Source: Trueperaceae bacterium
GTDB taxonomy: Bacteria; Deinococcota; Deinococci; Deinococcales; Trueperaceae
DNA length: 64,000 nucleotides
Reading direction: 5' to 3'
Assembly: GCA_040905465.1 (NCBI GenBank)
Contig: JBBDRK010000072.1
Location: 1 to 64,000, forward strand
Shown one piece after another: positions 1 to 64,000 of this stretch. Every line of letters begins with the position of its first letter. Position 1 is the first letter of the stretch. Position numbers and translations under genes: made by a program. A model generated the notes under the pieces. It saw only the letters and a program-made list of their open reading frames with translations, made no database searches and was not told the DNA's origin.

Positions 1-101
1 CCAAGAACCAAGCCCCTGGTCAAGGCCACCGGAATTAAAGGCCCCGGCAAACCCAATGATTCAAGAAATCAACAAGACCACGCAAACTGGATTATCAAGG
101 T

Positions 102-224
102 ACTCGCGCCAAGTGGCGCTCGTTCCCTCGGCCCGCACGTTCCCCGGGCGATTCAGTAAACTGATCCGCCTTGTGGGTCCCGCGCTCGTTGGGCTTCGGG
201 GTCTGCACCTCTCGGCGCAGGAGT
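102..224 (-). ncRNA. Candidate structured non-coding RNA (rod-like), family unknown
   Basis: Minus-strand TTGACA(256-251)-17bp-TAAGGT(233-228) promoter. 205-224 pairs with 102-119 using G-U wobbles only on the minus strand. Terminal hairpin at 147-170. Confidence 0.45.
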
Positions 225-305
225 GATACCTTAACCCCAGGCTTGTGCCTTGTCAACCCCACGCGCGCTCAGGGTTAGTTGGAAAATGTTCTCAGGAGCG
301 CCTTG

Positions 306-740
306 TTATCTCGAGCTTAGCGTCCCCTTCCCCACACTTACAGAAGGCTCCCCGTCCCCATACTTGAAGAAAGCAAAGAGAGCCAGGCCTCCGAAAAACA
401 GTTCGATAGCCATCCCCTTGATGACGTCCGCACCCGGAGATCCGTCGAGGGCAATCCCCAACAGACGCGCCAGCCCCAACGACAAGAACACCACAGCCGC
501 GAGCACGATGGAGGTGCGCGACCAGGCATGTCGAAATGCTCCCAGGCCAACGAAGAGCCCGCAGACCAAGATGATCCCACCAGCTCCCCTCACCTCACTC
601 AACAATCCAGCTTCATTGGACAACGTCAGGCCGCTGAAAGTGTAGAACCCAATCGGATTCACTAGACGCCAGCCGCCAAAGATCACCAGCGTAAGCCCCA
701 GGACGATCAGGATTACCTTGAGACCCGTCGATTCCTTCAT
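306..740 (-). CDS. DUF4345-like membrane protein
   Basis: 144 aa with about 4 hydrophobic helices and a 'SEVRG.GG...GLARLLGIALDG.P' pattern typical of DUF4345. Confidence 0.75.
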   Translation of the reverse strand: MKESTGLKVILIVLGLTLVIFGGWRLVNPIGFYTFSGLTLSNEAGLLSEVRGAGGIILVCGLFVGLGAFRHAWSRTSIVLAAVVFLSLGLARLLGIALDGSPGADVIKGMAIELFFGGLALFAFFKYGDGEPSVSVGKGTLSSR

Positions 741-766
741 TCAGCACCTCGATTCCTTCATTCAGC
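728..766. repeat. 18-bp direct repeat (tcgattccttcattcagc x2, period 21) spanning the start codon
   Basis: Exact copies at 728-745 and 749-766. Confidence 0.9.
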
Positions 767-1041
767 CCCAGCTATAGTCCCAGCGACTAATACCGAACTT
801 CCGGTTGGCACGCCACATCCCACCGGCTCGCACGGTCAACAGTGGCCGCAACCATCGCGCGGCATGCGGACGACCTCTTCGAGGTGTAACAGGTATTTCG
901 CTTACCGAGCATATATGGGAAGTGGCGAACCTGTCAAGAACGGTGGGGAGCAGGGAATATAGTGCACCGCACTAAAGGCTGGCGACTACGGCCCCGCCGA
1001 TGGCCCGTGAGAGTGCGGACTCGCGATGTAAACTCGGCTTC

Positions 1042-1839
1042 ATGTCGGAACTCGATGACTACCGTAATATCTTTGACTTGAGCGGCAAGCGTGCCTTCGT
1101 GATCGGGGCGGGATCGGGTATCGGCAGCGCAGCGGCCAGAGGCCTCGCGGCCTTCGGTGCCGACGTAGTGGCTGCCGACATGAATGCCGAAGGCGCCGGG
1201 GCAACCGCCGCAGCGATACTCGACAGTGGCGGCAAGGCGACGGCAGCGGAAGTGAACCTTACGGAACCCGACTCGGTCGACAGACTGTTCGCTGAGGGCG
1301 GGGCGCCTGACGTGCTGGTTTGCACTCCGGCGGTCAACGTTCGCAAGCGGCTGCTCGACTACACCGAGGAAGAGTTCGACAGGGTCGTCGACCTGAACCT
1401 GAAGGGTACGTTCTTCGTCCTCAAAGCTGCTGGAGCGGTCATGGCGGACAGGGGAGGCGGCAGCATCATCGTGTTCTCGTCGATCCGCTCGCAGGTGGTC
1501 GAGCCGGGCCAGGGTGTTTATGCGGCAACCAAAGCGGGAGCCTTGCAACTGGTGCGGGCCATGGCGGCGGAGCTCGGACCTCTCGGAGTCCGGGCGAACG
1601 CGATTGCCCCTGGCGTCGTGGAGACTCCGCTCACCGAGCCGATCAAGAAGCAGCCCGACTGGTATCAGGCGTACGCGGACAAGAGCGCCCTGGGACGTTG
1701 GGCGAAGCCGCGCGAACTGGTGGGGGCAGTTGTCTACCTGGCGAGTGAAGCCTCCTCCTTCGTAACCGGTTCGCTTCTATACGTCGACGGCGGCTGGACG
1801 GCGATCGACGGCCGCTTTACCCCGCCGCTGCCCCAATGA
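1042..1839 (+). CDS. SDR family oxidoreductase
   Basis: GAGSGIG Rossmann motif, YAATK catalytic motif, NAIAPG, and VTGSLLYVDGG. Start set at ATG 1042, 7 nt after TAAACT. Confidence 0.93.
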   Translation: MSELDDYRNIFDLSGKRAFVIGAGSGIGSAAARGLAAFGADVVAADMNAEGAGATAAAILDSGGKATAAEVNLTEPDSVDRLFAEGGAPDVLVCTPAVNVRKRLLDYTEEEFDRVVDLNLKGTFFVLKAAGAVMADRGGGSIIVFSSIRSQVVEPGQGVYAATKAGALQLVRAMAAELGPLGVRANAIAPGVVETPLTEPIKKQPDWYQAYADKSALGRWAKPRELVGAVVYLASEASSFVTGSLLYVDGGWTAIDGRFTPPLPQ

Positions 1840-1911
1840 TTCTGGCAACTGCGATGTTGGCCGCCATAGTGCCGAGAGCCATGGGTTCAGAGCAAAAGTG
1901 CCGAGAGTGGG

Positions 1912-2949
1912 TTGGATAACGTGCTGAGGGCAGGTCCGCACAACTCCATCACCGATGTTCCCGGTATCGAAGTCGGGCACGACACCGACGACGCAGCACT
2001 GACCGGGACGACCGTGATCCTCACCCGGGAAGGGGCGGTAGCGGGAGTCGACGTACGGGGCGCGGCGCCGGGAACGAGGGAAACAGATCTCCTCGCTCCG
2101 GAGAACCTGGTTCAGCGGGTACAGGCGATCGTGCTCTCCGGCGGCAGCGCCTTTGGCCTCGACGCCGCCGGTGGAGTTATGCGCTATCTCGAGGAACGCG
2201 GCCTGGGCCAGTCCGTAGGCGGGGGCCGGGTGGTTCCGATCGTGCCGGCGGCGGTGATCTTCGATCTCGACGTGGGCAGTTCGGCAGTCAGGCCCGGCCC
2301 GGAACACGGCTACCGGGCGGCCCAAAACGCCAGCTCTGATTGTCCCGCACAGGGGAACGTGGGCGCCGGTACCGGAGCTCGGGCCGGAGGACTGAAAGGC
2401 GGCCTCGGCTGCGCCAGCTTGCTGTTGGAAAGCGGGCTGGCGGTCGGGGCGATCGCGGTGGTAAACGCCTTCGGCCGGGCGCACGATCCGTTCACGGGCG
2501 AACTCTACGGCCGGTCTCTTGGGCTGCCGGGCGAATTCCAGGGCCTGGGAGTCCCAGCCGACCACGGCTACCGGGGGAGCGAGGACCGCGACTACCGAGC
2601 GCTCTTTGGCGACGATACTCCGCTTGCCGGCCGCAACACGACCATCGGCGTGATCGCCACTAACGCGCTGCTCGACAAGGCTCAGGCCGGAAAGCTGGCA
2701 CAGATGGCGCACGACGGGCTGGCGCGAGCGTTAAGACCATCGCACACCATGTTCGACGGCGACACGCTGTTCGCCCTTAGCACTGGGGAGCGGCAGGTCG
2801 CCGGTGCCGGCGAGCTGGCCATGCTCGGAGCGGTCGCCGCCGACACGATAGCCAGGGCGGTGGTCAGCGGCATGCTCAGCGCAACGAGCGCAGGTGGACT
2901 GAAGAGCTACTGCGACAGCTTCCCGGGCGTTTGCGGGAACCGGTCGTGA
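1912..2949 (+). CDS. P1/S58 family peptidase (DmpA-like L-aminopeptidase/D-esterase)
   Basis: NSITDVPGIEVGH, GAAPGTRETDLL, LSGGSAFGL, NTTIGVIATNA and HTMFDGD motifs. Confidence 0.9.
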   Translation: MDNVLRAGPHNSITDVPGIEVGHDTDDAALTGTTVILTREGAVAGVDVRGAAPGTRETDLLAPENLVQRVQAIVLSGGSAFGLDAAGGVMRYLEERGLGQSVGGGRVVPIVPAAVIFDLDVGSSAVRPGPEHGYRAAQNASSDCPAQGNVGAGTGARAGGLKGGLGCASLLLESGLAVGAIAVVNAFGRAHDPFTGELYGRSLGLPGEFQGLGVPADHGYRGSEDRDYRALFGDDTPLAGRNTTIGVIATNALLDKAQAGKLAQMAHDGLARALRPSHTMFDGDTLFALSTGERQVAGAGELAMLGAVAADTIARAVVSGMLSATSAGGLKSYCDSFPGVCGNRS

Positions 2950-4214
2950 GCGGCCGCGCCACCGGCGAACTGGCGCGGCGAGCTGCAGAGGCCGTCGATC
3001 CCACGCGGGCCGTCGAACTCACGCAGGCTCTGGTACGGATCCGCAGCGTGTTCGAGCCGGGCCATCCGGAGAGCAATGAGACGGCCGCGGCGACCTACCT
3101 GGCGGCCGTGTTGAGGAAGTCGGGTCTGCGGGTAACGGTCCAAGAGGTCGTGCCCGGCCGGCCGAACGTAATCGCAGACTGGCAGGGGACCGGCTTCCGA
3201 GCGAGCAGGCACAGGACCCTGATGTTCGAGGGACATACCGATGTGGTTACCGAAGGCGACCGTTCCGGTTGGACACACGACCCGTTCGCCGGCGAAGTCG
3301 TCGCCAGCCGGCTCTACGGGCGCGGCAGCGCCGACATGAAAGCCGGGATAGCCGCCGCCGTCACCGCCGTCGAGGCCGTAGCCAGTACCGCCCCCGACCT
3401 TGCCGGGCGAATTCGCCTCGGCATCGTGGTCGACGAAGAGGGGATGATGATCGGAATCAAGGACTTCATCGCTCGTGGCTGGGCGGCGGGGATCGATGGC
3501 GCCATCATCTGCGAGCCGGAGGAGAACGAGCTGTGCCTGCACCAGAAGGGTGCGTTGCGAATCGGCGTCACTTTCCGGGGGGTGATGTCGCACGGTGCCA
3601 TGCCCTATGCCGGAGTCAATCCGATACCGTGGCTGGCGCGCTTCGTGGAAGGCGTCGCCCGGATCGAGGCCGACGAGCAGGCGCGCGTGGGGGAGCACCC
3701 TCATCTGGGGCTCCCCTGGCTCACGCCGACCGTGGTACGGGCGCCCAAGGAGGGTGAGCAGCAGCTCAACGTACTTCCCGAGACGGCGTACCTGGCTCTC
3801 GATATCCGCACCGTGCCCGGACAGCAACATTCGGAGCTGCGCCGGCGACTCGCCGGGCTGGCGGCCGAGATAACCGCCGGCGACCCGCGTGCCGATATCG
3901 CTATCGAACTGATCGAGGAGCGGCCCTGGACCGAGACCTCCGCGGATGATCCGTTGGTGAAGGCACTGGAGCGAGCTTGTCGGATTGCGCTCGACCGGCA
4001 GCCGGCCTACGGAGGCGTGCCGGGCGCCACCGACGGTACCTTTCTGCATTCGCTCGCTGGAGTGCCGATAGTTACGGTGGGGCCGGGGGACCGGACCATT
4101 CCTCACCAGCGCGATGAGTTCGTGGAGGTCGAAGCGCTCGTGGAGTCGGCGCGGCTCTACGCGGCGGCCGCGGTCGAGTTCCTCGTCGCCGAAGGTTCCG
4201 AGAGCGAGCGCTAG
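2946..4214 (+). CDS. M20 family metallopeptidase/deacylase (ArgE/DapE-like)
   Basis: GHTDVV, GRGSADMKAG, DEE, CEP, GATDG and H..DEFV motifs. GTG start overlaps the upstream stop. Confidence 0.9.
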   Translation: MSGRATGELARRAAEAVDPTRAVELTQALVRIRSVFEPGHPESNETAAATYLAAVLRKSGLRVTVQEVVPGRPNVIADWQGTGFRASRHRTLMFEGHTDVVTEGDRSGWTHDPFAGEVVASRLYGRGSADMKAGIAAAVTAVEAVASTAPDLAGRIRLGIVVDEEGMMIGIKDFIARGWAAGIDGAIICEPEENELCLHQKGALRIGVTFRGVMSHGAMPYAGVNPIPWLARFVEGVARIEADEQARVGEHPHLGLPWLTPTVVRAPKEGEQQLNVLPETAYLALDIRTVPGQQHSELRRRLAGLAAEITAGDPRADIAIELIEERPWTETSADDPLVKALERACRIALDRQPAYGGVPGATDGTFLHSLAGVPIVTVGPGDRTIPHQRDEFVEVEALVESARLYAAAAVEFLVAEGSESER

Positions 4215-4292
4215 CGGTTAAGCTGGAGGCCGGACAGGCAGCCTGATAATTGCCCCGAGGCCGGGGCTCGGTTCAAAGGGAGGTTCATCAGC

Positions 4293-5783
4293 ATGAGACG
4301 TTTCTGGCTTACAACAGTCGGCATCCTTCTTGGGGTGGCAGCCCTTGCCCAACAACCTCCGGAACCGGTGTACGGGGGCGAAGCGGTCGTCGCCATAACG
4401 GCCGAACCGCCCGGCTGGGATCCGAGTGCTTCCACCTCTCAAGAGATAGCGCGCGTCATGTACCACAACGTATTCGAAGGGCTGGCACGGGTTGACCGGA
4501 ACGGCGCGATAGTGCCGGCGCTGGCCGAGTCGTGGGAAGTTTCCGACGACGGCCTCACCCTGACGTTCGAGTTGCGCCGCAACGTGAAGTTCCACGACGG
4601 CAGCGACTTCGGTGGCGACGACGTGGTGGCGAAGTTCGAGCGGGCGATGGATCCCGACTCTGGCCACACCCACCCCGAGTACTACGAAGCGATCGAGGAA
4701 GTCACGAGCGAGGGGAGTACCGTTACCTTCAGTCTGTCCCGCCCCAGCTCCGCCCTCCTCTACAACCTGGCTCGCCCTGACTCGGTCATCTATCCGGCCG
4801 GGACCGCGGAGAGTCAGCGCAGCGCCCCGGTTGGCACCGGCCCCTTCCGCTTCGTCGAGTGGGTGGCCGGCAGCGAAGTGCGCCTGGAGCGCTTCGACGA
4901 TTACTACATAGATGGGATACCCTACCTCGACGCCGTCACCTTTCGCATCATCGGGGACCCCAACGCCCGTTTCGCCGCGCTGCAGGCGGGGGACATCGAC
5001 ATGATCGGGGTGGCCCTGAGTCCGGAGTCGGCGATCCAGGCCGAAGCGGCCCCGAACCTCAAGGTCACGCGCGGTTCGAACACCACCGAGATCACCATGG
5101 CGCTCAACAATACTCGCGAGCCGCTGAACGACCCGCTGGTACGCCAGGCGATAACGCACGCCATCGACAAGAGCGCGATCGTCGAGGGAGCCAACTTCGG
5201 CTTCGGCACAGTCATCGGAACTCACGCCACGCCCGTCGAGCCTTACTGGCTCGAGTTGGAGCCTTATCCCTTCGATCCGGAGCGTGCCCGCGAGCTCCTG
5301 GCCGAGGCCGGTTACGGCGACGGCCTGTCACTGCGCTTCGAGCTGCCCGAGCCGTACAACATCGAACGCACCGCCGGTCAGGTAATCGCCCAACAACTCG
5401 CAGAGGTCGGTGTAAACGTCGAACTGAGCGTGGTGGAGTGGGGCACCTGGGTGCAGCGGATCTTCCTGGGCGGTGACTACGACATGACGATCATCGGCCA
5501 CAGCGAACCGCGTGATATCAACGTATATGGCAACCCCGATTACTACTATCACTACGACAACCCCAGGATCGGCGAACTGCTCGACGAAGCCGAGCTGGCC
5601 ACAAGTCAGGAAGCGGCGACCGAGAGCTACCGGGAGATCGCCCGCATCATCGCCGAGGATGCGGTGAACGTGTGGACTTTCAACCCTGCGTATCTGGTGG
5701 CCGCCAAGCAGGAGCTGTACGGGTACTGGGAAGATCAGCCGACGGTGGCGATCGACATGACCGAGGCTTTCCTGGCCCGCTGA
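4293..5783 (+). CDS. ABC transporter substrate-binding protein, family 5 (peptide/nickel)
   Basis: Signal peptide, PALAESWEVS.DGLT.TF.LR.NVKFHDG signature, GTGPF, and a strong SD (ggaggt). Confidence 0.93.
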   Translation: MRRFWLTTVGILLGVAALAQQPPEPVYGGEAVVAITAEPPGWDPSASTSQEIARVMYHNVFEGLARVDRNGAIVPALAESWEVSDDGLTLTFELRRNVKFHDGSDFGGDDVVAKFERAMDPDSGHTHPEYYEAIEEVTSEGSTVTFSLSRPSSALLYNLARPDSVIYPAGTAESQRSAPVGTGPFRFVEWVAGSEVRLERFDDYYIDGIPYLDAVTFRIIGDPNARFAALQAGDIDMIGVALSPESAIQAEAAPNLKVTRGSNTTEITMALNNTREPLNDPLVRQAITHAIDKSAIVEGANFGFGTVIGTHATPVEPYWLELEPYPFDPERARELLAEAGYGDGLSLRFELPEPYNIERTAGQVIAQQLAEVGVNVELSVVEWGTWVQRIFLGGDYDMTIIGHSEPRDINVYGNPDYYYHYDNPRIGELLDEAELATSQEAATESYREIARIIAEDAVNVWTFNPAYLVAAKQELYGYWEDQPTVAIDMTEAFLAR

Positions 5784-5893
5784 GCCAACCGCTCCCCAAG
5801 TCCCATGGAGCCGAATACGGCGTGGGAGCGCATGCGTGGCCGGCAGGTCCGCATGCGTTTCCTCGCCGCTGAGGGGAATGGCTAACCGAGCTA

Positions 5894-6838
5894 ATGCTGC
5901 CCTATCTGATTCGTCGCCTCGCCTCCGCCCTGATAAGCATCCTTCTGGCCGCGATACTCGTATTCGCGGCGCTCCTGGCAATTCCAGGCGACCCGGCCGA
6001 GATAATCCTGGGGCTGAACGCCAGCCCCGGAGCGGCCGCCGCGCTGCGTGAGCAACTCGGCCTCAACGTCCCTCCGGTGCCCAGGTTCCTGAACTGGCTG
6101 GGCGGGGCAATCCGAGGCGACTTCGGCGACTCGCTCAACTATCGCCGGCCGGTTTCGGAACTGCTGGCGGGCCGCCTTCAGGTCTCCATCCCGCTGGCGC
6201 TGGGCGCCATGCTGATCGCCTGCCTCATCGCCTTGCCTCTCGGCACGGTGGCCGCGCTCAGGCAAGGTACCTGGCTCGATCCTGTGATCGTCAGCTTTGC
6301 CCAAGTCGGCGCAGCTATCCCCTCATTCTGGCTCGGCCTTATGTTCATCCTCCTGTTCAGCGTGGAACTGGGCTGGCTGCCGGCAGGCGGATACGTTCCC
6401 TGGGAGAGAAGTCCCGTGAGCGCGATCCGCAGCCTGATCCTGCCGGCGCTGGCCCTGGGGTTGGGGCAAGCGGCGGTCATTACCCGGATGACGCGCGCGT
6501 CGATGCTCGATGTACAGCGCCAGGATTACGTTCGCACCGCCAGCGCCAAGGGGTTGCCGCGCCGCCGGGTGGTGCTGGTGCACACGTTGCGCAACGCCAT
6601 GGTGACAATCGTAACGATCATCGGCCTGAGCATGGCCCAGTTGTTGGTAGGCGCGATAGTCATCGAGCAGGTGTTCTCCTTGCCGGGCCTCGGCCGGCTT
6701 GCCCTCACGGCGATAGGCGCCCGGGACTTCCCGTTGTTGCAGGCCGAGGTCCTCCTGTACGCCAGCGCGATCGTGGCCCTGAGTTTCTCAGTCGACGTGC
6801 TGTACGCGTTCCTCGACCCGCGCATCAGGTACTCCTGA
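5894..6838 (+). CDS. Peptide ABC transporter permease (DppB/OppB-like)
   Basis: PGDPA, GDFGDS, EAA loop (DYVRTASAKGL), and IEQVFSLPGLG...DPRI. Confidence 0.93.
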   Translation: MLPYLIRRLASALISILLAAILVFAALLAIPGDPAEIILGLNASPGAAAALREQLGLNVPPVPRFLNWLGGAIRGDFGDSLNYRRPVSELLAGRLQVSIPLALGAMLIACLIALPLGTVAALRQGTWLDPVIVSFAQVGAAIPSFWLGLMFILLFSVELGWLPAGGYVPWERSPVSAIRSLILPALALGLGQAAVITRMTRASMLDVQRQDYVRTASAKGLPRRRVVLVHTLRNAMVTIVTIIGLSMAQLLVGAIVIEQVFSLPGLGRLALTAIGARDFPLLQAEVLLYASAIVALSFSVDVLYAFLDPRIRYS

Positions 6839-7719
6839 TGGCAAGGTTCCCGGCGACGTCGGGTTTCAGGTCCGGACTGAGCTGGCGAATAAGCGCTCTG
6901 TTCCGACCGTTTCGGGGCCGCGTCAACCTCGCGCTGGGCGCCGTGCTTATCGGCACGGTGGTGCTTTCGGCACTTCTGAGTTTCGTCTGGCTCCCGTACG
7001 ACCCCAACGTCATCGACTTCGGTGCCCGACTCGCTCCGCCGTCCGCGGAGCACTGGCTTGGGACCGACCATTTCGGGCGCGACCTGTTGAGCCGATTGAT
7101 GGTCGGTGCACGAGCGACTCTCTACGTCGGCTTGATCGCCGTCGGTATCGCCCTCGGCCTCGGTGGCCTGATCGGCGCGGCCAGCGGTTACATCGGCGGC
7201 GTGCTCGACGAACTGCTCATGCGCGTGGCCGACGTCCTGTACGCCTTTCCGCCGATTCTGCTGGCCATTCTGCTGGCAGCGATCTACCGTCCCGGTACCC
7301 TTACCGCCATGGTCGCCATCGGTATCGCCACCATTCCCGTGTTCGCCCGATTGATGCGCTCCTCGGTCCTGACTCTGAAAGAGCGTGATTTCGTCGAGGC
7401 CGGCCGGGCGCTGGGTGCCAGTGGCGGAAGGGTGCTGTGGCGCCACATCCTACCGAGCGCATTGTCGCCGATCCTGGTGCAGGCCAGTTTGAGCCTGGCG
7501 ATCGCCATCCTCGCCGAGGCCGCCTTGAGCTTCCTCGGCCTGGGTACGCCGCCACGCGTTCCGAGCTGGGGGAACATGCTGCGCGAGGCCCAAAGCTTCA
7601 TGGCGCTCAGCCCCTACCCCGCGATGGCGCCGGGCCTGGCGATAGTCGTCACGGTGCTGGGCTGGAGTCTGCTGGGCGACGGGTTACGCGATGCCCTCGA
7701 CCCCCAATCGCGTCGGTAA
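6838..7719 (+). CDS. Peptide ABC transporter permease (DppC/OppC-like)
   Basis: HWLGTDHFGRD, FVEAGRALGAS, EAALSFLGLG, and GDGLRDALDP. Confidence 0.93.
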   Translation: MARFPATSGFRSGLSWRISALFRPFRGRVNLALGAVLIGTVVLSALLSFVWLPYDPNVIDFGARLAPPSAEHWLGTDHFGRDLLSRLMVGARATLYVGLIAVGIALGLGGLIGAASGYIGGVLDELLMRVADVLYAFPPILLAILLAAIYRPGTLTAMVAIGIATIPVFARLMRSSVLTLKERDFVEAGRALGASGGRVLWRHILPSALSPILVQASLSLAIAILAEAALSFLGLGTPPRVPSWGNMLREAQSFMALSPYPAMAPGLAIVVTVLGWSLLGDGLRDALDPQSRR

Positions 7720-7837
7720 TGACCCCTTTATCCGATCGGGGGCTAGCCAAATGTGAAATATCTGTAATATAGTGCGTCACTCGATCCTCATTATGGGGAT
7801 ACCGACATTCGCAGCACTTCGACTCTAGGAGCCCCCG

Positions 7838-9217
7838 ATGAAGCGTCGCGCGTGCAAGTATCTGCAGTTTAGCCAGATGTGGTCGTTAGGTTGCGGCCTC
7901 GTCGGCATGGTGGTTGTCGTCGTACTGGCCGGCTGCAGCAATAGTCTGGGCCTGCCGGAAGAGGTGCCGTTGTCGGCCGGTATGGCCTCGCCTCGATACG
8001 TGCAGACACTCGAGCTCGTGGGCGGGGAGTCGATCGAGACAGTCGAGGAGCGTACCGGCGGCGACGTACTCGTCTGGAAGCCCGGGGAGTACGCCTTGAT
8101 CGGACTCGATTCGATCGGTGACAGAGACGAACCGACCCAAATCGAAACGATAGTCGAAGAAAACAGCGACTCGTTCCTGGCGGGCGGCAAGCTCGCGGAG
8201 ATGAACGGCAAGTCGATGATCTGGTCGGGCGGCAAGTCGATGATCTGGTCCGGCGGCAAGTCGATGATCTGGTCCGGCGGTAAATCCATGATCTGGTCCG
8301 GCGGCGAATTCGTATGGATGCCGGAGAACACCGCTACCTGGCAGCAGGTTCGGTTGGAAGAGGCTCAGGGAATGGCGGCCAATCTCGGTTACGGGGTAAC
8401 CGTGGCCGTGGTCGATACCGGCGTGGACCTTTATCATCCCGGGCTCAGCGAGGCGCTTGCTCCACAGTCCGACTGGTGGGACTTCTTCGATGACGACGCT
8501 CTTCCCCACGAAGACGGAAGTTACGGCGACCGTGGTTACGGGCACGGAACGAATGTAGCCGGGATCGTTCGCCAGATCGCTCCGCGAGCGACCATCCTGC
8601 CCCTGCGAGTGCTCGGGCCGAACGGTCAGGGCGACGTGGCCGACCTGTCATCCGCGATCGACTGGGCGGTCAGCAGGGGAGCCGACATCATCAATCTCAG
8701 CCTGGGCGCCGACCACCGGATTCAGGCGGTGGACAAGGCGCTGCGCAACGCTGCCCAGTCGGGTGTGTTCGTATTCACCTCCACCGGCAATACCGGAGAT
8801 CGGGATGTCACCTATCCTGCCACATCCACCTTCAACGGCGTCGAGGCTGACGCCATGGTGAACGTGACCAGCGTGGGTGCCAGCGACGAGAAGTCCGACT
8901 TCGCCACCTACCATCGGCAGATCGAGCTGGCGGCGCCCGGAGAGGACATCTTCGGTCCCGCACCGGAAGAGCGGATGGCGGCGTGGTCGGGAACATCGAT
9001 GGCCGCACCGATGGGTTCCGGCGCGTTGGCGCTGGCGCTCGGCGAGGTGCTTGCCGTGGAGAGAGAGTCGTTGCCTGGACTTCTCAAGGCAAGCTCCGCC
9101 GATGTCTATGCGGGCGGTCTCAACGGTCAGTACAAGAACGAGGTTGGAGACGGCCGTATAGACGTTGCTGCGTTCATCGAACGCGTCGCCTTTAGCGGGG
9201 GCAGCGAGACTGAATGA
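7838..9217 (+). CDS. S8 subtilase lipoprotein with (GKSMIWSG)x4 repeat
   Basis: Lipobox LAGC, catalytic triad VDTG / HGTNVAG / GTSMAAP, and oxyanion TGN. The repeat lies between the N-terminal region and the catalytic domain. Confidence 0.92.
   Translation: MKRRACKYLQFSQMWSLGCGLVGMVVVVVLAGCSNSLGLPEEVPLSAGMASPRYVQTLELVGGESIETVEERTGGDVLVWKPGEYALIGLDSIGDRDEPTQIETIVEENSDSFLAGGKLAEMNGKSMIWSGGKSMIWSGGKSMIWSGGKSMIWSGGEFVWMPENTATWQQVRLEEAQGMAANLGYGVTVAVVDTGVDLYHPGLSEALAPQSDWWDFFDDDALPHEDGSYGDRGYGHGTNVAGIVRQIAPRATILPLRVLGPNGQGDVADLSSAIDWAVSRGADIINLSLGADHRIQAVDKALRNAAQSGVFVFTSTGNTGDRDVTYPATSTFNGVEADAMVNVTSVGASDEKSDFATYHRQIELAAPGEDIFGPAPEERMAAWSGTSMAAPMGSGALALALGEVLAVERESLPGLLKASSADVYAGGLNGQYKNEVGDGRIDVAAFIERVAFSGGSETE
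8207..8302 (+). repeat. 4 x 24-bp coding tandem repeat (GKSMIWSG)
   Basis: Units at 8207, 8231, 8255 and 8279 differ only at synonymous sites. Confidence 0.95.
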
Positions 9218-9226
9218 GTTTCGCTG

Positions 9227-11848
9227 ATGCCCGCGGGTAAAGACGCAGCCACGGCATACGCTACGGGTCAGGAGCCGGGCCGGCTCGACCAGGCGATCGA
9301 GCTCCTGAGCAGCGATCCCGAGCAGGCGCTTTCGTTGGCCGAGGCCGAGCTGGCCGAAACAGCAGATTCGCGACAGACCGCTCGGGCGCTTCTGGTTATC
9401 GGTTCTGCCGCCTACCGGCTCGAACGGCCACAGGCGGCGGTCGAGCCCCTGAGCGAAGCACACGAACTCTACTTGACTCTCAACGATGAACCGCGCCGGC
9501 TCGAAGCGCTTATGCTTCTGGCGCGCACCGAACACGACCTGGGACGCTACCGAGAAGCGGCGGAGCGTTTCGGCGAGGTCCTGGTCGTCGCGCGGCGGCT
9601 AGGGGACGAGGTTACCGAGGCTGAGGCACTCAACCTGCAGGCCGGAGCGTTCAACTCGCAAGGAGAGTACGTTGCGGCCCTGGAACGCCTGACGGAAGCG
9701 CTCGAGATCGCTCAGAGGCTCGACTCGGCAGAGCGACAGGCGAATTTCTCGAGCAACATCGGGCTGCTGCACCTTCAGTTAGGAGATTACTCGAGAGCGC
9801 TCGAGAGCCTCAAGGCGGCCTACGAACTGATTCGGGTGGCAGCTCCCGGAACGCGGAGCGAGGCAGCCAATCTGATCAGCTTGGGCCGCGTTTACCTGGA
9901 GATGGAGGAACCGTCAAGGGCCCAGGAATTCTTTACTCTGGCCCATGACGTGGGCCAGCAGGCGGGAGACTCGACCGTGGAGGCCGCCTCGCTCAATCAC
10001 CTCGCCAGCATCTGTTGTTCTCATCAGGATTGGCAAGGCGCCGGGCGGCTATACCGGGACGCGTTGGAGGTTGCGAGGCGCATGGGCAACCGGGGCTACG
10101 AAATCGACAATCTCGATGGTCTCGGGCAGGTGCACTCAGCCTTGGGCGAGCACCAGGACGCGGGAGACGCCTACCACGAGGCGTTGACCATCGCGCGCGA
10201 GATCGGAGACCTCGAGGGCGAAACCGACGCCCTCCTGAACCTGGGGCGCGGCAGCATGGCAATGGGTCACTTCGCCGATGCCATAGCTCCGCTGGAGCAG
10301 GGGCTCGAGTTGGCAAAGCGGCTCGAGCGCAGGCGCTCGCGCTTCGAGGCGCACGAGCTGCTGGCCGAAGCATACGAGCACGAAGGCGATCTCGTGAGCG
10401 CGATCAGGCACCACCGTGAGTTCTACCGGGTAGAGAAGGCGGTTTTCAACGAGGAAAGCGAGGACCGCGTTCGCCGCCTTACGGTGCAGTTCGAGCTGGA
10501 ACGTGCCCGCAGTGAGGCGGAGGCTTATCGGGTGCGTACCGAGCTGGCGCAACGGGCACAGGAAGAGGCGGAGGAGAGGGTGCGGGCGCGTACGCTCGAG
10601 CTGGAAGAAGCACAGCTGGAGATCGTCACCCGGCTGGCGATCGCCGCCGAGTACCGCGACGACGAGACCGGTGAGCACACCTGGCGAGTGGGCCGCAACG
10701 CCGCCGCCATCGCCGCCCGCCTCGGGTGGTCAGACGACGAGGTCAAACTCATATCGGTGGCGGCGCGCCTGCACGACGTCGGCAAGATAGGTATCCGCGA
10801 CGCAGTGCTGCTCAAGCCCGGCAAGCTCAGCAGCGACGAGTACGAGCTGATGCGAAGGCATACCATGATCGGCGGACGGATCCTCTCCGGAGGGCATTCG
10901 CGGCTGCTGCGCATGGCGGAAGAGATCTCGTTCGCACACCACGAGCGTTGGGACGGCAAGGGCTACCCACTCGGACTGGTGGCGGAGGAGATTCCGCTGT
11001 CGGCCCGGATTGTCGCGGTCGCGGACGTGCTCGACGCCCTGAGCCATGCACGGCCATACAAGCGCCCATGGCCGGTCGCAGACGCCCTGGCGGAGGTGCG
11101 CCGGTATAGCGGCCACCAGTTCGATCCCAAAGTAGTCGCCGCCTGCATGGATGTATTCAACGTGTCAGGCGGGCTCTCGCCGGTCCAGGAAGCGCCCCGG
11201 CCGGCCGGCGAAGGATCGACCCGGCCGGTGCCGAGCACCATTCCAATGAGGTATCGATTCGAGAAGGTGCTGGCCGAGCGCACCCGGGAGTTGGAACAGG
11301 CACGGCGCGAAGCCGAAACCGCCGCCCGCCGGATGCAGGTGATGGCGTTTTCCGACACCCTTACGGGTCTCGGCAATCGACGGGCGTTCGAGGCGGATCT
11401 CGATGCCGAAGTGGTTCGCGCCTTGCGCCACAGCGACCGTATCGCCGTGCTGACCATCGATCTCGACGACCTGAAGGTGGTGAACGATCGTGAAGGGCAC
11501 GAGCGGGGGGACGATCTGCTGCGCGCCTTTGCCGGAGCGATCCACCTGAAGCTCAAGGAGATGGGCCGCGTCTACCGGGTCGGCGGGGACGAGTTCGCGG
11601 TGATCCTGGTCCACCTGGGGATGCACGATGTGGAGTCCGCCCGCTCCAAGGTGCGCGAGGCCATTGCCGCCTTACGCGAGTCCGGCTTCCCGGGCATGAT
11701 GGCGAGTGCCGGGCTGGCGGTTCTGCCGGAGGAAGCGGGCTCAGTGGCCGACCTTCTGCGACTGAGCGATCAGCGTATGTACCAGGACAAGATGGTGCGC
11801 AAGGCGTCGTCGGGCATGACCGGGCCTTCATCCGGCGGGGCCACCTGA
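9227..11848 (+). CDS. TPR-repeat + HD-GYP + GGDEF signalling protein
   Basis: About 400 aa of N-terminal TPR-like helical repeats, LHDVGKIG and HHERWDGKGYP, DTLTGLGNRR, and RVGGDEF. Confidence 0.92.
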   Translation: MPAGKDAATAYATGQEPGRLDQAIELLSSDPEQALSLAEAELAETADSRQTARALLVIGSAAYRLERPQAAVEPLSEAHELYLTLNDEPRRLEALMLLARTEHDLGRYREAAERFGEVLVVARRLGDEVTEAEALNLQAGAFNSQGEYVAALERLTEALEIAQRLDSAERQANFSSNIGLLHLQLGDYSRALESLKAAYELIRVAAPGTRSEAANLISLGRVYLEMEEPSRAQEFFTLAHDVGQQAGDSTVEAASLNHLASICCSHQDWQGAGRLYRDALEVARRMGNRGYEIDNLDGLGQVHSALGEHQDAGDAYHEALTIAREIGDLEGETDALLNLGRGSMAMGHFADAIAPLEQGLELAKRLERRRSRFEAHELLAEAYEHEGDLVSAIRHHREFYRVEKAVFNEESEDRVRRLTVQFELERARSEAEAYRVRTELAQRAQEEAEERVRARTLELEEAQLEIVTRLAIAAEYRDDETGEHTWRVGRNAAAIAARLGWSDDEVKLISVAARLHDVGKIGIRDAVLLKPGKLSSDEYELMRRHTMIGGRILSGGHSRLLRMAEEISFAHHERWDGKGYPLGLVAEEIPLSARIVAVADVLDALSHARPYKRPWPVADALAEVRRYSGHQFDPKVVAACMDVFNVSGGLSPVQEAPRPAGEGSTRPVPSTIPMRYRFEKVLAERTRELEQARREAETAARRMQVMAFSDTLTGLGNRRAFEADLDAEVVRALRHSDRIAVLTIDLDDLKVVNDREGHERGDDLLRAFAGAIHLKLKEMGRVYRVGGDEFAVILVHLGMHDVESARSKVREAIAALRESGFPGMMASAGLAVLPEEAGSVADLLRLSDQRMYQDKMVRKASSGMTGPSSGGAT

Positions 11849-12048
11849 CCATCTCGTTCTGGGCGTGCTCGAGCAACCGCCGACCAGCATCCCGGACATC
11901 GACGCCGATCCGGACTTAAGGGACCGGTAAGGGTCGATAGGGCATTCTGTATTAGAGTTTAAACATCGACGATCGACGAACTGTCGTTACGTTGCTGATT
12001 ATCCAAGTTATACTTCAAAGCTCATCAGCCGCGAAGGAGCCCCCATCC

Positions 12049-13455
12049 ATGAGTCGCCTCGGACTTGATAACCGATACGGAAATCGCCTGCGTAGCTTCC
12101 TGCTCGCCGCTTCGTTTCTTGGGCTCGCCGCCTGTGGCGGCGTTACCGACGGTGGTCCGGGCGGTGGCGGAAACGGCGATGGAGAGCTGCCAGACGAACC
12201 GTTCATCGCGGACGTCCAGAGCCCCAATTTCGTTCTCGCAGTCGAACTCGAGAGCGGGGATACCGTCGAGGGCGTCGAGGAGCGCTATGGCGGTGACGTC
12301 ATCGTCTGGGAGTCCGACGATTACGCGCTTCTGGGCCTGGAGTCGGAACCGGTAAAGGGCGACTTAGCTTTTGAGCTGATCTGGGAGCGTAACAGCAAGG
12401 AGTTCGTTGCCGGCGGAACAATCGCTTTCAGCGGCAGCTCTACGGTGTGGGCAGGCGGCGCCTCGACCGTCTGGGCCGGCGGTGCCTCGACTGTTTGGGC
12501 CGGCGGTGCATCTACCGTGTGGGCAGGCGGCGAGTATCAGTGGGTACCGGAAAACGACCCGGTCTGGGCACAAATTGAGTTGGAGCCGGCGCACACGATA
12601 GCGCCGAACCTCGGAAACGGCGTCACGGTGGCGGTAATCGACACCGGCCTCGACCTGGAGCATCCGGCTCTTAAACAAGCGCTGTCGCCGAGCGGGCAAT
12701 GGTGGGACTTCGTCGACAATGACGCACTGCCTCAGGATATTGGCGACTTCGGCGAAGGTGGCTATGGGCACGGGACGAACGTAGCCGGGATAGTTCGGCA
12801 GATCGCTCCGCGGGCCGTCATTCTCCCCATTCGAGTGCTTGGTTCAGACGGGCAAGGCAATGTGGCTGACCTGGCGGCTGCCATTGACTGGGCGGTAACG
12901 ATGGGCGCGGACGTCATTAACCTCAGTCTGGGAGCCGACAAGCGCCTCAGGACGGTCGACAAGGCGCTCAAGCGAGCCGCCGGAGAAGGCGTTTTCATCA
13001 CTAGCTCCGCCGGTAACGACAACATCGAAGAGCTCAGTTACCCGGCACGTGAAAGTGACCAGGGCCGGCCTGAACAGCGCGAACATATGATCAGCGTCAG
13101 TAGCGTCAGCAGCGGCGACGCCAAGTCGGAGTTCGCGAACTTCGGCAAGAAACTCGAGCTCTCCGCGCCCGGGGAGAACGTCTACGGGCCCGCCCCGACT
13201 CAGGGGGGCGAACCAATGTTGGCATCGTGGTCGGGCACCTCCATGGCTGCCCCAATGGCCGCTGGCGCCATCGCGCTGGCACTAGGCGAGCCAATTAGCG
13301 TAGATCGCCAACATTTGGCTGAATACCTGAAGACATCGTCTTTGGACATTTACGGCATCGAAGAGAATACGAAGTACAAACACGAGGAGCTTGGCGAGGG
13401 TCGCCTCGATGTCCATCAGTTCCTTCTCGATGTTTTGGGTGGCGGGGACAGGTAA
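12049..13455 (+). CDS. S8 subtilase lipoprotein with (GASTVWAG)x4 repeat; paralog of 7838-9217
   Basis: SD aaggag then ATG 12049, lipobox LAAC, triad IDTG / HGTNVAG / GTSMAAP, and AGN oxyanion. Confidence 0.92.
   Translation: MSRLGLDNRYGNRLRSFLLAASFLGLAACGGVTDGGPGGGGNGDGELPDEPFIADVQSPNFVLAVELESGDTVEGVEERYGGDVIVWESDDYALLGLESEPVKGDLAFELIWERNSKEFVAGGTIAFSGSSTVWAGGASTVWAGGASTVWAGGASTVWAGGEYQWVPENDPVWAQIELEPAHTIAPNLGNGVTVAVIDTGLDLEHPALKQALSPSGQWWDFVDNDALPQDIGDFGEGGYGHGTNVAGIVRQIAPRAVILPIRVLGSDGQGNVADLAAAIDWAVTMGADVINLSLGADKRLRTVDKALKRAAGEGVFITSSAGNDNIEELSYPARESDQGRPEQREHMISVSSVSSGDAKSEFANFGKKLELSAPGENVYGPAPTQGGEPMLASWSGTSMAAPMAAGAIALALGEPISVDRQHLAEYLKTSSLDIYGIEENTKYKHEELGEGRLDVHQFLLDVLGGGDR
12433..12528 (+). 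repeat. 4 x 24-bp coding tandem repeat (G[S/A]STVWAG)
   Basis: Units at 12433, 12457, 12481 and 12505 show many synonymous differences and one S/A difference. Confidence 0.95.
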
Positions 13456-13464
13456 ACTTAGCCG

Positions 13465-15495
13465 ATGCCCCGGCGCGACGAGACCGTCCAGGCGGCCTAT
13501 CCTTCAATAGACTCCGCGGCGGACGAATTGGCGGATGCCGTTACTCTGCTGCATTCGGACCCAGTCGAAGCGGTCCGCGTAGCCAGGCGTATCGTGGAGT
13601 CGACCGACGATGCAGGCGTTCAAGCACGTGCCCTACAGCTCATTGGCGAGTCGGAGTACTCCGGCGGGCGTGCTAAAGAGGCGCTCGAACCCCTCAGTCG
13701 CTCCCGAACGCTATTCGCAAGCACGGGTCCCTCGGAGTCTTTCTTTACCACTCTCCTGTTGCTGGCGAGAGTAGAGCGCGAGATGGCTCTGCTCGATGAA
13801 GCGGCCGGACACGCCGCTGAAGCTCTTGAAATGGCTCGGAGTCTTGGTGATAGAAGGGCCGAGTGTGAGGCCCTGAATATCTATGCGGGCGTCGTCAGTT
13901 CGCAGGGGAAACACGTCGATGCAATCGAGTGCCTCGAGGCGGCGCTTTCAATAGCAAAGCAGTTGGGCATCGGCGAACAGGAAGCGCACATTCTCAGCAA
14001 CCTGGGAAACCTTCGTAGGCAGGTCGGCGATTACCCGACCGCCCTCGTGCACCTGAAGGCAGCGGATGAACTGCTACGCGCACGGGCACCCGGTACACGG
14101 TCCGAAGCAGTAAATCTAATCAATCTGGGCCACTTGTACCGGGAGATGGACAACTATCCGGCAGCCGGCGAGTTTTTCTCGCGAGCCAGGGAAGTCGGCA
14201 GACTTGCCAAGGACTCCATTCTGGAGGCTGCATCGCTGAATTCGCTGGCAAACGTCCTCGGGCGGTCGGAAGACTGGACGGGAGCCGGAGAGTTATACCA
14301 GGAGGCGTTGGAGGTTTCTCGGCGCGACGGTCTGCGCCAGTACGAGATCGATAACCTCGATGGCCTCGGCCAGGTGTACGCGGCGCTGGGGGATTACGAG
14401 AAGGCACGGCACGCCCATGACCGGGCGCTGGATATCGCTCGCAAGTCCGGCGAGCGCGAGGGTGAAATCGATGCACTGCTGAACCTCGGTCGTGATTACC
14501 TGGCACTCGACCGGGCGGAAGAGGCGGTGTCCGCGCTGCGTGAGAGCCTGAAGCTCGCCGAAGCGCAGGGCCGTAAGAGGTCACTGTTCGAGGCTCACCA
14601 ATTGCTCGCGGAGACTTATGCCAAGCAGGGTCGGTTTGAAGCAGCTTTCCGCCACCACCAAGAGTTCTACCTTGCCGAGAAGGTCGTCTTCAATCAGGAG
14701 AACGAAGATCGCGTCCGACGCCTTACCGTACAGTTCGATCTGGAACGTGCGCGGCACGAAGCCGAAACTTATCGTGTGCGAACAGAGGTGGAGCAGCAGG
14801 CGCGCGAACGGGCCGAGGCGATGGTGCGAGAACGGACGCGCGAGCTGGAAGAGGCGCAGCAGGAGATCGTTGCGCGGTTGGCTATCGCCGGTGAGTATCG
14901 CGACGACGGGACCGGCGAGCACACCCGCCGGGTCGGGCGCAACGCCGCCGCCATCGCTCGCGCTTTCGACTGGCCGCAAGACGAAGCGGACCTACTTTTC
15001 TCGGCTGCCCGCTTGCACGATGTCGGCAAGATCGGCATCCGGGACTCCGTGCTTCTCAAGCCAGGCAAGCTCAGTGACGAAGAGTTCGAGCTAATGCGCG
15101 GGCATTCGACGATCGGCGGACGCATTCTGTCGGGAGGTCACTCACGCTTGTTGCGGATGGCCGAGGAGATCGCCTTTGCCCACCACGAACGGTGGGACGG
15201 AAAGGGCTATCCGAACGGACTCAAGGGCGAAGAGATTCCGATGTCGGCCCGAATTGTCGCAGTGTCCGACGTCCTGGACGCACTCACGCACGAGCGCCCT
15301 TACAAGGACGCCTGGTCGGTGTCAGATGCACTGGCGGAGATCGAGGCGCACAGCGGAACGCAGTTCGACCCGCGGGTAGTCGCCGCTTGCCTCGACGTGT
15401 TCAATGACCGGGGTGGGATTTCGCCCACCCAGAACGTTCCGGCTACGACTGTCGAACCCGAGCCGGGCCAGGTGGATGGGGCGCTAGAGCGCTAG
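13465..15495 (+). CDS. TPR-repeat + HD-GYP phosphodiesterase; paralog of 9227-11848 lacking GGDEF
   Basis: TPR-like repeats collinear with the first copy, plus LHDVGKIG and HHERWDGKGYP. Confidence 0.92.
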   Translation: MPRRDETVQAAYPSIDSAADELADAVTLLHSDPVEAVRVARRIVESTDDAGVQARALQLIGESEYSGGRAKEALEPLSRSRTLFASTGPSESFFTTLLLLARVEREMALLDEAAGHAAEALEMARSLGDRRAECEALNIYAGVVSSQGKHVDAIECLEAALSIAKQLGIGEQEAHILSNLGNLRRQVGDYPTALVHLKAADELLRARAPGTRSEAVNLINLGHLYREMDNYPAAGEFFSRAREVGRLAKDSILEAASLNSLANVLGRSEDWTGAGELYQEALEVSRRDGLRQYEIDNLDGLGQVYAALGDYEKARHAHDRALDIARKSGEREGEIDALLNLGRDYLALDRAEEAVSALRESLKLAEAQGRKRSLFEAHQLLAETYAKQGRFEAAFRHHQEFYLAEKVVFNQENEDRVRRLTVQFDLERARHEAETYRVRTEVEQQARERAEAMVRERTRELEEAQQEIVARLAIAGEYRDDGTGEHTRRVGRNAAAIARAFDWPQDEADLLFSAARLHDVGKIGIRDSVLLKPGKLSDEEFELMRGHSTIGGRILSGGHSRLLRMAEEIAFAHHERWDGKGYPNGLKGEEIPMSARIVAVSDVLDALTHERPYKDAWSVSDALAEIEAHSGTQFDPRVVAACLDVFNDRGGISPTQNVPATTVEPEPGQVDGALER

Positions 15496-15572
15496 GCACC
15501 TTCGAACGTTCGTCAACACCACCTGCAGCATCGATGTCTCCAGGGCACCGATTTTTTACGCATGCGCATGGC

Positions 15573-17060
15573 TCAATAGTCATCGCGGTAGCTCACCGCT
15601 TCCGCCAGGTGCTCCTCACAAATTCGTCTGCTGCCAGATAGATCGGCTATCGTTCGCGCCACCCGAAGGAGCCGATCGAAGCCCCTGCCTGACATCGAAA
15701 GCCTGCCGATCACGTGCCTTGCGAACGACTCGCAAGACGCGTCCAAAGAGCAGTAACGGCGGAGAGCCGCTGCCGTGAGTCGCGCGTTGGTACTGCCCTG
15801 GCGCTCCAGGGCGGTTTGCCGTGATCGAACCACACGCGCACGAATCGCCGCGCTCGACGGGCCACCAGGCGAGCGCAGAACGTCCTCCGGCGGAACGCGC
15901 GGTACGGTGATGCGCAGGTCGATCCTGTCGAGCAGCGGGCCTGAAATTCGGTCACGGTACCTTCGAAGCAGTGCCGGGGAACAGATACAGACGTGTGCGG
16001 GATCTCCGCTGTAGCCGCACAGACATGGGTTGCGGCTGGCGATCAGCAGAAAGCGAGCAGGGAATGTGAGACTGCCACGCGCCCGGCTTATGGTGACGAC
16101 GCCATCCTCGAGGGGCTGACGCAGCGCTTCCAGGGCGGTGCGATTGAACTCGCTGAACTCGTCGAGGTGCAAGACGCCGTTGTGAGCCAGGCTCACCTCT
16201 CCCGGGCGCGGCGATCCGCCCCCGCCGATGAGTCCGGCGTAGGAGATGGTGTGGTGCGGCTGTCGGAATGGGGGCCGCACGGACAGGCCCCGGGCAGGCA
16301 GTCCGGTGGCGGATAGAACGCGGGAAGCCTCGACCGCCTCACCGGTCAGCAGGTCGGGCATGATCCCTGGCAGGCGCGTCGCTAGCATCGTCTTGCCGGC
16401 ACCCGGCGGCCCGGTCATGAGCAGGTTGTGGCCGCCGGCGGCGGCGACTTCGAGTGCGCGCTTCGCACCTGCCTGACCCTTAACCTCTGCAAAATCCGGG
16501 CCGGGAGGCCCCCGTACAGGCGGCGGCGGTTCGACCGGTGCGAGTGCAATGACGCCACGCAGAAATCGCACCGATTCGGCCAGCGAGCGAGGCGCTACCA
16601 CGTCGATGCCGGCCACCGACGCTACTTCCGGAGCGTTCCCAGGCGGGACGATCACGCGCCTTGCGCCAGCGGCCTGCGCCAGCAGCCCGATACTCACCGC
16701 TCCGCGCACAGGACGCAGCTCGCCATCCAGCGCGAGCTCCCCCACGCAGATCGTGCTCGTCAACGAATCCGGCGGCAGTGCTCTCTGAGCCAACAGCAGC
16801 GCCAAGGCGATGGGCAGGTCGAACGCCGGCCCCTCCTTGCGCACGTCCGCCGGGGCCAGGTTGATTACCACCCTCCGCATCGGGAATGGGAGTTCCGCGT
16901 TCTGGAGTGCCGCCCGCACGCGCTCTCGCGACTCCTGAACGGCCGCTCCAGGCAGCCCGACGATGAGAAGGTGGGGTAAGCCGTTGGCGATGTCTGCCTC
17001 CACTCGCACTTCGAAAGCCTCGATGCCGAGAAGGGCAGCCGACGTTGCTTGCGCGAGCAT
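15573..17060 (-). CDS. comM: YifB/ComM family Mg-chelatase-like AAA+ ATPase
   Basis: VQESRERVR, NLAPADVRKEG, GPPGAGKT, PGEVSLAHNGVL.LDE, and ISGPLLDRID. Confidence 0.9.
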   Translation of the reverse strand: MLAQATSAALLGIEAFEVRVEADIANGLPHLLIVGLPGAAVQESRERVRAALQNAELPFPMRRVVINLAPADVRKEGPAFDLPIALALLLAQRALPPDSLTSTICVGELALDGELRPVRGAVSIGLLAQAAGARRVIVPPGNAPEVASVAGIDVVAPRSLAESVRFLRGVIALAPVEPPPPVRGPPGPDFAEVKGQAGAKRALEVAAAGGHNLLMTGPPGAGKTMLATRLPGIMPDLLTGEAVEASRVLSATGLPARGLSVRPPFRQPHHTISYAGLIGGGGSPRPGEVSLAHNGVLHLDEFSEFNRTALEALRQPLEDGVVTISRARGSLTFPARFLLIASRNPCLCGYSGDPAHVCICSPALLRRYRDRISGPLLDRIDLRITVPRVPPEDVLRSPGGPSSAAIRARVVRSRQTALERQGSTNARLTAAALRRYCSLDASCESFARHVIGRLSMSGRGFDRLLRVARTIADLSGSRRICEEHLAEAVSYRDDY

Positions 17061-17273
17061 GACCGATGGTATTGCCAAAGTGCCTGGCCCGGTTGCCTGA
17101 GCTCGGCCCAGGCCAATTATTACCCGGCCTCGGACGGCGTCACATTTGGTATTGTTGGATACGGCGCAAATACTTTCGACCGATATTGCGTACCCGGACC
17201 ATTGCCGAAGCGTCCGGGGGGTGACCGACGGCAGCGGAGTTACCGAGCAAGAACGTCGTAACTGGAGGAAGAG

Positions 17274-18044
17274 ATGAAAAAGTTCAAGAACGCTGTCGTA
17301 CTGGTACTGCTCGCTGGGTTGCTGACCTCGTGTGGTGCACTCATCGGCCAGCTCATCGGAGCGCAGCCGGCCGAGAATGCCTTGGGCCTCGATGCCGTCG
17401 AAGTGGCTGCTGCCAAGCAGTCCGAGGAACCGACCTTCGAGTCGGCCGGCCTGACTACTCAGGCGGTCCGCGAGTACTTCGTCGGAAGCCTCGCGGACAC
17501 GTTCGAGGACGTCGACTGGGAAGCCATTCAGGCAGAATCCCCGGTCGCCCTCCCGGCACCGAAGAGCTACAGCGAGGTGATCGGGATCAGCGGGAGCGCC
17601 ACGGTGGCAGCTACCGGTAGCTCGAGCGACCTGCCCGCCGTGCTCACGCTTGTTGCATTCTGGGCGGAAATCGCGGTCACTGACGCAGACGGAACACCCA
17701 CCTTCGAAAAGTTGTTCGGCAAGGAAGAAGGCGTCTCGGTTCAGTTCGACAAGGGAGAGTGCTCGGAGACCGCTGGTAGCGTTTCCTGTGCCTACACCAC
17801 CGACGCCGCGGCGAGCGAGCTCAGCAGCCTGATCGATCTCTCGGTGGGCGGCAGCGACTTCTCGACACTGTGGAACGACATCCTTACGAACGACGATCCC
17901 GCGGACCAGAGCGATGTCGCCGACCAGAACGCGATCAGCGGCACGGTCTTTCTCTATGTCGAAGCGGCCGCCCCGACACCGGCCGACACCTCGATCACGG
18001 TTAGCCTCGACACTTCCAACGGGACGATCAACTTCGCCAACTAG
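17274..18044 (+). CDS. Acidic hypothetical lipoprotein
   Basis: SD ggagg, MKKFK signal with lipobox LTSC, and consistent codon usage. Confidence 0.8.
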   Translation: MKKFKNAVVLVLLAGLLTSCGALIGQLIGAQPAENALGLDAVEVAAAKQSEEPTFESAGLTTQAVREYFVGSLADTFEDVDWEAIQAESPVALPAPKSYSEVIGISGSATVAATGSSSDLPAVLTLVAFWAEIAVTDADGTPTFEKLFGKEEGVSVQFDKGECSETAGSVSCAYTTDAAASELSSLIDLSVGGSDFSTLWNDILTNDDPADQSDVADQNAISGTVFLYVEAAAPTPADTSITVSLDTSNGTINFAN

Positions 18045-18122
18045 GCACGGTTGAGACAGGGCTTGGAGCCCGTGCTACGGGGTGGATCGGTGGAGCAAAC
18101 CGGTTCGCCCCTCGCCTTTTGA

Positions 18123-18977
18123 CTAAGCCGGCTCGACGTGCATGTAGAGCCCGTACGTGCCGGGACCGACGTGCGACGCCACGACCGCGCCGATTTCGTA
18201 CACTTCCCCGCCGTGGTAATCGATACCGGCTCCATCGATGGCGCCGCGCACCTGCTCCGCCGCGGCCGGATCCTGAACGTGCAGGAAGTTCAGCACGAGC
18301 GTGCCCGGAAAGCGCTGGTGATGCTTCTGCACCTGCGAAACGAGCTCCGCCAGCGCCTTCTTGTTCCCCCTGGCCCGGCCCAGCGGAATGATCTTGCCGT
18401 TCTCGAGCGACAGGATCGGCTTGATGTTCAGCAGGCTGCCCAGCAGAGCAGAAGCCCTGCCGATTCGCCCGCCTTTCTGCAGGAAGTCGAGCGTGGCGAC
18501 CGTGAACATCGGAAGGTTACTGTCGCGAATCCCTTCCAGTGCGCTCACGATATCCTCCGCTCCGGCGCCGGAGTCGCGCAGGGCGGCTGCCTTCTTGACC
18601 ATCTCGCCGAGGCCGATGCTGGCCGCCCGGCTGTCGAACAGAGTGACAGGGACGCCGGCCGAGTCCTTGGCGATATTGGCCGATTGATAGGTCCCGGAAA
18701 GCTCTGCACTGATGGTAATACAAACGATCGCTTCTGCGCCCGCGCTGACCGCTTTCTCGAAGGCCGCCTCGAAGTCCTGGGGACTCGGTTGACTGGTGGT
18801 CGGCAGATCGGCACCGGCCTGAACTCCTTCGATGATCTCCTTGGGACTTATCTCGAGCCAGTCACGGTAGGTCTCACCGCGAAAGCTTACGTAGAGCGGC
18901 ACCCGCTGGACGTCGAGTCGTTGCAGTTCGTCCGCGGTAAGGTCACAGGTGGAGTCAGTAATGATGGCAAGTTTCAT
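18123..18977 (-). CDS. DegV family fatty-acid-binding protein
   Basis: MKLAIITDSTCDL, TTSQPS, SAELSGTYQSA, L.KGGRIG, and HVGPG. SD aaggag. Confidence 0.93.
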   Translation of the reverse strand: MKLAIITDSTCDLTADELQRLDVQRVPLYVSFRGETYRDWLEISPKEIIEGVQAGADLPTTSQPSPQDFEAAFEKAVSAGAEAIVCITISAELSGTYQSANIAKDSAGVPVTLFDSRAASIGLGEMVKKAAALRDSGAGAEDIVSALEGIRDSNLPMFTVATLDFLQKGGRIGRASALLGSLLNIKPILSLENGKIIPLGRARGNKKALAELVSQVQKHHQRFPGTLVLNFLHVQDPAAAEQVRGAIDGAGIDYHGGEVYEIGAVVASHVGPGTYGLYMHVEPA

Positions 18978-19102
18978 GTTTCTCCTTCCGTTCCCCCGTC
19001 GCCGGCGGCGAGCGGAGCGGCAATGACGCTGCGTGATATCCGTATGAGTATACGGGACGGACGCACCTGCCAATCTTGCGCCCGGTTTCGAAAGGATTGA
19101 AG

Positions 19103-19870
19103 ATGTTCGACATCTGGGGGCTGTTGCAGCCCAGCAGTCTGTTGCTGCTAGCAGCATTGGCCGCTATCCTCGCGCTCATGGCGAGTCGGCCGCGCCTTGG
19201 CGGTATGTTCTGCGCGCTCGCATTGCTGTTGATTGCGGTGCCCACGGTTTTCGATGTCGCCGGCCGGCTGGCATGGGAGTTGGAACGCCGGGTTGCAGCG
19301 CCGACGGCGTTGCCGGAGCAGGTGGACGGCATCCTTGTGCTGGGTGGTGCGGTCGAGTGGCAGGTCAGCCGCGAACGCAAGCAACTGAACGTGAATCAGG
19401 CCGGAGAGAGGGTCATCGCCGCCGCGTCGTTGGCGCGCCGCTATCCGGAGGCACGCCTGGCGTTTACCGGCGTCTACCGGGAAGACGTTGCCAACGAGTT
19501 CGTCGCGGTGCCTACCGATGCCAGCCTGATCTTCGGCAGCGAGTATCGCGGCCGATCGATTGAGTTCATAGGCACCGTCCGCAGCACGTATGAAGACGCG
19601 CTCCAGGCGCTCGACAGGCTCTCTCCCAACGCCGGCGAGACCTGGTTGCTGGTCACCAGCGCGATGCATATGCCGAGAGCCCTGGCGGTTTTCCGCACCC
19701 TCGGCTGGCGCCTCGTCCCGTATCCGGTCGACTACCGGACCTCCGGGGTACCGGGCTGGCTGAACCCGAATCCGCTACCCGGTGCGAGTCTCGCGAGATT
19801 CGACGAAGCGGTTCGCGAGTGGGGCGCGGTGCTGGTATACATCCAGAGCGGCAGGATCAGTTGGCCTTGA
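19103..19870 (+). CDS. YdcF/ElyC (DUF218) family protein
   Basis: N-terminal TM segments, ILVLGG, STYEDA, LLVTSAMHMPRA, and PYPVDY. Confidence 0.85.
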   Translation: MFDIWGLLQPSSLLLLAALAAILALMASRPRLGGMFCALALLLIAVPTVFDVAGRLAWELERRVAAPTALPEQVDGILVLGGAVEWQVSRERKQLNVNQAGERVIAAASLARRYPEARLAFTGVYREDVANEFVAVPTDASLIFGSEYRGRSIEFIGTVRSTYEDALQALDRLSPNAGETWLLVTSAMHMPRALAVFRTLGWRLVPYPVDYRTSGVPGWLNPNPLPGASLARFDEAVREWGAVLVYIQSGRISWP

Positions 19871-19968
19871 GGAGCCGTAGCGTCAGGGCGCGTGCGGTCC
19901 CTGTGTCCTCACGGCCCGACCGCCACAGAGAACCTGGCCGGCTCACCAAATCCGTCGAGCCGAATCCG

Positions 19969-20988
19969 TCAACCGTGAACCGGCTCGGACGTCCGCGTTT
20001 CTGAGAGTAGTTCACCTATCTGCACCGCGTTCAACGCAGCTCCCTTGCGGATCTGATCGCCGGCAACGAACAGTACCAGGGCCCCGGGACGGCTGGCGTC
20101 ATCTCGCAGGCGCCCCACCAATACATCGTCCTGGCCACTGGCCGTGGCCGGCATCGGGAACAGGTTGGCGCTGCGGTCGTCCACCAGTCGCACACCCGGT
20201 GCCCTGGCCAGGACCTCACCGGCTTCGCCAACCGAGACGGGCCGGGCGAACTCGGCGTGAATCGCCTCGCTGTGGGCCCGGAACACCGGAACGCGGACAC
20301 ACGTTGCGCTGAGGGCCAGTTCCGGCTCGCCCAGGATCTTCCGCGATTCCAGCAGGAGCTTGCGCTCCTCGACGTTGTAACCGTCCTCACCCACCTCGCT
20401 GTCGTGACTGAACAGGTTGAAGGCGATGGCGTGCTGGAACTTCGCCGGTTCGTAAGGCTTTCCGTCGAGCGCCGCGCGGGTCTGGCTTTCGAGCTCGTCG
20501 ATGCCGGCCGCGCCCGCCCCCGAGACAGCCTGGTAGGTAGCCACGGTGGCGCGGACCAGGCCGAACGCCCGGTGTAGCGGCGCCAGTGCCATCAGTGCGA
20601 TGATCGTCGAGCAGTTCGGGTTGGCGATGATGCCGTCATGAGCGAGCGCGGCGTCGCCGTTGATCTCGGGTATCACCAGAGGAACCCGCGGATCCATGCG
20701 CCAGGCGCTGGTGTTGTCCACCACCACCGCTCCGTGGGCGGCCCAGTTCCAGGCGTGCCGTTTGGAGAGTTCGCCGCCGGCCGACGAGAAAACCACGTCA
20801 GACGCCAGGTCGCCGTGGGCCGGCAACTCCTCGACGCTCAGGTCCTCCCCGCGGAAGCGGACTGTGCGGCCGGCCGAGCGCGCGGAAGCGAACAGGCGGA
20901 GCGACGTCAACGGGAACCGCCTGGCCTCGAGAAGGCGCAAGAACTCCTGTCCCACCGCTCCGGTTGCTCCGACTATGGCTGTCCGCAT
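19969..20988 (-). CDS. asd: Aspartate-semialdehyde dehydrogenase
   Basis: GATGAVG, IIANPNCSTI, TYQAVSGAG, CVRVPVFRAHSE, and DQIRKGAALNAVQI. Confidence 0.96.
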   Translation of the reverse strand: MRTAIVGATGAVGQEFLRLLEARRFPLTSLRLFASARSAGRTVRFRGEDLSVEELPAHGDLASDVVFSSAGGELSKRHAWNWAAHGAVVVDNTSAWRMDPRVPLVIPEINGDAALAHDGIIANPNCSTIIALMALAPLHRAFGLVRATVATYQAVSGAGAAGIDELESQTRAALDGKPYEPAKFQHAIAFNLFSHDSEVGEDGYNVEERKLLLESRKILGEPELALSATCVRVPVFRAHSEAIHAEFARPVSVGEAGEVLARAPGVRLVDDRSANLFPMPATASGQDDVLVGRLRDDASRPGALVLFVAGDQIRKGAALNAVQIGELLSETRTSEPVHG

Positions 20989-21256
20989 CCGCTACCTCGC
21001 TTCCCGTACCCGCCTCGCGACCGCTCGGCGCCAACGTGCACCGCTCGCTGCGGCCCCGTCCGGTACGTCGGTTTGGGAGTTTAGCACGCTCCCGCGTCCC
21101 GGCCGACGCCTGCAAAACACGCATCTGCCCCGAGCCGCGTCGATGAACTCGCCGGTCACCGGTCGTGACCGGCGACCAACGCGCCGTCGCGGGATGCAAC
21201 TGGCAGCGTGGCGCGGGCGCGACCGGCGCCCCTGCGCTCCCGGATAGCCCTTTGGC

Positions 21257-21284
21257 TTGACAGCAGCGCTACCGCCGGTAGCAT
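21257..21284 (+). promoter_or_regulatory. sigma70-type promoter of proB (leaderless)
   Basis: TTGACA-16bp-TAGCAT, with ATG 7 nt downstream. Confidence 0.6.
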
Positions 21285-21291
21285 GTACTCC

Positions 21292-22563
21292 ATGCCTGCC
21301 TCGCGCAAGAGCGCCAAGCCCTCGTCCAAGGGCACCTCCCACGCAACGCCGCCCCGGGCGACCACGAGTGCGGCCGGGAGTGGGTCGCCAGATGCCGCAG
21401 ACGACGGGGCTGCCGACCAGGAGAGTGTCGGGCTCGCAGCGCTGGCTCGGCCGGAACCAGCCCGGCTGCCGGCCGGCCGGCAGTGGCGCAGAATCGTGGT
21501 CAAGGTGGGCACCAGTTCGCTCACCGACGACTCCGGGCGGATCTCGCTACCGAAACTATGGGCCTTGGGGCGCGGCTTGCAGGTGCTGGCGTCGGCCCGT
21601 GGCTGCAAGCCCGTAGTGGTCTCCTCGGGCGCCGGCGCGGCTGGCCGGGAACGACTCGGCTTGCGCCTGCCGCTCACGCTGCCCGAGAAGCAGGCCGCAG
21701 CCGCGGTGGGCCAGGCCCTGCTGATGCTCGACTGGGCACGAGCCCTGGCACCCATGCCGGTTGCCCAGATGCTGCTCACTGCCGCCGACATCCAGGACCG
21801 CGAGCGCTACGTGAACGCCAAGCACGCCCTCGAGGCCTCGCTCAAGCTCGGCGCCGTGCCGATCGTGAACGAGAACGACAGTGTTGCTACCGCCGAGATA
21901 ATGGTCGGAGACAACGACACGCTCTCCGCCTGGACCGCCTACCTGGTGGGTGCGGACGCCCTGGTGATACTGACCGATGTCGACGGACTATACGACGGCG
22001 ATCCCCGACGTAACCCGCGAGCAAGGAGAATCGACGTGGTCGAGGACGTCGAGGCCGTGGCCGAGGTCGCCGGTCGCCAGGGCAGCGAACGCGGAACCGG
22101 AGGGATGGTCACCAAGTTGCGGGCCGCCGCGATAGCTACTCGCGCCGGCATCGAGACCCTGGTGATCGGTGGTGGCGGTGAAGGGCTCGAGTCGCTGGCC
22201 CGCGGCGAGGTGAGGGGCACGAGGTTCCTGGCCGGAGCCCAGGCTCCGGCGCGCAAGGCGTGGCTGGCGCAGCAACCAGAGCGGGGCGCGGTGGAGGTCG
22301 ACGACGGTGCGGCCCGGGCGCTGCGCGGCGGGCGTAGCCTGCTGCCCTCGGGAGTCACCGCGGTGTCGGGTACCTTCGGGTTCGGCGACGCCGTGTCGAT
22401 CAGGCGGAATGGAACCGTCATCGGTCGGGGACTGTCGAACTACGACTCCCAGGCGGTCGCCCGTATCCGCGGCCGGCAGACCGGTGAGATCGCCGAGGTA
22501 TTGGGTCACAAGGACTTCGACGAGATAATCCACCGCGACAACCTGGTTCTCTCCGAACGTTGA
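21292..22563 (+). CDS. proB: Glutamate 5-kinase with PUA domain
   Basis: VVKVGTSSL, VSSGA, KQAAAAVGQ, NENDSV, GDNDTL, GTGGMVTKL, and IHRDNLV. Confidence 0.95.
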   Translation: MPASRKSAKPSSKGTSHATPPRATTSAAGSGSPDAADDGAADQESVGLAALARPEPARLPAGRQWRRIVVKVGTSSLTDDSGRISLPKLWALGRGLQVLASARGCKPVVVSSGAGAAGRERLGLRLPLTLPEKQAAAAVGQALLMLDWARALAPMPVAQMLLTAADIQDRERYVNAKHALEASLKLGAVPIVNENDSVATAEIMVGDNDTLSAWTAYLVGADALVILTDVDGLYDGDPRRNPRARRIDVVEDVEAVAEVAGRQGSERGTGGMVTKLRAAAIATRAGIETLVIGGGGEGLESLARGEVRGTRFLAGAQAPARKAWLAQQPERGAVEVDDGAARALRGGRSLLPSGVTAVSGTFGFGDAVSIRRNGTVIGRGLSNYDSQAVARIRGRQTGEIAEVLGHKDFDEIIHRDNLVLSER

Positions 22564-22667
22564 GGCGAGGACTGGCCGCTCGGAGTGGGCAGCAGCGGCC
22601 GCGCCGACGCCGGGGCGGATGGTAGCATCGGTGCCAAACGGCGCCGACAGGCGCCCTGGAGCTGAGT

Positions 22668-23291
22668 ATGTCGTTACGAACGCAACTGGCTTACCTGGCG
22701 GCGGGCTTGACCCTTGTCCTCGGATTGCTGGGACTCCTCAACCCCATACTCACCCTCAGGCTCACCGGCCTGGAGGTCATCGAGCCGCGTGGACTGGGCC
22801 AGGCCCGCGCCCTGTTCGGAGCCCTGTTCCTGACCATGGGCGGGTACATGCTGTGGGCACTGTCGGTCCGGCCCCGCGGACGCGCCGTCTTGCGCTTCAC
22901 GGCGTTCCTGTGGCTGGCCAGCGCGCTCGGCCGCCTGGTCTCGCTCCTCCTCGACGGGCCGCTCTCACTGGGCAGCATCCTGCTGCTGGTTTTCGACCTG
23001 GCGGTCGGCACCGGCGCCTTCCTCGGCAGTACCGAGACCGGCGGGACTTCGGCACGGAGCGCGAAACCTGGTGGTCACGAGCCCACGAGCTCCAACGCCA
23101 ACGGCGGCCGGGACCGGCGTAACGGCACCGGGCGCGGTGCATCCGGGGGTGGTTGGTCGGGCCGAGATAGTTCGGAACGTGGTGGGTCCGGGCGCGCCGG
23201 TTCCGAGGTCGATGACCAAGGACGCGACGTGGACGGGCGAGTTGGGCCCGACGATGACGTCAACCCCCTGAGGGCCTACCGGCCGGGATGA
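22668..23291 (+). CDS. DUF4345-like membrane protein with Gly-rich tail
   Basis: 4 hydrophobic segments and GRLVSLLLDG. Confidence 0.65.
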   Translation: MSLRTQLAYLAAGLTLVLGLLGLLNPILTLRLTGLEVIEPRGLGQARALFGALFLTMGGYMLWALSVRPRGRAVLRFTAFLWLASALGRLVSLLLDGPLSLGSILLLVFDLAVGTGAFLGSTETGGTSARSAKPGGHEPTSSNANGGRDRRNGTGRGASGGGWSGRDSSERGGSGRAGSEVDDQGRDVDGRVGPDDDVNPLRAYRPG

Positions 23292-23373
23292 GCGCTCCGG
23301 GACCGACTGCCGCCGCGATAGCCCCCGCGCTTGCCGACACGCTGAGCCGCTCGAGCTGCCGCGGGGCGGCCCG

Positions 23374-24648
23374 GTGACTTCACTACCCGACGGCACTCGT
23401 TTCGTCCTGCCTGAGCACGCCTCGGTGCGCATGCGGCTGCTCGACCGGCTGCGCGACCTCTACCGGGCCTGGGGCTACCTTCCGGCCGAGGTACCGGCGC
23501 TGGAGAGCTACGACCCGTCGCACCCCCGAGCCGCCCAGTCTTTCAAGCTCTCCGACCGCGATAGCGGAGTACTGGCACTTCGCAGCGACTTCACCCCGGC
23601 CCTGGCCCGGCTGATCCGGACCCACTATCCACAGGCCGCACAGGGCGAGAAGGCGGTCCGGCTTCAGTACAGAGGCACTGTCTGGCACGCGATCGATCCG
23701 GATCTCGCCAGGACCCGCGAGTTCACCCAGTTGGGGCTGGAACTGGTGGGGGTTTCGAACGCCCGGGCCGACGCAGAGCTGATCCACCTGGCCCGCGAGT
23801 CGGTGCGGGCCGTCGGGCTGGTACCCCGCGTCGAGGTCGGCGCTCCCGGATTCGTGCGAACGCTGCTCGACCTTGCCGACGTGGCCGATGCGTCGCGTGA
23901 CGCGGTGGCGGACGCAATCGACCGGAAGGATCAGGCGACCCTCCATGCGCTTCTCGACGCCCTGGCGCCGCCCGCCGAGTTGCGACGTGCGTTGCAGAAC
24001 ACCCCGGATCTCTACGGCGACCTGAGCGTGCTGGAATCAGCACGCAAGCTGGCGCCTTGGCCGGAGACCGTCCGGGAGCTCGACCGTCTGGCAGAGATAG
24101 TTGCCGAGTTCGAGGATCCGAGCGAACTGCTGCTCGACCTGGGAATGGCGCGCCGGCTCGCCTACTACACCGGGATGACCTTCCGCGCCTACACCTTCGA
24201 CTTCGGGCAGCCCCTGCTCGGCGGAGGGCGTTACGACGGTGCTCTGTTGCCGTACGCCGCCGGCTTCTCGATCGGCCTGGAGCGGCTGGCGAGTGCGTTA
24301 CCGGATCAGGGTCCGGAAGATGGAGCCGTGGTGCTGAGCATGGACGATGCCGGAGCGCGCAAGCTCAGGTCGGCCGGGGTGTGCGTAGTGCGAGCGCTGA
24401 GCAGCGACCGCGAGGCGGCTCTCGTGGAGGCACGGGAGCTTGGCGCCGGCTACCTGCTGGCTGGCGGGCTCGAGCCGCTCGACGACGACCGCTCGGATCT
24501 GGAGACGCTCGAGCGGATCCTGGACGGCAGCAGCCTGGCAGGCAGCGCCCTGCAAGACAGCCCCCGCGAAGACAGCACCACGGAAGGCAGCACCCCGGGA
24601 GGCAGCATTCTGCAAGGCGGCAGCATGGAAGACAGCGATGACGACTGA
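23374..24648 (+). CDS. hisZ: ATP phosphoribosyltransferase regulatory subunit
   Basis: [32 protein letters not shown] and [10 protein letters not shown]. Adjacent to short hisG. Confidence 0.92.
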
Positions 24649-25279
24649 ACCCCAGCGGGCCCCCGACCTTACCCTGGCGCTGCCCAAAGGACGTGTGCTG
24701 CAGCAGAGCCTGGCCGCCTTGGGGCAGGCGGGGCTGCACATCGAACTCTCGGCCGACGAGCGAAGCCTGCGACACGAAAGCGATGACGCCTTCGTCATCG
24801 AGATGCGCAACGCCGACGTGCCCGTCTACGTGGAGCTCGGTGTGGCCGACGCGGGAATAGTGGGCAAGGACGTGCTCCTCGAATCGGGCAGCAGCCTCTA
24901 CGAACCGGTCGACCTCGGCTTTGCCGCCTGCCGGTTGTCGCTGATCCGGCCGACGGGTGAGGGTGGAACGATACGACGGGTAGCTTCGAAGTATCCGCGC
25001 ATTACCGGCTCCTACCTACGGCGGCTGGGCAGTAGTGCCGAGGTGGTTCGGCTCGCCGGCAACGTCGAGCTCGCCTGCCTCACCGGTTTGGCCGATGCGG
25101 TGGTGGATGTAGTCGAGACGGGAGCGACGCTGCGCGCCAACGGCTTGCAGGAGGTGGACGTGATCCTGCGCTCGAGCGCGCGATTCGTGGTCAACCGGGC
25201 GGCACTGAAGCTCAAGGGGGAGTTGCTGCGGCCGCTGATCGAAGGGCTGCGGAGGGCCGCCGACGGAAGCCGGGCGTGA
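24638..25279 (+). CDS. hisG: ATP phosphoribosyltransferase, short form
   Basis: [23 protein letters not shown], and [18 protein letters not shown]. Confidence 0.95.
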
Positions 25280-26748
25280 GCATGGCCCTGCGCGCGCTCC
25301 TGCTGGTCACCCTGGCGCTCCTCCTCGGCGCGGCGTTCGGGCAGCCCGAACCGGAACTCTTCGACACCGATTGGCTCGACCGACGAACCTACGCCGTTGA
25401 CGTAAGAGACGACCTGGTCGATCTGGCTTTGCGACTGGATCGGGCGCCGGTGTACCACCTCGCCTGGAGTCTCACCGTCGGCAACGAACTGCACGCGCGG
25501 CAAGAGGTTCGGGTGGTGAACGGCTCGCAAGTTCCCTGGCGCGAGCTCCACTTTCATCTGCTTCCAAACCTGCTGGGTGGTCGCATGACTGTAGGGCGAC
25601 TGCTGTTGAACGGGGCGGAAGCAGCCGCCGACCTCGACGAGTCGAACCGGCTGCTCACGATCGGCCTGCCCGAGGAGCTTCGGCCGGGCGCCGCCGCCGT
25701 AGTGTCGCTCGAGTACCACCTGGAAATTCCGCGGGCCGGAGGCCGCAACTACGGCATACTCGGCTACCGCGACGGCGCCCTGTCGCTGGCCCACGCCTAC
25801 GCACTGCTGGCCGTTCATGGCGCCGATGGCTGGGACCTGGACCGGCCACCACGCTACGGTGACCTGGTACACGCGGAGAGTGCATTCTTCCGCGTCGCCG
25901 TGGACGCGCCGGCTTCCCTGGACATCGCTACCGGCGGACGACTGCTCGAGCGACGGGTGGAGGGTTCTCGTCAGTACCTGCAGGTAGTGGCGGGCCCTGT
26001 GCGAGACTTCTATCTGGCCGCTGGCGAGTCGCTGGAGACGATCGAGCAGCGTGTCGGCGAGGTGCTCGTTCGCGGGCACTCTCCAGCGGGCTCCGAGGCC
26101 GCAACCCGGGCGGCAGTGGAGCATGCCGCGCAGGCGCTCGAGATCTTCGAGCGCCGCTTCGGCCCCTACCCCTACCGCGAGCTCGATGTCGTAGTGATCT
26201 CCACCAGCGCCCTGGGCGTCGAGTTCCCGGGCATCATCGCCCTGCGCCGTGAGCTGCTTTCACCCGCCGAAGGCGAGCGCTGGCTGGAGAGCACGGTCGT
26301 CCACGAGGTAGCTCATCAATGGTTCTACTCGCTGGTAGGCAACGACCAGGTCAGCGAACCTTGGCTCGACGAGTCGCTCACCCAGTACCTGACGCTGCGC
26401 TACTTCCTCGAAAGTCACGGCGCAACCGGCTATAAGCGTTTTCGCGAGGGTCTGATGTCGCGTTGGGCCGAGGTCGATCGCCGGACGGTGCCGATCGGCT
26501 CTCCCGTGTCCGACTACGGATTGAGTGAGTACGGCGCCGTCGTCTACGGTCTGGGGCCGCTGGTGGTGGAATGGCTGGCGGGGATGATGGAGCGGCCGGT
26601 CTTCGACGCCTTCCTGCGCGACTACGCCCACCGCTTCGCCTTCGAGCTGGTTGAGACGGACGACTTCCAGAGCCTGGCTGAGCACCATTGCGAGTGCGAG
26701 CTGGACGACTTTTTCCGTGACTGGATCAGGCCGCCTGCCGTAGATTGA
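25276..26748 (+). CDS. Secreted M1 family zinc aminopeptidase
   Basis: Signal peptide, GVEFP, HEVAHQW...WLDE (HExxH-18-E), and VYG.G. Confidence 0.88.
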
Positions 26749-26763
26749 AGGAGACTGCACGTC

Positions 26764-27237
26764 TCAATGTTCGATGTCCGGTGGACCGGGCGGCTCGGCC
26801 TGCCAGTAGCGTATCGGTTCGACCGGGTCTCCGGCGAGTCGACGGAGAGTCGCCAACTGACCGACGTGTGTCATCAGGTCGGTCAGCGGTCCGTGCCAGA
26901 CCTGCGCCAGCGAAGCCATCCTCCGTCCCGGTCGGAGCCGGTCACCTGTTTCCGTGACCCGGTAGAACGTCCAGACGGCGTCGATGAACCGCTCCCTCTC
27001 TTCCTGCCACGCCAGCGGTTGCAGCACCCCGCCCGCCTTCTCCTCGAACTGATCGTGCGCCAACAGGACGAGCCCGGTCATGTGCCGCACTATTTCGCGA
27101 GGCACCCGAACGCCGTTGCCGGCGTCGATGTCACCGAACTCTGCGGACGTGCCGTCGGTGACGTGTCGGAACCGGAACGCCAGACCCGCCAGGTAACAGC
27201 GCAGGATGTCGCCGGCCGATTCCGGATCTCCGCTCAC
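26764..27237 (-). CDS. DinB/YfiT-like four-helix protein
   Basis: H..(EIVRHM) and DLMTHVGQL.TLRR motifs. GTG start overlaps the mscS stop. Confidence 0.65.
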   Translation of the reverse strand: MSGDPESAGDILRCYLAGLAFRFRHVTDGTSAEFGDIDAGNGVRVPREIVRHMTGLVLLAHDQFEEKAGGVLQPLAWQEERERFIDAVWTFYRVTETGDRLRPGRRMASLAQVWHGPLTDLMTHVGQLATLRRLAGDPVEPIRYWQAEPPGPPDIEH

Positions 27238-28094
27238 TTCCCAGCCTCTTCGACCAGCCTCACGGGGAGTGGCTCGGTGACGGAGCCGGTGTAGATCGTG
27301 CGGTGCGGAAAGGGGATCTCGATGCCGTTGGCGTCGAAGGCGTCCTTGATCTGGTGCTGCATCCCGTTGCGCAGCTCGAGGAAGTTCTCGCTCTTCGCCC
27401 ACACGCTGAACTGGTAATCGACGGACGACTCACCGAACCCCTGGGCTATAAGCAATGGAGCCGGCTCCTCGAGCGACAGCGGGTTGCGATCGGCAACCTC
27501 GAACAGCACCCGTTGGACCTGCTCGAGGTCCTGCTTGTAGGCAACGCCGATCTGCAGGTCCACCCGGCGAATCGGAAAACGGTTGAGGTTGGTGATCTGC
27601 GTCTTCACCATGGTCTCGTTGGGGATGCGAACCAGCAGGTTGTCGAATGTCCTGACCTTGGTAGAGAGCAGATCCACGGACAACACCTCGCCGGTGACAC
27701 CCTCGACCCGGATGACGTCTCCCACGGCAACGGCGTTCTCGAGGGTCAGGAACAGGCCGGAGATGAGGTTGGAGGCGGAGGTCTGCGAGGCGAACCCGAT
27801 GGCCACGGTTACGATGCCGGCAGCGCCAATCAGAACTCCCAGGTTGAAGCCCAACTGACGCAGAGCCGACACGACGAACAGAGTCAGAATGGTGTATGTC
27901 AATGCGCGCTCGAGCATCACCCGCTGTTGGGCGGACAGGGTGCGCGCGAACCCGCGGCGTACCGTGAAGCGGGCCGCCCGGGCGAGCAGGATCCCGCCCA
28001 GTACCAGCAGCACGGCACGCAGCCAGACGCCTAGCGCTTCGGATGCCACTAGCGCGAGCGTCCAGGCCTGGAGGTTCAACCACAGCTCCTGCAC
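27234..28094 (-). CDS. mscS: Small-conductance mechanosensitive channel
   Basis: AIGFASQTSASNLISG, VGDVI, IPNE, FGESSV, and IEIPFPHR. Confidence 0.9.
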   Translation of the reverse strand: MQELWLNLQAWTLALVASEALGVWLRAVLLVLGGILLARAARFTVRRGFARTLSAQQRVMLERALTYTILTLFVVSALRQLGFNLGVLIGAAGIVTVAIGFASQTSASNLISGLFLTLENAVAVGDVIRVEGVTGEVLSVDLLSTKVRTFDNLLVRIPNETMVKTQITNLNRFPIRRVDLQIGVAYKQDLEQVQRVLFEVADRNPLSLEEPAPLLIAQGFGESSVDYQFSVWAKSENFLELRNGMQHQIKDAFDANGIEIPFPHRTIYTGSVTEPLPVRLVEEAGK

Positions 28095-28095
28095 C

Positions 28096-28923
28096 TCAGG
28101 CGCTCCCGAACAGACGGGTGAATGCCCGAAGTGCGAGATGGCTTTCTGCCTGTTGACGCGGTGCCGCAATCTGCTTGGCGCCGGCGGCCTCCGCCGGTGC
28201 CCTGCGACCGAGTTGCAGCGCCGCCAGGTCGCCGTCCTGCTCGCGCAGGGCCGTTGCCATCTGGGTCCACAGCCCGCCGGACGGTGAGTGGTAGAGAGTG
28301 AGGTATTGAACCGGAACCTTTACCCGCTGCAGCAGCAAGGCGTCCTTGGCCAGATTGCGGATCCGCATCGGGGTGATGGCGCGGTGCGGGCGACGGGGCA
28401 GCTCGGCCAGCTTCAGCCGGCCCGAGGTTCGAGACGCGTAGCAGAGCTCGCCTACCAGCGTGGAAGGTCCGAACCAGGTGTCCGACGGCCTCAGTGCCGG
28501 CCGTTCCGCCAAGAGTCGATTGGGCGGAGCCACCTCGAACCTCAGCCAGATTGGCGTCGACACGTATAGGGTAACGTCCTCGCCGCTCGGCACGTATAGC
28601 GGCGTTTCCGGCCGCACGACCACCGGCCGGTCGGCCAACAGCGCGCTAACAGTCAGGTTCATCCCGTTGCTGCCGACGGCGAAGCGGTCCAGCGTGGCGT
28701 CGGGGTCGATCTCGTCGGCATTGCAGATGGTCGCCGCCTCGATCTCGGTGTCATCACCGGCGGGACGTTCCAGTCGGTGCAGCCGCCACTCGAACTCACG
28801 TCGCTCGACCCAGACCGCACTGGGACCGATGTTCCACCGCCGCACTTGATCATCGGCGAATCCGGTCTGTCCCCACCATCGGCTGAGGTCCGGCGAATCG
28901 AGGTTGGTCGGTTCCGTTTCGAT
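28096..28923 (-). CDS. Conserved hypothetical protein (DUF432-like); start uncertain
   Basis: DRPVVVRPE and RPSDTWFGPST..GELCYA. Co-oriented and abutting mscS. Confidence 0.7.
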   Translation of the reverse strand: METEPTNLDSPDLSRWWGQTGFADDQVRRWNIGPSAVWVERREFEWRLHRLERPAGDDTEIEAATICNADEIDPDATLDRFAVGSNGMNLTVSALLADRPVVVRPETPLYVPSGEDVTLYVSTPIWLRFEVAPPNRLLAERPALRPSDTWFGPSTLVGELCYASRTSGRLKLAELPRRPHRAITPMRIRNLAKDALLLQRVKVPVQYLTLYHSPSGGLWTQMATALREQDGDLAALQLGRRAPAEAAGAKQIAAPRQQAESHLALRAFTRLFGSA

Positions 28924-28978
28924 GGCGTTCAGCTTACCAACTGACCGGCGAGAGACGGCGGCTCTGGTATAAGGCAGC

Positions 28979-30148
28979 ATGGACTGGATAGCGACGGCTC
29001 AAGAGGAGTTGCGGCGTCAGGGCCTGGCCGCCTGGCTGATCTACGATTTCCGCGGTTCGAATCCGGTGGCGAAGCGCTTCATGGGGCTCTCCGGGCTGAT
29101 CACCCGCCGCGTCTTCCTGCTGGTTCCGGCTCGAGGGCGACTGACCCTGCTGGTGCACGCCATCGAGCGCGGGTCGTTGCCCGCCTTGCCGTACGAGATC
29201 GTCGCTTACAGCTCACGCGACTCGTTGGAGGCCGAACTGGCCGAGCTCCTGCCGGCGGACCGGATCGCGATGGAGTACTCGCCGCGCAACGACATACCCT
29301 ACCTCTCGTTCGTCGACGCCGGAACGGTCGAACTGGTCCGTGAGTTGGGAAGCCAGCCGGTGAGCTCCGGCGACCTGCTGCAGGCTTTCAGCGCCTGGAG
29401 CCCGGAACAACTGGCGGCGCACGAGCGGGCGGCGGCGGTTCTCTATCGGGCTAAGGATGCGGCGTTCGTTCACCTTGCCGAGGAGGCCAGCGCCGGCCGA
29501 ACGATCAGCGAGAGCGAAGTGCAGAAGGTGATCATCGCCGAGTTGCGCCGCGGCGGCCTGGAGTTCGACCACGGCCCGATCGTGGGTTTCGGTGAGAACA
29601 GCGGAGACCCTCACTACGCCACGCCGGCAACCGGCGGCCGCCTGCTCAGGAGGGGCGATGCCATCCTGCTCGACATCTTCGCCAAGGAACCGGGGGACGA
29701 GTCCCCCTATGCGGACATCACCTGGATGGGAGTCTATGGCGAGCCGTCGGCTCGCCTGCGCGAGGTCTTCGAAGTGGTGCGCGACGCGCGTGACCTGGCG
29801 GTAGCGACGATGCGAAAGGCCTATGACGCGGGCCGGCACCCGGAAGGTCGTGAGATCGACAGGGTGGTGCGAGACCGAATCACCTCACACGGCTTCGGCG
29901 AGGCCTTCATTCACCGCACCGGGCACAGCCTGGGGATGAACGGCACGCACGGCGACGCGGTGCACCTGGACGACTTCGAGACCCGCGATACCCGGCGCCT
30001 GCTGCCCGGAATCGCAGTTACCGTCGAACCGGGAGTCTACCTCCCGGAGTTCGGGGTGCGCTCGGAGATCGACGTCGTGCTGGAGGCGGTCGGCCCTAGA
30101 GTCACGACCGAGCCACAACGTGAGTTGACCGAGGTGAAGGTGGCCTAG
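28979..30148 (+). CDS. M24 family Xaa-Pro aminopeptidase
   Basis: DPHY, LLD, ADIT, HRTGHSLG, TVEPGVY, and GVRSE. Confidence 0.92.
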   Translation: MDWIATAQEELRRQGLAAWLIYDFRGSNPVAKRFMGLSGLITRRVFLLVPARGRLTLLVHAIERGSLPALPYEIVAYSSRDSLEAELAELLPADRIAMEYSPRNDIPYLSFVDAGTVELVRELGSQPVSSGDLLQAFSAWSPEQLAAHERAAAVLYRAKDAAFVHLAEEASAGRTISESEVQKVIIAELRRGGLEFDHGPIVGFGENSGDPHYATPATGGRLLRRGDAILLDIFAKEPGDESPYADITWMGVYGEPSARLREVFEVVRDARDLAVATMRKAYDAGRHPEGREIDRVVRDRITSHGFGEAFIHRTGHSLGMNGTHGDAVHLDDFETRDTRRLLPGIAVTVEPGVYLPEFGVRSEIDVVLEAVGPRVTTEPQRELTEVKVA

Positions 30149-30219
30149 CGCTTCGAGCGGACGAGCCCCAGCTTGGGATGTTCCGCAACGCCTGTTCGCT
30201 ACGCCTTTGCTCCGGTGGC

Positions 30220-30403
30220 CCTGACTTTCAGGACATCGAGAAGTGGGAGCAGGACATCGCTCGGCACCAACGATTGTTCGCTAAATTAAAGGCGAGACTT
30301 CCCGGGAGGAGGGGGATGAGCGACAGGTGGATGGACTCCCTCCCAGAGGATGAGGATGAAGACGAAGAGGTACACGCCTGAGCCCCCGTGATCCTGGAGG
30401 CGG
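30220..30403 (+). pseudogene. Decayed and internally deleted copy of the gene pair at 31477-31937
   Basis: DIEKWEQDIARHQR..KLKARLPGRR matches gene 1, and DRWMDSLPEDEDEDEEVHA matches the end of gene 2. 30339-30403 is identical to 31895-31959. Confidence 0.8.
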
Positions 30404-30742
30404 TAGTCCGCCGATTACCGGCAGAGATTTCCGCTTTCACGAGTGAGATCCCTGGATCCGAGACGTCAAAGTCCGTCGCCCCCGGCGGTAGCCCAAGCTG
30501 AGGCAAGCGTCGGGCTGTTGCCGACGGATACAACGGTCATCGGGTTGCCCCATTAGGATAGAGGCACGATGTGGAGCCCTGACTGCGCGAGCTGGTACGA
30601 GTGCTACGTACTGCCGCTCTGGGCAGCGCGGCCGGCATCGTGTGACGTGCTGATCGTCTAGATCTCCCTGAACGTTCACGAGTTGCAATCGGGATGCTCT
30701 TTCGTCCCGGCAATCCTCTCGTTTTAGCCAGGGAGATCAATC

Positions 30743-31369
30743 ATGGTCAACGCCGTTCTGAACGGTTTCATACTCGGATTCATATCGTCTCCGACCTGCC
30801 CAAGCAACGCCGAGGAGGCCCGCTGGGGCAGCCGGTACGGCCTTGGCGCCGCGCTCCTGGTGGGTGCCGGCGCCATTGCCGGAGACGCTGTAGTACTGCT
30901 GTTCACGTTGCTCGGGCTCTACCCATTGCTGCTGGCATTTCCGAGTCTCGAAAGGGTCTTGTGGCTCGCGGGTTCATTTGTCCTCGGATATCTGGCTTGG
31001 GGGATGCTGCGGGAAGCGCGGCAGCCGGACCCGGCAGCAGACGAGCTCGACGCCGCCGCGTCGCCACGGCTAGGCTTGCGACCGTTTTTCAGGGGCCTGC
31101 TGATCACCGCTCTGAACCCGTTCACGTTCGCCTGGTGGATCGGTCTGCTGGGCGTCTCGTCGCTTTCGTCCGGAGACCTCCCCATCCTCTTCGCCGGGGC
31201 GGTACTCGCAGGTTCGCTGGCGTGGTTCGTCGGCCTGGCAGGGCTTCTGCACTTTAGTCGCGGGAAAATCTCGGAAGGTGCACGTCGTTGGATGCTTGTC
31301 GTTGGCGCCCTGGTGATGTTCGGTTACGCCAGCTGGCTGGCAGTCGAGGGACTGACGGTGAGCTTATGA
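30743..31369 (+). CDS. LysE family translocator
   Basis: About 6 TM segments, GLLITALNPFTFAWW, and SD ggag. Confidence 0.85.
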   Translation: MVNAVLNGFILGFISSPTCPSNAEEARWGSRYGLGAALLVGAGAIAGDAVVLLFTLLGLYPLLLAFPSLERVLWLAGSFVLGYLAWGMLREARQPDPAADELDAAASPRLGLRPFFRGLLITALNPFTFAWWIGLLGVSSLSSGDLPILFAGAVLAGSLAWFVGLAGLLHFSRGKISEGARRWMLVVGALVMFGYASWLAVEGLTVSL

Positions 31370-31476
31370 GCCGCCGTCGGCGAAAAGGTGGATGAGGGGA
31401 TGGGCGGCAGCGGTCTCAATATCGTCAACTACCGCCTCGAGCCCCCTCGGACTAGCTAAGGTTCGAACAATGCTGT

Positions 31477-31674
31477 GTGGGCGATAACAAGAAGCTTCGC
31501 AAGCAAATAAGGGCCGAGGTGAGCGTTATCGACGCGCACTTGGACAAGATTGCCAACGAGCTCTTGAATGAGTACCCGAATCGACGTGACATTGTGAAGT
31601 GGGAGAAGGATGTCGCTCGCCATCAAAGAAATTTGTCTAAGCTGACGGCAAGGCTCCCCGGGAGGAGGCGCTAA
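31477..31674 (+). CDS. Small basic helical hypothetical protein (65 aa)
   Basis: ORF translationally coupled (TAATG) to the next gene. Protein-level conservation with the decayed copy at 30220. Confidence 0.7.
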   Translation: MGDNKKLRKQIRAEVSVIDAHLDKIANELLNEYPNRRDIVKWEKDVARHQRNLSKLTARLPGRRR

Positions 31675-31937
31675 TGAGCAGCACAGAACACCTCAACTGG
31701 CTGCTGGAACAAGCGGCCGGCAATGCACGCACTTTCCTCGATGCGTGGGAGAAGCTGAAGAGGGCGGACGCCGACTCTGACGAGCATGTGACGCTCGAGG
31801 GGGAAGTGCTGGCTTGGCTCATGCAGGTAAAGTTCGATGCCGAGGATGTGCACGCCGAGAACGACAGATGGTTAGACTCTCTGCCAGATGACGACCTCCC
31901 AGAGGATGAGGATGAAGACGAAGAGGTACACGCCTGA
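31674..31937 (+). CDS. Small acidic hypothetical protein (87 aa)
   Basis: SD ggaggagg, overlapping start, and a D/E-rich tail. Confidence 0.75.
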   Translation: MSSTEHLNWLLEQAAGNARTFLDAWEKLKRADADSDEHVTLEGEVLAWLMQVKFDAEDVHAENDRWLDSLPDDDLPEDEDEDEEVHA

Positions 31938-32024
31938 GCCCCCGTGATCCTGGAGGCGGCTAGGCCGGTTCGGCCCGGACCCCTTGGCAATGCTCGGTTC
32001 GTTACAACTTCGACGATTGCTGAA

Positions 32025-32053
32025 TTGACACCGTAGGCTAATAACGCTATAGT
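32025..32053 (+). promoter_or_regulatory. sigma70 promoter
   Basis: TTGACA-17bp-TATAGT. Confidence 0.75.
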
Positions 32054-32064
32054 CTTATTCCACT

Positions 32065-33540
32065 ATGGACTCAAAAGGCAAAGGAACCCTGCAGGATCCG
32101 CGCTTCGTGGATCGCGAAAGGGAGCTGAATGAACTGCGTTCGCTCGCCGAACGCGGCGGGCCCGCGCTCGCACTGCTGTACGGACGCCGCCGCGTCGGGA
32201 AAACCTACCTACTCGACCACGCTTGGGCAGGAAAGCGCTCCTTCTACTTCCTCGCCGGCGATACCACGGAGGAACAAAACAAACGCGAACTCCTTAGCGA
32301 GATAACGCCCCTGCTGCAAGACCCGGCTGATGCCGACCCCAGCCTGTTCCCGAGCTGGCGCCACGTGTTCCGCCTTTTCGCCGACCTAGCGTCCAATGAA
32401 CCCTTCGTCGTGATTCTCGACGAGTTCCAGCACCTGCTCAACAAGGAAGAAGACATCGCATCGCAACTAATGGCGGTATGGGACCGGGAAGTGCGCGGAA
32501 GGCCTCTGGTGCTCATCGCCTGCGGCTCCGAGGTCGCGACAATGGAAGAGCTCGGCAGCGGCGCCGGTCCGCTCTACGGCCGTTGGACCTGGGCCGCCCG
32601 CCTCCGTCCGTTCTCATACCTTCACGCCGCCCAAATGACACCCGAGCGGCCAACCCGCGAAAAGATGCTCCTCTACGGCATACTGGGCGGCACCCCCCGC
32701 TTCCTCGCGGCAATTCGTCCGGAGGACGACTTGGCCGAACGGCTGGTCGAGTCGGTGCTGTCGCCCCACGGCGAGGTGAACATTCAACTCGACCGGATCA
32801 TCGAACAGGAAAAGGGGATCCGCGACCCTGCCGAGTACCGGGCCGTCCTCACCGCCATCGCCAACGGGACAACTCTCCTCCCGGAAATCGCCAACGCAAC
32901 TGGACTGCAGGACCGTGCGCATGTGGTACGCCGCGTTGTGGAGATCCTCGAGAACCTCGAACTGGTGTGGCGCGAGCGTAACTTTGATGCAGGCAAGAAG
33001 GCCCCTTATCGTCACCGCATCTCCGACCACGCCGTACGGTTCTGGTACCGATTCGTGTACCCGCACAGGAGTCGACTCGAGACCGGCGATCCCAAGGAGG
33101 TGTGGATGCACCATGTTCAGCCGCACCTCGACGACTACATGGGCAAGGCGTTCGAGAGCATCTGCCGGGAGGCCTACCGGCACCACCATTTCCGCTGGGG
33201 GCTTCCCGACTTCCAACAGTGGGCCCGCTGGGAAGGGCGAGACCGTAACCGCCGAAGCATCGAACTCGACCTCGTGGCGCGCCTCGACGACGACCGAATC
33301 CTGACCGGAGAGTTCAAGTGGTCCTCGAAACCGATTGGCGCGGAGGTACACGGGAAACTCCTTCGCAACCTCGAGGATCTCGGGCGCTCCGGGCAGGCGT
33401 GGGCGCAGGAGGCACTGCCAGGAACGCGTTCGGCGGGTCACCTCTACGTGAGCGCCGCTGGCTTCACCCCCGAACTCCAGCAACTCGCCCGGGCCGACCC
33501 CAACATCAGGCTGCTAAACCTCGACGACCTCTACGAATAG
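32065..33540 (+). CDS. Archaeal-type AAA ATPase (ATPase_2/DUF234) with C-terminal PD-(D/E)XK-like domain
   Basis: FVDRERE, YGRRRVGKT (Walker A), ILDEFQ (Walker B), GGTPRF, FWYRF, and ELDLVA...GEFKW. Confidence 0.88.
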   Translation: MDSKGKGTLQDPRFVDRERELNELRSLAERGGPALALLYGRRRVGKTYLLDHAWAGKRSFYFLAGDTTEEQNKRELLSEITPLLQDPADADPSLFPSWRHVFRLFADLASNEPFVVILDEFQHLLNKEEDIASQLMAVWDREVRGRPLVLIACGSEVATMEELGSGAGPLYGRWTWAARLRPFSYLHAAQMTPERPTREKMLLYGILGGTPRFLAAIRPEDDLAERLVESVLSPHGEVNIQLDRIIEQEKGIRDPAEYRAVLTAIANGTTLLPEIANATGLQDRAHVVRRVVEILENLELVWRERNFDAGKKAPYRHRISDHAVRFWYRFVYPHRSRLETGDPKEVWMHHVQPHLDDYMGKAFESICREAYRHHHFRWGLPDFQQWARWEGRDRNRRSIELDLVARLDDDRILTGEFKWSSKPIGAEVHGKLLRNLEDLGRSGQAWAQEALPGTRSAGHLYVSAAGFTPELQQLARADPNIRLLNLDDLYE

Positions 33541-33617
33541 CAGTGAAGTGGGAGGAGGATGTCGCTTCCGCTCGCCGCGTCCAGCGTACGCGAGTGTCGC
33601 GTGGTGCCTTCCAGCCG

Positions 33618-34739
33618 CTACCCCGCCGGCAGGATCCCCGTCAGCAGGTAGCCGACCAGGTAGCCTGCCCCGGCCACGCCCAGACCCACCACGAACATGT
33701 CGAAGCCGCTGCGAAACCAGTTTCGTCCCGTCAGCCCGCTGCGCGCAGCGCCCACCAGGAAGTGGGCGGTCATCGAAACGACGAACGACACTCCGATCGC
33801 CCAACTACCCCCGCCGAAGAAGAACGGCACGATCGGCACGAGCGCCCCGAAGACGGTGGAAGAGCCGGTAACGAGGCCCTCTCTCAACGGCGAGTCACCC
33901 TCCTCGCCAATACCGAGCTTCTCCTTCGCCAGTTCCTGCAAGGCCACCTCGGGGTCGCCCATCACCCGAGATGCCGCCGTGTCTGCTTCGTCGCGAGACA
34001 ACCCGCGGTCCTGGTAGACGTCGGCAAGGTAGGCCCGCTCCCGCTCCGGCCAGAGCAGCAGTTCGGCACGCTGGGTGTTGAGTTCGTTGGCGTCCACTTC
34101 GCGTTGGCTCTGCGCGGCGAGGTAGCCGCTCGCCGCCATCGAGAACGCCGACGCCACCAGGCCGGAGAAGCCGGTCAGCAGCACGATGTCGCGGCCGACG
34201 GCGGCTCCGATCACCCCGGCGATGAGCCCGAAGTTGGCGGTCAGGCCGTCGTTGAAGCCGTAGACGACGTTGCGAACCGTGCCCCCCGACTCGTTGTGAT
34301 GCCACGGGTCGGATCGAATCCCGGTGAGGCGTCCGAGCGTCTGGGCGTGAGCGGCCGACTCGTGCGCCAGCTCTCGCATCCAGGGCTCGTCCACGCCGGT
34401 CTGCGCCAGCCGCAGGAAGCGACCTACCTCCCTGCCCTCTTCCAGGCGCAACAGGGCGAGTACCAGCCGGGTTCCCAGAAAGCGCGAAACGCTCACCAGG
34501 AACCGTGCCCGCAGGCTCGGGTTGAACGACGGAGCTTCATCAAGGAGTTGCTCGAACCTCCGGCGGTGGCCGGTTTCTTCGCGGGCGAGCCGTTCCAGCA
34601 CGCCTCGTATGGCTGGATCCGGCGTGCGGCGAGCGAGCGCTCCGTAGACGAACGCGCTGTCTCCTTCGTCCTGCCAGTGCTCCAGCAGTTCGCTGCGGGT
34701 GACACCTGTGGGCCCGGGCTTTCGTTCCTGAGCTGTCAG
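33618..34739 (-). CDS. VIT1/CCC1 family iron/Mn transporter with ferritin/rubrerythrin-like N-terminus; probable CTG start
   Basis: VYGFNDGLTANFGL and AFSMAASGYL. The frame stays open upstream of GTG 34601 (WQDE...Y.ALA...LA.EE..H). SD gaggaggg lies 7 nt before CTG 34739. Confidence 0.85.
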   Translation of the reverse strand: MTAQERKPGPTGVTRSELLEHWQDEGDSAFVYGALARRTPDPAIRGVLERLAREETGHRRRFEQLLDEAPSFNPSLRARFLVSVSRFLGTRLVLALLRLEEGREVGRFLRLAQTGVDEPWMRELAHESAAHAQTLGRLTGIRSDPWHHNESGGTVRNVVYGFNDGLTANFGLIAGVIGAAVGRDIVLLTGFSGLVASAFSMAASGYLAAQSQREVDANELNTQRAELLLWPERERAYLADVYQDRGLSRDEADTAASRVMGDPEVALQELAKEKLGIGEEGDSPLREGLVTGSSTVFGALVPIVPFFFGGGSWAIGVSFVVSMTAHFLVGAARSGLTGRNWFRSGFDMFVVGLGVAGAGYLVGYLLTGILPAG

Positions 34740-34912
34740 TGCTGGTCCCTCCTCGACAATGGCCGATGACCGGCTGGCGCCGACCTGTTGGCGAGCGTAT
34801 CAGCTTGCCGGGCCGAGCGTCGACGTTGCTTACCGTGCTGCCTGGCGGGGGCGCTTACTGTCGGCTCCCACTTTCACTTTCGATCCGGCCGCCTAACCGC
34901 TAGGGGGAGTCG

Positions 34913-35010
34913 ATGGCCGATCAGACCGGTGCGGTGATCGCCGTGCAGCTTCAAGTCGCGGGGTCTCAGCGGCAGGACGTCGGCAAGGGCGTAGCTCGGA
35001 TGCCGTGCCG
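34913..35010 (+). pseudogene. Possible N-terminal remnant of a CDC48/VAT-family AAA ATPase gene
   Basis: SD ggggag then MADQTGAVIAVQLQVAGSQRQDVGKGVARMP, which resembles the CDC48 N-domain start. The similarity stops at the end of the VOC gene. Confidence 0.45.
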
Positions 35011-35029
35011 GGTCGAGGCGGCCCGAAGC

Positions 35030-35452
35030 TTACTCCGCGACCTCCCACGCCGGATTCCAGGCGATCTCCCAGAGGTGGCCGTCGGGATCCTGGAAGTACC
35101 CGGAGTACCCGCCCCAGAAGCGGCCTCCTGGCGGGTCTGTGACATTCGCGCCGGAGCGCTCTGCCTGACGCACCAGGTCGTCGACCTCCTGCTTGGACTT
35201 CACGTTGTGGCCGATGGCAAACGCCCCGCTGCTCCGTCCGCTCGCTGTTACTTTGGCATCCTTGGCAAGCGCGGCGCGGGGGTAGAGGGCCAGTACCAGG
35301 TCGTCGTTCATCTCGAAGAAGACGACTGCTCCGTCTTCGAACTCGGTTCCGACGATCCCTTTCGTCGGCAGGCCGAGTCCGTCGCGGTAGAATGCGAGCG
35401 ACCGCTCCAGATCCTCGACGCCTAGCGTAATGACCTTGATTCGGGGCCTCAT
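35030..35452 (-). CDS. VOC (glyoxalase/bleomycin resistance) family protein
   Basis: ITLGVEDLERSLAFY and FWGGYSGYFQDPDGHLWEIAWNP. SD ggag and upstream TTGACA at 35517-35512. Confidence 0.93.
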   Translation of the reverse strand: MRPRIKVITLGVEDLERSLAFYRDGLGLPTKGIVGTEFEDGAVVFFEMNDDLVLALYPRAALAKDAKVTASGRSSGAFAIGHNVKSKQEVDDLVRQAERSGANVTDPPGGRFWGGYSGYFQDPDGHLWEIAWNPAWEVAE

Positions 35453-35591
35453 GCTGTCTCCCTTCCGGCGGATACCTTAGATAATAAGTATATAGGCTGA
35501 CTTGCGTTTATTGTCAAAGACGGCAGCCTACTCCTTCTCGGCGCGGGCTCATAGTCTGTAGGCCCGCCCCGGCGTGCTAGACTCCGCAGCC

Positions 35592-36530
35592 ATGAAAACA
35601 CCGCTTGTGGTGCTGGGCGATTATGCCTGGGACGTCCTCATACGTACCAACACGGAGCTGCTCCAAGGCGGCGATACCTACGGCGAAGTGACGCTGTTGC
35701 CGGGGGGCTCGGCAGCCAACGTGGCGGTGTGGGCGCGCCGAGCCGGCCTGGCCACGACGTTCGTGGGCAAGATAGGCCGCGACCGCTTCGGGCAACTGGC
35801 GGTGGAGGAGCTGACCGGAGAGCTGGTGGAGGCGTACCTGCTCCACACCGAGGCGCAGCTCACCGGCTCGGTTGCTGTCTTCGTAGACCACGCTGGAGAG
35901 CGCTCGATGGTCTCGGGACGCGGCGCCGATCATTACCTGCTGCCGTCGGAACTGCCACGTGAAGTCCTCGCCAACACGCGCCACCTCCACCTGACCGCCT
36001 GGTCGTTCTTCGCGGACCCGCCGCGCACGGCCGCCCGCGAGGCGGCCCGCATCGCCAAGGAGGCGGGAGCGACGCTCTCATTCGATCCGGGATCGTTCCA
36101 GATGATCGGCGAGGTCGGCCTGGGAGAGTTTCTGGAGTTCACGCGCGACCTGGGGATCGACGTGCTGCTCCCGAACCATGAGGAGGGGACGGCGCTGACC
36201 GGCGAGCACCAGCCGGAGGCGATAGCCGCGGCCCTGCAGAATCTCTATCCGGGTGCGCTGATAGTTCTCAAACTCGACGCAGACGGTTCCCTGATCGTCG
36301 AAGGCGAACACCTGGAGCACATCCCGCCGGCAACCGATCGGCTGGTCGATGCCACCGGAGCCGGAGACTCGTACGCTGGAGTGTTCCTGGCCCGCTACCT
36401 GCGCGGTTGCAGGGCCGCCGACGCCGCTCGCTTCGCCACCAGGGTCTCGGCCTGGACGATCCAGGAACTCGGGGCACGGCCCGAGCCCGACGCCGGGCTG
36501 CGCTCGCTCCTGGCGGAGGAGCTCGGTTAG
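35592..36530 (+). CDS. PfkB family carbohydrate kinase
   Basis: GGSAANVA, GKIGRDRFG, PNHEE, and DATGAGDSY. Confidence 0.92.
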   Translation: MKTPLVVLGDYAWDVLIRTNTELLQGGDTYGEVTLLPGGSAANVAVWARRAGLATTFVGKIGRDRFGQLAVEELTGELVEAYLLHTEAQLTGSVAVFVDHAGERSMVSGRGADHYLLPSELPREVLANTRHLHLTAWSFFADPPRTAAREAARIAKEAGATLSFDPGSFQMIGEVGLGEFLEFTRDLGIDVLLPNHEEGTALTGEHQPEAIAAALQNLYPGALIVLKLDADGSLIVEGEHLEHIPPATDRLVDATGAGDSYAGVFLARYLRGCRAADAARFATRVSAWTIQELGARPEPDAGLRSLLAEELG

Positions 36531-36618
36531 CCTGCCCGGCGGGCCGCCCTCCCGGCCCGCGAACGCACGAGCGGGGCGTCAGCCTGCGATCGAGAGCCGA
36601 CGAGCGGGAGTGGACCGC

Positions 36619-37638
36619 TCAACTCCGCTGGCCGCAAATCGCGCGCCAGGCGGTGAGGAGCTCGCGTTCGCGCTCGGGATCGAGTCCCGCTTTGAGAGCG
36701 CCTCCTTCGCCGCCTGCCGGTTGGCCCGAGCCCACGCTCAGGTACCACTCCAGGGTGTCGCTGATCGTGTCTTCCATCGGTCGAATGTCCAGGCCGGTCG
36801 CGTGAGCGCGTGATCCGTCGATCCGCAAGAAGTTCGCCCTCTCGCCGGGGATCCACAGCGGCTGGTCGACGAACGGCCTGACCTCGTGGTCGAGCAGGAA
36901 CTCCTCGTCGACCCAGGTCAACCGGGCGTCGGAACCGGTAATCCGCCGTGACGCTTCCAGCAGCCCGCCGAGGCTGAAGCGATCCACCTGGCTGACCGCG
37001 TTGAAAGTCCCTTGCTCACCACGCTCCAGCCCCCCGATCATCCAACTGGCCAGGTCACGAGCATCGATCCACTGGACGGGCAGCCCGGGGTGATTCGGTG
37101 CCAGCACCTCGCCGCCGCGACCGATCCGCACCGGCCAATAGGTGAAGCGGTCGGTCGGGTCGTCTGGCCCGACCACCAGGCCCGGCCTAACGACCAGCGG
37201 CGGGACCGGGAAGGACCCCACCAGCGCGCGCTCGCACAGGACCTTGAGGCCGCCGTAGGTTTCGCCGGTGATCTCCTCGACGTTCGGGTCTTCCAGCTCG
37301 ACCAGCGGCGCCTCCTCATCCTGGTGAGGTGTCGTTTGGTCAGCGTAGACGCTGATACTAGATACGAAGAGATAGGCGCCGACCCGCCCGGCCAGCGCTT
37401 CGGCGGACGCCCGCACCTGCTTCGGGAGGTAACCGCTGGTGTCGATCACGGCGTCGAACGTCTCGCCTGCCAGGCGTTCCAGGTCGCTGTTTCGGTCCCC
37501 CTGTACGTGCCTCAGGTCGCCTGCCGGGAGCGGCTGGTTGCCGCGGTTGAACAGCGTTACCGAGTGGCCGCGCGCTACCGCTTCCAGCACGGCATGCTTG
37601 CCGACGAACCTGCTGCCGCCGATGAAGAGGAGTTCCAT
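36619..37638 (-). CDS. NAD-dependent epimerase/dehydratase (atypical SDR)
   Basis: IGGSRFVG, FNRG, SSISVY, YGGLK, and RPGLVVGP.D.TDRFTYW. Confidence 0.9.
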   Translation of the reverse strand: MELLFIGGSRFVGKHAVLEAVARGHSVTLFNRGNQPLPAGDLRHVQGDRNSDLERLAGETFDAVIDTSGYLPKQVRASAEALAGRVGAYLFVSSISVYADQTTPHQDEEAPLVELEDPNVEEITGETYGGLKVLCERALVGSFPVPPLVVRPGLVVGPDDPTDRFTYWPVRIGRGGEVLAPNHPGLPVQWIDARDLASWMIGGLERGEQGTFNAVSQVDRFSLGGLLEASRRITGSDARLTWVDEEFLLDHEVRPFVDQPLWIPGERANFLRIDGSRAHATGLDIRPMEDTISDTLEWYLSVGSGQPAGGEGGALKAGLDPERERELLTAWRAICGQRS

Positions 37639-37747
37639 GCCGTCCAGTATGAGGGAAGAGGGCGGCGAGCCGGAGCCGCGGCATGGAATTGCGCCAGGGC
37701 ATCGAGGCGTAGAGCCACTACCCGGAGCCACGACCTGGACCGCCGTC

Positions 37748-37820
37748 CGAAACCTCCGCTCGAAACCGCCGCCCGAAACCTCCGCTCGAAGCCGCCGCCC
37801 GAAACCGCCGCCAGGTTTCG
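37748..37820. repeat. 5 x 13-bp intergenic tandem repeat (cgaaacc[t/g]ccgc[t/c]) plus inverted half-unit
   Basis: Units at 37748, 37761, 37774, 37787 and 37800, with aggtttcg at 37813-37820. Confidence 0.9.
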
Positions 37821-37873
37821 ACGCAAGGTACCCGAGAGCCGGAGCCGGCACGCGCTGCGAGTACAATCGGTCA

Positions 37874-39175
37874 ATGAAGGGCAATCCGGGGGTGCAAACT
37901 GTCGTTCTGGTGGACGGTTGTCGTCTGCCGTTCCGCCGAGCCGGCGGCGACTATGCGTCCCTTACCGGTTACGACATGGCGCGCAGCGTGCTGGCCGGAA
38001 TGATGAACCGCCACTCCCTTCCGGGTGACGAGGTAGACGCCGTAGTAATGGGCTCGGTGGTCCAGAACCCGCAGACCAGCAACGTCGCGCGCGACGCCGC
38101 GCTCGCCGCCGGCCTGCCGCACGAGACCCCGGCTCACACCGTCACCATGGCCTGCATCTCCGCGAACCGGGCAATCGCCGACGCCGCTTCTGAACTCGCA
38201 GCCGGCCGGGCGGATCTGATCCTGGCCGGAGGCGTAGAGGCGCTTTCGGACGTACCGGTCGGTCTCGGTAAGGGGGCGCGGCAGCGTCTGCTGGCTATGC
38301 GGCGGTCCAAGAGCGCGCGCGACTACCTGGGCCTGCTGCGTGGACTTCGCCCCGGCGACCTCCTGCCCAAGGCCCCGGCAATCGCCGAGTACAGCACCGG
38401 CGAGACGATGGGGCAGAGCGCGGACCGTTTGGCGGCGGCGTTCGGGGTCACCCGCAAGGAACAGGACGACTACGCCTTGCGGTCCCACCGCGCCGCGGCC
38501 GAGGCGACGCGCGCCGGCAAGCTGGCCCCGGAGATGGTACCCACCGCCTTGCCGCCGGACTTCCAGCCACTCGACAGGGACGACACATTTCGTGACGACA
38601 CCAGCGCGGAGAAGTTGGCGGCGTTGCCGCCTGCGTTCGTGAAGCCGCACGGCACCGTAACCGCCGGCAACTCGAGCCCGCTCACCGACGGTGCGGCGGT
38701 CACGCTTCTCGCTTCCGGCAAGCGGGCAGAGGAGTTGGGATTGCCGGTGCGGGCGCTCATCCGTGACTGGCTGTTCGTAGCCCAGGATCCTGGCACCGAA
38801 CTGCTTCTCGGCCCGGCGTTCGCGGTTCCGCGGCTGCTGGAGCGCAATGGTTTGTCGTGGAGCGACCTGGACGTGATCGAAATACACGAGGCGTTCGCCG
38901 GCCAGGTGCTGGCGGTCCTGGCGGCGCTCGGTTCCGACCGATTCGCGCGCGAACGGCTGGGCAGGTCGCAGAGGGTAGCCGACGTGGACCTGGAGCGGGT
39001 GAACCCGTGGGGCGGCTCGCTTTCGCTCGGTCATCCGTTCGGAGCCACCGGCGCCCGCCTGGTGACGACGGCAGCTAACAGGTTGGTGGCCGCAGACGGC
39101 CGGCTGGCTCTGGTGACGGCCTGCGCCGCCGGGGGCCTGGGCCACGCGATGTTGCTGGAGCGCGTCGAGACGTGA
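37874..39175 (+). CDS. fadI: 3-ketoacyl-CoA thiolase (FadI type)
   Basis: TMACISAN, EIHEAFA, GGSLSLGHPFGATG, and TACAAGG. Confidence 0.9.
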   Translation: MKGNPGVQTVVLVDGCRLPFRRAGGDYASLTGYDMARSVLAGMMNRHSLPGDEVDAVVMGSVVQNPQTSNVARDAALAAGLPHETPAHTVTMACISANRAIADAASELAAGRADLILAGGVEALSDVPVGLGKGARQRLLAMRRSKSARDYLGLLRGLRPGDLLPKAPAIAEYSTGETMGQSADRLAAAFGVTRKEQDDYALRSHRAAAEATRAGKLAPEMVPTALPPDFQPLDRDDTFRDDTSAEKLAALPPAFVKPHGTVTAGNSSPLTDGAAVTLLASGKRAEELGLPVRALIRDWLFVAQDPGTELLLGPAFAVPRLLERNGLSWSDLDVIEIHEAFAGQVLAVLAALGSDRFARERLGRSQRVADVDLERVNPWGGSLSLGHPFGATGARLVTTAANRLVAADGRLALVTACAAGGLGHAMLLERVET

Positions 39176-39203
39176 CCGGCGCGATCGATGGGCGTGTCGG
39201 CGA

Positions 39204-41315
39204 GTGACGAGCATCGAACTCGAACTTCATGACGGCATAGCCGTCCTCCGGTTCCGACGGGACGGCGAGGGACCGAACCTGCTCGACCGAGGTGCGCTCG
39301 ACGCCCTCCCGCCGCTGCTCGAGCGGCTCGAGAGCGACCTGGAGATCGAAGGCGTAGTGGTGACCTCGAGAAATCCCGCCGGTTTCATGGCCGGTGCCGA
39401 CATCGCCCTCTTCGACGGCCTGAAGAGCCGCGAGGAGGCGCTCGAACTCGTTCTCCACGCTCAGAGCCTGGTCGAGCGGCTGGCCCGGCTCCCCAAACCG
39501 GCGGTAGCCGCCATCCACGGTCCCTGCGCCGGCGGAGGCCTCGAGCTGGCGCTGGCCTGCGACTATCGCCTGGCGAGCATCCACGCGAGCACCAGCCTCT
39601 CGCTGCCCGAAGTCCGGCTGGGGCTGCTGCCGGCCCTGGGAGGGACCCAGCGTCTGCCGAGGCTGATCGGCCTGGCCCCAGCGCTCGAACTTCTGCTGAC
39701 CGGCAGGTCGCTCTACGCCCGGCCGGCACGACGCTCAGGGCTGGTCGACGCCACCGTGCACCATGAGGGACTCGAAGAGGCGGCCATCCGGACCGCGCGC
39801 GAGCTGGCTAGCCGTAGCGCGGTCTCCCGAGAGGCGAGCGGAGACCGCCCCAAGCGCCACGTCTGGTCGCGGCTGCTGGAGAGCGCGCCGGGCCGTGAAC
39901 TGGTCTACCGCCGCGCGGGGCAGGAGGCACGGAAGCAGGGCCGCGGAAACTACCCGGCGCCGCCGCGGATCATCGAGACGGTCCGGCGCAGCTTCGGCGG
40001 TCCGCTCGGCGAGGGCCTGCGACTGGAGTCCGAAGCGTTCGTGGACCTGCTCTTCAGCGCCGAATCGCGCGCCCTGCGGCACCTGTTCTTCGTCAGGACG
40101 CGAACCCGCAGGCAGCCGTTCCGCGCGGAGGCTCGCCCAGTGAAGCGAATCGCGGTCCTGGGTGCCGGCCTGATGGGCGCCGGAATCGCCCAGGTGAGCT
40201 CGCATCCCGGCGGCTATGCTGTCCTGCTCACGGACCGATCCTTGGAACTGGCGGCGCGAGGGAAAGCGGCCGCCCATGAAGGGCTGAGCGAGCGGCTGGG
40301 CAAGGGCCTGACCCGCTTCGAGATCGACTCGGCGGCGGAGCGAGTGGTGCCCGCTGCCGGTTACGAGCGCTTCGGCAGCGTGGACCTCACGATCGAGGCC
40401 GTTCTCGAAGACCTCGACCTGAAGCGCCGGGTGTTGAATGAGACCGAAGCGGTCGCCCGGGATGACCACGTTTTCGCCAGCAACACCTCCTCACTGCCGA
40501 TCTCCCGACTGGCCGAGGGAGCGGCCAGGCCGGAGAACGTCGTGGGCATGCACTACTTCTCCCCGGTCCCCAAGATGCCGTTGCTCGAAGTCGTGCGCGG
40601 CACCGCTACTTCCGGCGAAGCGCTGGCGACGGCCGTAAGCGTCGGCTTGCGCCAGGGCAAGTCGGTGATAGTGGTAGGCGACTCGCCCGGCTTCTACGTC
40701 AACCGCATCCTCGCTCCATACTTGAACGAAGCGCTGTTGCTGGTGCGCGAGGGGGCGGCAATCGCCGAGGTGGATCGGGCTATGGAGGACGGCGGTTTTC
40801 CGGTCGGCCCGTTTCGCCTGCTGGACAATGTCGGGCTCGAGGTAGCCGCCAAGGTCACCGGCGTACTGGCGCCGCTGTTCGCCGAGCGCGGAGTGCGACT
40901 CGACGAGTTCGCCGGCCGCCTGGCGGAGTCCGGCATGACCGGACGGAAGGCGGGCGCCGGCTTCTACAGCTATCCCAAGTCGGGCCGGCGCCGACCGAAC
41001 CAGGAGGCCTACCGGTTGCTGGGAGCGCGAGAGCGCAGGACCGTTCCCCCAGACGATATCCGGGCTCGACTGCTCCTGGCGCTGGTCAACGAGGCGCAGC
41101 ACTGCCTGGACGAGAAGATCATCTCTTCGCGGGACGACGGAGACGCCGGGGCCGTGTTCGGCATCGGATTCCCGCCGTTTCTCGGCGGGCCGTTCCACTA
41201 CATCGCTGTCGAGGGCGGCCGGCGCGTCCGCGAGCGGCTTGAAGCGCTACAGGCAAGCCACGGCGAGCGGTTCAAGCCGGCGGACGGCTTGGTAACGCCG
41301 GCCGTCGAGGGGTAA
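39204..41315 (+). CDS. fadJ: Fatty acid oxidation complex alpha subunit (enoyl-CoA hydratase/3-hydroxyacyl-CoA dehydrogenase)
   Basis: GGGLELALAC, PEVRLGLLP, GAGLMGAG, SNTSSL, GMHYFSP, and GIGFPPFLGGP. Confidence 0.92.
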   Translation: MTSIELELHDGIAVLRFRRDGEGPNLLDRGALDALPPLLERLESDLEIEGVVVTSRNPAGFMAGADIALFDGLKSREEALELVLHAQSLVERLARLPKPAVAAIHGPCAGGGLELALACDYRLASIHASTSLSLPEVRLGLLPALGGTQRLPRLIGLAPALELLLTGRSLYARPARRSGLVDATVHHEGLEEAAIRTARELASRSAVSREASGDRPKRHVWSRLLESAPGRELVYRRAGQEARKQGRGNYPAPPRIIETVRRSFGGPLGEGLRLESEAFVDLLFSAESRALRHLFFVRTRTRRQPFRAEARPVKRIAVLGAGLMGAGIAQVSSHPGGYAVLLTDRSLELAARGKAAAHEGLSERLGKGLTRFEIDSAAERVVPAAGYERFGSVDLTIEAVLEDLDLKRRVLNETEAVARDDHVFASNTSSLPISRLAEGAARPENVVGMHYFSPVPKMPLLEVVRGTATSGEALATAVSVGLRQGKSVIVVGDSPGFYVNRILAPYLNEALLLVREGAAIAEVDRAMEDGGFPVGPFRLLDNVGLEVAAKVTGVLAPLFAERGVRLDEFAGRLAESGMTGRKAGAGFYSYPKSGRRRPNQEAYRLLGARERRTVPPDDIRARLLLALVNEAQHCLDEKIISSRDDGDAGAVFGIGFPPFLGGPFHYIAVEGGRRVRERLEALQASHGERFKPADGLVTPAVEG

Positions 41316-41557
41316 GGCGGGGGTTTACCGCTAGGTGGGCCTGCAAAGCGCTTACTTGCGCAAAACCCAGACGATCCTGTGAACAGGTGCAACAAAAAAC
41401 GCGCCCACCGGCGCGCTTGCGTGCATTGTCTTCAAGATACCCCGGTATTCGCTATTCGTCAAGGGTTTGCGCTCGAGCCCGGTTCGCGACCAGGAAACCG
41501 GCATTTTTCGGACCGGAAAACGCCTTTTCCGACTCCCTACCAACGGCCTAGTCGATC

Positions 41558-41959
41558 CTACGAAGTCGTTCGCCCCACAAGCAAGGGCAGCAATATCAGC
41601 AGTGAATAGGCGATCCACAGAATCGGTTGGCTGAAGTGCTTCAACCCCTGGCCGACGAATCCGGCGACGACCACGACGTCGAACAGGAAGGCAGCGCTCG
41701 CGAACAGGAGGCCCAGGCGCAGACCTTGGCCGGCGCCGCCGCCCTCCAGGTGCAGGTAGCGCACCGCGAACAGGTAACCAAGGCCCACCCAGAAAACGAA
41801 AACGGGGAGCGCTACGGCCCAGTTGTTGGCCAGGTAAGGGAGGCTGCGGGCATTGCGCAGAGCCGGAACGTTTGCGGACAGGGCACCCCACACAAAACCG
41901 ACGGCCAGGATGACGAGGGTGAAGGTGAGTGCCCGCGACGGATGTGAGAGCCCAAACAC
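41558..41959 (-). CDS. Small hypothetical membrane protein
   Basis: 4 hydrophobic segments. Start uncertain; the surroundings are more AT-rich. Confidence 0.6.
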   Translation of the reverse strand: MFGLSHPSRALTFTLVILAVGFVWGALSANVPALRNARSLPYLANNWAVALPVFVFWVGLGYLFAVRYLHLEGGGAGQGLRLGLLFASAAFLFDVVVVAGFVGQGLKHFSQPILWIAYSLLILLPLLVGRTTS

Positions 41960-42259
41960 TCGCTGACTATATTATCTTTGTGCGATTCGGCGCGATATCC
42001 GTTGGCCCCGGGGCTGACAGCTACGCACCTGCCGAGCACGAGCAAGCGTATTATCACCAGCATGGCAGCCAGTCCCAGACCGGCCACTTAAAGACTTACA
42101 GGCGATTCAGTACGAGCCAGCGCTGAGCTTGAGAATGAGACAACCATAGCGCTCTCGTGCGAGGCGCTTGCGCAAAGGCTACTGAGAGAATGGGACTAGA
42201 CTTCGTGAGTCTTCATTGTGAGCATTGTCGGCGCGGTTTTCGTGGCACCCCCGGCTCGC

Positions 42260-42538
42260 TCAGCGCCGCTTGAAGAACTCGTGGAAGCGGTCGCTTCCGC
42301 TTTCCGGCGGTTCGTTGTGGTAGCGCATCGCCAGGGCCTTCTCCTCGAACTTCTCGAAAAAGGCGTCCCAGCCGATTCGTTCCAGGCCTTCGTCGCCTTC
42401 GAAGCCGATGCGCAGGACCCCGGGCTCCTCGCCGGAGTGGCTCCCCGTTACCGTCGCGGCGTACCCGTCTCGCTCCTCGGCCCAGCGGCGGATGGTGTCG
42501 TGATCGATGGTGACTCTGTGCTCTTCGGCGATGGTCAT
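42260..42538 (-). CDS. Conserved small hypothetical protein (T.DH..IRRWAEER family)
   Basis: SD ggagg, and IDHDTIRRWAEERDG...GVLRI.F...I.WD.FFEKFEE. Confidence 0.8.
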   Translation of the reverse strand: MTIAEEHRVTIDHDTIRRWAEERDGYAATVTGSHSGEEPGVLRIGFEGDEGLERIGWDAFFEKFEEKALAMRYHNEPPESGSDRFHEFFKRR

Positions 42539-42729
42539 TGCCGTCCTCCCAACGCTCTCGGCGGCGACACCGGTCCGTGTGGTCGCGGGGTGGTCGCGGT
42601 CCGGTGGTCGCGCCATCAACCGCCAGCCTACGAACGCGGGCGGGTCGAGAAAGTGGGCTGTCGACTGTTGAACGTTCCTCGCTCGGGCGGGAGTCCCGCG
42701 CGGCGCGGCCTGATCGGCGCAGCGGGCCG

Positions 42730-43425
42730 TTACGCCGGTCTCTCCTCCGGAGCGAAGCGCTGCAGGCCAGCCGCGTGCGCGTACATCAGACCGTGGGCGA
42801 TGGTCAGGAACGGCGCGACCCAGATGAAGCCGATTCCCAGCGTCAACAGCGAGACGATGGTCAGGACGGCGCTGACGAGCCAGAACAGCAGCAGCCGCCG
42901 GAAGTTGACGAAGAAGAGTTGCAACGACGCCCTCATCGCCGCGAACGGCGAGAGGTCGCGGTCGAGCATGTAGTAGCCGGCGAAGCCGAACATGGAACCC
43001 AGCACGATCAACACGATGACGACCAAGATCGTGGGCAACTGCCCGGCAATCGACAGGAACAGGACCGGAAGGAGGGCGATCACGGCGAAGCCCGGATAGT
43101 GGCCGATGTACTCCAGCAGAATTCTGTCGCTTACGGGTCGCCCGGCCGCGCGCCGCAGGGCGACAGCCGTGACGGCGATGGTAACGGGAAGCACTATGAG
43201 CGAGCTGACGGTGAGCCAGACCAGGTCGGGGCCTGTGCCCGCACGGCCGTCAGGCGTCGTGTAGCTTTCGATCGCGGCCAGCCCGAGGTGGACGAGCACA
43301 CCGAGCAGGCCAAGGACGAACACGGTGCGCTTGCTCCCCTTGATGAGCCCACGGGCCTCGCGCAGCACGGTCGGCAGGTCGAAGCGGCCGTCGGGCGACG
43401 GGGCGGTGATGGATTCAGTGGTCAC
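42730..43425 (-). CDS. Hypothetical integral membrane protein
   Basis: SD aggag, about 5 TM segments, and a LTLGIGFIW.APF C-terminal pattern. Confidence 0.7.
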   Translation of the reverse strand: MTTESITAPSPDGRFDLPTVLREARGLIKGSKRTVFVLGLLGVLVHLGLAAIESYTTPDGRAGTGPDLVWLTVSSLIVLPVTIAVTAVALRRAAGRPVSDRILLEYIGHYPGFAVIALLPVLFLSIAGQLPTILVVIVLIVLGSMFGFAGYYMLDRDLSPFAAMRASLQLFFVNFRRLLLFWLVSAVLTIVSLLTLGIGFIWVAPFLTIAHGLMYAHAAGLQRFAPEERPA

Positions 43426-43513
43426 GATGTCTCCTGTTCGCAGTCGCTAACTGCACCATAACCAGGCCGATAGCGTCGCGGTGTGGAGTTCTGCCGATCC
43501 GGGAGCCGCTTCA

Positions 43514-44725
43514 TTACTCTCCAAGGTGCCCGAGTTTCTCCCGCTTGGTCGACAGGTAACGCTCGTTATACGGATTCTCGCCCACGTTCAGCGGCACCCG
43601 CTCGGTGATGGCTATGCCGTAGCCGTCGAGCGCAGCCACTTTGCGGGGGTTGTTGGTCAGCAGGCGCAGTCGCCTTACCCCCAGGTCGTGCAGGATCTGA
43701 GCGCCGATGCCGTAGTCGCGCAGGTCGGCGGCGAAGCCGAGCCGCTCGTTCGCCTCGACCGTGTCGGCGCCGTCGTCCTGCAAACGGTAAGCGCGGATCT
43801 TGTTGAGAAGACCGATTCCGCGGCCCTCCTGGCGCAGGTACACCAGCACTCCCCGTCCTTCGTCGGCGATCGCCTTGAGAGCGGCGTCGCGCTGGAAGCC
43901 GCAGTCGCAGCGCAGGCTGTGCAGGGCGTCTCCCGTGAGGCACTCCGAATGCATTCGCACCAGCACCGGCTCACCGTCGCCGACGTCGCCCAGACTGAGG
44001 GCGATGTGCTCACTACCGCTCAACTCGTCGCGGTAGCCATGGATGGTGAACTCCGCCCAGGGGGTAGGCAGCCTCGCCGAGTCCACGCCACGGACGAAGG
44101 CATCGCGCTCGAGCCGGTAGGCGATCAGGTCGGCGATGGTTCCGACCTTCAGGTCGTGGCGTTGCGCGAAGTCGAGGATCTCCGGCAGCCGCATCATGCT
44201 TCCGTCGTCGTGCATGAGCTCGCTGAGGGCGGCCACCGGTTTGAAGCCGGCCAGGCGGCTGAGGTCGACCGCCGCCTCGGTATGTCCGGCCCTGCGCAGC
44301 ACACCGCCGTCACGTGCCCGAAGCGGGAACACGTGACCCGGTCGGGCCAGGTCCGCGGAGGTGACACCGTCCTTGACGGTAGTGCGGATGGTGGTCGCCC
44401 GGTCCTTGGCCGAGATGCCGGTGTCGATTCCCTCGGTCGCCTCGATCGAAACGGTGAAGGCGGTGCTGCGCTTGGCGGTGTTGTGCTGGACCATCGGCGG
44501 CAGATCGAGGTGGTCGGCCAGGTCATTGGTCATCGCCAGGCACACCACCCCACCGGTGTGGTGAATGGTGAAGGCGATCAGCTCCGGGGTAACGTTCTGC
44601 GCCGGGATGATGATGTCACCTTCGTTCTCGCGATCTTCGTCGTCGACCACGATCACGGGCCGGCCGCGGCGAAGCTCTTCGACCAGGGTGGCGACGTCGG
44701 CGAGGCGGGGGTCTCTAGGGGACAT
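43514..44725 (-). CDS. ribBA: Bifunctional DHBP synthase / GTP cyclohydrolase II
   Basis: [44 protein letters not shown], and TNNP.K. Confidence 0.96.
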
Positions 44726-45350
44726 TTTCGGGCTCCTTAACGAGCTGCAGTCGTTCGAGGTATTTCGCTATCAGGTCTGCTTCGAGGTTCACGGTGCTGC
44801 CGGGCGCGAGCTCGCCCAGGGTGGTGGCGCCCTGGGTGTGGGGGATCAGCCAGAGCGTGAATTCGGACGGAGCCAGCCGCGCATCGGTGCCGGCCGGCCC
44901 GCCGACGTCGACGACCGTCAGGCTCACGCCGTCGACCGTCACGCTACCCTTGGGAATCAGGTAGCCCGCCAGGCGCTGGGGGGCGCGCACGGTCAGCACG
45001 AACGCTCCCGGCTCGCGCCGCACCGTGAGCACCTCGCCGACACCTTCGACGTGTCCGCTTACCACGTGGCCGCCGAAGCGGCCGTTGGCCGCCATGGCCC
45101 GCTCGAGGTTCACCCGTGCTCCGGCCTGCCAGCGCGGCGCGGTCTTGGCGACCGTCTCTTGCGACAACTCCGCCGAGAAACCTGCGCCGTCGACCTCGGT
45201 GGCCGTGAGGCAACAGCCGGAAACGGCGATCGAGTCCCCCACGGTGAGGTCCTGGGTAACCAGGCGGGCGGCGACGCGGATACGCAGGTCGCCGTTGCCG
45301 CCGTGGGCCTCGACCACCGTTCCGACCTCTTCGATGATGCCGGTGAACAT
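44715..45350 (-). CDS. ribE: Riboflavin synthase (alpha chain)
   Basis: [28 protein letters not shown], and GVSLTV. Confidence 0.95.
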
Positions 45351-46702
45351 CAGGTCGCCTCCGTGTCGTCAGCCGCGGCCGGTCGGACGGCCGGTCCGGC
45401 GGCCGGAGTACTCTTCGACTCCGACCCGGCGACTGTGCCCGCCGCTTCGCTCGTCTCCACGGTTTGCGAGGAAGTCTGCGACGACGACCTCAGCGAGGAC
45501 GCTTGCGAGGACCTCTGCGAGGGCGACTGCGATGACGACTGCGATGACGTCTGCGAGGACGTCGACGAGGTCGGCTGGTAGCGAACGCCTCCTGTCACCA
45601 GGAGGTCACCGCCTATCAGTTCGGTACGCATGGCCTCGAGCTCGAGCGCGTCCGCCATCGCGTTCATCCCCAGACCGCCGAGAGGCGTCGCTCCGGAGCC
45701 GCCCAGGAGCTTCGGGCCGATGAACCAGGCCACCTGATCGACCGCTTCGGCTTCCAGGAACGACCACGCCAGCGTGCCCCCTCCTTCGAGGAGCAAGCTG
45801 CGTACACCGCGCTCCCTCAACGCCCGCAACGCCTCGGTCACCAGCGCCCGGCCCCGTTGGGCAGAGACAGTGATCACCTCGGCACCTGCCGCCCGTAGCG
45901 CCTCGAGGCGGCCGGCCGGGGCCTTGTCGGTGACGAACAGGACGACTCTAGGTGCCTCGCCCTTCCGGTCGGGTGCGAAGAGGCCGGCGTCGGGCGGCGT
46001 GCGGCCGACCGAGTCGAACACCACCTTCACGGGAGTGCGGCCGTCGTCGACTCGGGCGGTGAGCAGCGGATCGTCGAGAAGTACCGTGTTGATACCGACG
46101 GCTACCGCATCCAGCCGCGAGCGCCAGCGCTGAACCAGCTCACGGGCCGCCTCGCCGGTGATCCACCGCGACTGGCCGCTTCGGGTGGCGATCTTGCCGT
46201 CGAGGGTCATGGCCGTCTTGTAGAGGACGAACGGCCGGCCGGATCGTTGCATGCGCAGGTAGGCCGCATTGAGGGCGTCGGCTTCGTCCCGCAGGACTCC
46301 CTCTACAACCGTGATCCCGGCCTCCTGCAGGCGCCTGACCCCGCTTCCGGCCACGCGTGGGTCCGGGTCGAACCCGGCGATAACCACTCGTCTCACGCCG
46401 GCGCTGATGAGCGCCTCGGTGCAGGGCGGGGTGTTGCCGTGGTGGTTGCAGGGCTCGAGCGTCACGTAGACGGTCGCCCCACGCGCCAGTTCGCCGGCCG
46501 CCGCCAGCGCGCGCGTTTCGGCGTGGTCGTCGCCGGCTCGCTCGTGCCAGCCCTCGCCGACTATCCCGCTGCTCTCGCGCACCAGGACGCAGCCGACCAT
46601 GGGGTTGGGCAGCGTGGTGGAGCGGCCCAACTCGGCCAGCTCCAGGGCGCGCGACATGAAGCGCTCGTGCTCGCCGACCGGCTCCCCGCCTCCGCCCGTC
46701 AT
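45350..46702 (-). CDS. ribD: Bifunctional pyrimidine deaminase/reductase with S/Q-rich tail
   Basis: PNPMVG, HAE, TLEPCNH...TPPC, TLDGKIA, DDPLLTAR, and EGGG. Confidence 0.95.
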   Translation of the reverse strand: MTGGGGEPVGEHERFMSRALELAELGRSTTLPNPMVGCVLVRESSGIVGEGWHERAGDDHAETRALAAAGELARGATVYVTLEPCNHHGNTPPCTEALISAGVRRVVIAGFDPDPRVAGSGVRRLQEAGITVVEGVLRDEADALNAAYLRMQRSGRPFVLYKTAMTLDGKIATRSGQSRWITGEAARELVQRWRSRLDAVAVGINTVLLDDPLLTARVDDGRTPVKVVFDSVGRTPPDAGLFAPDRKGEAPRVVLFVTDKAPAGRLEALRAAGAEVITVSAQRGRALVTEALRALRERGVRSLLLEGGGTLAWSFLEAEAVDQVAWFIGPKLLGGSGATPLGGLGMNAMADALELEAMRTELIGGDLLVTGGVRYQPTSSTSSQTSSQSSSQSPSQRSSQASSLRSSSQTSSQTVETSEAAGTVAGSESKSTPAAGPAVRPAAADDTEAT

Positions 46703-46816
46703 ACCCGGGCCGCCGGTTCGCCGGCCGGCATCTGGCAAAGCCGGACCGTTATCGATTCAGTACCGTGCATCTCAATGCCGGATGCTGTAGCCATATCTGG
46801 CCACGCCTCGGCTCAC

Positions 46817-46968
46817 CTCCTTCTTCCATCCGGACTATCACCGTCGGTGCCGGACTTACACCGGCTCGGGCGCCACGCTGTCGTGGAGCTTCGCGGACTT
46901 CGGCACGCTTTTACTGATAGCGTGGCCGTCACCGCCGGTAGGGATTTTCACCCTGCCCCGAAGGATCG
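46817..46968 (-). promoter_or_regulatory. FMN riboswitch (RFN element)
   Basis: Minus strand reads ccttcggggcagggtgaaaatccctaccggcggt...agtccgcga...gagccggtgtaagtccggcaccgacggtgatagtccggatggaagaagg, directly upstream of ribD. Confidence 0.96.
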
Positions 46969-47107
46969 GTTTGTGGCGGGCGGTGCCCGCACCACAAGTA
47001 TAGTGCTCTACTGCGAGGCGAACGTGTCGCACGCCTGGGGGTCGAGTTCGGGACCTCTGCCACCACACCTGAGGCCGCGCGCTAGCGTATCGGTTACAGT
47101 GCCCCGC

Positions 47108-47998
47108 ATGGTCCGGCTCATGGCCCTGTTCGGGGCGATCTGCATCTCGTTCTCGGCGATCTTCGTCGGCATGGCCGACGTTGCCCCTGCTACCGCCACG
47201 TTCTTCCGAACCGCCTACGCACTGCCACTCCTGTTCGTGATCTGGTGGCGGGTTCGCGGCCGCGACCGGCGCTCGCCGCCGATGCGTCGTCTTGCCTTCG
47301 TGAGCGGGCTGCTCCTGGGCGCCGACTTCACTCTCTGGCACTTCTCGATCGATTCCATCGGCGCCGGGTTGGCGACCGTCCTCGCCAACACCCAAGTGTT
47401 GTTCGTCGGCCTGATCGCCTGGTTCCTGCATGGCGAGCGGCCGCGGCCGCTGGCATTGGCCCTCGTTCCGGTGGTGTTCCTGGGGGTAGTGCTGTTGTCC
47501 GGCCTGGGCGGGGCAGATGCCTACGGCAGCAATCCGTTTGCCGGGGTTCTATTCGGGGTGGGCGCCGGCCTGGCCTACAGTGGGTTCCTGGTGGCGCTGC
47601 GCCGCTCGAACCGGGTCCTGGCTCCGGCCTCCGGGCCGCTGCTGGACGCTACCCTGGGAGCGATGCTGGGTACTGCCGCGGTCGGTCTCGCCGGCGGCCC
47701 GTCGCTCGAACTGGCGCCGGTGTGGCCGGCTCACGGCTGGCTGCTCACGCTGGCGGTAGTTTCGCAGGTGGTCGGTTGGCTGTCGATAACCACCGCCCTG
47801 CCCAGGCTGCCGGCGCTCGAGACATCGATCGTGCTCCTGGCGCAACCGATGGGGTCGGTGCTGTGGAGCCGGCTGATATTCGGGGAGAACCTGTCGTTCG
47901 TCCAGTGGGCGGGGGTGGCACTGGTGCTGGCAGGCGTGACGCTCCTGAGCATGAGGTGGGGTGAGCGGCGAGCGAGCCGCAAGGTGGTGCCGGCATGA
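47108..47998 (+). CDS. DMT/EamA family transporter
   Basis: About 10 TM segments, ISFSAIFV, ATVLANTQ, and LLAQP. Leaderless-type TACAGT 7 nt upstream. Confidence 0.88.
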   Translation: MVRLMALFGAICISFSAIFVGMADVAPATATFFRTAYALPLLFVIWWRVRGRDRRSPPMRRLAFVSGLLLGADFTLWHFSIDSIGAGLATVLANTQVLFVGLIAWFLHGERPRPLALALVPVVFLGVVLLSGLGGADAYGSNPFAGVLFGVGAGLAYSGFLVALRRSNRVLAPASGPLLDATLGAMLGTAAVGLAGGPSLELAPVWPAHGWLLTLAVVSQVVGWLSITTALPRLPALETSIVLLAQPMGSVLWSRLIFGENLSFVQWAGVALVLAGVTLLSMRWGERRASRKVVPA

Positions 47999-48636
47999 AG
48001 AAGCTGCCCGAGTTGTTCGAGCGCAACCGAAGGTGGTCGGAGCGCATGCGACGCGACGATGCGCAGGCCTTCGAGCGGCTGGCGGCGGTTCAGCGGCCCG
48101 ATTACCTGTGGATCGGCTGTTCCGACTCGCGGGTTCCCGCCAACCAGATCGTGGATCTGCCGCCGGGCGAGGTGTTCGTTCACCGCAACGTCGCCAACGT
48201 GGCGCCGCACGCCGACATGAACATGCTTTCGGTTCTCGAGTACGCCGTCGACGTGCTCGGGGTTCGCCACGTGATCGTCTGCGGCCATTACGGGTGTGGC
48301 GGAGTGGCCGCGGCGCTGGCCCCGGCCCGGCCCGACATGCTGGTGGACAACTGGTTGCGGCACGTCCGCGACGTTGCCCATCAGCACCGCGAGACACTGG
48401 AGGGATTGACGCCCCACGACCGAGCACGCCGGCTGGCCGAGCTGAACGCCGTGGCGCAGGCGCGCAACGTCTGCCATACCAGCATCGTGCAGGGAGCGTG
48501 GGCACGGGAGCGCGAACTCACGGTGCATGCCTGGATCTACGGGCTCGAAGACGGGCTGTTGCGCGACCTCGATTTCGCGGTCTCGGCGATCTCCGAGATA
48601 GACGCCAGCTACCGGGTTGCGACCGAGCCGCGGTGA
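47995..48636 (+). CDS. can: Beta-class carbonic anhydrase
   Basis: WIGCSDSRVP, FVHRNVAN, and VCGHYGCGG. Confidence 0.95.
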   Translation: MKKLPELFERNRRWSERMRRDDAQAFERLAAVQRPDYLWIGCSDSRVPANQIVDLPPGEVFVHRNVANVAPHADMNMLSVLEYAVDVLGVRHVIVCGHYGCGGVAAALAPARPDMLVDNWLRHVRDVAHQHRETLEGLTPHDRARRLAELNAVAQARNVCHTSIVQGAWARERELTVHAWIYGLEDGLLRDLDFAVSAISEIDASYRVATEPR

Positions 48637-48651
48637 GCCGGAGCGTAACCT

Positions 48652-51114
48652 GTGCCCGAGGATGAGTTGGAGCGAACGCCGGTGAGAGAGACCACGCTGA
48701 GCCACACCCCTCCGACGTCCACTCCTCCGACCTCCACCCCTGGGACGTCCACCATGGCGAAGGCGCAGGAGCTGCTGCAGCGGGTCTTCGGATACCCCGA
48801 GTTCCGGGGGCCACAAGCGGAGATAATCGAGCGGCTGAACGGCGGTGAGGACGCCCTGGTGCTGATGCCCACGGGCGGCGGCAAGTCGCTGTGCTATCAG
48901 ATTCCGGCGATGCTCCGGGACGGGGTGGGCGTGGTGGTATCCCCGCTCATCGCGTTGATGCAGGACCAGGTGGACGCTCTTCGGCTGCTGGGCGTCCGCG
49001 CCGCGTTCGTGAACTCCACCCAGGACGCACAGGAGGCTCGCCGGGTGGAGGCTGCGATGGCGGGTGGCGAACTCGACCTGCTCTATGTCGCACCCGAGCG
49101 GCTGCTCACCCCACGCTTCCTGGAGTTGCTGGAGCGAACGAAGCTGGCGCTGTTCGCCATCGACGAAGCCCACTGCGTTTCCCAGTGGGGACACGACTTC
49201 AGGCCCGAGTACCTGGGCCTGTCGAAACTGGCGGAGCGTTTCCCGGAGGTGCCGCGCGTCGCGCTCACCGCCACTGCCGATGCGATGACACGGCGCGAGA
49301 TGGCCGAGAAGCTCAGCCTGCAAGGGGCTCGGCAGTTCGTGGTCTCCTTCGACCGGCCCAACATCCGCTACACGGTGGTCGACAAGCAGAACGCCCGGCA
49401 GCAGTTGCTCGCCTTCTACCGGGACCAGCACCAGGGCGGCGCCGGCATCGTCTACTGCATGTCGCGGCGCTCGGTCGACGATACCGCCGCCTGGCTGCAA
49501 GGCCAGGGCGTGCCGGCGCTCGCCTATCACGCCGGGCTGGATTCGTCCACCAGGTCCAAGCGCCAGGCGGCGTTCCTCCGCGAGGAGGGCGTGGTCATGG
49601 TGGCGACGATAGCCTTCGGCATGGGTATCGACAAACCCGACGTGCGCTTCGTGGCGCATCTGGACGTGCCCAAGAGCCTCGAGGGCTATTACCAGGAGAC
49701 CGGTCGTGCCGGACGTGACGGGCAGCCGGCCGAAGCCTTCATGACCTACGGCCTGAGCGACGTCGTCGCCTTGCGCCGGCTGATGGCATCGGGCGACGGG
49801 GGCGAGGCGTTCAAGCGAGTCGAGCAGCAGAAGCTCGATGCTCTGCTGGGCTATTGCGAGAGCGCCGGTTGCCGCCGGCAGGCGCTGCTGGCGTACTTCG
49901 GTGAAGAGTTCGCCGAACCGTGCGGAAACTGCGATACCTGCCTGAATCCGGTCGACACCTTCGATGGCACGGTCCTGGCGCAGAAGCTGCTGTCGACGGT
50001 CTACCGAACCGGTCAGCGCTTCGGCGCCGGCCACCTGTGCGACGTGCTGACCGGGAAGGCGAACACTCGGGTGCAGAGCCTTGGACACGACAAGCTGAGC
50101 ACCTTCGGTGTGGGCAGCGAGCTCGGCAGTGACGGCTGGAAGCGGGTGGTGCGGCAGTTGACCGCCGGCGGCTATCTGGTGACCGACGGCGAGGGGCACG
50201 GTTCCCTGAAGCTCGGCGGGGCCAGCGCTGCGGTGCTGCGCGGCGAGGCGTCGGTGGCGTTGCGCCGAGACCCGGCGCCCTATGCCGGTACGTCGAAGTC
50301 GAGCGGCCGGGGCGCGCGAAAGCGGGCGGCCATCCCGGAGGGGCCGGGAGCCGAGCTGTTCGAGGAGCTGCGCCGGGTGCGGACCGAGTTGGCGCAGGCG
50401 CAGGGCGTTCCTCCCTACGTGATCTTCCATGACGCCACCCTGCGGGAGATGGTGGCGCGCCTGCCGGCGAGCGCGGCGGAGCTCGCCCTGGTGCCCGGTG
50501 TCGGCAAGACGAAGCTCGAGCGTTACGGCGAGGCGTTCCTGGGGCCGATCGGTGCTCATCGTTCGGTTCCCACAGTCGGACCGGAGCCTAAGAAGCCGGA
50601 GCATGTCGGTTCGGCGCCTGTCGAGCCGGAGGACCTGTCCGGCGCGGGGCAACCGAACGCGGGGCCAGACGCGCGGCAACCGGACGCGGCACCGCTGTTC
50701 GCGTCAGCGGCCCCACCTCCCGACGCGACACACGCCGACGACGATCGGCAGGAGTACCCGCATGACCACCCGTCTGACAACTCATTCGAAATCCAGGACG
50801 ACGACCAAGGTGCCGGTGACACGGTGGACAGAACGCTCCGGCTGGTCCTCGCCGGGAACTCCCCGGAAGCGGTGGCCAGGCTGCGCAATCTCAAGCTGAG
50901 CACGGTAGAAGGGCATCTGGTCGATCTGGTGCGGCGCGGCGACATCACGGCAGAGGAGGCGACCGGTCTGGGCGCGGATGCCCTCGCCGAAATCGAGGAC
51001 GCCGTCAACGAACTTCCTGATTCCGAACGGCGGCGGTTGAAGCCCCTGTTCGAGCGTCTCGCGGGCCGGTACTCCTACGCGCAGCTACGCTGCATTCGCG
51101 CGACACTCGAGTAG
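48652..51114 (+). CDS. recQ: DNA helicase RecQ with RQC, HRDC and C-terminal HTH-like domain (start may be ATG 48754)
   Basis: [55 protein letters not shown], and [11 protein letters not shown]. Confidence 0.95.
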
Positions 51115-51268
51115 CCCGCTACTTCAAGGTCTCGGACTCCCGCTCGGCACCCACACAGCTTTCCCAAGCGTGACATCTGAACCGGGGTACTCCTGCCCCG
51201 TCCTTACACTGGATCGATTGTGAGCGGAAGCCCATTTCCAAGGGGAGCAACACGGGGAGTGTCGATTG

Positions 51269-52672
51269 ATGGAAGGACCCATTTTTTGCCGCATTATTCG
51301 CCCCATCGATCGTAGTAGCCGTCGTGTGTTGCCGCTGATCTTCGCGGCGGCGCTCGCGATTTCGCTCGCCGCCTGCTCCGAACTCAACACCGAGATAGAA
51401 CCGGAAGACGACGAGCCCGCGCCGGCGGTGGAGCGTCGGACAGTAGCCGTCGGTCTGGCCGGTGACGGCAGCGGCAGGGTGGCGAGCGATCCGGCTGGCA
51501 TCGACTGCGGCGCCTCTTGCAGCGCCGAGTTTTCGGAGGGCAGTCAGGTTGCGCTCTCCGCTGCCGCCGCCCACGGTTCGCGTTTCGAAGGGTGGAGCTC
51601 GAGTAGTTGCGGCGGGGGAGAGAGTTGCGTCCTGACGCTTTCTGGCGACGTGACCGTCGAGGCGACCTTCGCCGCGGAGCCGTCACCATCGGGATCGGCT
51701 GAAGGGTCGTTCTCGGTAGTAGTGATCCCCGACACTCAGAACTTGATCATGCGCAGAGAGAACACCATGGTGACGACCATGGCGCGTTGGGTCGTCGACA
51801 GCCGCGACGAACTCGACATCCGTTTCGTCAGCCAACTCGGCGACGTTGTTGACGACGGCAGCAAGGTCAGCGAGTGGCAGCGGGCCGACCGAATGCTGGG
51901 CCTGCTCGACGGGGTCGTGCCGTACAGCGTCGCCCTCGGCGATCACGACTACGCCATCGAGGAGGACATGGGCAGCTCCACCGCCAACTACCGGGCCTGG
52001 TTCGGCCCGGAACGTTACCGGGAGTACGACTGGTACCGCGGTAGCGGCCCGAACGGCGTCAATCACTATCAGGTGTTCGAGGCGGGCGGCCGCGAGTTCC
52101 TGCACGTGGCGCTCGAATGGGAAGCTCCCGGTCCCGCAGACGACCCAGCTTCGCCTCTGGGCTGGGCTCGCCAGGTCATCTCGGATCATCCGGAACTGCC
52201 GACGATCATCTCAACCCACGCCTACCTCTGGGACTATCCCGGTCAGGAGGGCCGGACCTGGGCCAGCGAGCAGCTCGAGGGCAGCATCACCCTAGATGGC
52301 GGCAGCATGACCTTCCCCGGAACCACCGGCCAGGGGATGTTCGAGGCGCTGGTGGAACCGTTTCCGCACGTTTTCATGGTGCTGAACGGCCACTACCACA
52401 AGGCCAGCGGCACCGACGACGGGGAGTACCACCAGGTCAGCCGCAACGAGACCGGCCTGGAGGTCTACGAGATGCTGTCGAACTACCAGAGCTATCCCAA
52501 CGGGGGAGACGGCTGGCTGCGGATCATCGAATTCGTTCCCAGTGGGGGCGAGGGCGGCAGTGATCGGATCGCCGTGAGTACCTACTCTCCGGTGCTGAAC
52601 CGCTTCCAGACCGACGCCCGCAGCCGGTTCCACTTCGACCTTGTGTTCGAGGAGCGCTTCCCCAGGGATTGA
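51269..52672 (+). CDS. Lipoprotein with divergent InlB-B-like repeat and calcineurin-like metallophosphoesterase (start uncertain)
   Basis: Lipobox LAAC, V.SDPAGIDCG.SC...F.GW module, and PDTQ, GDVVD, GDHD, THAY, NGHYH. Confidence 0.8.
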   Translation: MEGPIFCRIIRPIDRSSRRVLPLIFAAALAISLAACSELNTEIEPEDDEPAPAVERRTVAVGLAGDGSGRVASDPAGIDCGASCSAEFSEGSQVALSAAAAHGSRFEGWSSSSCGGGESCVLTLSGDVTVEATFAAEPSPSGSAEGSFSVVVIPDTQNLIMRRENTMVTTMARWVVDSRDELDIRFVSQLGDVVDDGSKVSEWQRADRMLGLLDGVVPYSVALGDHDYAIEEDMGSSTANYRAWFGPERYREYDWYRGSGPNGVNHYQVFEAGGREFLHVALEWEAPGPADDPASPLGWARQVISDHPELPTIISTHAYLWDYPGQEGRTWASEQLEGSITLDGGSMTFPGTTGQGMFEALVEPFPHVFMVLNGHYHKASGTDDGEYHQVSRNETGLEVYEMLSNYQSYPNGGDGWLRIIEFVPSGGEGGSDRIAVSTYSPVLNRFQTDARSRFHFDLVFEERFPRD

Positions 52673-52682
52673 GCGTCGCTCG

Positions 52683-52715
52683 TCAGCGCACCTCGCTGCC
52701 GTCGGGCAGGTCGCG
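52683..52715 (-). repeat. 33-bp duplicate of the metG 3' end
   Basis: tcagcgcacctcgctgccgtcgggcaggtcgcg is identical to 53520-53552. Confidence 0.92.
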
Positions 52716-52768
52716 TTCCAACATCGCGCAGTATCGCCAGCCGTTAGTCCGGGTCTCGCCGCGCCACG

Positions 52769-53218
52769 TCACGGCAGGTTCTCCAAGTCGTTGAGATCCT
52801 TTGAGCGACCGCTTGCCGTCTTGTTGGCCCTGAGGCACTCGTTGTCGATTATGTTGACAACCACACCGTCGATCTCATCGCTTATGCGCCGATCGTAGCA
52901 GGCCTGAAAATCGACTCCTGAAATAGTGGTGAGCACTTCTATCCGGAATGGCGGTAGGCCCATACGGATTACGCGATCCTCTTCCAGGAAGACGTCGGCG
53001 GACAGATCCGGCGACCCGAATCCGAACGCTTGCAGAGCAGTAACCAGACTCTCTGCGTTCACTCGCTCCGACGCTACCCACACGTCCATGTGGCCGGTCG
53101 AACGGGGATAGCCGTGGTAGCCCACGGCATAGCCGCCGACAAGAAGGTATCTAACGCCGTTCGAGTTTAGTAACTGTAAGAACTCTTTGAAGTCTGGCGG
53201 TAGCCGGGTCGTAGCCAT
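52769..53218 (-). CDS. Nucleotidyltransferase-fold protein (DUF6036-like)
   Basis: YLLVGGYAV.YHGYPRST..MD and NK.ASGR.KD..D. Confidence 0.85.
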   Translation of the reverse strand: MATTRLPPDFKEFLQLLNSNGVRYLLVGGYAVGYHGYPRSTGHMDVWVASERVNAESLVTALQAFGFGSPDLSADVFLEEDRVIRMGLPPFRIEVLTTISGVDFQACYDRRISDEIDGVVVNIIDNECLRANKTASGRSKDLNDLENLP

Positions 53219-53363
53219 AGTTCACCTGACGCATGAGCTCGATCGCCTCGAGACGTTCTTTCGGCCCGCGACTTCGCCAAAAGACCCTTTGGTCTCTGTC
53301 GTCGCCCAGAGAAGTGATGGAGAATGCCGACTTATCCAGGCGGATGGACGCTACGTCACTCAC
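53151..53363 (-). CDS. Small protein (70 aa) overlapping the nucleotidyltransferase; putative partner/antitoxin
   Basis: TATAAT-7nt-GTG start, and RLDKSAFS...FW....P.ERL.A.E.MRQ..YG...RLQRV. Confidence 0.75.
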   Translation of the reverse strand: MSDVASIRLDKSAFSITSLGDDRDQRVFWRSRGPKERLEAIELMRQVNYGYDPATARLQRVLTVTKLERR

Positions 53364-53519
53364 AACACGAATTATAAGCCATTGCATGCACTTTCTCTCG
53401 CTGTGCGGGGGCCAACTCGGTGACCGGCACTCTTCCACTCGCTACTACCGCGCTTGCGAGGTCTCCGGCGAGCGGAACTACCCTTCACACACCAGTGCCG
53501 GCACCAGTAACGCTCTCGC

Positions 53520-55535
53520 TCAGCGCACCTCGCTGCCGTCGGGCAGGTCGCGGTCGAGTGTCGCCAGGCTGAGTCTGCCGCCGGCGTCCTCGGCCGCCAG
53601 GATCATCCCCTGCGACTCAACGCCGCGCAGCGTGACCGGCTTCAGGTTGGTCACCAGAACCACCTTCTTGCCCTCGAGTTGCTCGGGCGAGTAGTGCTCG
53701 CGGATGCCGGAGACCACCGTGCGCTCCTCGGGCCCGAGCTTGACCCTGAGCACCAGCAGCCGGTCGGCCTTGGGATGCTGGTTGGCTTCGAGAACCGTTG
53801 CTACTCGTAGCTCCAGCTTGGCGAAGTCGTCGATGGTGACTTCTTCCTTGTGCTCGAGCGGTTGCACCTGCTCCGCGACCGGTGCCGACGCTTCCGGGTC
53901 GGCGATCTCCTGCTTCAGCTCGTCTAGGTCGATTCGCGGGAACAGCGGGTTGCCGGGCCGGGTGCGGGTGCCGGCCGCGACCACGCCCCACTCGCCGGCG
54001 GCGTGCAGCTCGATGCTCTGGTCGGCCAGCCCGAGCTGCGCCAGGAGCTCGCGGGTCTTGTCGGGCATCACCGGCGTCAGCAGGATTCCCGCGCAACGCA
54101 GCGCCTCCACGCAGTTGGTGAGCACGGTGTCCAGGCGCGACGCGTTGGCATCGTCCTTGACCAGCTCCCAGGGTTGGGTGTCGCTAATGTACTTGTTCGC
54201 CTTGCGAACCGCATCCAGCACCGCGCTTATCGCCCGATCGAACTGCAGCTCGGCCACGAAGCCGTCGACCGCCTTGGGAAGCGCCGCGAAAGCGTCGCGC
54301 AACTCCGCGTCGGCAGTTTCAGCAGCGGCAGCTTCCGTTTCGCCAGGTTCCGTGCGAGCCAGCCCCGGCACCAAGCCGTCCCGGTAGCGCTTGAGCATCC
54401 CCAGGGTGCGGTTGAGCAGATTGCCGAGGTCGTTGGCGAGGTCGGAGTTCACCCGCTCCACCAAAGCCACTTCGCTGAACGTGGCGTCGAGCCCGAAGGT
54501 CATGTCGCGCATCAGGAAGTAGCGGAAGGCGTCGTTGCCGTACTTGTCCTTGAGGTCGAGGGGCCGGACCACGTTCCCCCGGCTCTTGCTCATCTTGCCC
54601 TGGTCGGTGAGCCAGTAGCCGTGCACGTTGAGGTGCCGGTAGAGCGGCAGGCCGGCCGCCTTGAGCATGGTGGGCCAGAACACCCCGTGCGGCTTGAGGA
54701 TGTCCTTGCCGATGAAGTGCTCCACGGCCGGCCAGTAGCGTTCTTCGAGGCCACGGGATTCCAGCGCCGACCAGTAGTTGATGAGGGCGTCGAACCAGAC
54801 GTAGGTGACGTGGTTCTCGTCCCAGGGCAGCGGTATCCCCCAGGGCACGCGGTCGCGCGGGCGGCTGATCGACAGGTCGCCGATGGGCTCGCGCAGCATG
54901 CCCAGGACCTCGTTGCGGTAACGGTTGGGCCGAACGAAGTCGGGGTTGCGTGTGAGGTGTTCACGCAACCAGGGCCGGTACTTCTCCATCCGGAAGAAGT
55001 AGTTCTCCTCGCTGCGGTACTCGAGCACTATGTCGTGTTGGGGGCAGCGACCGCCTTCGAGCTCCTTCTCGGTGTAGTAACGCTCGCACTGAACGCAGTA
55101 GAGCCCACCGTATTCGCCGAAGATGATGTCGCCGGAGTCGTATACCCGCTGGAGGATCTCCTGCACCACCTTCTTGTGGCGCTCTTCGGTGGTGCGGATG
55201 AATTCGTCGTAGCCGATGCCGAGGTCGTCCCAGATCGCCCGGAACCGTGCCGATACCTCGTCGGTGTACTGCTGGGGGGTAATCCCGGCCGCCTCGGCGG
55301 TCTTCTGAATCTTCTCGCCGTGCTCGTCGGTGCCGGTCAGGAAGAAGGTGTCGTCCCCGCGCAACCGGTGGTAACGGGTAACCACATCGACGAGGATGGT
55401 GGTGTAGGCGTGGCCGATGTGCGGCTCGGCGTTGACGTAGAAAATCGGGGTGGTGGCGTAGAAGGTTTCTCTGTCGTGCTGGCTTGCGTCCTGCTCTCGT
55501 GCGTCCGCGCGTGTGGAAGCGGATTCGGTGTCCAT
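53520..55535 (-). CDS. metG: Methionine--tRNA ligase with C-terminal Trbp111-like domain
   Basis: YVNAEPHIGH, GTDEHG, YVWFDAL, KMSKS, and C-terminal IDDFAKLELRV...SQGMILAA. Confidence 0.97.
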   Translation of the reverse strand: MDTESASTRADAREQDASQHDRETFYATTPIFYVNAEPHIGHAYTTILVDVVTRYHRLRGDDTFFLTGTDEHGEKIQKTAEAAGITPQQYTDEVSARFRAIWDDLGIGYDEFIRTTEERHKKVVQEILQRVYDSGDIIFGEYGGLYCVQCERYYTEKELEGGRCPQHDIVLEYRSEENYFFRMEKYRPWLREHLTRNPDFVRPNRYRNEVLGMLREPIGDLSISRPRDRVPWGIPLPWDENHVTYVWFDALINYWSALESRGLEERYWPAVEHFIGKDILKPHGVFWPTMLKAAGLPLYRHLNVHGYWLTDQGKMSKSRGNVVRPLDLKDKYGNDAFRYFLMRDMTFGLDATFSEVALVERVNSDLANDLGNLLNRTLGMLKRYRDGLVPGLARTEPGETEAAAAETADAELRDAFAALPKAVDGFVAELQFDRAISAVLDAVRKANKYISDTQPWELVKDDANASRLDTVLTNCVEALRCAGILLTPVMPDKTRELLAQLGLADQSIELHAAGEWGVVAAGTRTRPGNPLFPRIDLDELKQEIADPEASAPVAEQVQPLEHKEEVTIDDFAKLELRVATVLEANQHPKADRLLVLRVKLGPEERTVVSGIREHYSPEQLEGKKVVLVTNLKPVTLRGVESQGMILAAEDAGGRLSLATLDRDLPDGSEVR

Positions 55536-55551
55536 CGGATCCTCCAGAACC

Positions 55552-55580
55552 AAAAAAGCGGGCGCCGCATCACGGCGCCC
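55552..55580 (-). terminator. Intrinsic terminator within the metG leader
   Basis: gggcgccg-tgatg-cggcgccc-gc-tttttt, immediately 5' of the metG SD (ggagg). Confidence 0.8.
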
Positions 55581-55601
55581 TGACTCAGAAAAGCGTGTCG
55601 C

Positions 55602-55643
55602 TTACCTGATAACAGGGCTCCGATTCAGCATTCGCCATGCCAT
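55602..55643 (-). CDS. Putative metG leader peptide MAWRMLNRSPVIR
   Basis: Starts 9 nt after TGcTATAGT and overlaps the 5' arm of a predicted antiterminator. Confidence 0.5.
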   Translation of the reverse strand: MAWRMLNRSPVIR

Positions 55644-55726
55644 ACCGCGCGCACTATAGCACAGGCCGCCCGCGCCGATTCGCGCCGAGCAGGCCTCGGC
55701 CGCAACCCGTGCAAGAATGCGTTCCC

Positions 55727-57430
55727 ATGGCGGACGGTCAGCGGGACCTCTCATCGGCCATCAACGATTTCTGGCGGGCCCGGCGCCGCGCCAACCTGCG
55801 TGAGGCGCTGTCGTTTCTGGGCGGCGCCCCGAACCAGTTGCTCTCCTACGAGGAGGTGCGGCGCAAGCTTCGCGCGGTCGAGGAATCCACTCCGAAACTC
55901 GAGGACGTTCCCCTCGACGCCATAGTCGGCAGCGTGGGGCGTTACAACGACTTCACACGTGGCTTCCTGCCCAGGCAGGACAGCGACAAGGAGCGCTGGG
56001 CGGGAGTGCGCCAGGCCATGACCGGGATAGAGGGCGTTCCGCCGATCGAGGTCTACCGTATCGGCGACACCTATTTCGTGAAGGACGGCAACCACCGGGT
56101 GTCCGTGGCCCGGCAACTGGGCACGAAGTACCTGCAAGCCTACGTCACGCCGGTTCACTCGCGCGTGAAGCTGGAGCCAGATGTCGAGCCGGACGACCTC
56201 ATCATCAAGGCCGAGCAGGCCGACTTTCTGCTCGAAACGGGTCTCGACGAGTTGCGCCCGGAGACCGACCTGAGCCTTACTGCACCCGGCCAGTACGCCA
56301 GGCTGCTCGAGCACATCTCGGTGCACCGCTACTTCATGGGGATAGATGAGGACCGCGAGATCGACTATCAGGAGGCGGTGACCCACTGGCACGACAACGT
56401 CTACCTGCCGGTGGTCGAGAGTATCCGCAGGCACGGCCTGCTGCGCGGGTTTCCGGGACGTACCGAGACAGATCTGTATCTCTGGCTCTCGGAGCATCGC
56501 GGGGTGCTCGAGCAGGAGTTGGGCTGGAGTCTGCCGGCCGAGACGGTGGCACAGGGTGTTGCCGCCGAGGTCTCGGGCGAGCGGCAGCTCTCCCCGGAGA
56601 TGCGGGAGCGCGCCTTGCAGGCGGCCGTTGCCGACGACCAGGGCGACAACCGCTCGTGGGAGAGGATCTGCGCCGATGTCCTCGTGGCCCTGCCCGGCGT
56701 CGACGACGCCCTGACTGCGCTCGATCAGGCACTGGTGGTCGCGCGCCGTGAGGGTTCACGGCTCTACGGCCTGCACGTGGTCGAGGGCCGCACCGACGCC
56801 GTCGGCCAAGCCGGAAGCGATGACGCTGTCCGTGCCTTGCGCCGTGCGTTCGAGGCGCGTTGCCGGGATGCCGGGGTGCCGGCTCAGTTCGCGGTGGCGC
56901 AAGGGACCGTCCAGGAGGAACTGCTGGCGCGAGCTATCTGGAGCGATCTGGTGGTCGCGCCCCTGCCGCTCGATCGGGAGGGGGACGTCAGGCTCTCGGG
57001 AGGCTACCGGTCGTTTCTGCGCAACAGTCCGCGCCCCGTTCTCACGGTCAACGGTGAGGCCAGCCCACTCCGGCGGGCGCTGCTGGCTTACGACGGCGGC
57101 TCCCGGGCAAACGCCGCCCTGTTCATCGCTGCCTATATCGCCGCCAAATGGAAGACCGGGCTGACCGTGCTGACGGTGAACGATGGCGGCCAGGCAAGCG
57201 GTTCGCCGCTCGAAGACGCGCGGGAGTACCTCGAGGCGCACGGCATCGAGGCCAACTACCTCGCGGTTCGGGGACGGGTGGGCGCCACTATCGTCGAGGC
57301 GGCCGAGGCCCACGGCTGCGACACGGTCCTGATGGGTTCCTACAAGTACAACCGGTGGCTCGAGTCGATGCTCGGCGGAGTCGTCGAGGAGGTCGTCGGG
57401 CTGGTTCGCGGCGCAGTGCTGGTGGCCTGA
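55727..57430 (+). CDS. ParB/Srx-like domain fused to tandem universal stress protein domains
   Basis: IVGSVGRY.DF, PPIEVY...YFVKDGNHRVSVA, LYGLHVV, LLAYDGG, and D.VLMGSY...LGGV. Confidence 0.8.
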   Translation: MADGQRDLSSAINDFWRARRRANLREALSFLGGAPNQLLSYEEVRRKLRAVEESTPKLEDVPLDAIVGSVGRYNDFTRGFLPRQDSDKERWAGVRQAMTGIEGVPPIEVYRIGDTYFVKDGNHRVSVARQLGTKYLQAYVTPVHSRVKLEPDVEPDDLIIKAEQADFLLETGLDELRPETDLSLTAPGQYARLLEHISVHRYFMGIDEDREIDYQEAVTHWHDNVYLPVVESIRRHGLLRGFPGRTETDLYLWLSEHRGVLEQELGWSLPAETVAQGVAAEVSGERQLSPEMRERALQAAVADDQGDNRSWERICADVLVALPGVDDALTALDQALVVARREGSRLYGLHVVEGRTDAVGQAGSDDAVRALRRAFEARCRDAGVPAQFAVAQGTVQEELLARAIWSDLVVAPLPLDREGDVRLSGGYRSFLRNSPRPVLTVNGEASPLRRALLAYDGGSRANAALFIAAYIAAKWKTGLTVLTVNDGGQASGSPLEDAREYLEAHGIEANYLAVRGRVGATIVEAAEAHGCDTVLMGSYKYNRWLESMLGGVVEEVVGLVRGAVLVA

Positions 57431-57542
57431 TCGTGGCGTGATGGGCTGCCGGCATCGTTACCTGCGTGCCCAGTTGACCCGGCACCCAGTCGCCATGCCT
57501 GAGACTCTCGTTGCCGGCGCGGCCGTCGCTGGGCGTCCCTGC

Positions 57543-58037
57543 TCAGGAGACTGACAGCAGCGGCGGGTTTCGCAATGTCTGGAACACAACGCAGTAGCGC
57601 TCGGTAAGGCGGAGCAGGGTTTCCAGTTCCTCGGCCGTAGCTCCGCTTTCCAGATCGAACTCGAGCCGAATCTCCCTGAAGCCCACCGGGGCGTCCTTGG
57701 CCACCGCCAGCGTTCCCCGGAAGTCGAGGTCACCCTGCGCCCGGACGGTACCGCCGGTAACGTCGATACCTATCGAGGCAGCCACCGCCTGCAGGGTGAC
57801 GCCTGCGCAGGCGACGAGGGCCTGGAGGAGCATGTCCCCCGAGCAGGCGAGTGAGCCGTCGCCGCCGGTGGCCGGATGAAGTCCGGCTTCGACGAGCGCT
57901 TTGCCGGTCTGGACGCTGCAGCTCACGCCCTCGCCTACGCGCCCCTCGGCTTGCAGGGTCACGACCGCCGTCGCCGGCTCTTCCCGGTACCTTTGCTTGA
58001 GCGGTGCCTGTGCGGCGCGAAGCGATTCCGTTTCCAT
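57543..58037 (-). CDS. OsmC family protein
   Basis: CSGDMLLQALVACAG, GDLDFRGTL, and TERYCVV. SD ggagg. Confidence 0.9.
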   Translation of the reverse strand: METESLRAAQAPLKQRYREEPATAVVTLQAEGRVGEGVSCSVQTGKALVEAGLHPATGGDGSLACSGDMLLQALVACAGVTLQAVAASIGIDVTGGTVRAQGDLDFRGTLAVAKDAPVGFREIRLEFDLESGATAEELETLLRLTERYCVVFQTLRNPPLLSVS

Positions 58038-58431
58038 GGGCCTCCAGTTGGTCGAGATTCCCCAGGATACTCCTGCTGGCCGCGCAGGCATCGAGGTCGC
58101 CAATGTGAAAGACCGGCGCCCCCGTGCCGGTCTTTCTGGATAATCACCCGCTACCCTCTTGACCCGTACGATAGACCGCCCGCAACGCGGTGCAAAGAGC
58201 CATTCGCACCACCCGTCATGATTCACGAGGACCACGGCCGCAGTCGTTGGCCCGGAGCGGAGCGAAAGTCGTCCTTTCGTCCGAGCGTGGGTTGGACAAA
58301 TGTTTTGCGACGAGAGTCGGCTAGGCTGACTGTAACCGCACCCCGCGATGCCAGACGCGATGCCAGACCCCAACTGCACCCCGCGACGCCAGACCCCAAC
58401 GATCGAATCAGACTTTCAGGAGGAGGCAAGC

Positions 58432-58629
58432 ATGAACTGGGACCGGATCCAAGGACAGTGGCAGCAGGTGCAGGGAGAGGCCAAGAAGCGCTGGGGCCAG
58501 TTGAGCGACGACGATATGATGGAGGTCGAAGGAAACCGCGACAAGCTAGAAGGCAAGATCCAGGAGCGCTACGGCTACTCGAAAGACCGCGTCAAGCGCG
58601 AGGTCGACGAGTGGATCAACGATATGTGA
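58432..58629 (+). CDS. csbD: CsbD family stress protein
   Basis: MNWDRIQGQWQQVQG.AK.RWG.L.DD...G.IQERYG. SD aggagg. Confidence 0.92.
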   Translation: MNWDRIQGQWQQVQGEAKKRWGQLSDDDMMEVEGNRDKLEGKIQERYGYSKDRVKREVDEWINDM

Positions 58630-60180
<1,551 letters not shown>

Positions 60181-60223
60181 GGGAGCGGCACTACCCCTTC
60201 GCCGGGCGCGTTATCCTGGGGGC

Positions 60224-60562
60224 GTGGCAGACCGGGAAAAGTCCCAGCGCGAAGCCGAGGTACGGCTGATAGTCATGGCATGTGCGGAACGGGCGGGGGT
60301 GCTTGCACGATGCCGGCCGGCGCGCCGGCGCAGCGACCTGGCCATGGTGTTCCTGAGGGGACCGAGGCAGGCAGTGCTGGGCCTGCCGCTGAAAGTCTTC
60401 GATGCCCTCGAGGATTACGATGTCGAGATCATTCGCAGCGGTAGCCAGGAGGATCGCTACCTGCTGGTCATGGCGGTCACCGAAGCGTTGGGCTCTCAGG
60501 AGATTCGAACTCCGGAGCGCCGGGCAAAGCTACGGCGGCGCCTGGAACGGGAAGAAGCTTAG
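60224..60562 (+). CDS. Hypothetical protein
   Basis: TATCCT-6nt-GTG start; fills the gap between proS and uma2. Confidence 0.6.
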   Translation: MADREKSQREAEVRLIVMACAERAGVLARCRPARRRSDLAMVFLRGPRQAVLGLPLKVFDALEDYDVEIIRSGSQEDRYLLVMAVTEALGSQEIRTPERRAKLRRRLEREEA

Positions 60563-61116
60563 CCGACGATGTCGTCGACCGCCAGCCGGAATTGCGGCAT
60601 GGCGACGCTGCTGATCACCCGGCCGAGACCACTCACGACAACCCCGCGATAGCCCTGAGCGGAAGGTTCGCTGTGAACCAACACCTGCGACTGGGTCAGG
60701 TCCACCAGCCACGCTTCGGCGATGCCGAACCTTGCATAGAGCGGCATTTTAACGTGACGGTCGTAGGCCAGGGAACTGTCGGCTACCTCGATCACCAGGA
60801 GTGCGTCGGCGGCTGAGGGGTGGGCTGCCGAGTAGTAGTCCGTTCGAAATCGGACGATGGCCAGGTCCGGCTCCACCTCGGTCCTGTCGTTGAGCCGAAG
60901 AGGGTCCTGCACGCGGAGCAGGGCGTCCTGGCCGATCACCGCCCCGAGGCGACTGGTGAGGCGCGTAACGCAGCCGGCATGCGAGCTCCCTTTCGGCGCC
61001 ATCGCCACGACCTCGCCTTCCACCAGCTCCACGCGCTCGCTCTCGAAGATGCCGCTCTCCGCCATCTTGTAGTACTCGTCTACAGTGAAGCTGCGTTTGG
61101 GAAGTTCGACTTGCAT
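60559..61116 (-). CDS. Uma2 family putative endonuclease
   Basis: FTVDEY..M, VELVEG, EPDLA, LVIEVADSSL.YDR..K..LYA..GI.EAW. Confidence 0.92.
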   Translation of the reverse strand: MQVELPKRSFTVDEYYKMAESGIFESERVELVEGEVVAMAPKGSSHAGCVTRLTSRLGAVIGQDALLRVQDPLRLNDRTEVEPDLAIVRFRTDYYSAAHPSAADALLVIEVADSSLAYDRHVKMPLYARFGIAEAWLVDLTQSQVLVHSEPSAQGYRGVVVSGLGRVISSVAMPQFRLAVDDIVG

Positions 61117-61654
61117 GCCCGGTGCCTCCTGCCGGAATTATAGGCTGCCCGCCCGCGACCTGTTGCACCGGCGGTTGCACTCGCCCCTAGAAGTCCACGG
61201 TTGCTGCCGGGAGTCGCTCGATGATCCCGGCTTCGGATACCCTCTTGCATATGCGTTATATCTCTGCTACTATTCGCTCTCGGGCCGCAAGCTGGCGGCC
61301 AGGGCCTTCCGGCCCGGAGAGGCAGGTGAGAAGCTGATGGTGATCGAGCCAGTAGTATCCCGGGCGAACGGGGCATGCGCGATCGCTGCCTTCCCTGCTC
61401 TCCTCACGATCATTCTCTCGATGCGTGGAGAACCGGCCGCGACCTAGGCTTTCGAGCTGATTTCGCTCGCCTGACGGTTCCCCCGGCGTCCAGAGAGATC
61501 GCCGGGTTTTGCATGACCCTAAGCAATCCAGGGAAGCACCGACTCGTACGCGGGAAGCCCCGCCGTGAAGCCTGAGTCGTGACCGATGGCGCCTGATCAG
61601 GCAGCCGCGTCGTGACTCGACCTTCCCGCTCGTTACGACAGAAGGAGGTGAACC

Positions 61655-61795
61655 ATGATTCATCAACTGAACCACTACGCCGCATTCGGCCGGCTGGAGT
61701 CTCTCCAGCGAGACCGCAAGACGGCACAACTGAAGCGCGACGGTTACCGCGACATTCGCGAGCCGCGCAAGGAGCGCCACTGGGCGAACCGCTGA
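61655..61795 (+). CDS. Small protein (46 aa) missed by the ORF track
   Basis: Perfect SD aaggaggtga 3 nt before ATG; MIHQLNHYAAFGRLESLQRDRKTAQLKRDGYRDIREPRKERHWANR. Confidence 0.6.
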   Translation: MIHQLNHYAAFGRLESLQRDRKTAQLKRDGYRDIREPRKERHWANR

Positions 61796-61855
61796 GCGAA
61801 CCAGTACTCCGAACGAGACCGGGTTCGCTCCCAAGGCACTGCATAGAGGTCCACC

Positions 61856-62053
61856 ATGTACATGAACGAACACCTTGTCCACCGCCTCGCCAGGGACCGA
61901 ACCCGTGAACTCGATCGTGAAGCCGAAGTCGTGCGGCAACTCGCCGTACTGCGGCTGGGCTGGCGCAGCCGCCTGGCCCGCGCTCTGATGAATCTGGCTG
62001 CACGGCTCGAGCCAGCCTGCGCTCCGAACGACCGTCAACTGGCCCGCTTCTGA
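61856..62053 (+). CDS. Small Arg-rich helical hypothetical protein
   Basis: SD gaggt and W..RLA..L..LA.RLEP pattern. Confidence 0.65.
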   Translation: MYMNEHLVHRLARDRTRELDREAEVVRQLAVLRLGWRSRLARALMNLAARLEPACAPNDRQLARF

Positions 62054-62141
62054 CTGCGCCATAATGGCGGCAGGACGATCGGCCCCGGCTGGCGAACGGG
62101 TCCCGGCGAACGAAAACCAGCGAACGGAGACCGGAACAACC

Positions 62142-62179
62142 GAGCGAGCGGCCGAAGCACACGCTTCGGCCGCTCGCTC
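62142..62179. terminator. Strong hairpin between convergent genes
   Basis: Perfect 17-bp stem gagcgagcggccgaagc-acac-gcttcggccgctcgctc. Confidence 0.75.
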
Positions 62180-62211
62180 ATGAAACCGGTGGACCAGCTT
62201 CGTCAGCCGCT

Positions 62212-63174
62212 CTATGACACCGCTTGTGCGCCCTCGGCCAGCTTGGATTGCGCGCCCTGCCCCAGGTAGATGTCCATCACGTTGTGGAGGAAGCGAACAG
62301 CCTCGTCCTTGGGGCGCTGGAACGAGTTCCGGCCGATGATCGAGCCGAAACCGCCGCCCTCGTAGATGCCGCGGATGTCGCGGTAGAAGCTCTCCTCGCC
62401 CGCCTTGCTGCCGCCTGAGAAGATCACGATCCTGCGCCCGTCGAAGGCGCTCTGCACCACGTGCCGCACCCGATCCGCTACCGTGCCGACGGGGATCGAA
62501 TGCTCGCTGTACTTCTTGCGCGCCGAGTCGTTCTCGATGTGCTCGCCCGGCAGCTTCACCTTGATGATGTGCGCGCCCAACTGGGCGGCAACCTGCGCCG
62601 CATAGGCCACAACGTCCACCGCCGTCTCGCCTTTCTTGGAAAGCCCTGAGCCGCGCGGATAGGACCACACCACCACGGCCAGCCCGCTCGCCTTGGCTTC
62701 CTCGGCCAGCTCGCGCAACTCCTCGTACATCGACTTGAAGTGCATGGAGCCGGGGTAGATGGTGAAGCCTATGGCCGAGCAGCCCAGGTGCAGTGCGTCG
62801 GCCACGCTGCCGGTGACCGAGGGCACCGGGTCTTCGTTGTCGGGCGACAGCGAGTCGTGGTTGTTGAGCTTGAGGATCAGCGGGACCTCACCCGCCCGCT
62901 CGGCGGCGCCGGCTTCGATGAAACCCAGCGGTGCGGCGTAGGCGTTGCAGCCTGCGTCGACCGCGAGGTCGAAGTGGTAGAGCGGGTCGTAGCCTGCCGG
63001 ATTGTCGGAGAAGCTTCGGGCGGGCCCGTGCTCGAAACCCTGATCGACCGGCAGTATCACGAGTTTCCCGCTTCCCGCCAGCCGGCCGTGGCCCAGCATC
63101 CGTGCCAGGTTGGCCAGAACGCCAGGCGGCTGCGAGCGATAGTTGGCTAGGATCTTTCGCACGGCGTCTGTCAT
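62212..63174 (-). CDS. fbaB: Class I fructose-bisphosphate aldolase (DhnA type)
   Basis: ILPVDQGFEHGP, GFTIYPGS, WSYPRG, IIKVK, and GSIIGRNSFQR. Confidence 0.93.
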   Translation of the reverse strand: MTDAVRKILANYRSQPPGVLANLARMLGHGRLAGSGKLVILPVDQGFEHGPARSFSDNPAGYDPLYHFDLAVDAGCNAYAAPLGFIEAGAAERAGEVPLILKLNNHDSLSPDNEDPVPSVTGSVADALHLGCSAIGFTIYPGSMHFKSMYEELRELAEEAKASGLAVVVWSYPRGSGLSKKGETAVDVVAYAAQVAAQLGAHIIKVKLPGEHIENDSARKKYSEHSIPVGTVADRVRHVVQSAFDGRRIVIFSGGSKAGEESFYRDIRGIYEGGGFGSIIGRNSFQRPKDEAVRFLHNVMDIYLGQGAQSKLAEGAQAVS

Positions 63175-63202
63175 GTTTCCTCCCCTGACTCACCCGAGCC
63201 GC

Positions 63203-63547
63203 TCAGTCTTCGCGAATGCCGTCGAGGATCCGCTGCACCTCGCGCCAACTGAGGTTGTTCGCTATGCCCCCCTGGTAGTGGAAGGAGAATGGGTCATCGC
63301 CCGGGAATCGAGTCTTGATCAGGTCCCAACGCATCCCCCGGCGGTTGATCGGCTGGTACAGCACCACCGACGCGCCCAGGCGGTTCTCGAAACGATAGAT
63401 CCGCTGCCGCCACTCCTCGAACGCCTTGAGGACGGACGTCAACTCCTGGGCTATGGTGCGACGGCCTTGCAGCCGGTACGGGCCTTCGTACACGAGATGC
63501 CGGCTGTGTCGGTCCCGCAGTTCCGCTAACAGTTCCGCGCTCTCCAT
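63203..63547 (-). CDS. Hypothetical protein
   Basis: 114-aa ORF with TAGAAT just upstream; co-oriented with fbaB. Confidence 0.65.
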   Translation of the reverse strand: MESAELLAELRDRHSRHLVYEGPYRLQGRRTIAQELTSVLKAFEEWRQRIYRFENRLGASVVLYQPINRRGMRWDLIKTRFPGDDPFSFHYQGGIANNLSWREVQRILDGIRED

Positions 63548-63640
63548 ATCCGATTCTAGAGAAGCGTTCCGGTTCTTGGCTGTAACAACTGCAACTGCTT
63601 CTTCAGACGAATTTCATCCCGGTCCCAGAAACCGCCGGCC

Positions 63641-64000
63641 TCAGCCCAGGGTCAGCGCGGCCACCCCCGCCACCATCACCCCCGCGGCTATCAGCCTGCG
63701 CTGCCACTGCCCCTCTCCGAGGAAGCCGGCACCCAGGGCGGCACCGAAGAGGATGCTCACCTCGCGCACAGGCGCCACGTAACTCACCGGTGTGAACAGC
63801 AGGGCGGACAGCACCAGCAGGTAGGCCAACGGCGACAGCACCGACACCGCCAACACCGCACGCCGGTGGTTGCGCCACACCTCGCGCACCTCGTCGAAAC
63901 GCGAGTACACGTGGGGCGTGAGCATCAGGGCGCGCAGGAGTTCGGATGACCACAGCAGGATCAGCGGATGGATGGCCAGGCGAGATACTCCGTGGGCGTC
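63641..64000 (-). CDS. DMT/EamA family transporter (5' end outside window)
   Basis: LSPLAYLLVL.A...PVSYVAPVREVSIL.G...EG. Confidence 0.85.
   Translation of the reverse strand, partial: DAHGVSRLAIHPLILLWSSELLRALMLTPHVYSRFDEVREVWRNHRRAVLAVSVLSPLAYLLVLSALLFTPVSYVAPVREVSILFGAALGAGFLGEGQWQRRLIAAGVMVAGVAALTLG

Follow-up and report, generated by a model that had tools for sequence, protein, structure and literature searches.

Two tandem gene pairs in a Trueperaceae genome may each encode a two-gene signalling module, made up of a lipid-anchored pro-subtilase that carries peptide cassettes and a cytoplasmic TPR sensor; we give this reading a little short of an even chance. In its wider form, which we hold just as tentatively, the modules would belong to a new bacterial family of peptide signalling, so far seen in Deinococcota only. 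The pheromone precursor would lie inside the pro-region of its own maturase, the TPR receptor would be wired to c-di-GMP enzymes or histidine kinases, and fast-evolving cassette-TPR pairs would provide as many as a dozen private channels in one genome. No published description of an S8-cassette plus TPR module was found. Peptide signalling had already been proposed in a sequence-only reading of this DNA, and it gains from comparative checks on gene linkage, output swapping, unit identity, covariation, and the pro-region position of the repeats, while the mechanistic steps are ones that we infer.

Two tandem protease-sensor gene pairs

The window, i.e., the whole stretch of 64,000 nucleotides analysed, contains two tandem pairs of an S8 gene and a TPR gene (modules 1 and 2), with a 9-nt gap inside each pair. 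The ORF coordinates agree with the four genes as originally described. The features are as follows.

7744..7773, + strand: promoter-like site 5' of S8-1 (weak consensus match, 9/12 hexamer positions)
7838..9217, + strand: S8-1, lipoprotein pro-subtilase with W-repeat array, 459 aa (ORF, PF00082 E 2.4e-37)
7838..7936, + strand: signal peptide of S8-1 with lipobox L-A-G-C, Cys33 (translation, hydrophobicity)
7970..8167, + strand: propeptide-like N-domain of S8-1, residues ~45-110 (pLDDT ~95, structural superposition)
8210..8305, + strand: four identical units KSMIWSGG of S8-1 (pattern, Tandem Repeats Finder)
8306..8326, + strand: conserved junction E-F-V-W-M-P-E of S8-1, pro/mature boundary by homology (alignments)
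8321..9217, + strand: S8 catalytic domain of S8-1, triad D193, H236, S387 (Pfam, alignment, motifs)
9227..11848, + strand: TPR-1, cytoplasmic TPR + HD-GYP + GGDEF protein, 873 aa (Pfam, motifs)
~9284-10516, 10649-11134 and 11345-11791, + strand: TPR, HD-GYP and GGDEF domains of TPR-1 (Pfam)
12049..13455, + strand: S8-2, second lipoprotein pro-subtilase, 468 aa (ORF, gene call, Pfam)
12436..12531, + strand: S8-2 units, SSTVWAGG followed by ASTVWAGG three times (pattern, Tandem Repeats Finder)
13465..15495, + strand: TPR-2, cytoplasmic TPR + HD-GYP protein without GGDEF, 676 aa (Pfam, motifs)
14908-15378, + strand: HD-GYP domain of TPR-2 (Pfam)

The S8-2 ORF opens at TTG 11992, and ATG 12049 is the likely start (468-aa gene call P0045). 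Two promoter-like sites were found versus 1.1 expected from shuffles. S8-1 and S8-2 share 54% identity, and TPR-1 and TPR-2 share 60%. A third S8 and TPR pair (module 3) lies elsewhere in the genome; a family profile of the N-domain plus repeats matched only the three module S8 genes there, all of them paired with a TPR gene.

S8-1 is predicted to be a lipid-anchored pro-enzyme

The Peptidase_S8 profile (PF00082) was found in both S8-1 and S8-2, the latter at E 4.9e-41. Together with the located lipobox and triad motifs (DTG193, HGT236, and GTSMA385 in S8-1), this upholds the original description of the first genes as lipoprotein S8 proteases with an intact triad. The hydrophobicity of S8-1 peaks at residues 16-34. 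In an alignment of 42 S8 homologues, the triad motifs are invariant, Cys33 of the lipobox is kept in at least 90% of the sequences, and the S-L-G substrate-cleft motif is invariant while the cassettes vary.

The AF2 model of S8-1 (mean pLDDT 86) found its top structural match in unautoprocessed pro-subtilisin E (3whi_A; Z 42.3, rmsd 2.2, 331 residues aligned, model residues 52-448), and it matched pro-Tk-subtilisin (2e1p) with Z 40.5. In this whole-model search the N-domain superposes on the pro-subtilisin propeptide; searched alone, it gave weak RRM/ferredoxin-like matches (Z at most 4.5). The model suggests that S8-1 is a pro-enzyme whose N-terminal propeptide is docked on the catalytic domain, as in the pro-subtilisin layout. 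Since residue 22 of mature subtilisin BPN' aligns to residue 183, the mature N-terminus would fall at about residue 162, right behind the array; in alignments with other mature subtilisins, the match to the model begins at residue 149-161. The junction consensus across the S8 family is x-F-x-W-M-P-E-N-T. Homology with pro-subtilisins would thus put the repeats in the pro-region, outside the mature enzyme, as the release of peptides had presupposed. Two specialised protease models were rejected for these proteins, the type VII secretion mycosin (TIGR03921; 123.4 and 131.4 bits versus a cut-off of 278.75) and the PatA/PatG cyanobactin protease.

Cassettes are uniform within proteins and variable between them

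A cassette array lies between the I9-like propeptide and the catalytic domain. In the window S8s the general cassette has 8 residues, x-S-x-x-W-[AS]-G-G, in 4 copies each. Four copies per protein had been claimed from the start, and the array is indeed present in both, but unit 1 of S8-2 differs by one residue. Tandem Repeats Finder reported period 24 in both genes, with 4.2 copies and 93% matches in one array and 3.5 copies and 83% in the other. The DNA differences among the KSMIWSGG copies of S8-1 are all synonymous. With a pLDDT of 30-47 in two models, the S8-1 array is predicted to be disordered, low pLDDT being no proof of disorder.

Chance does not explain the repeat: by the strict pattern, two or more 8-residue units occur in 102 of the 120 best homologues; homologues failing it carry 7-residue or W-x-x-W variants instead. 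Arrays of the family hold 2-7 cassettes of 7-8 residues with one invariant Trp each, and the x-x-x-W pattern seen at the pro/mature junction (E-F-V-W before the boundary, M-P-E-N-T after it) recurs in every cassette. At least two units are identical in amino acids in 65/67 arrays, and synonymous divergence among those copies reaches pS 0.50. There are 17 three-unit arrays in which the first two units differ; in every one of them the first and third units have the same amino-acid sequence (A-B-A), and all 57 nucleotide differences between the A units of these 17 arrays are synonymous. Between proteins, cassette positions 1-4 show pN 0.56-0.72, with pN and pS both near saturation, so that a ratio near 1 is no proof of diversifying selection. 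Among 65 major units, 58 are distinct. Cassettes of one protein are thus identical, and those of different proteins are hypervariable.

Some arrays (L066, L027, and L063) are homogenised in DNA too. Copy-specific synonymous matches were 21 orthologous versus 23 crossed, a count that does not separate gene conversion plus purifying selection from parallel change. No stand-alone gene for an N-domain with repeats was evident, and the short matches look like fragments or frameshifts. Orthogonal channels, as originally suggested, find only part support in the source genome, where modules 2 and 3 have the core S-T-V-W in common, which speaks against strict orthogonality.

An alternative that we regard as unlikely, if worth serious attention, is that the repeats serve the protease alone. 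They would tether the anchored propeptide flexibly to the catalytic domain, or form a "fuse" between the two that is cut at several points in stages, and so time enzyme activation or membrane release. The TPR protein would then sense something else and be co-transcribed through shared regulation. In favour of this, the array falls precisely on the pro/mature junction, which each unit resembles, its predicted disorder is linker-like, and unit identity could reflect a fit to the enzyme's own substrate pockets. However, a tether or cleavage site needs no identity at positions that are free to vary between proteins, and the substrate-cleft motif stays invariant against variable cassettes.

The repeat-bearing protease is linked to a TPR gene across Deinococcota

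The family is present in 163 of 364 Deinococcota genomes, in 1 to at least 11 copies per genome, with S8 proteins of 430-600 aa; being so widespread and often multi-copy, it may be a major regulatory layer there. A TPR signalling gene adjoins the S8 gene in 69 of the 75 loci with enough flank. Where the repeat is strict and the flank reaches 1.5 kb or more, the figure is 57/59 loci (55 downstream on the same strand, 2 divergent), and downstream TPR genes are often 4 nt from the S8 gene. Linkage of repeat-bearing S8 proteases to TPR signalling genes, proposed as a check on the first interpretation, was thus found. S8 genes without a TPR neighbour are few: L045, L051, L069, and L071 are such cases, and L087 has five S8 genes in tandem.

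Across 80 genome loci, only the S8 (80/80) and the TPR protein (70/80) are conserved families. A third conserved gene was not found, the next real family occurring in at most 8 of the 80 loci, and no modifying enzyme, exporter, immunity gene, or peptide transporter is conserved with the module in this set. An SBP_bac_5 importer lies upstream of S8-1 in the window; it is not a family feature, because a homologue occurs within 7 kb in only 3/80 loci. The S8 and TPR genes are inherited together.

The TPR domain is conserved while its output is exchanged

Both TPR genes match HD/HD_5 plus TPR_12. TPR-1 shows TPR_12 (E 2.7e-32), HD_5 (PF13487, E 9.2e-30), and GGDEF (PF00990, E 3.7e-31) with motifs HD516, GYP579, and an intact GGDEF786, and TPR-2 shows TPR_12 (E 1.9e-59) and HD_5 (E 1.2e-32) with motifs HD518 and GYP581; Pfam found no GGDEF domain in TPR-2. 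By profile and motifs, both belong to the HD-GYP family of c-di-GMP phosphodiesterases, an activity that is predicted, and TPR-1 likewise qualifies as a putative GGDEF diguanylate cyclase. Neither protein has a hydrophobic segment resembling a membrane span. The sequence-only reading was right to call both of them cytoplasmic TPR-HD-GYP proteins, but it missed the C-terminal GGDEF of TPR-1.

Partner outputs across the family comprise HD-GYP, HD-GYP plus GGDEF, GGDEF, GGDEF-EAL, and HisKA_3-HATPase, and in one further layout a REC-HD-GYP gene comes after a hybrid kinase. On a quick TPR tree, at least 15 output changes are needed. The TPR domain is thus conserved while the fused output is interchangeable. 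Control of c-di-GMP, the function first assigned, suits the HD-GYP and GGDEF outputs in the window but is too narrow for the family, because some partners are histidine kinases. Pfam revealed no HTH domain among the partner proteins. PDB matches of the TPR profile include a RapH chain (E 4.8e-14), with LGN/Pins and kinesin light chain scoring higher; since such generic TPR matches outrank RapH, homology to the RRNPP family is not established.

Deinococcus radiodurans apparently carries a single module of this kind, whose sensor also occurs naturally in an IS-disrupted form. Record NZ_OV024759.1 shows an S8 gene bearing two LGARPIWIW units and, after it, a TPR gene and an HD gene. A transposase lies between these annotated pieces, from which we infer that together they correspond to DR_A0342 (TPR + HD-GYP + GGDEF), apparently a member of the same module. 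DR_A0342 has HD-GYP and GGDEF domains and is split by IS2621 in strain ATCC 13939K (PMC11219805). The passage of that paper that describes the split treats DR_A0342 as a c-di-GMP enzyme only and draws no link to a neighbouring protease or peptide.

Peptide divergence follows the TPR domain

Across 42 modules, the distance between peptides rises with that between TPR domains (r 0.475). The correlation survives control for the S8 catalytic domain (r 0.338) and for the N-domain, which evolves equally fast (r 0.357), with p at most 0.0005 in both cases by partial Mantel tests, which are known as liberal for related sequences. The reverse partials versus the peptide are about zero (S8 given TPR, -0.04; HD-GYP given TPR, -0.08; N-domain given TPR, -0.05). 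Fast regions also correlate mutually, as seen for the N-domain versus TPR given S8 (r 0.379). These data suggest that peptide divergence follows the TPR domain rather than the protease's own domains, and the repeat/TPR covariation expected at the outset was therefore observed. One metagenome-assembled genome contains an orphan S8, L045, that is 53% identical to a TPR-linked S8, L085, and the L045 array holds exactly the A unit of L085, twice.

For repeats that serve the protease alone, the family members without a TPR neighbour remain a favourable point. Against this, the S8 catalytic domain retains no correlation with the peptide once TPR is controlled, and it is the TPR domain, with no particular output, that stays beside the S8 gene through the output changes on the tree.

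A second alternative, in our view quite improbable, is secretion-coupled sensing without a free peptide. The cytoplasmic TPR protein would bind the repeats of the new, unexported S8 precursor, the genes being translationally coupled and the units holding several sensors, and export would free or disperse the sensor and change its output. This would explain covariation, linkage, and the tight spacing of 9 nt here and 4 nt in many loci without an importer. Because GGDEF enzymes work as dimers, multivalent binding could be relevant to them, and type III secretion offers a precedent in TPR chaperones by which secretion is coupled to regulation. However, lipoprotein precursors are normally exported quickly by Sec, and the placement at a cleavable pro/mature junction would have no role. 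The orphan that keeps the A unit of a paired S8 fits a trans-acting signal at least as well.

Very improbable, finally, are cassettes that form the cores of a secreted bioactive peptide (antimicrobial, metal- or surface-active), multi-copy as in multi-core RiPP precursors and no signal to the producer: identical multi-copy cores that are hypervariable between strains recall cyanobactin and fungal KEX2-processed repeat precursors, and the S8s are weakly similar to PatA/PatG-type proteases, but the PatA/PatG model gives 48.8 bits versus a cut-off of 421, no modification, export, or immunity gene is conserved nearby, and what is conserved beside the S8 gene is a cytoplasmic sensor that varies in sequence along with the peptide.

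Proposed signalling route and its implications

In the peptide-signalling reading that we prefer, the protease would remove its own pro-region after export, as subtilisins do, and cuts at each repeat would set free a short Trp peptide in several copies. It could re-enter the cell via a general oligopeptide importer and settle in the groove of the cognate TPR domain, whereby the output would be switched; in the window this would be c-di-GMP hydrolysis in both modules and synthesis in module 1. The signal would read out protease export and activation, cell density, or both, and different cassettes would make separate channels.

If true, peptide signalling via cytoplasmic TPR receptors would extend past Bacillota and their phages, and a peptide signal would be tied directly to c-di-GMP turnover. 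The protease would bear its own signal in the form of removable cassettes, and its export and activation would be reported by this compact arrangement. Even without signalling, cassettes that are uniform within and different between proteins, and that lie beside a TPR sensor in all but a few members, need explaining.

Comparison with known systems

The RRNPP(A) systems of Bacillota (Rap-Phr, NprR-NprX, PlcR-PapR, PrgX, and Rgg), reportedly described for Firmicutes, place a cytoplasmic TPR receptor beside the gene that supplies a short secreted peptide, an arrangement that the modules reported here would share. Extracellular proteases, subtilisins among them, carry out the maturation. Several pheromone copies are present in some propeptides, such as Phr propeptides whose pheromones are duplicated in tandem (PMC11343458). 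The modules reported here differ in phylum (Deinococcota) and in output (HD-GYP, GGDEF, EAL, or histidine kinase, with no HTH or Rap phosphatase module); there is also no separate small propeptide gene, the units sitting in the protease's own pro-region.

Enterococcal sex pheromones come from lipoprotein precursors with another function and are imported to act on a cytoplasmic receptor; they are single-copy, form part of the signal sequence, and need Eep. Qsp1 of Cryptococcus is said to be secreted, taken up again through Opt1, and active as a peptide inside the cell. In neither case is the peptide fused to its protease or linked to c-di-GMP enzymes.

Pro-subtilisins with an I9-type propeptide (pro-subtilisin E and pro-Tk-subtilisin) have the same layout, fold, and D-H-S triad, whereas the proteins described here add a lipoprotein signal, a linked TPR sensor gene, and, at the pro/mature junction, an insert of 32-56 residues made of identical Trp cassettes. 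In yeast alpha-factor, identical copies of a short peptide lie in one precursor that is cut by Kex2, a subtilisin-family protease, and fungal KEX2-processed repeat proteins (KEPs) reportedly also hold several peptide copies per precursor and undergo subtilisin-family cleavage. Those systems make the precursor and the protease as two proteins and use a GPCR at the cell surface as receptor, whereas here a single polypeptide would serve as both precursor and protease and the receptor would sit in the cytoplasm.

Two subtilase-TPR gene pairs in the window

ORF listing together with Pfam and NCBIfam scans identified two collinear gene pairs on the + strand, and a check of the gaps confirmed the proposal of the sequence-only reading that the two genes of each pair are separated by 9 nt. 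The pairs are as follows.

7838-9217, +, S8-1, lipoprotein subtilase of the first pair, 459 aa, Peptidase_S8
8210-8305, repeats of S8-1, KSMIWSGG four times
9227-11848, +, TPR-1, partner of S8-1, 873 aa, beginning 9 nt after S8-1
12049-13455, +, S8-2, lipoprotein subtilase of the second pair, 468 aa, about 200 nt past TPR-1; the ORF opens at TTG 11992
12436-12531, repeats of S8-2, SSTVWAGG and then ASTVWAGG three times
13465-15495, +, TPR-2, partner of S8-2, 676 aa, beginning 9 nt after S8-2

The likely start of S8-2 is ATG 12049, as in the 468-aa gene call P0045. The Peptidase_S8 domain of both S8 proteins contains DTG193, HGT236, and GTSMA385, and both proteins have a lipobox (L-A-G-C, Cys33). 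Four copies of an eight-residue peptide had been claimed for each of them; this holds for S8-1, whose four units are identical, and in S8-2 the first unit departs from the other three. In both TPR proteins, TPR_12-type repeats take up some 400 residues and are joined by a coiled linker to an HD-GYP domain (HD516/GYP579 and HD518/GYP581), in line with the claimed fusion, and TPR-1 additionally contains an intact GGDEF domain that had been missed. Identity is 54% between the S8 proteins and 60% between the TPR proteins. The two window partners cluster with that of another locus, L022, on a quick TPR tree (support 96), which points to a fairly recent tandem duplication as the origin of the two modules. 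The genome has a third module on a different contig, with an S8 gene of five G[ML]S[ST]VWGG units and a TPR-HD-GYP-GGDEF gene behind it.

Immediately upstream of S8-1 is a peptide-use cluster (1912-7719, +), in which no ATPase gene was seen; other features of the window are listed with it, and the search for tRNA genes in the window gave none.

1912-2949, +, S58 peptidase
2931-4214, +, M20 peptidase
4293-5783, +, SBP_bac_5 binding protein
5894-6838 and 6838-7719, +, two ABC permeases
15573-17078, -, Mg-chelatase-like ATPase of the ChlI/YifB type, downstream of the modules
17274-18044, +, 256-aa protein without a Pfam match, its N-terminus lipoprotein-like, after the ATPase gene
46814-46969, -, FMN riboswitch, 101.9 bits versus a gathering score of 66.2

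Two other protease clusters were noticed. A different kind of regulator-protease pair is present on contig C69 of the same genome (L089, 2530-4935 and 5053-6531), where a protein of 801 aa, with TPR repeats at its C-terminus and an N-terminus that looks by eye like a SARP/ATPase regulator, is followed by an S8 lipoprotein devoid of Trp repeats. In a Meiothermus metagenome-assembled genome (L087, 4857-14395), there are five tandem S8 paralogues, the central one with GWNAWSS three times, and no TPR gene was seen within 7 kb of the set.

Trp cassettes lie between a propeptide-like domain and the catalytic domain

At least two eight-residue units matching the strict pattern were present in 102/120 of the best S8 homologues, and alignment revealed variant units, e.g., W-S-D-G or W-A-E-G, in several of the remaining 18. 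Loci failing the 8-mer test had 7-residue or W-x-x-W units, such as GSKAWAD, GTRAWAS, GWATWGS, and GRRAWST. When a profile of the N-domain plus repeats was searched against 1.84 billion representative proteins, only 265 matches were obtained at E values up to 0.001, and at least two similar consecutive Trp units occurred in 139/149 proteins among the matches listed. No convincing free-standing precursor, i.e., N-domain and repeats, was seen among the profile matches from these representatives, since the short ones resemble proteins truncated at contig ends or calls with frameshifts.

For S8-1, AF2 gave a model of mean pLDDT 86, with high confidence at residues 45-95 and in the catalytic domain and values of only 30-47 in the repeat array; a model of the N-terminal part alone agrees. 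A structural repeat (beta-solenoid or cell-wall-binding repeat) is not favored at such values, though it keeps some probability. The S8-1 model most resembles unautoprocessed pro-subtilisins: 3whi_A (Z 42.3, rmsd 2.2, 331 residues aligned) matches residues 52-448, and 2e1p gives a Z of 40.5. Mature subtilisin chains align only from residue 149-161 on. Since mature residue 22 of BPN' aligns to S8-1 residue 183 in a sequence alignment, its residue 1 would correspond to about residue 162, which is the Pro of a conserved W-M-P-E-N-T junction. From the model matches and the junction, the layout of these proteins is a lipoprotein signal, an I9-like propeptide, a conserved lead-in unit, 2-7 variable cassettes, the conserved junction, and the catalytic domain. 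The N-domain alone yielded weak RRM/ferredoxin-like matches only in a fold search (Z at most 4.5), and the ESM Atlas offered I9 and Peptidase_S8_N clusters as leads, all of them below 0.9. Subtilisin propeptides are proteolytically processed, and the units have the pattern x-x-x-W in common; from these two points we infer that every cassette may be a cleavage site.

The TPR gene is the only conserved neighbor and swaps its outputs

Conserved neighbors were sought by all-against-all clustering of flanking ORFs at 80 loci, taken from one-genome-per-species contigs as the best 80 of 461 relatives. Only two conserved gene families emerged, S8 (80/80) and the TPR protein (70/80). The next-ranking clusters (56, 25, and 14 loci) run antisense within the S8 and TPR genes and were read as shadow ORFs; the next real neighbor family occurs at 8/80 loci at most, and no conserved third gene (transporter, radical SAM, or exporter) was found among the 80 loci. 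Among loci with at least 1.5 kb of flank, a TPR gene was adjacent at 57 of 59 with strict 8-mer repeats (62 in total), at 12 of 16 with other repeat types (18 in total), and at 69 of 75 overall. Thus, the anticipated linkage of repeat-bearing S8 genes to TPR signaling genes was borne out. At the 57 strict-repeat loci, the TPR gene was downstream on the same strand in 55 cases and upstream and divergent in 2; the strict-repeat loci lacking an adjacent TPR gene are L045 and L051.

Partner outputs include HD-GYP, HD-GYP plus GGDEF, GGDEF alone, GGDEF-EAL, HisKA_3-HATPase, and a hybrid kinase followed by a REC-HD-GYP gene, as assigned by Pfam scans of 11 proteins and, for the others, by similarity to the domains of the window. 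Four output labels require at least 15 changes on the quick tree of 65 partners. No convincing membrane span was detected among 66 TPR partners. The combination of a constant input domain and exchangeable outputs, always next to the protease gene, is the mark of a sensor with a stimulus linked to the adjoining protease.

Cassette copies are kept alike within arrays

Units were taken from 83 proteins (80 loci and the three S8 proteins of this genome), of which 67 have arrays under the 8-mer pattern. At least two units were identical in amino acids in 65/67 arrays, and synonymous divergence among the 230 amino-acid-identical unit pairs amounted to pS 0.50. As an unbiased subset, we took every three-unit array whose first two units are unlike, a total of 17. 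Unit 1 equaled unit 3 in protein in 17/17, and the DNA of the two differed by 1-6 nucleotides in each array, 57 in all and all synonymous (pS 0.54, pN 0). Between proteins, unit positions 1-4 showed pN values of 0.56-0.72, such between-protein pN/pS values being near saturation, and the Trp (position 5) and Gly (position 8) were invariant; 58 of 65 major units were distinct. DNA-level homogenization was clear in some arrays, and a search across species for copy-specific synonymous signatures (parallel substitution versus gene conversion) gave no signal (21 versus 23 matches). As judged from these substitution patterns, the data show that purifying selection keeps cassette copies alike; the spread of new variants through an array lies outside what they show.

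Peptides covary with the TPR domain

Covariation was analyzed in 42 modules. To be included, a module needed an 8-mer array in which two or more units are identical, a TPR hit downstream covering 330 residues or more, and an HD-GYP domain; 50 modules satisfied the array and TPR conditions, 8 without HD-GYP were dropped, and the third module of this genome was left out. In these exploratory tests, which are inflated by kinship of the sequences, peptide distance correlated with that of the TPR domain (r 0.475), the S8 catalytic domain (r 0.357), the N-domain (r 0.339), and HD-GYP (r 0.29), with permutation p at most 0.0005 in each case. The peptide-TPR correlation proposed by the sequence-only reading survived control for S8 (r 0.338) and for the N-domain (r 0.357), both at p of at most 0.0005. 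With the TPR controlled, none of the others remained significant (S8, r -0.04; HD-GYP, r -0.08; N-domain, r -0.05). With a mean distance of 0.674 versus 0.656 for the TPR domain, the N-domain evolves equally fast and therefore serves well as a control; fast-evolving regions do intercorrelate here (N-domain versus TPR given S8, r 0.379).

In one metagenome-assembled genome, an orphan S8 without a TPR neighbor (L045) and a TPR-linked S8 (L085) are only 53% identical, and both possess ARTMWAGG twice, flanking different middle units; the assignment of the two contigs to one organism rests on binning.

Distribution in the phylum and a split partner gene in Deinococcus radiodurans

The genome-by-genome survey covered the one phylum, where family profile matches were found in 163/364 genomes, or in 127/263 when genomes had to be 90% or more complete with no more than 5% contamination. 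Genomes with a match numbered 34/127 in the window's own family (f1) and 92/125, 19/19, 0/23, and 17/68 in f2 to f5, and copies per genome ranged from 1 to at least 11. Named loci belong to Trueperaceae, Deinococcus, Meiothermus, and Calidithermus. Since the 80 loci are the best 80 of a larger set of relatives, the module family may range beyond this phylum.

Eleven Deinococcus replicons in a plasmid collection have a copy. The TPR-GGDEF-EAL partners of L078 and L079 (Deinococcus rufus and plasmid pDYP1 of D. yunweiensis) differ hardly at all, with tree branch lengths of 0 and 0.004, and both S8 genes encode SVGVWGNG 5 to 7 times, which points to recent transfer of the whole module. In D. radiodurans (L091, NZ_OV024759.1), there is an S8 gene with two LGARPIWIW units, and after it come, in order, a TPR gene, a transposase gene, and an HD gene, such that the transposase gene splits the TPR part of the partner from its HD part (5243-9117). 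This agrees with the reported insertion in DR_A0342, a gene for a protein with HD-GYP and GGDEF domains that is split by IS2621 in strain ATCC 13939K; the passage on this gene leaves the protease unmentioned (PMC11219805). L091 can be regarded as a natural sensor knockout beside an intact S8 gene. No published account of the protease-sensor pair was found in literature searches, supplementary files aside.

A possible peptide signaling module and its relation to known systems

The best-supported reading, which we hold tentatively, is a peptide signaling module in which a pro-subtilase supplies a Trp peptide to its cognate TPR sensor. On its maturation, the exported pro-subtilase would set free one kind of Trp peptide in several copies, which would re-enter the cell and bind the cognate cytoplasmic TPR domain, and binding would set c-di-GMP turnover or kinase activity. 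Anatomy, linkage, output swapping, identical copies, and covariation all speak for the signaling interpretation of the sequence-only reading, which as a whole is partly supported and unproven. The peptide importer adjoining module 1 is suggestive; however, no conserved importer accompanies the module, an SBP_bac_5 homologue being near only 3/80 related loci. Modules 2 and 3 of this genome, moreover, have the common core S-T-V-W, and some family members lack a TPR partner; all three points argue against peptide signaling.

Members of the latter kind would suit repeats that serve the protease itself, as a tether or staged fuse, as would the site of the array; the peptide-S8 correlation vanishes under TPR control, and we consider this explanation rather unlikely. 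Linkage and covariation would also be in keeping with secretion-coupled sensing, in which the TPR protein reads the uncleaved S8 precursor, a mechanism that we regard as improbable. That the cassettes are a secreted bioactive peptide is very improbable.

The favored module of protease-derived peptide and TPR sensor is similar in logic to RRNPP(A) quorum sensing, in which Phr propeptides with duplicated pheromones are described (PMC11343458). Two RRNPP(A) features that were tested for, the effector domain and a separate propeptide gene, are missing, and for this reason the module, as far as sequence comparison can tell, is not a member. When the TPR profile was compared with structures, generic TPR matches outranked RapH. 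The yeast alpha-factor is a multi-copy precursor cut by Kex2, a subtilisin-family protease. Fungal KEPs are reportedly also multi-copy precursors processed by such a protease (PMC9769878). In their combination of a multi-copy precursor with a subtilisin-family protease, both are similar in logic to the module.
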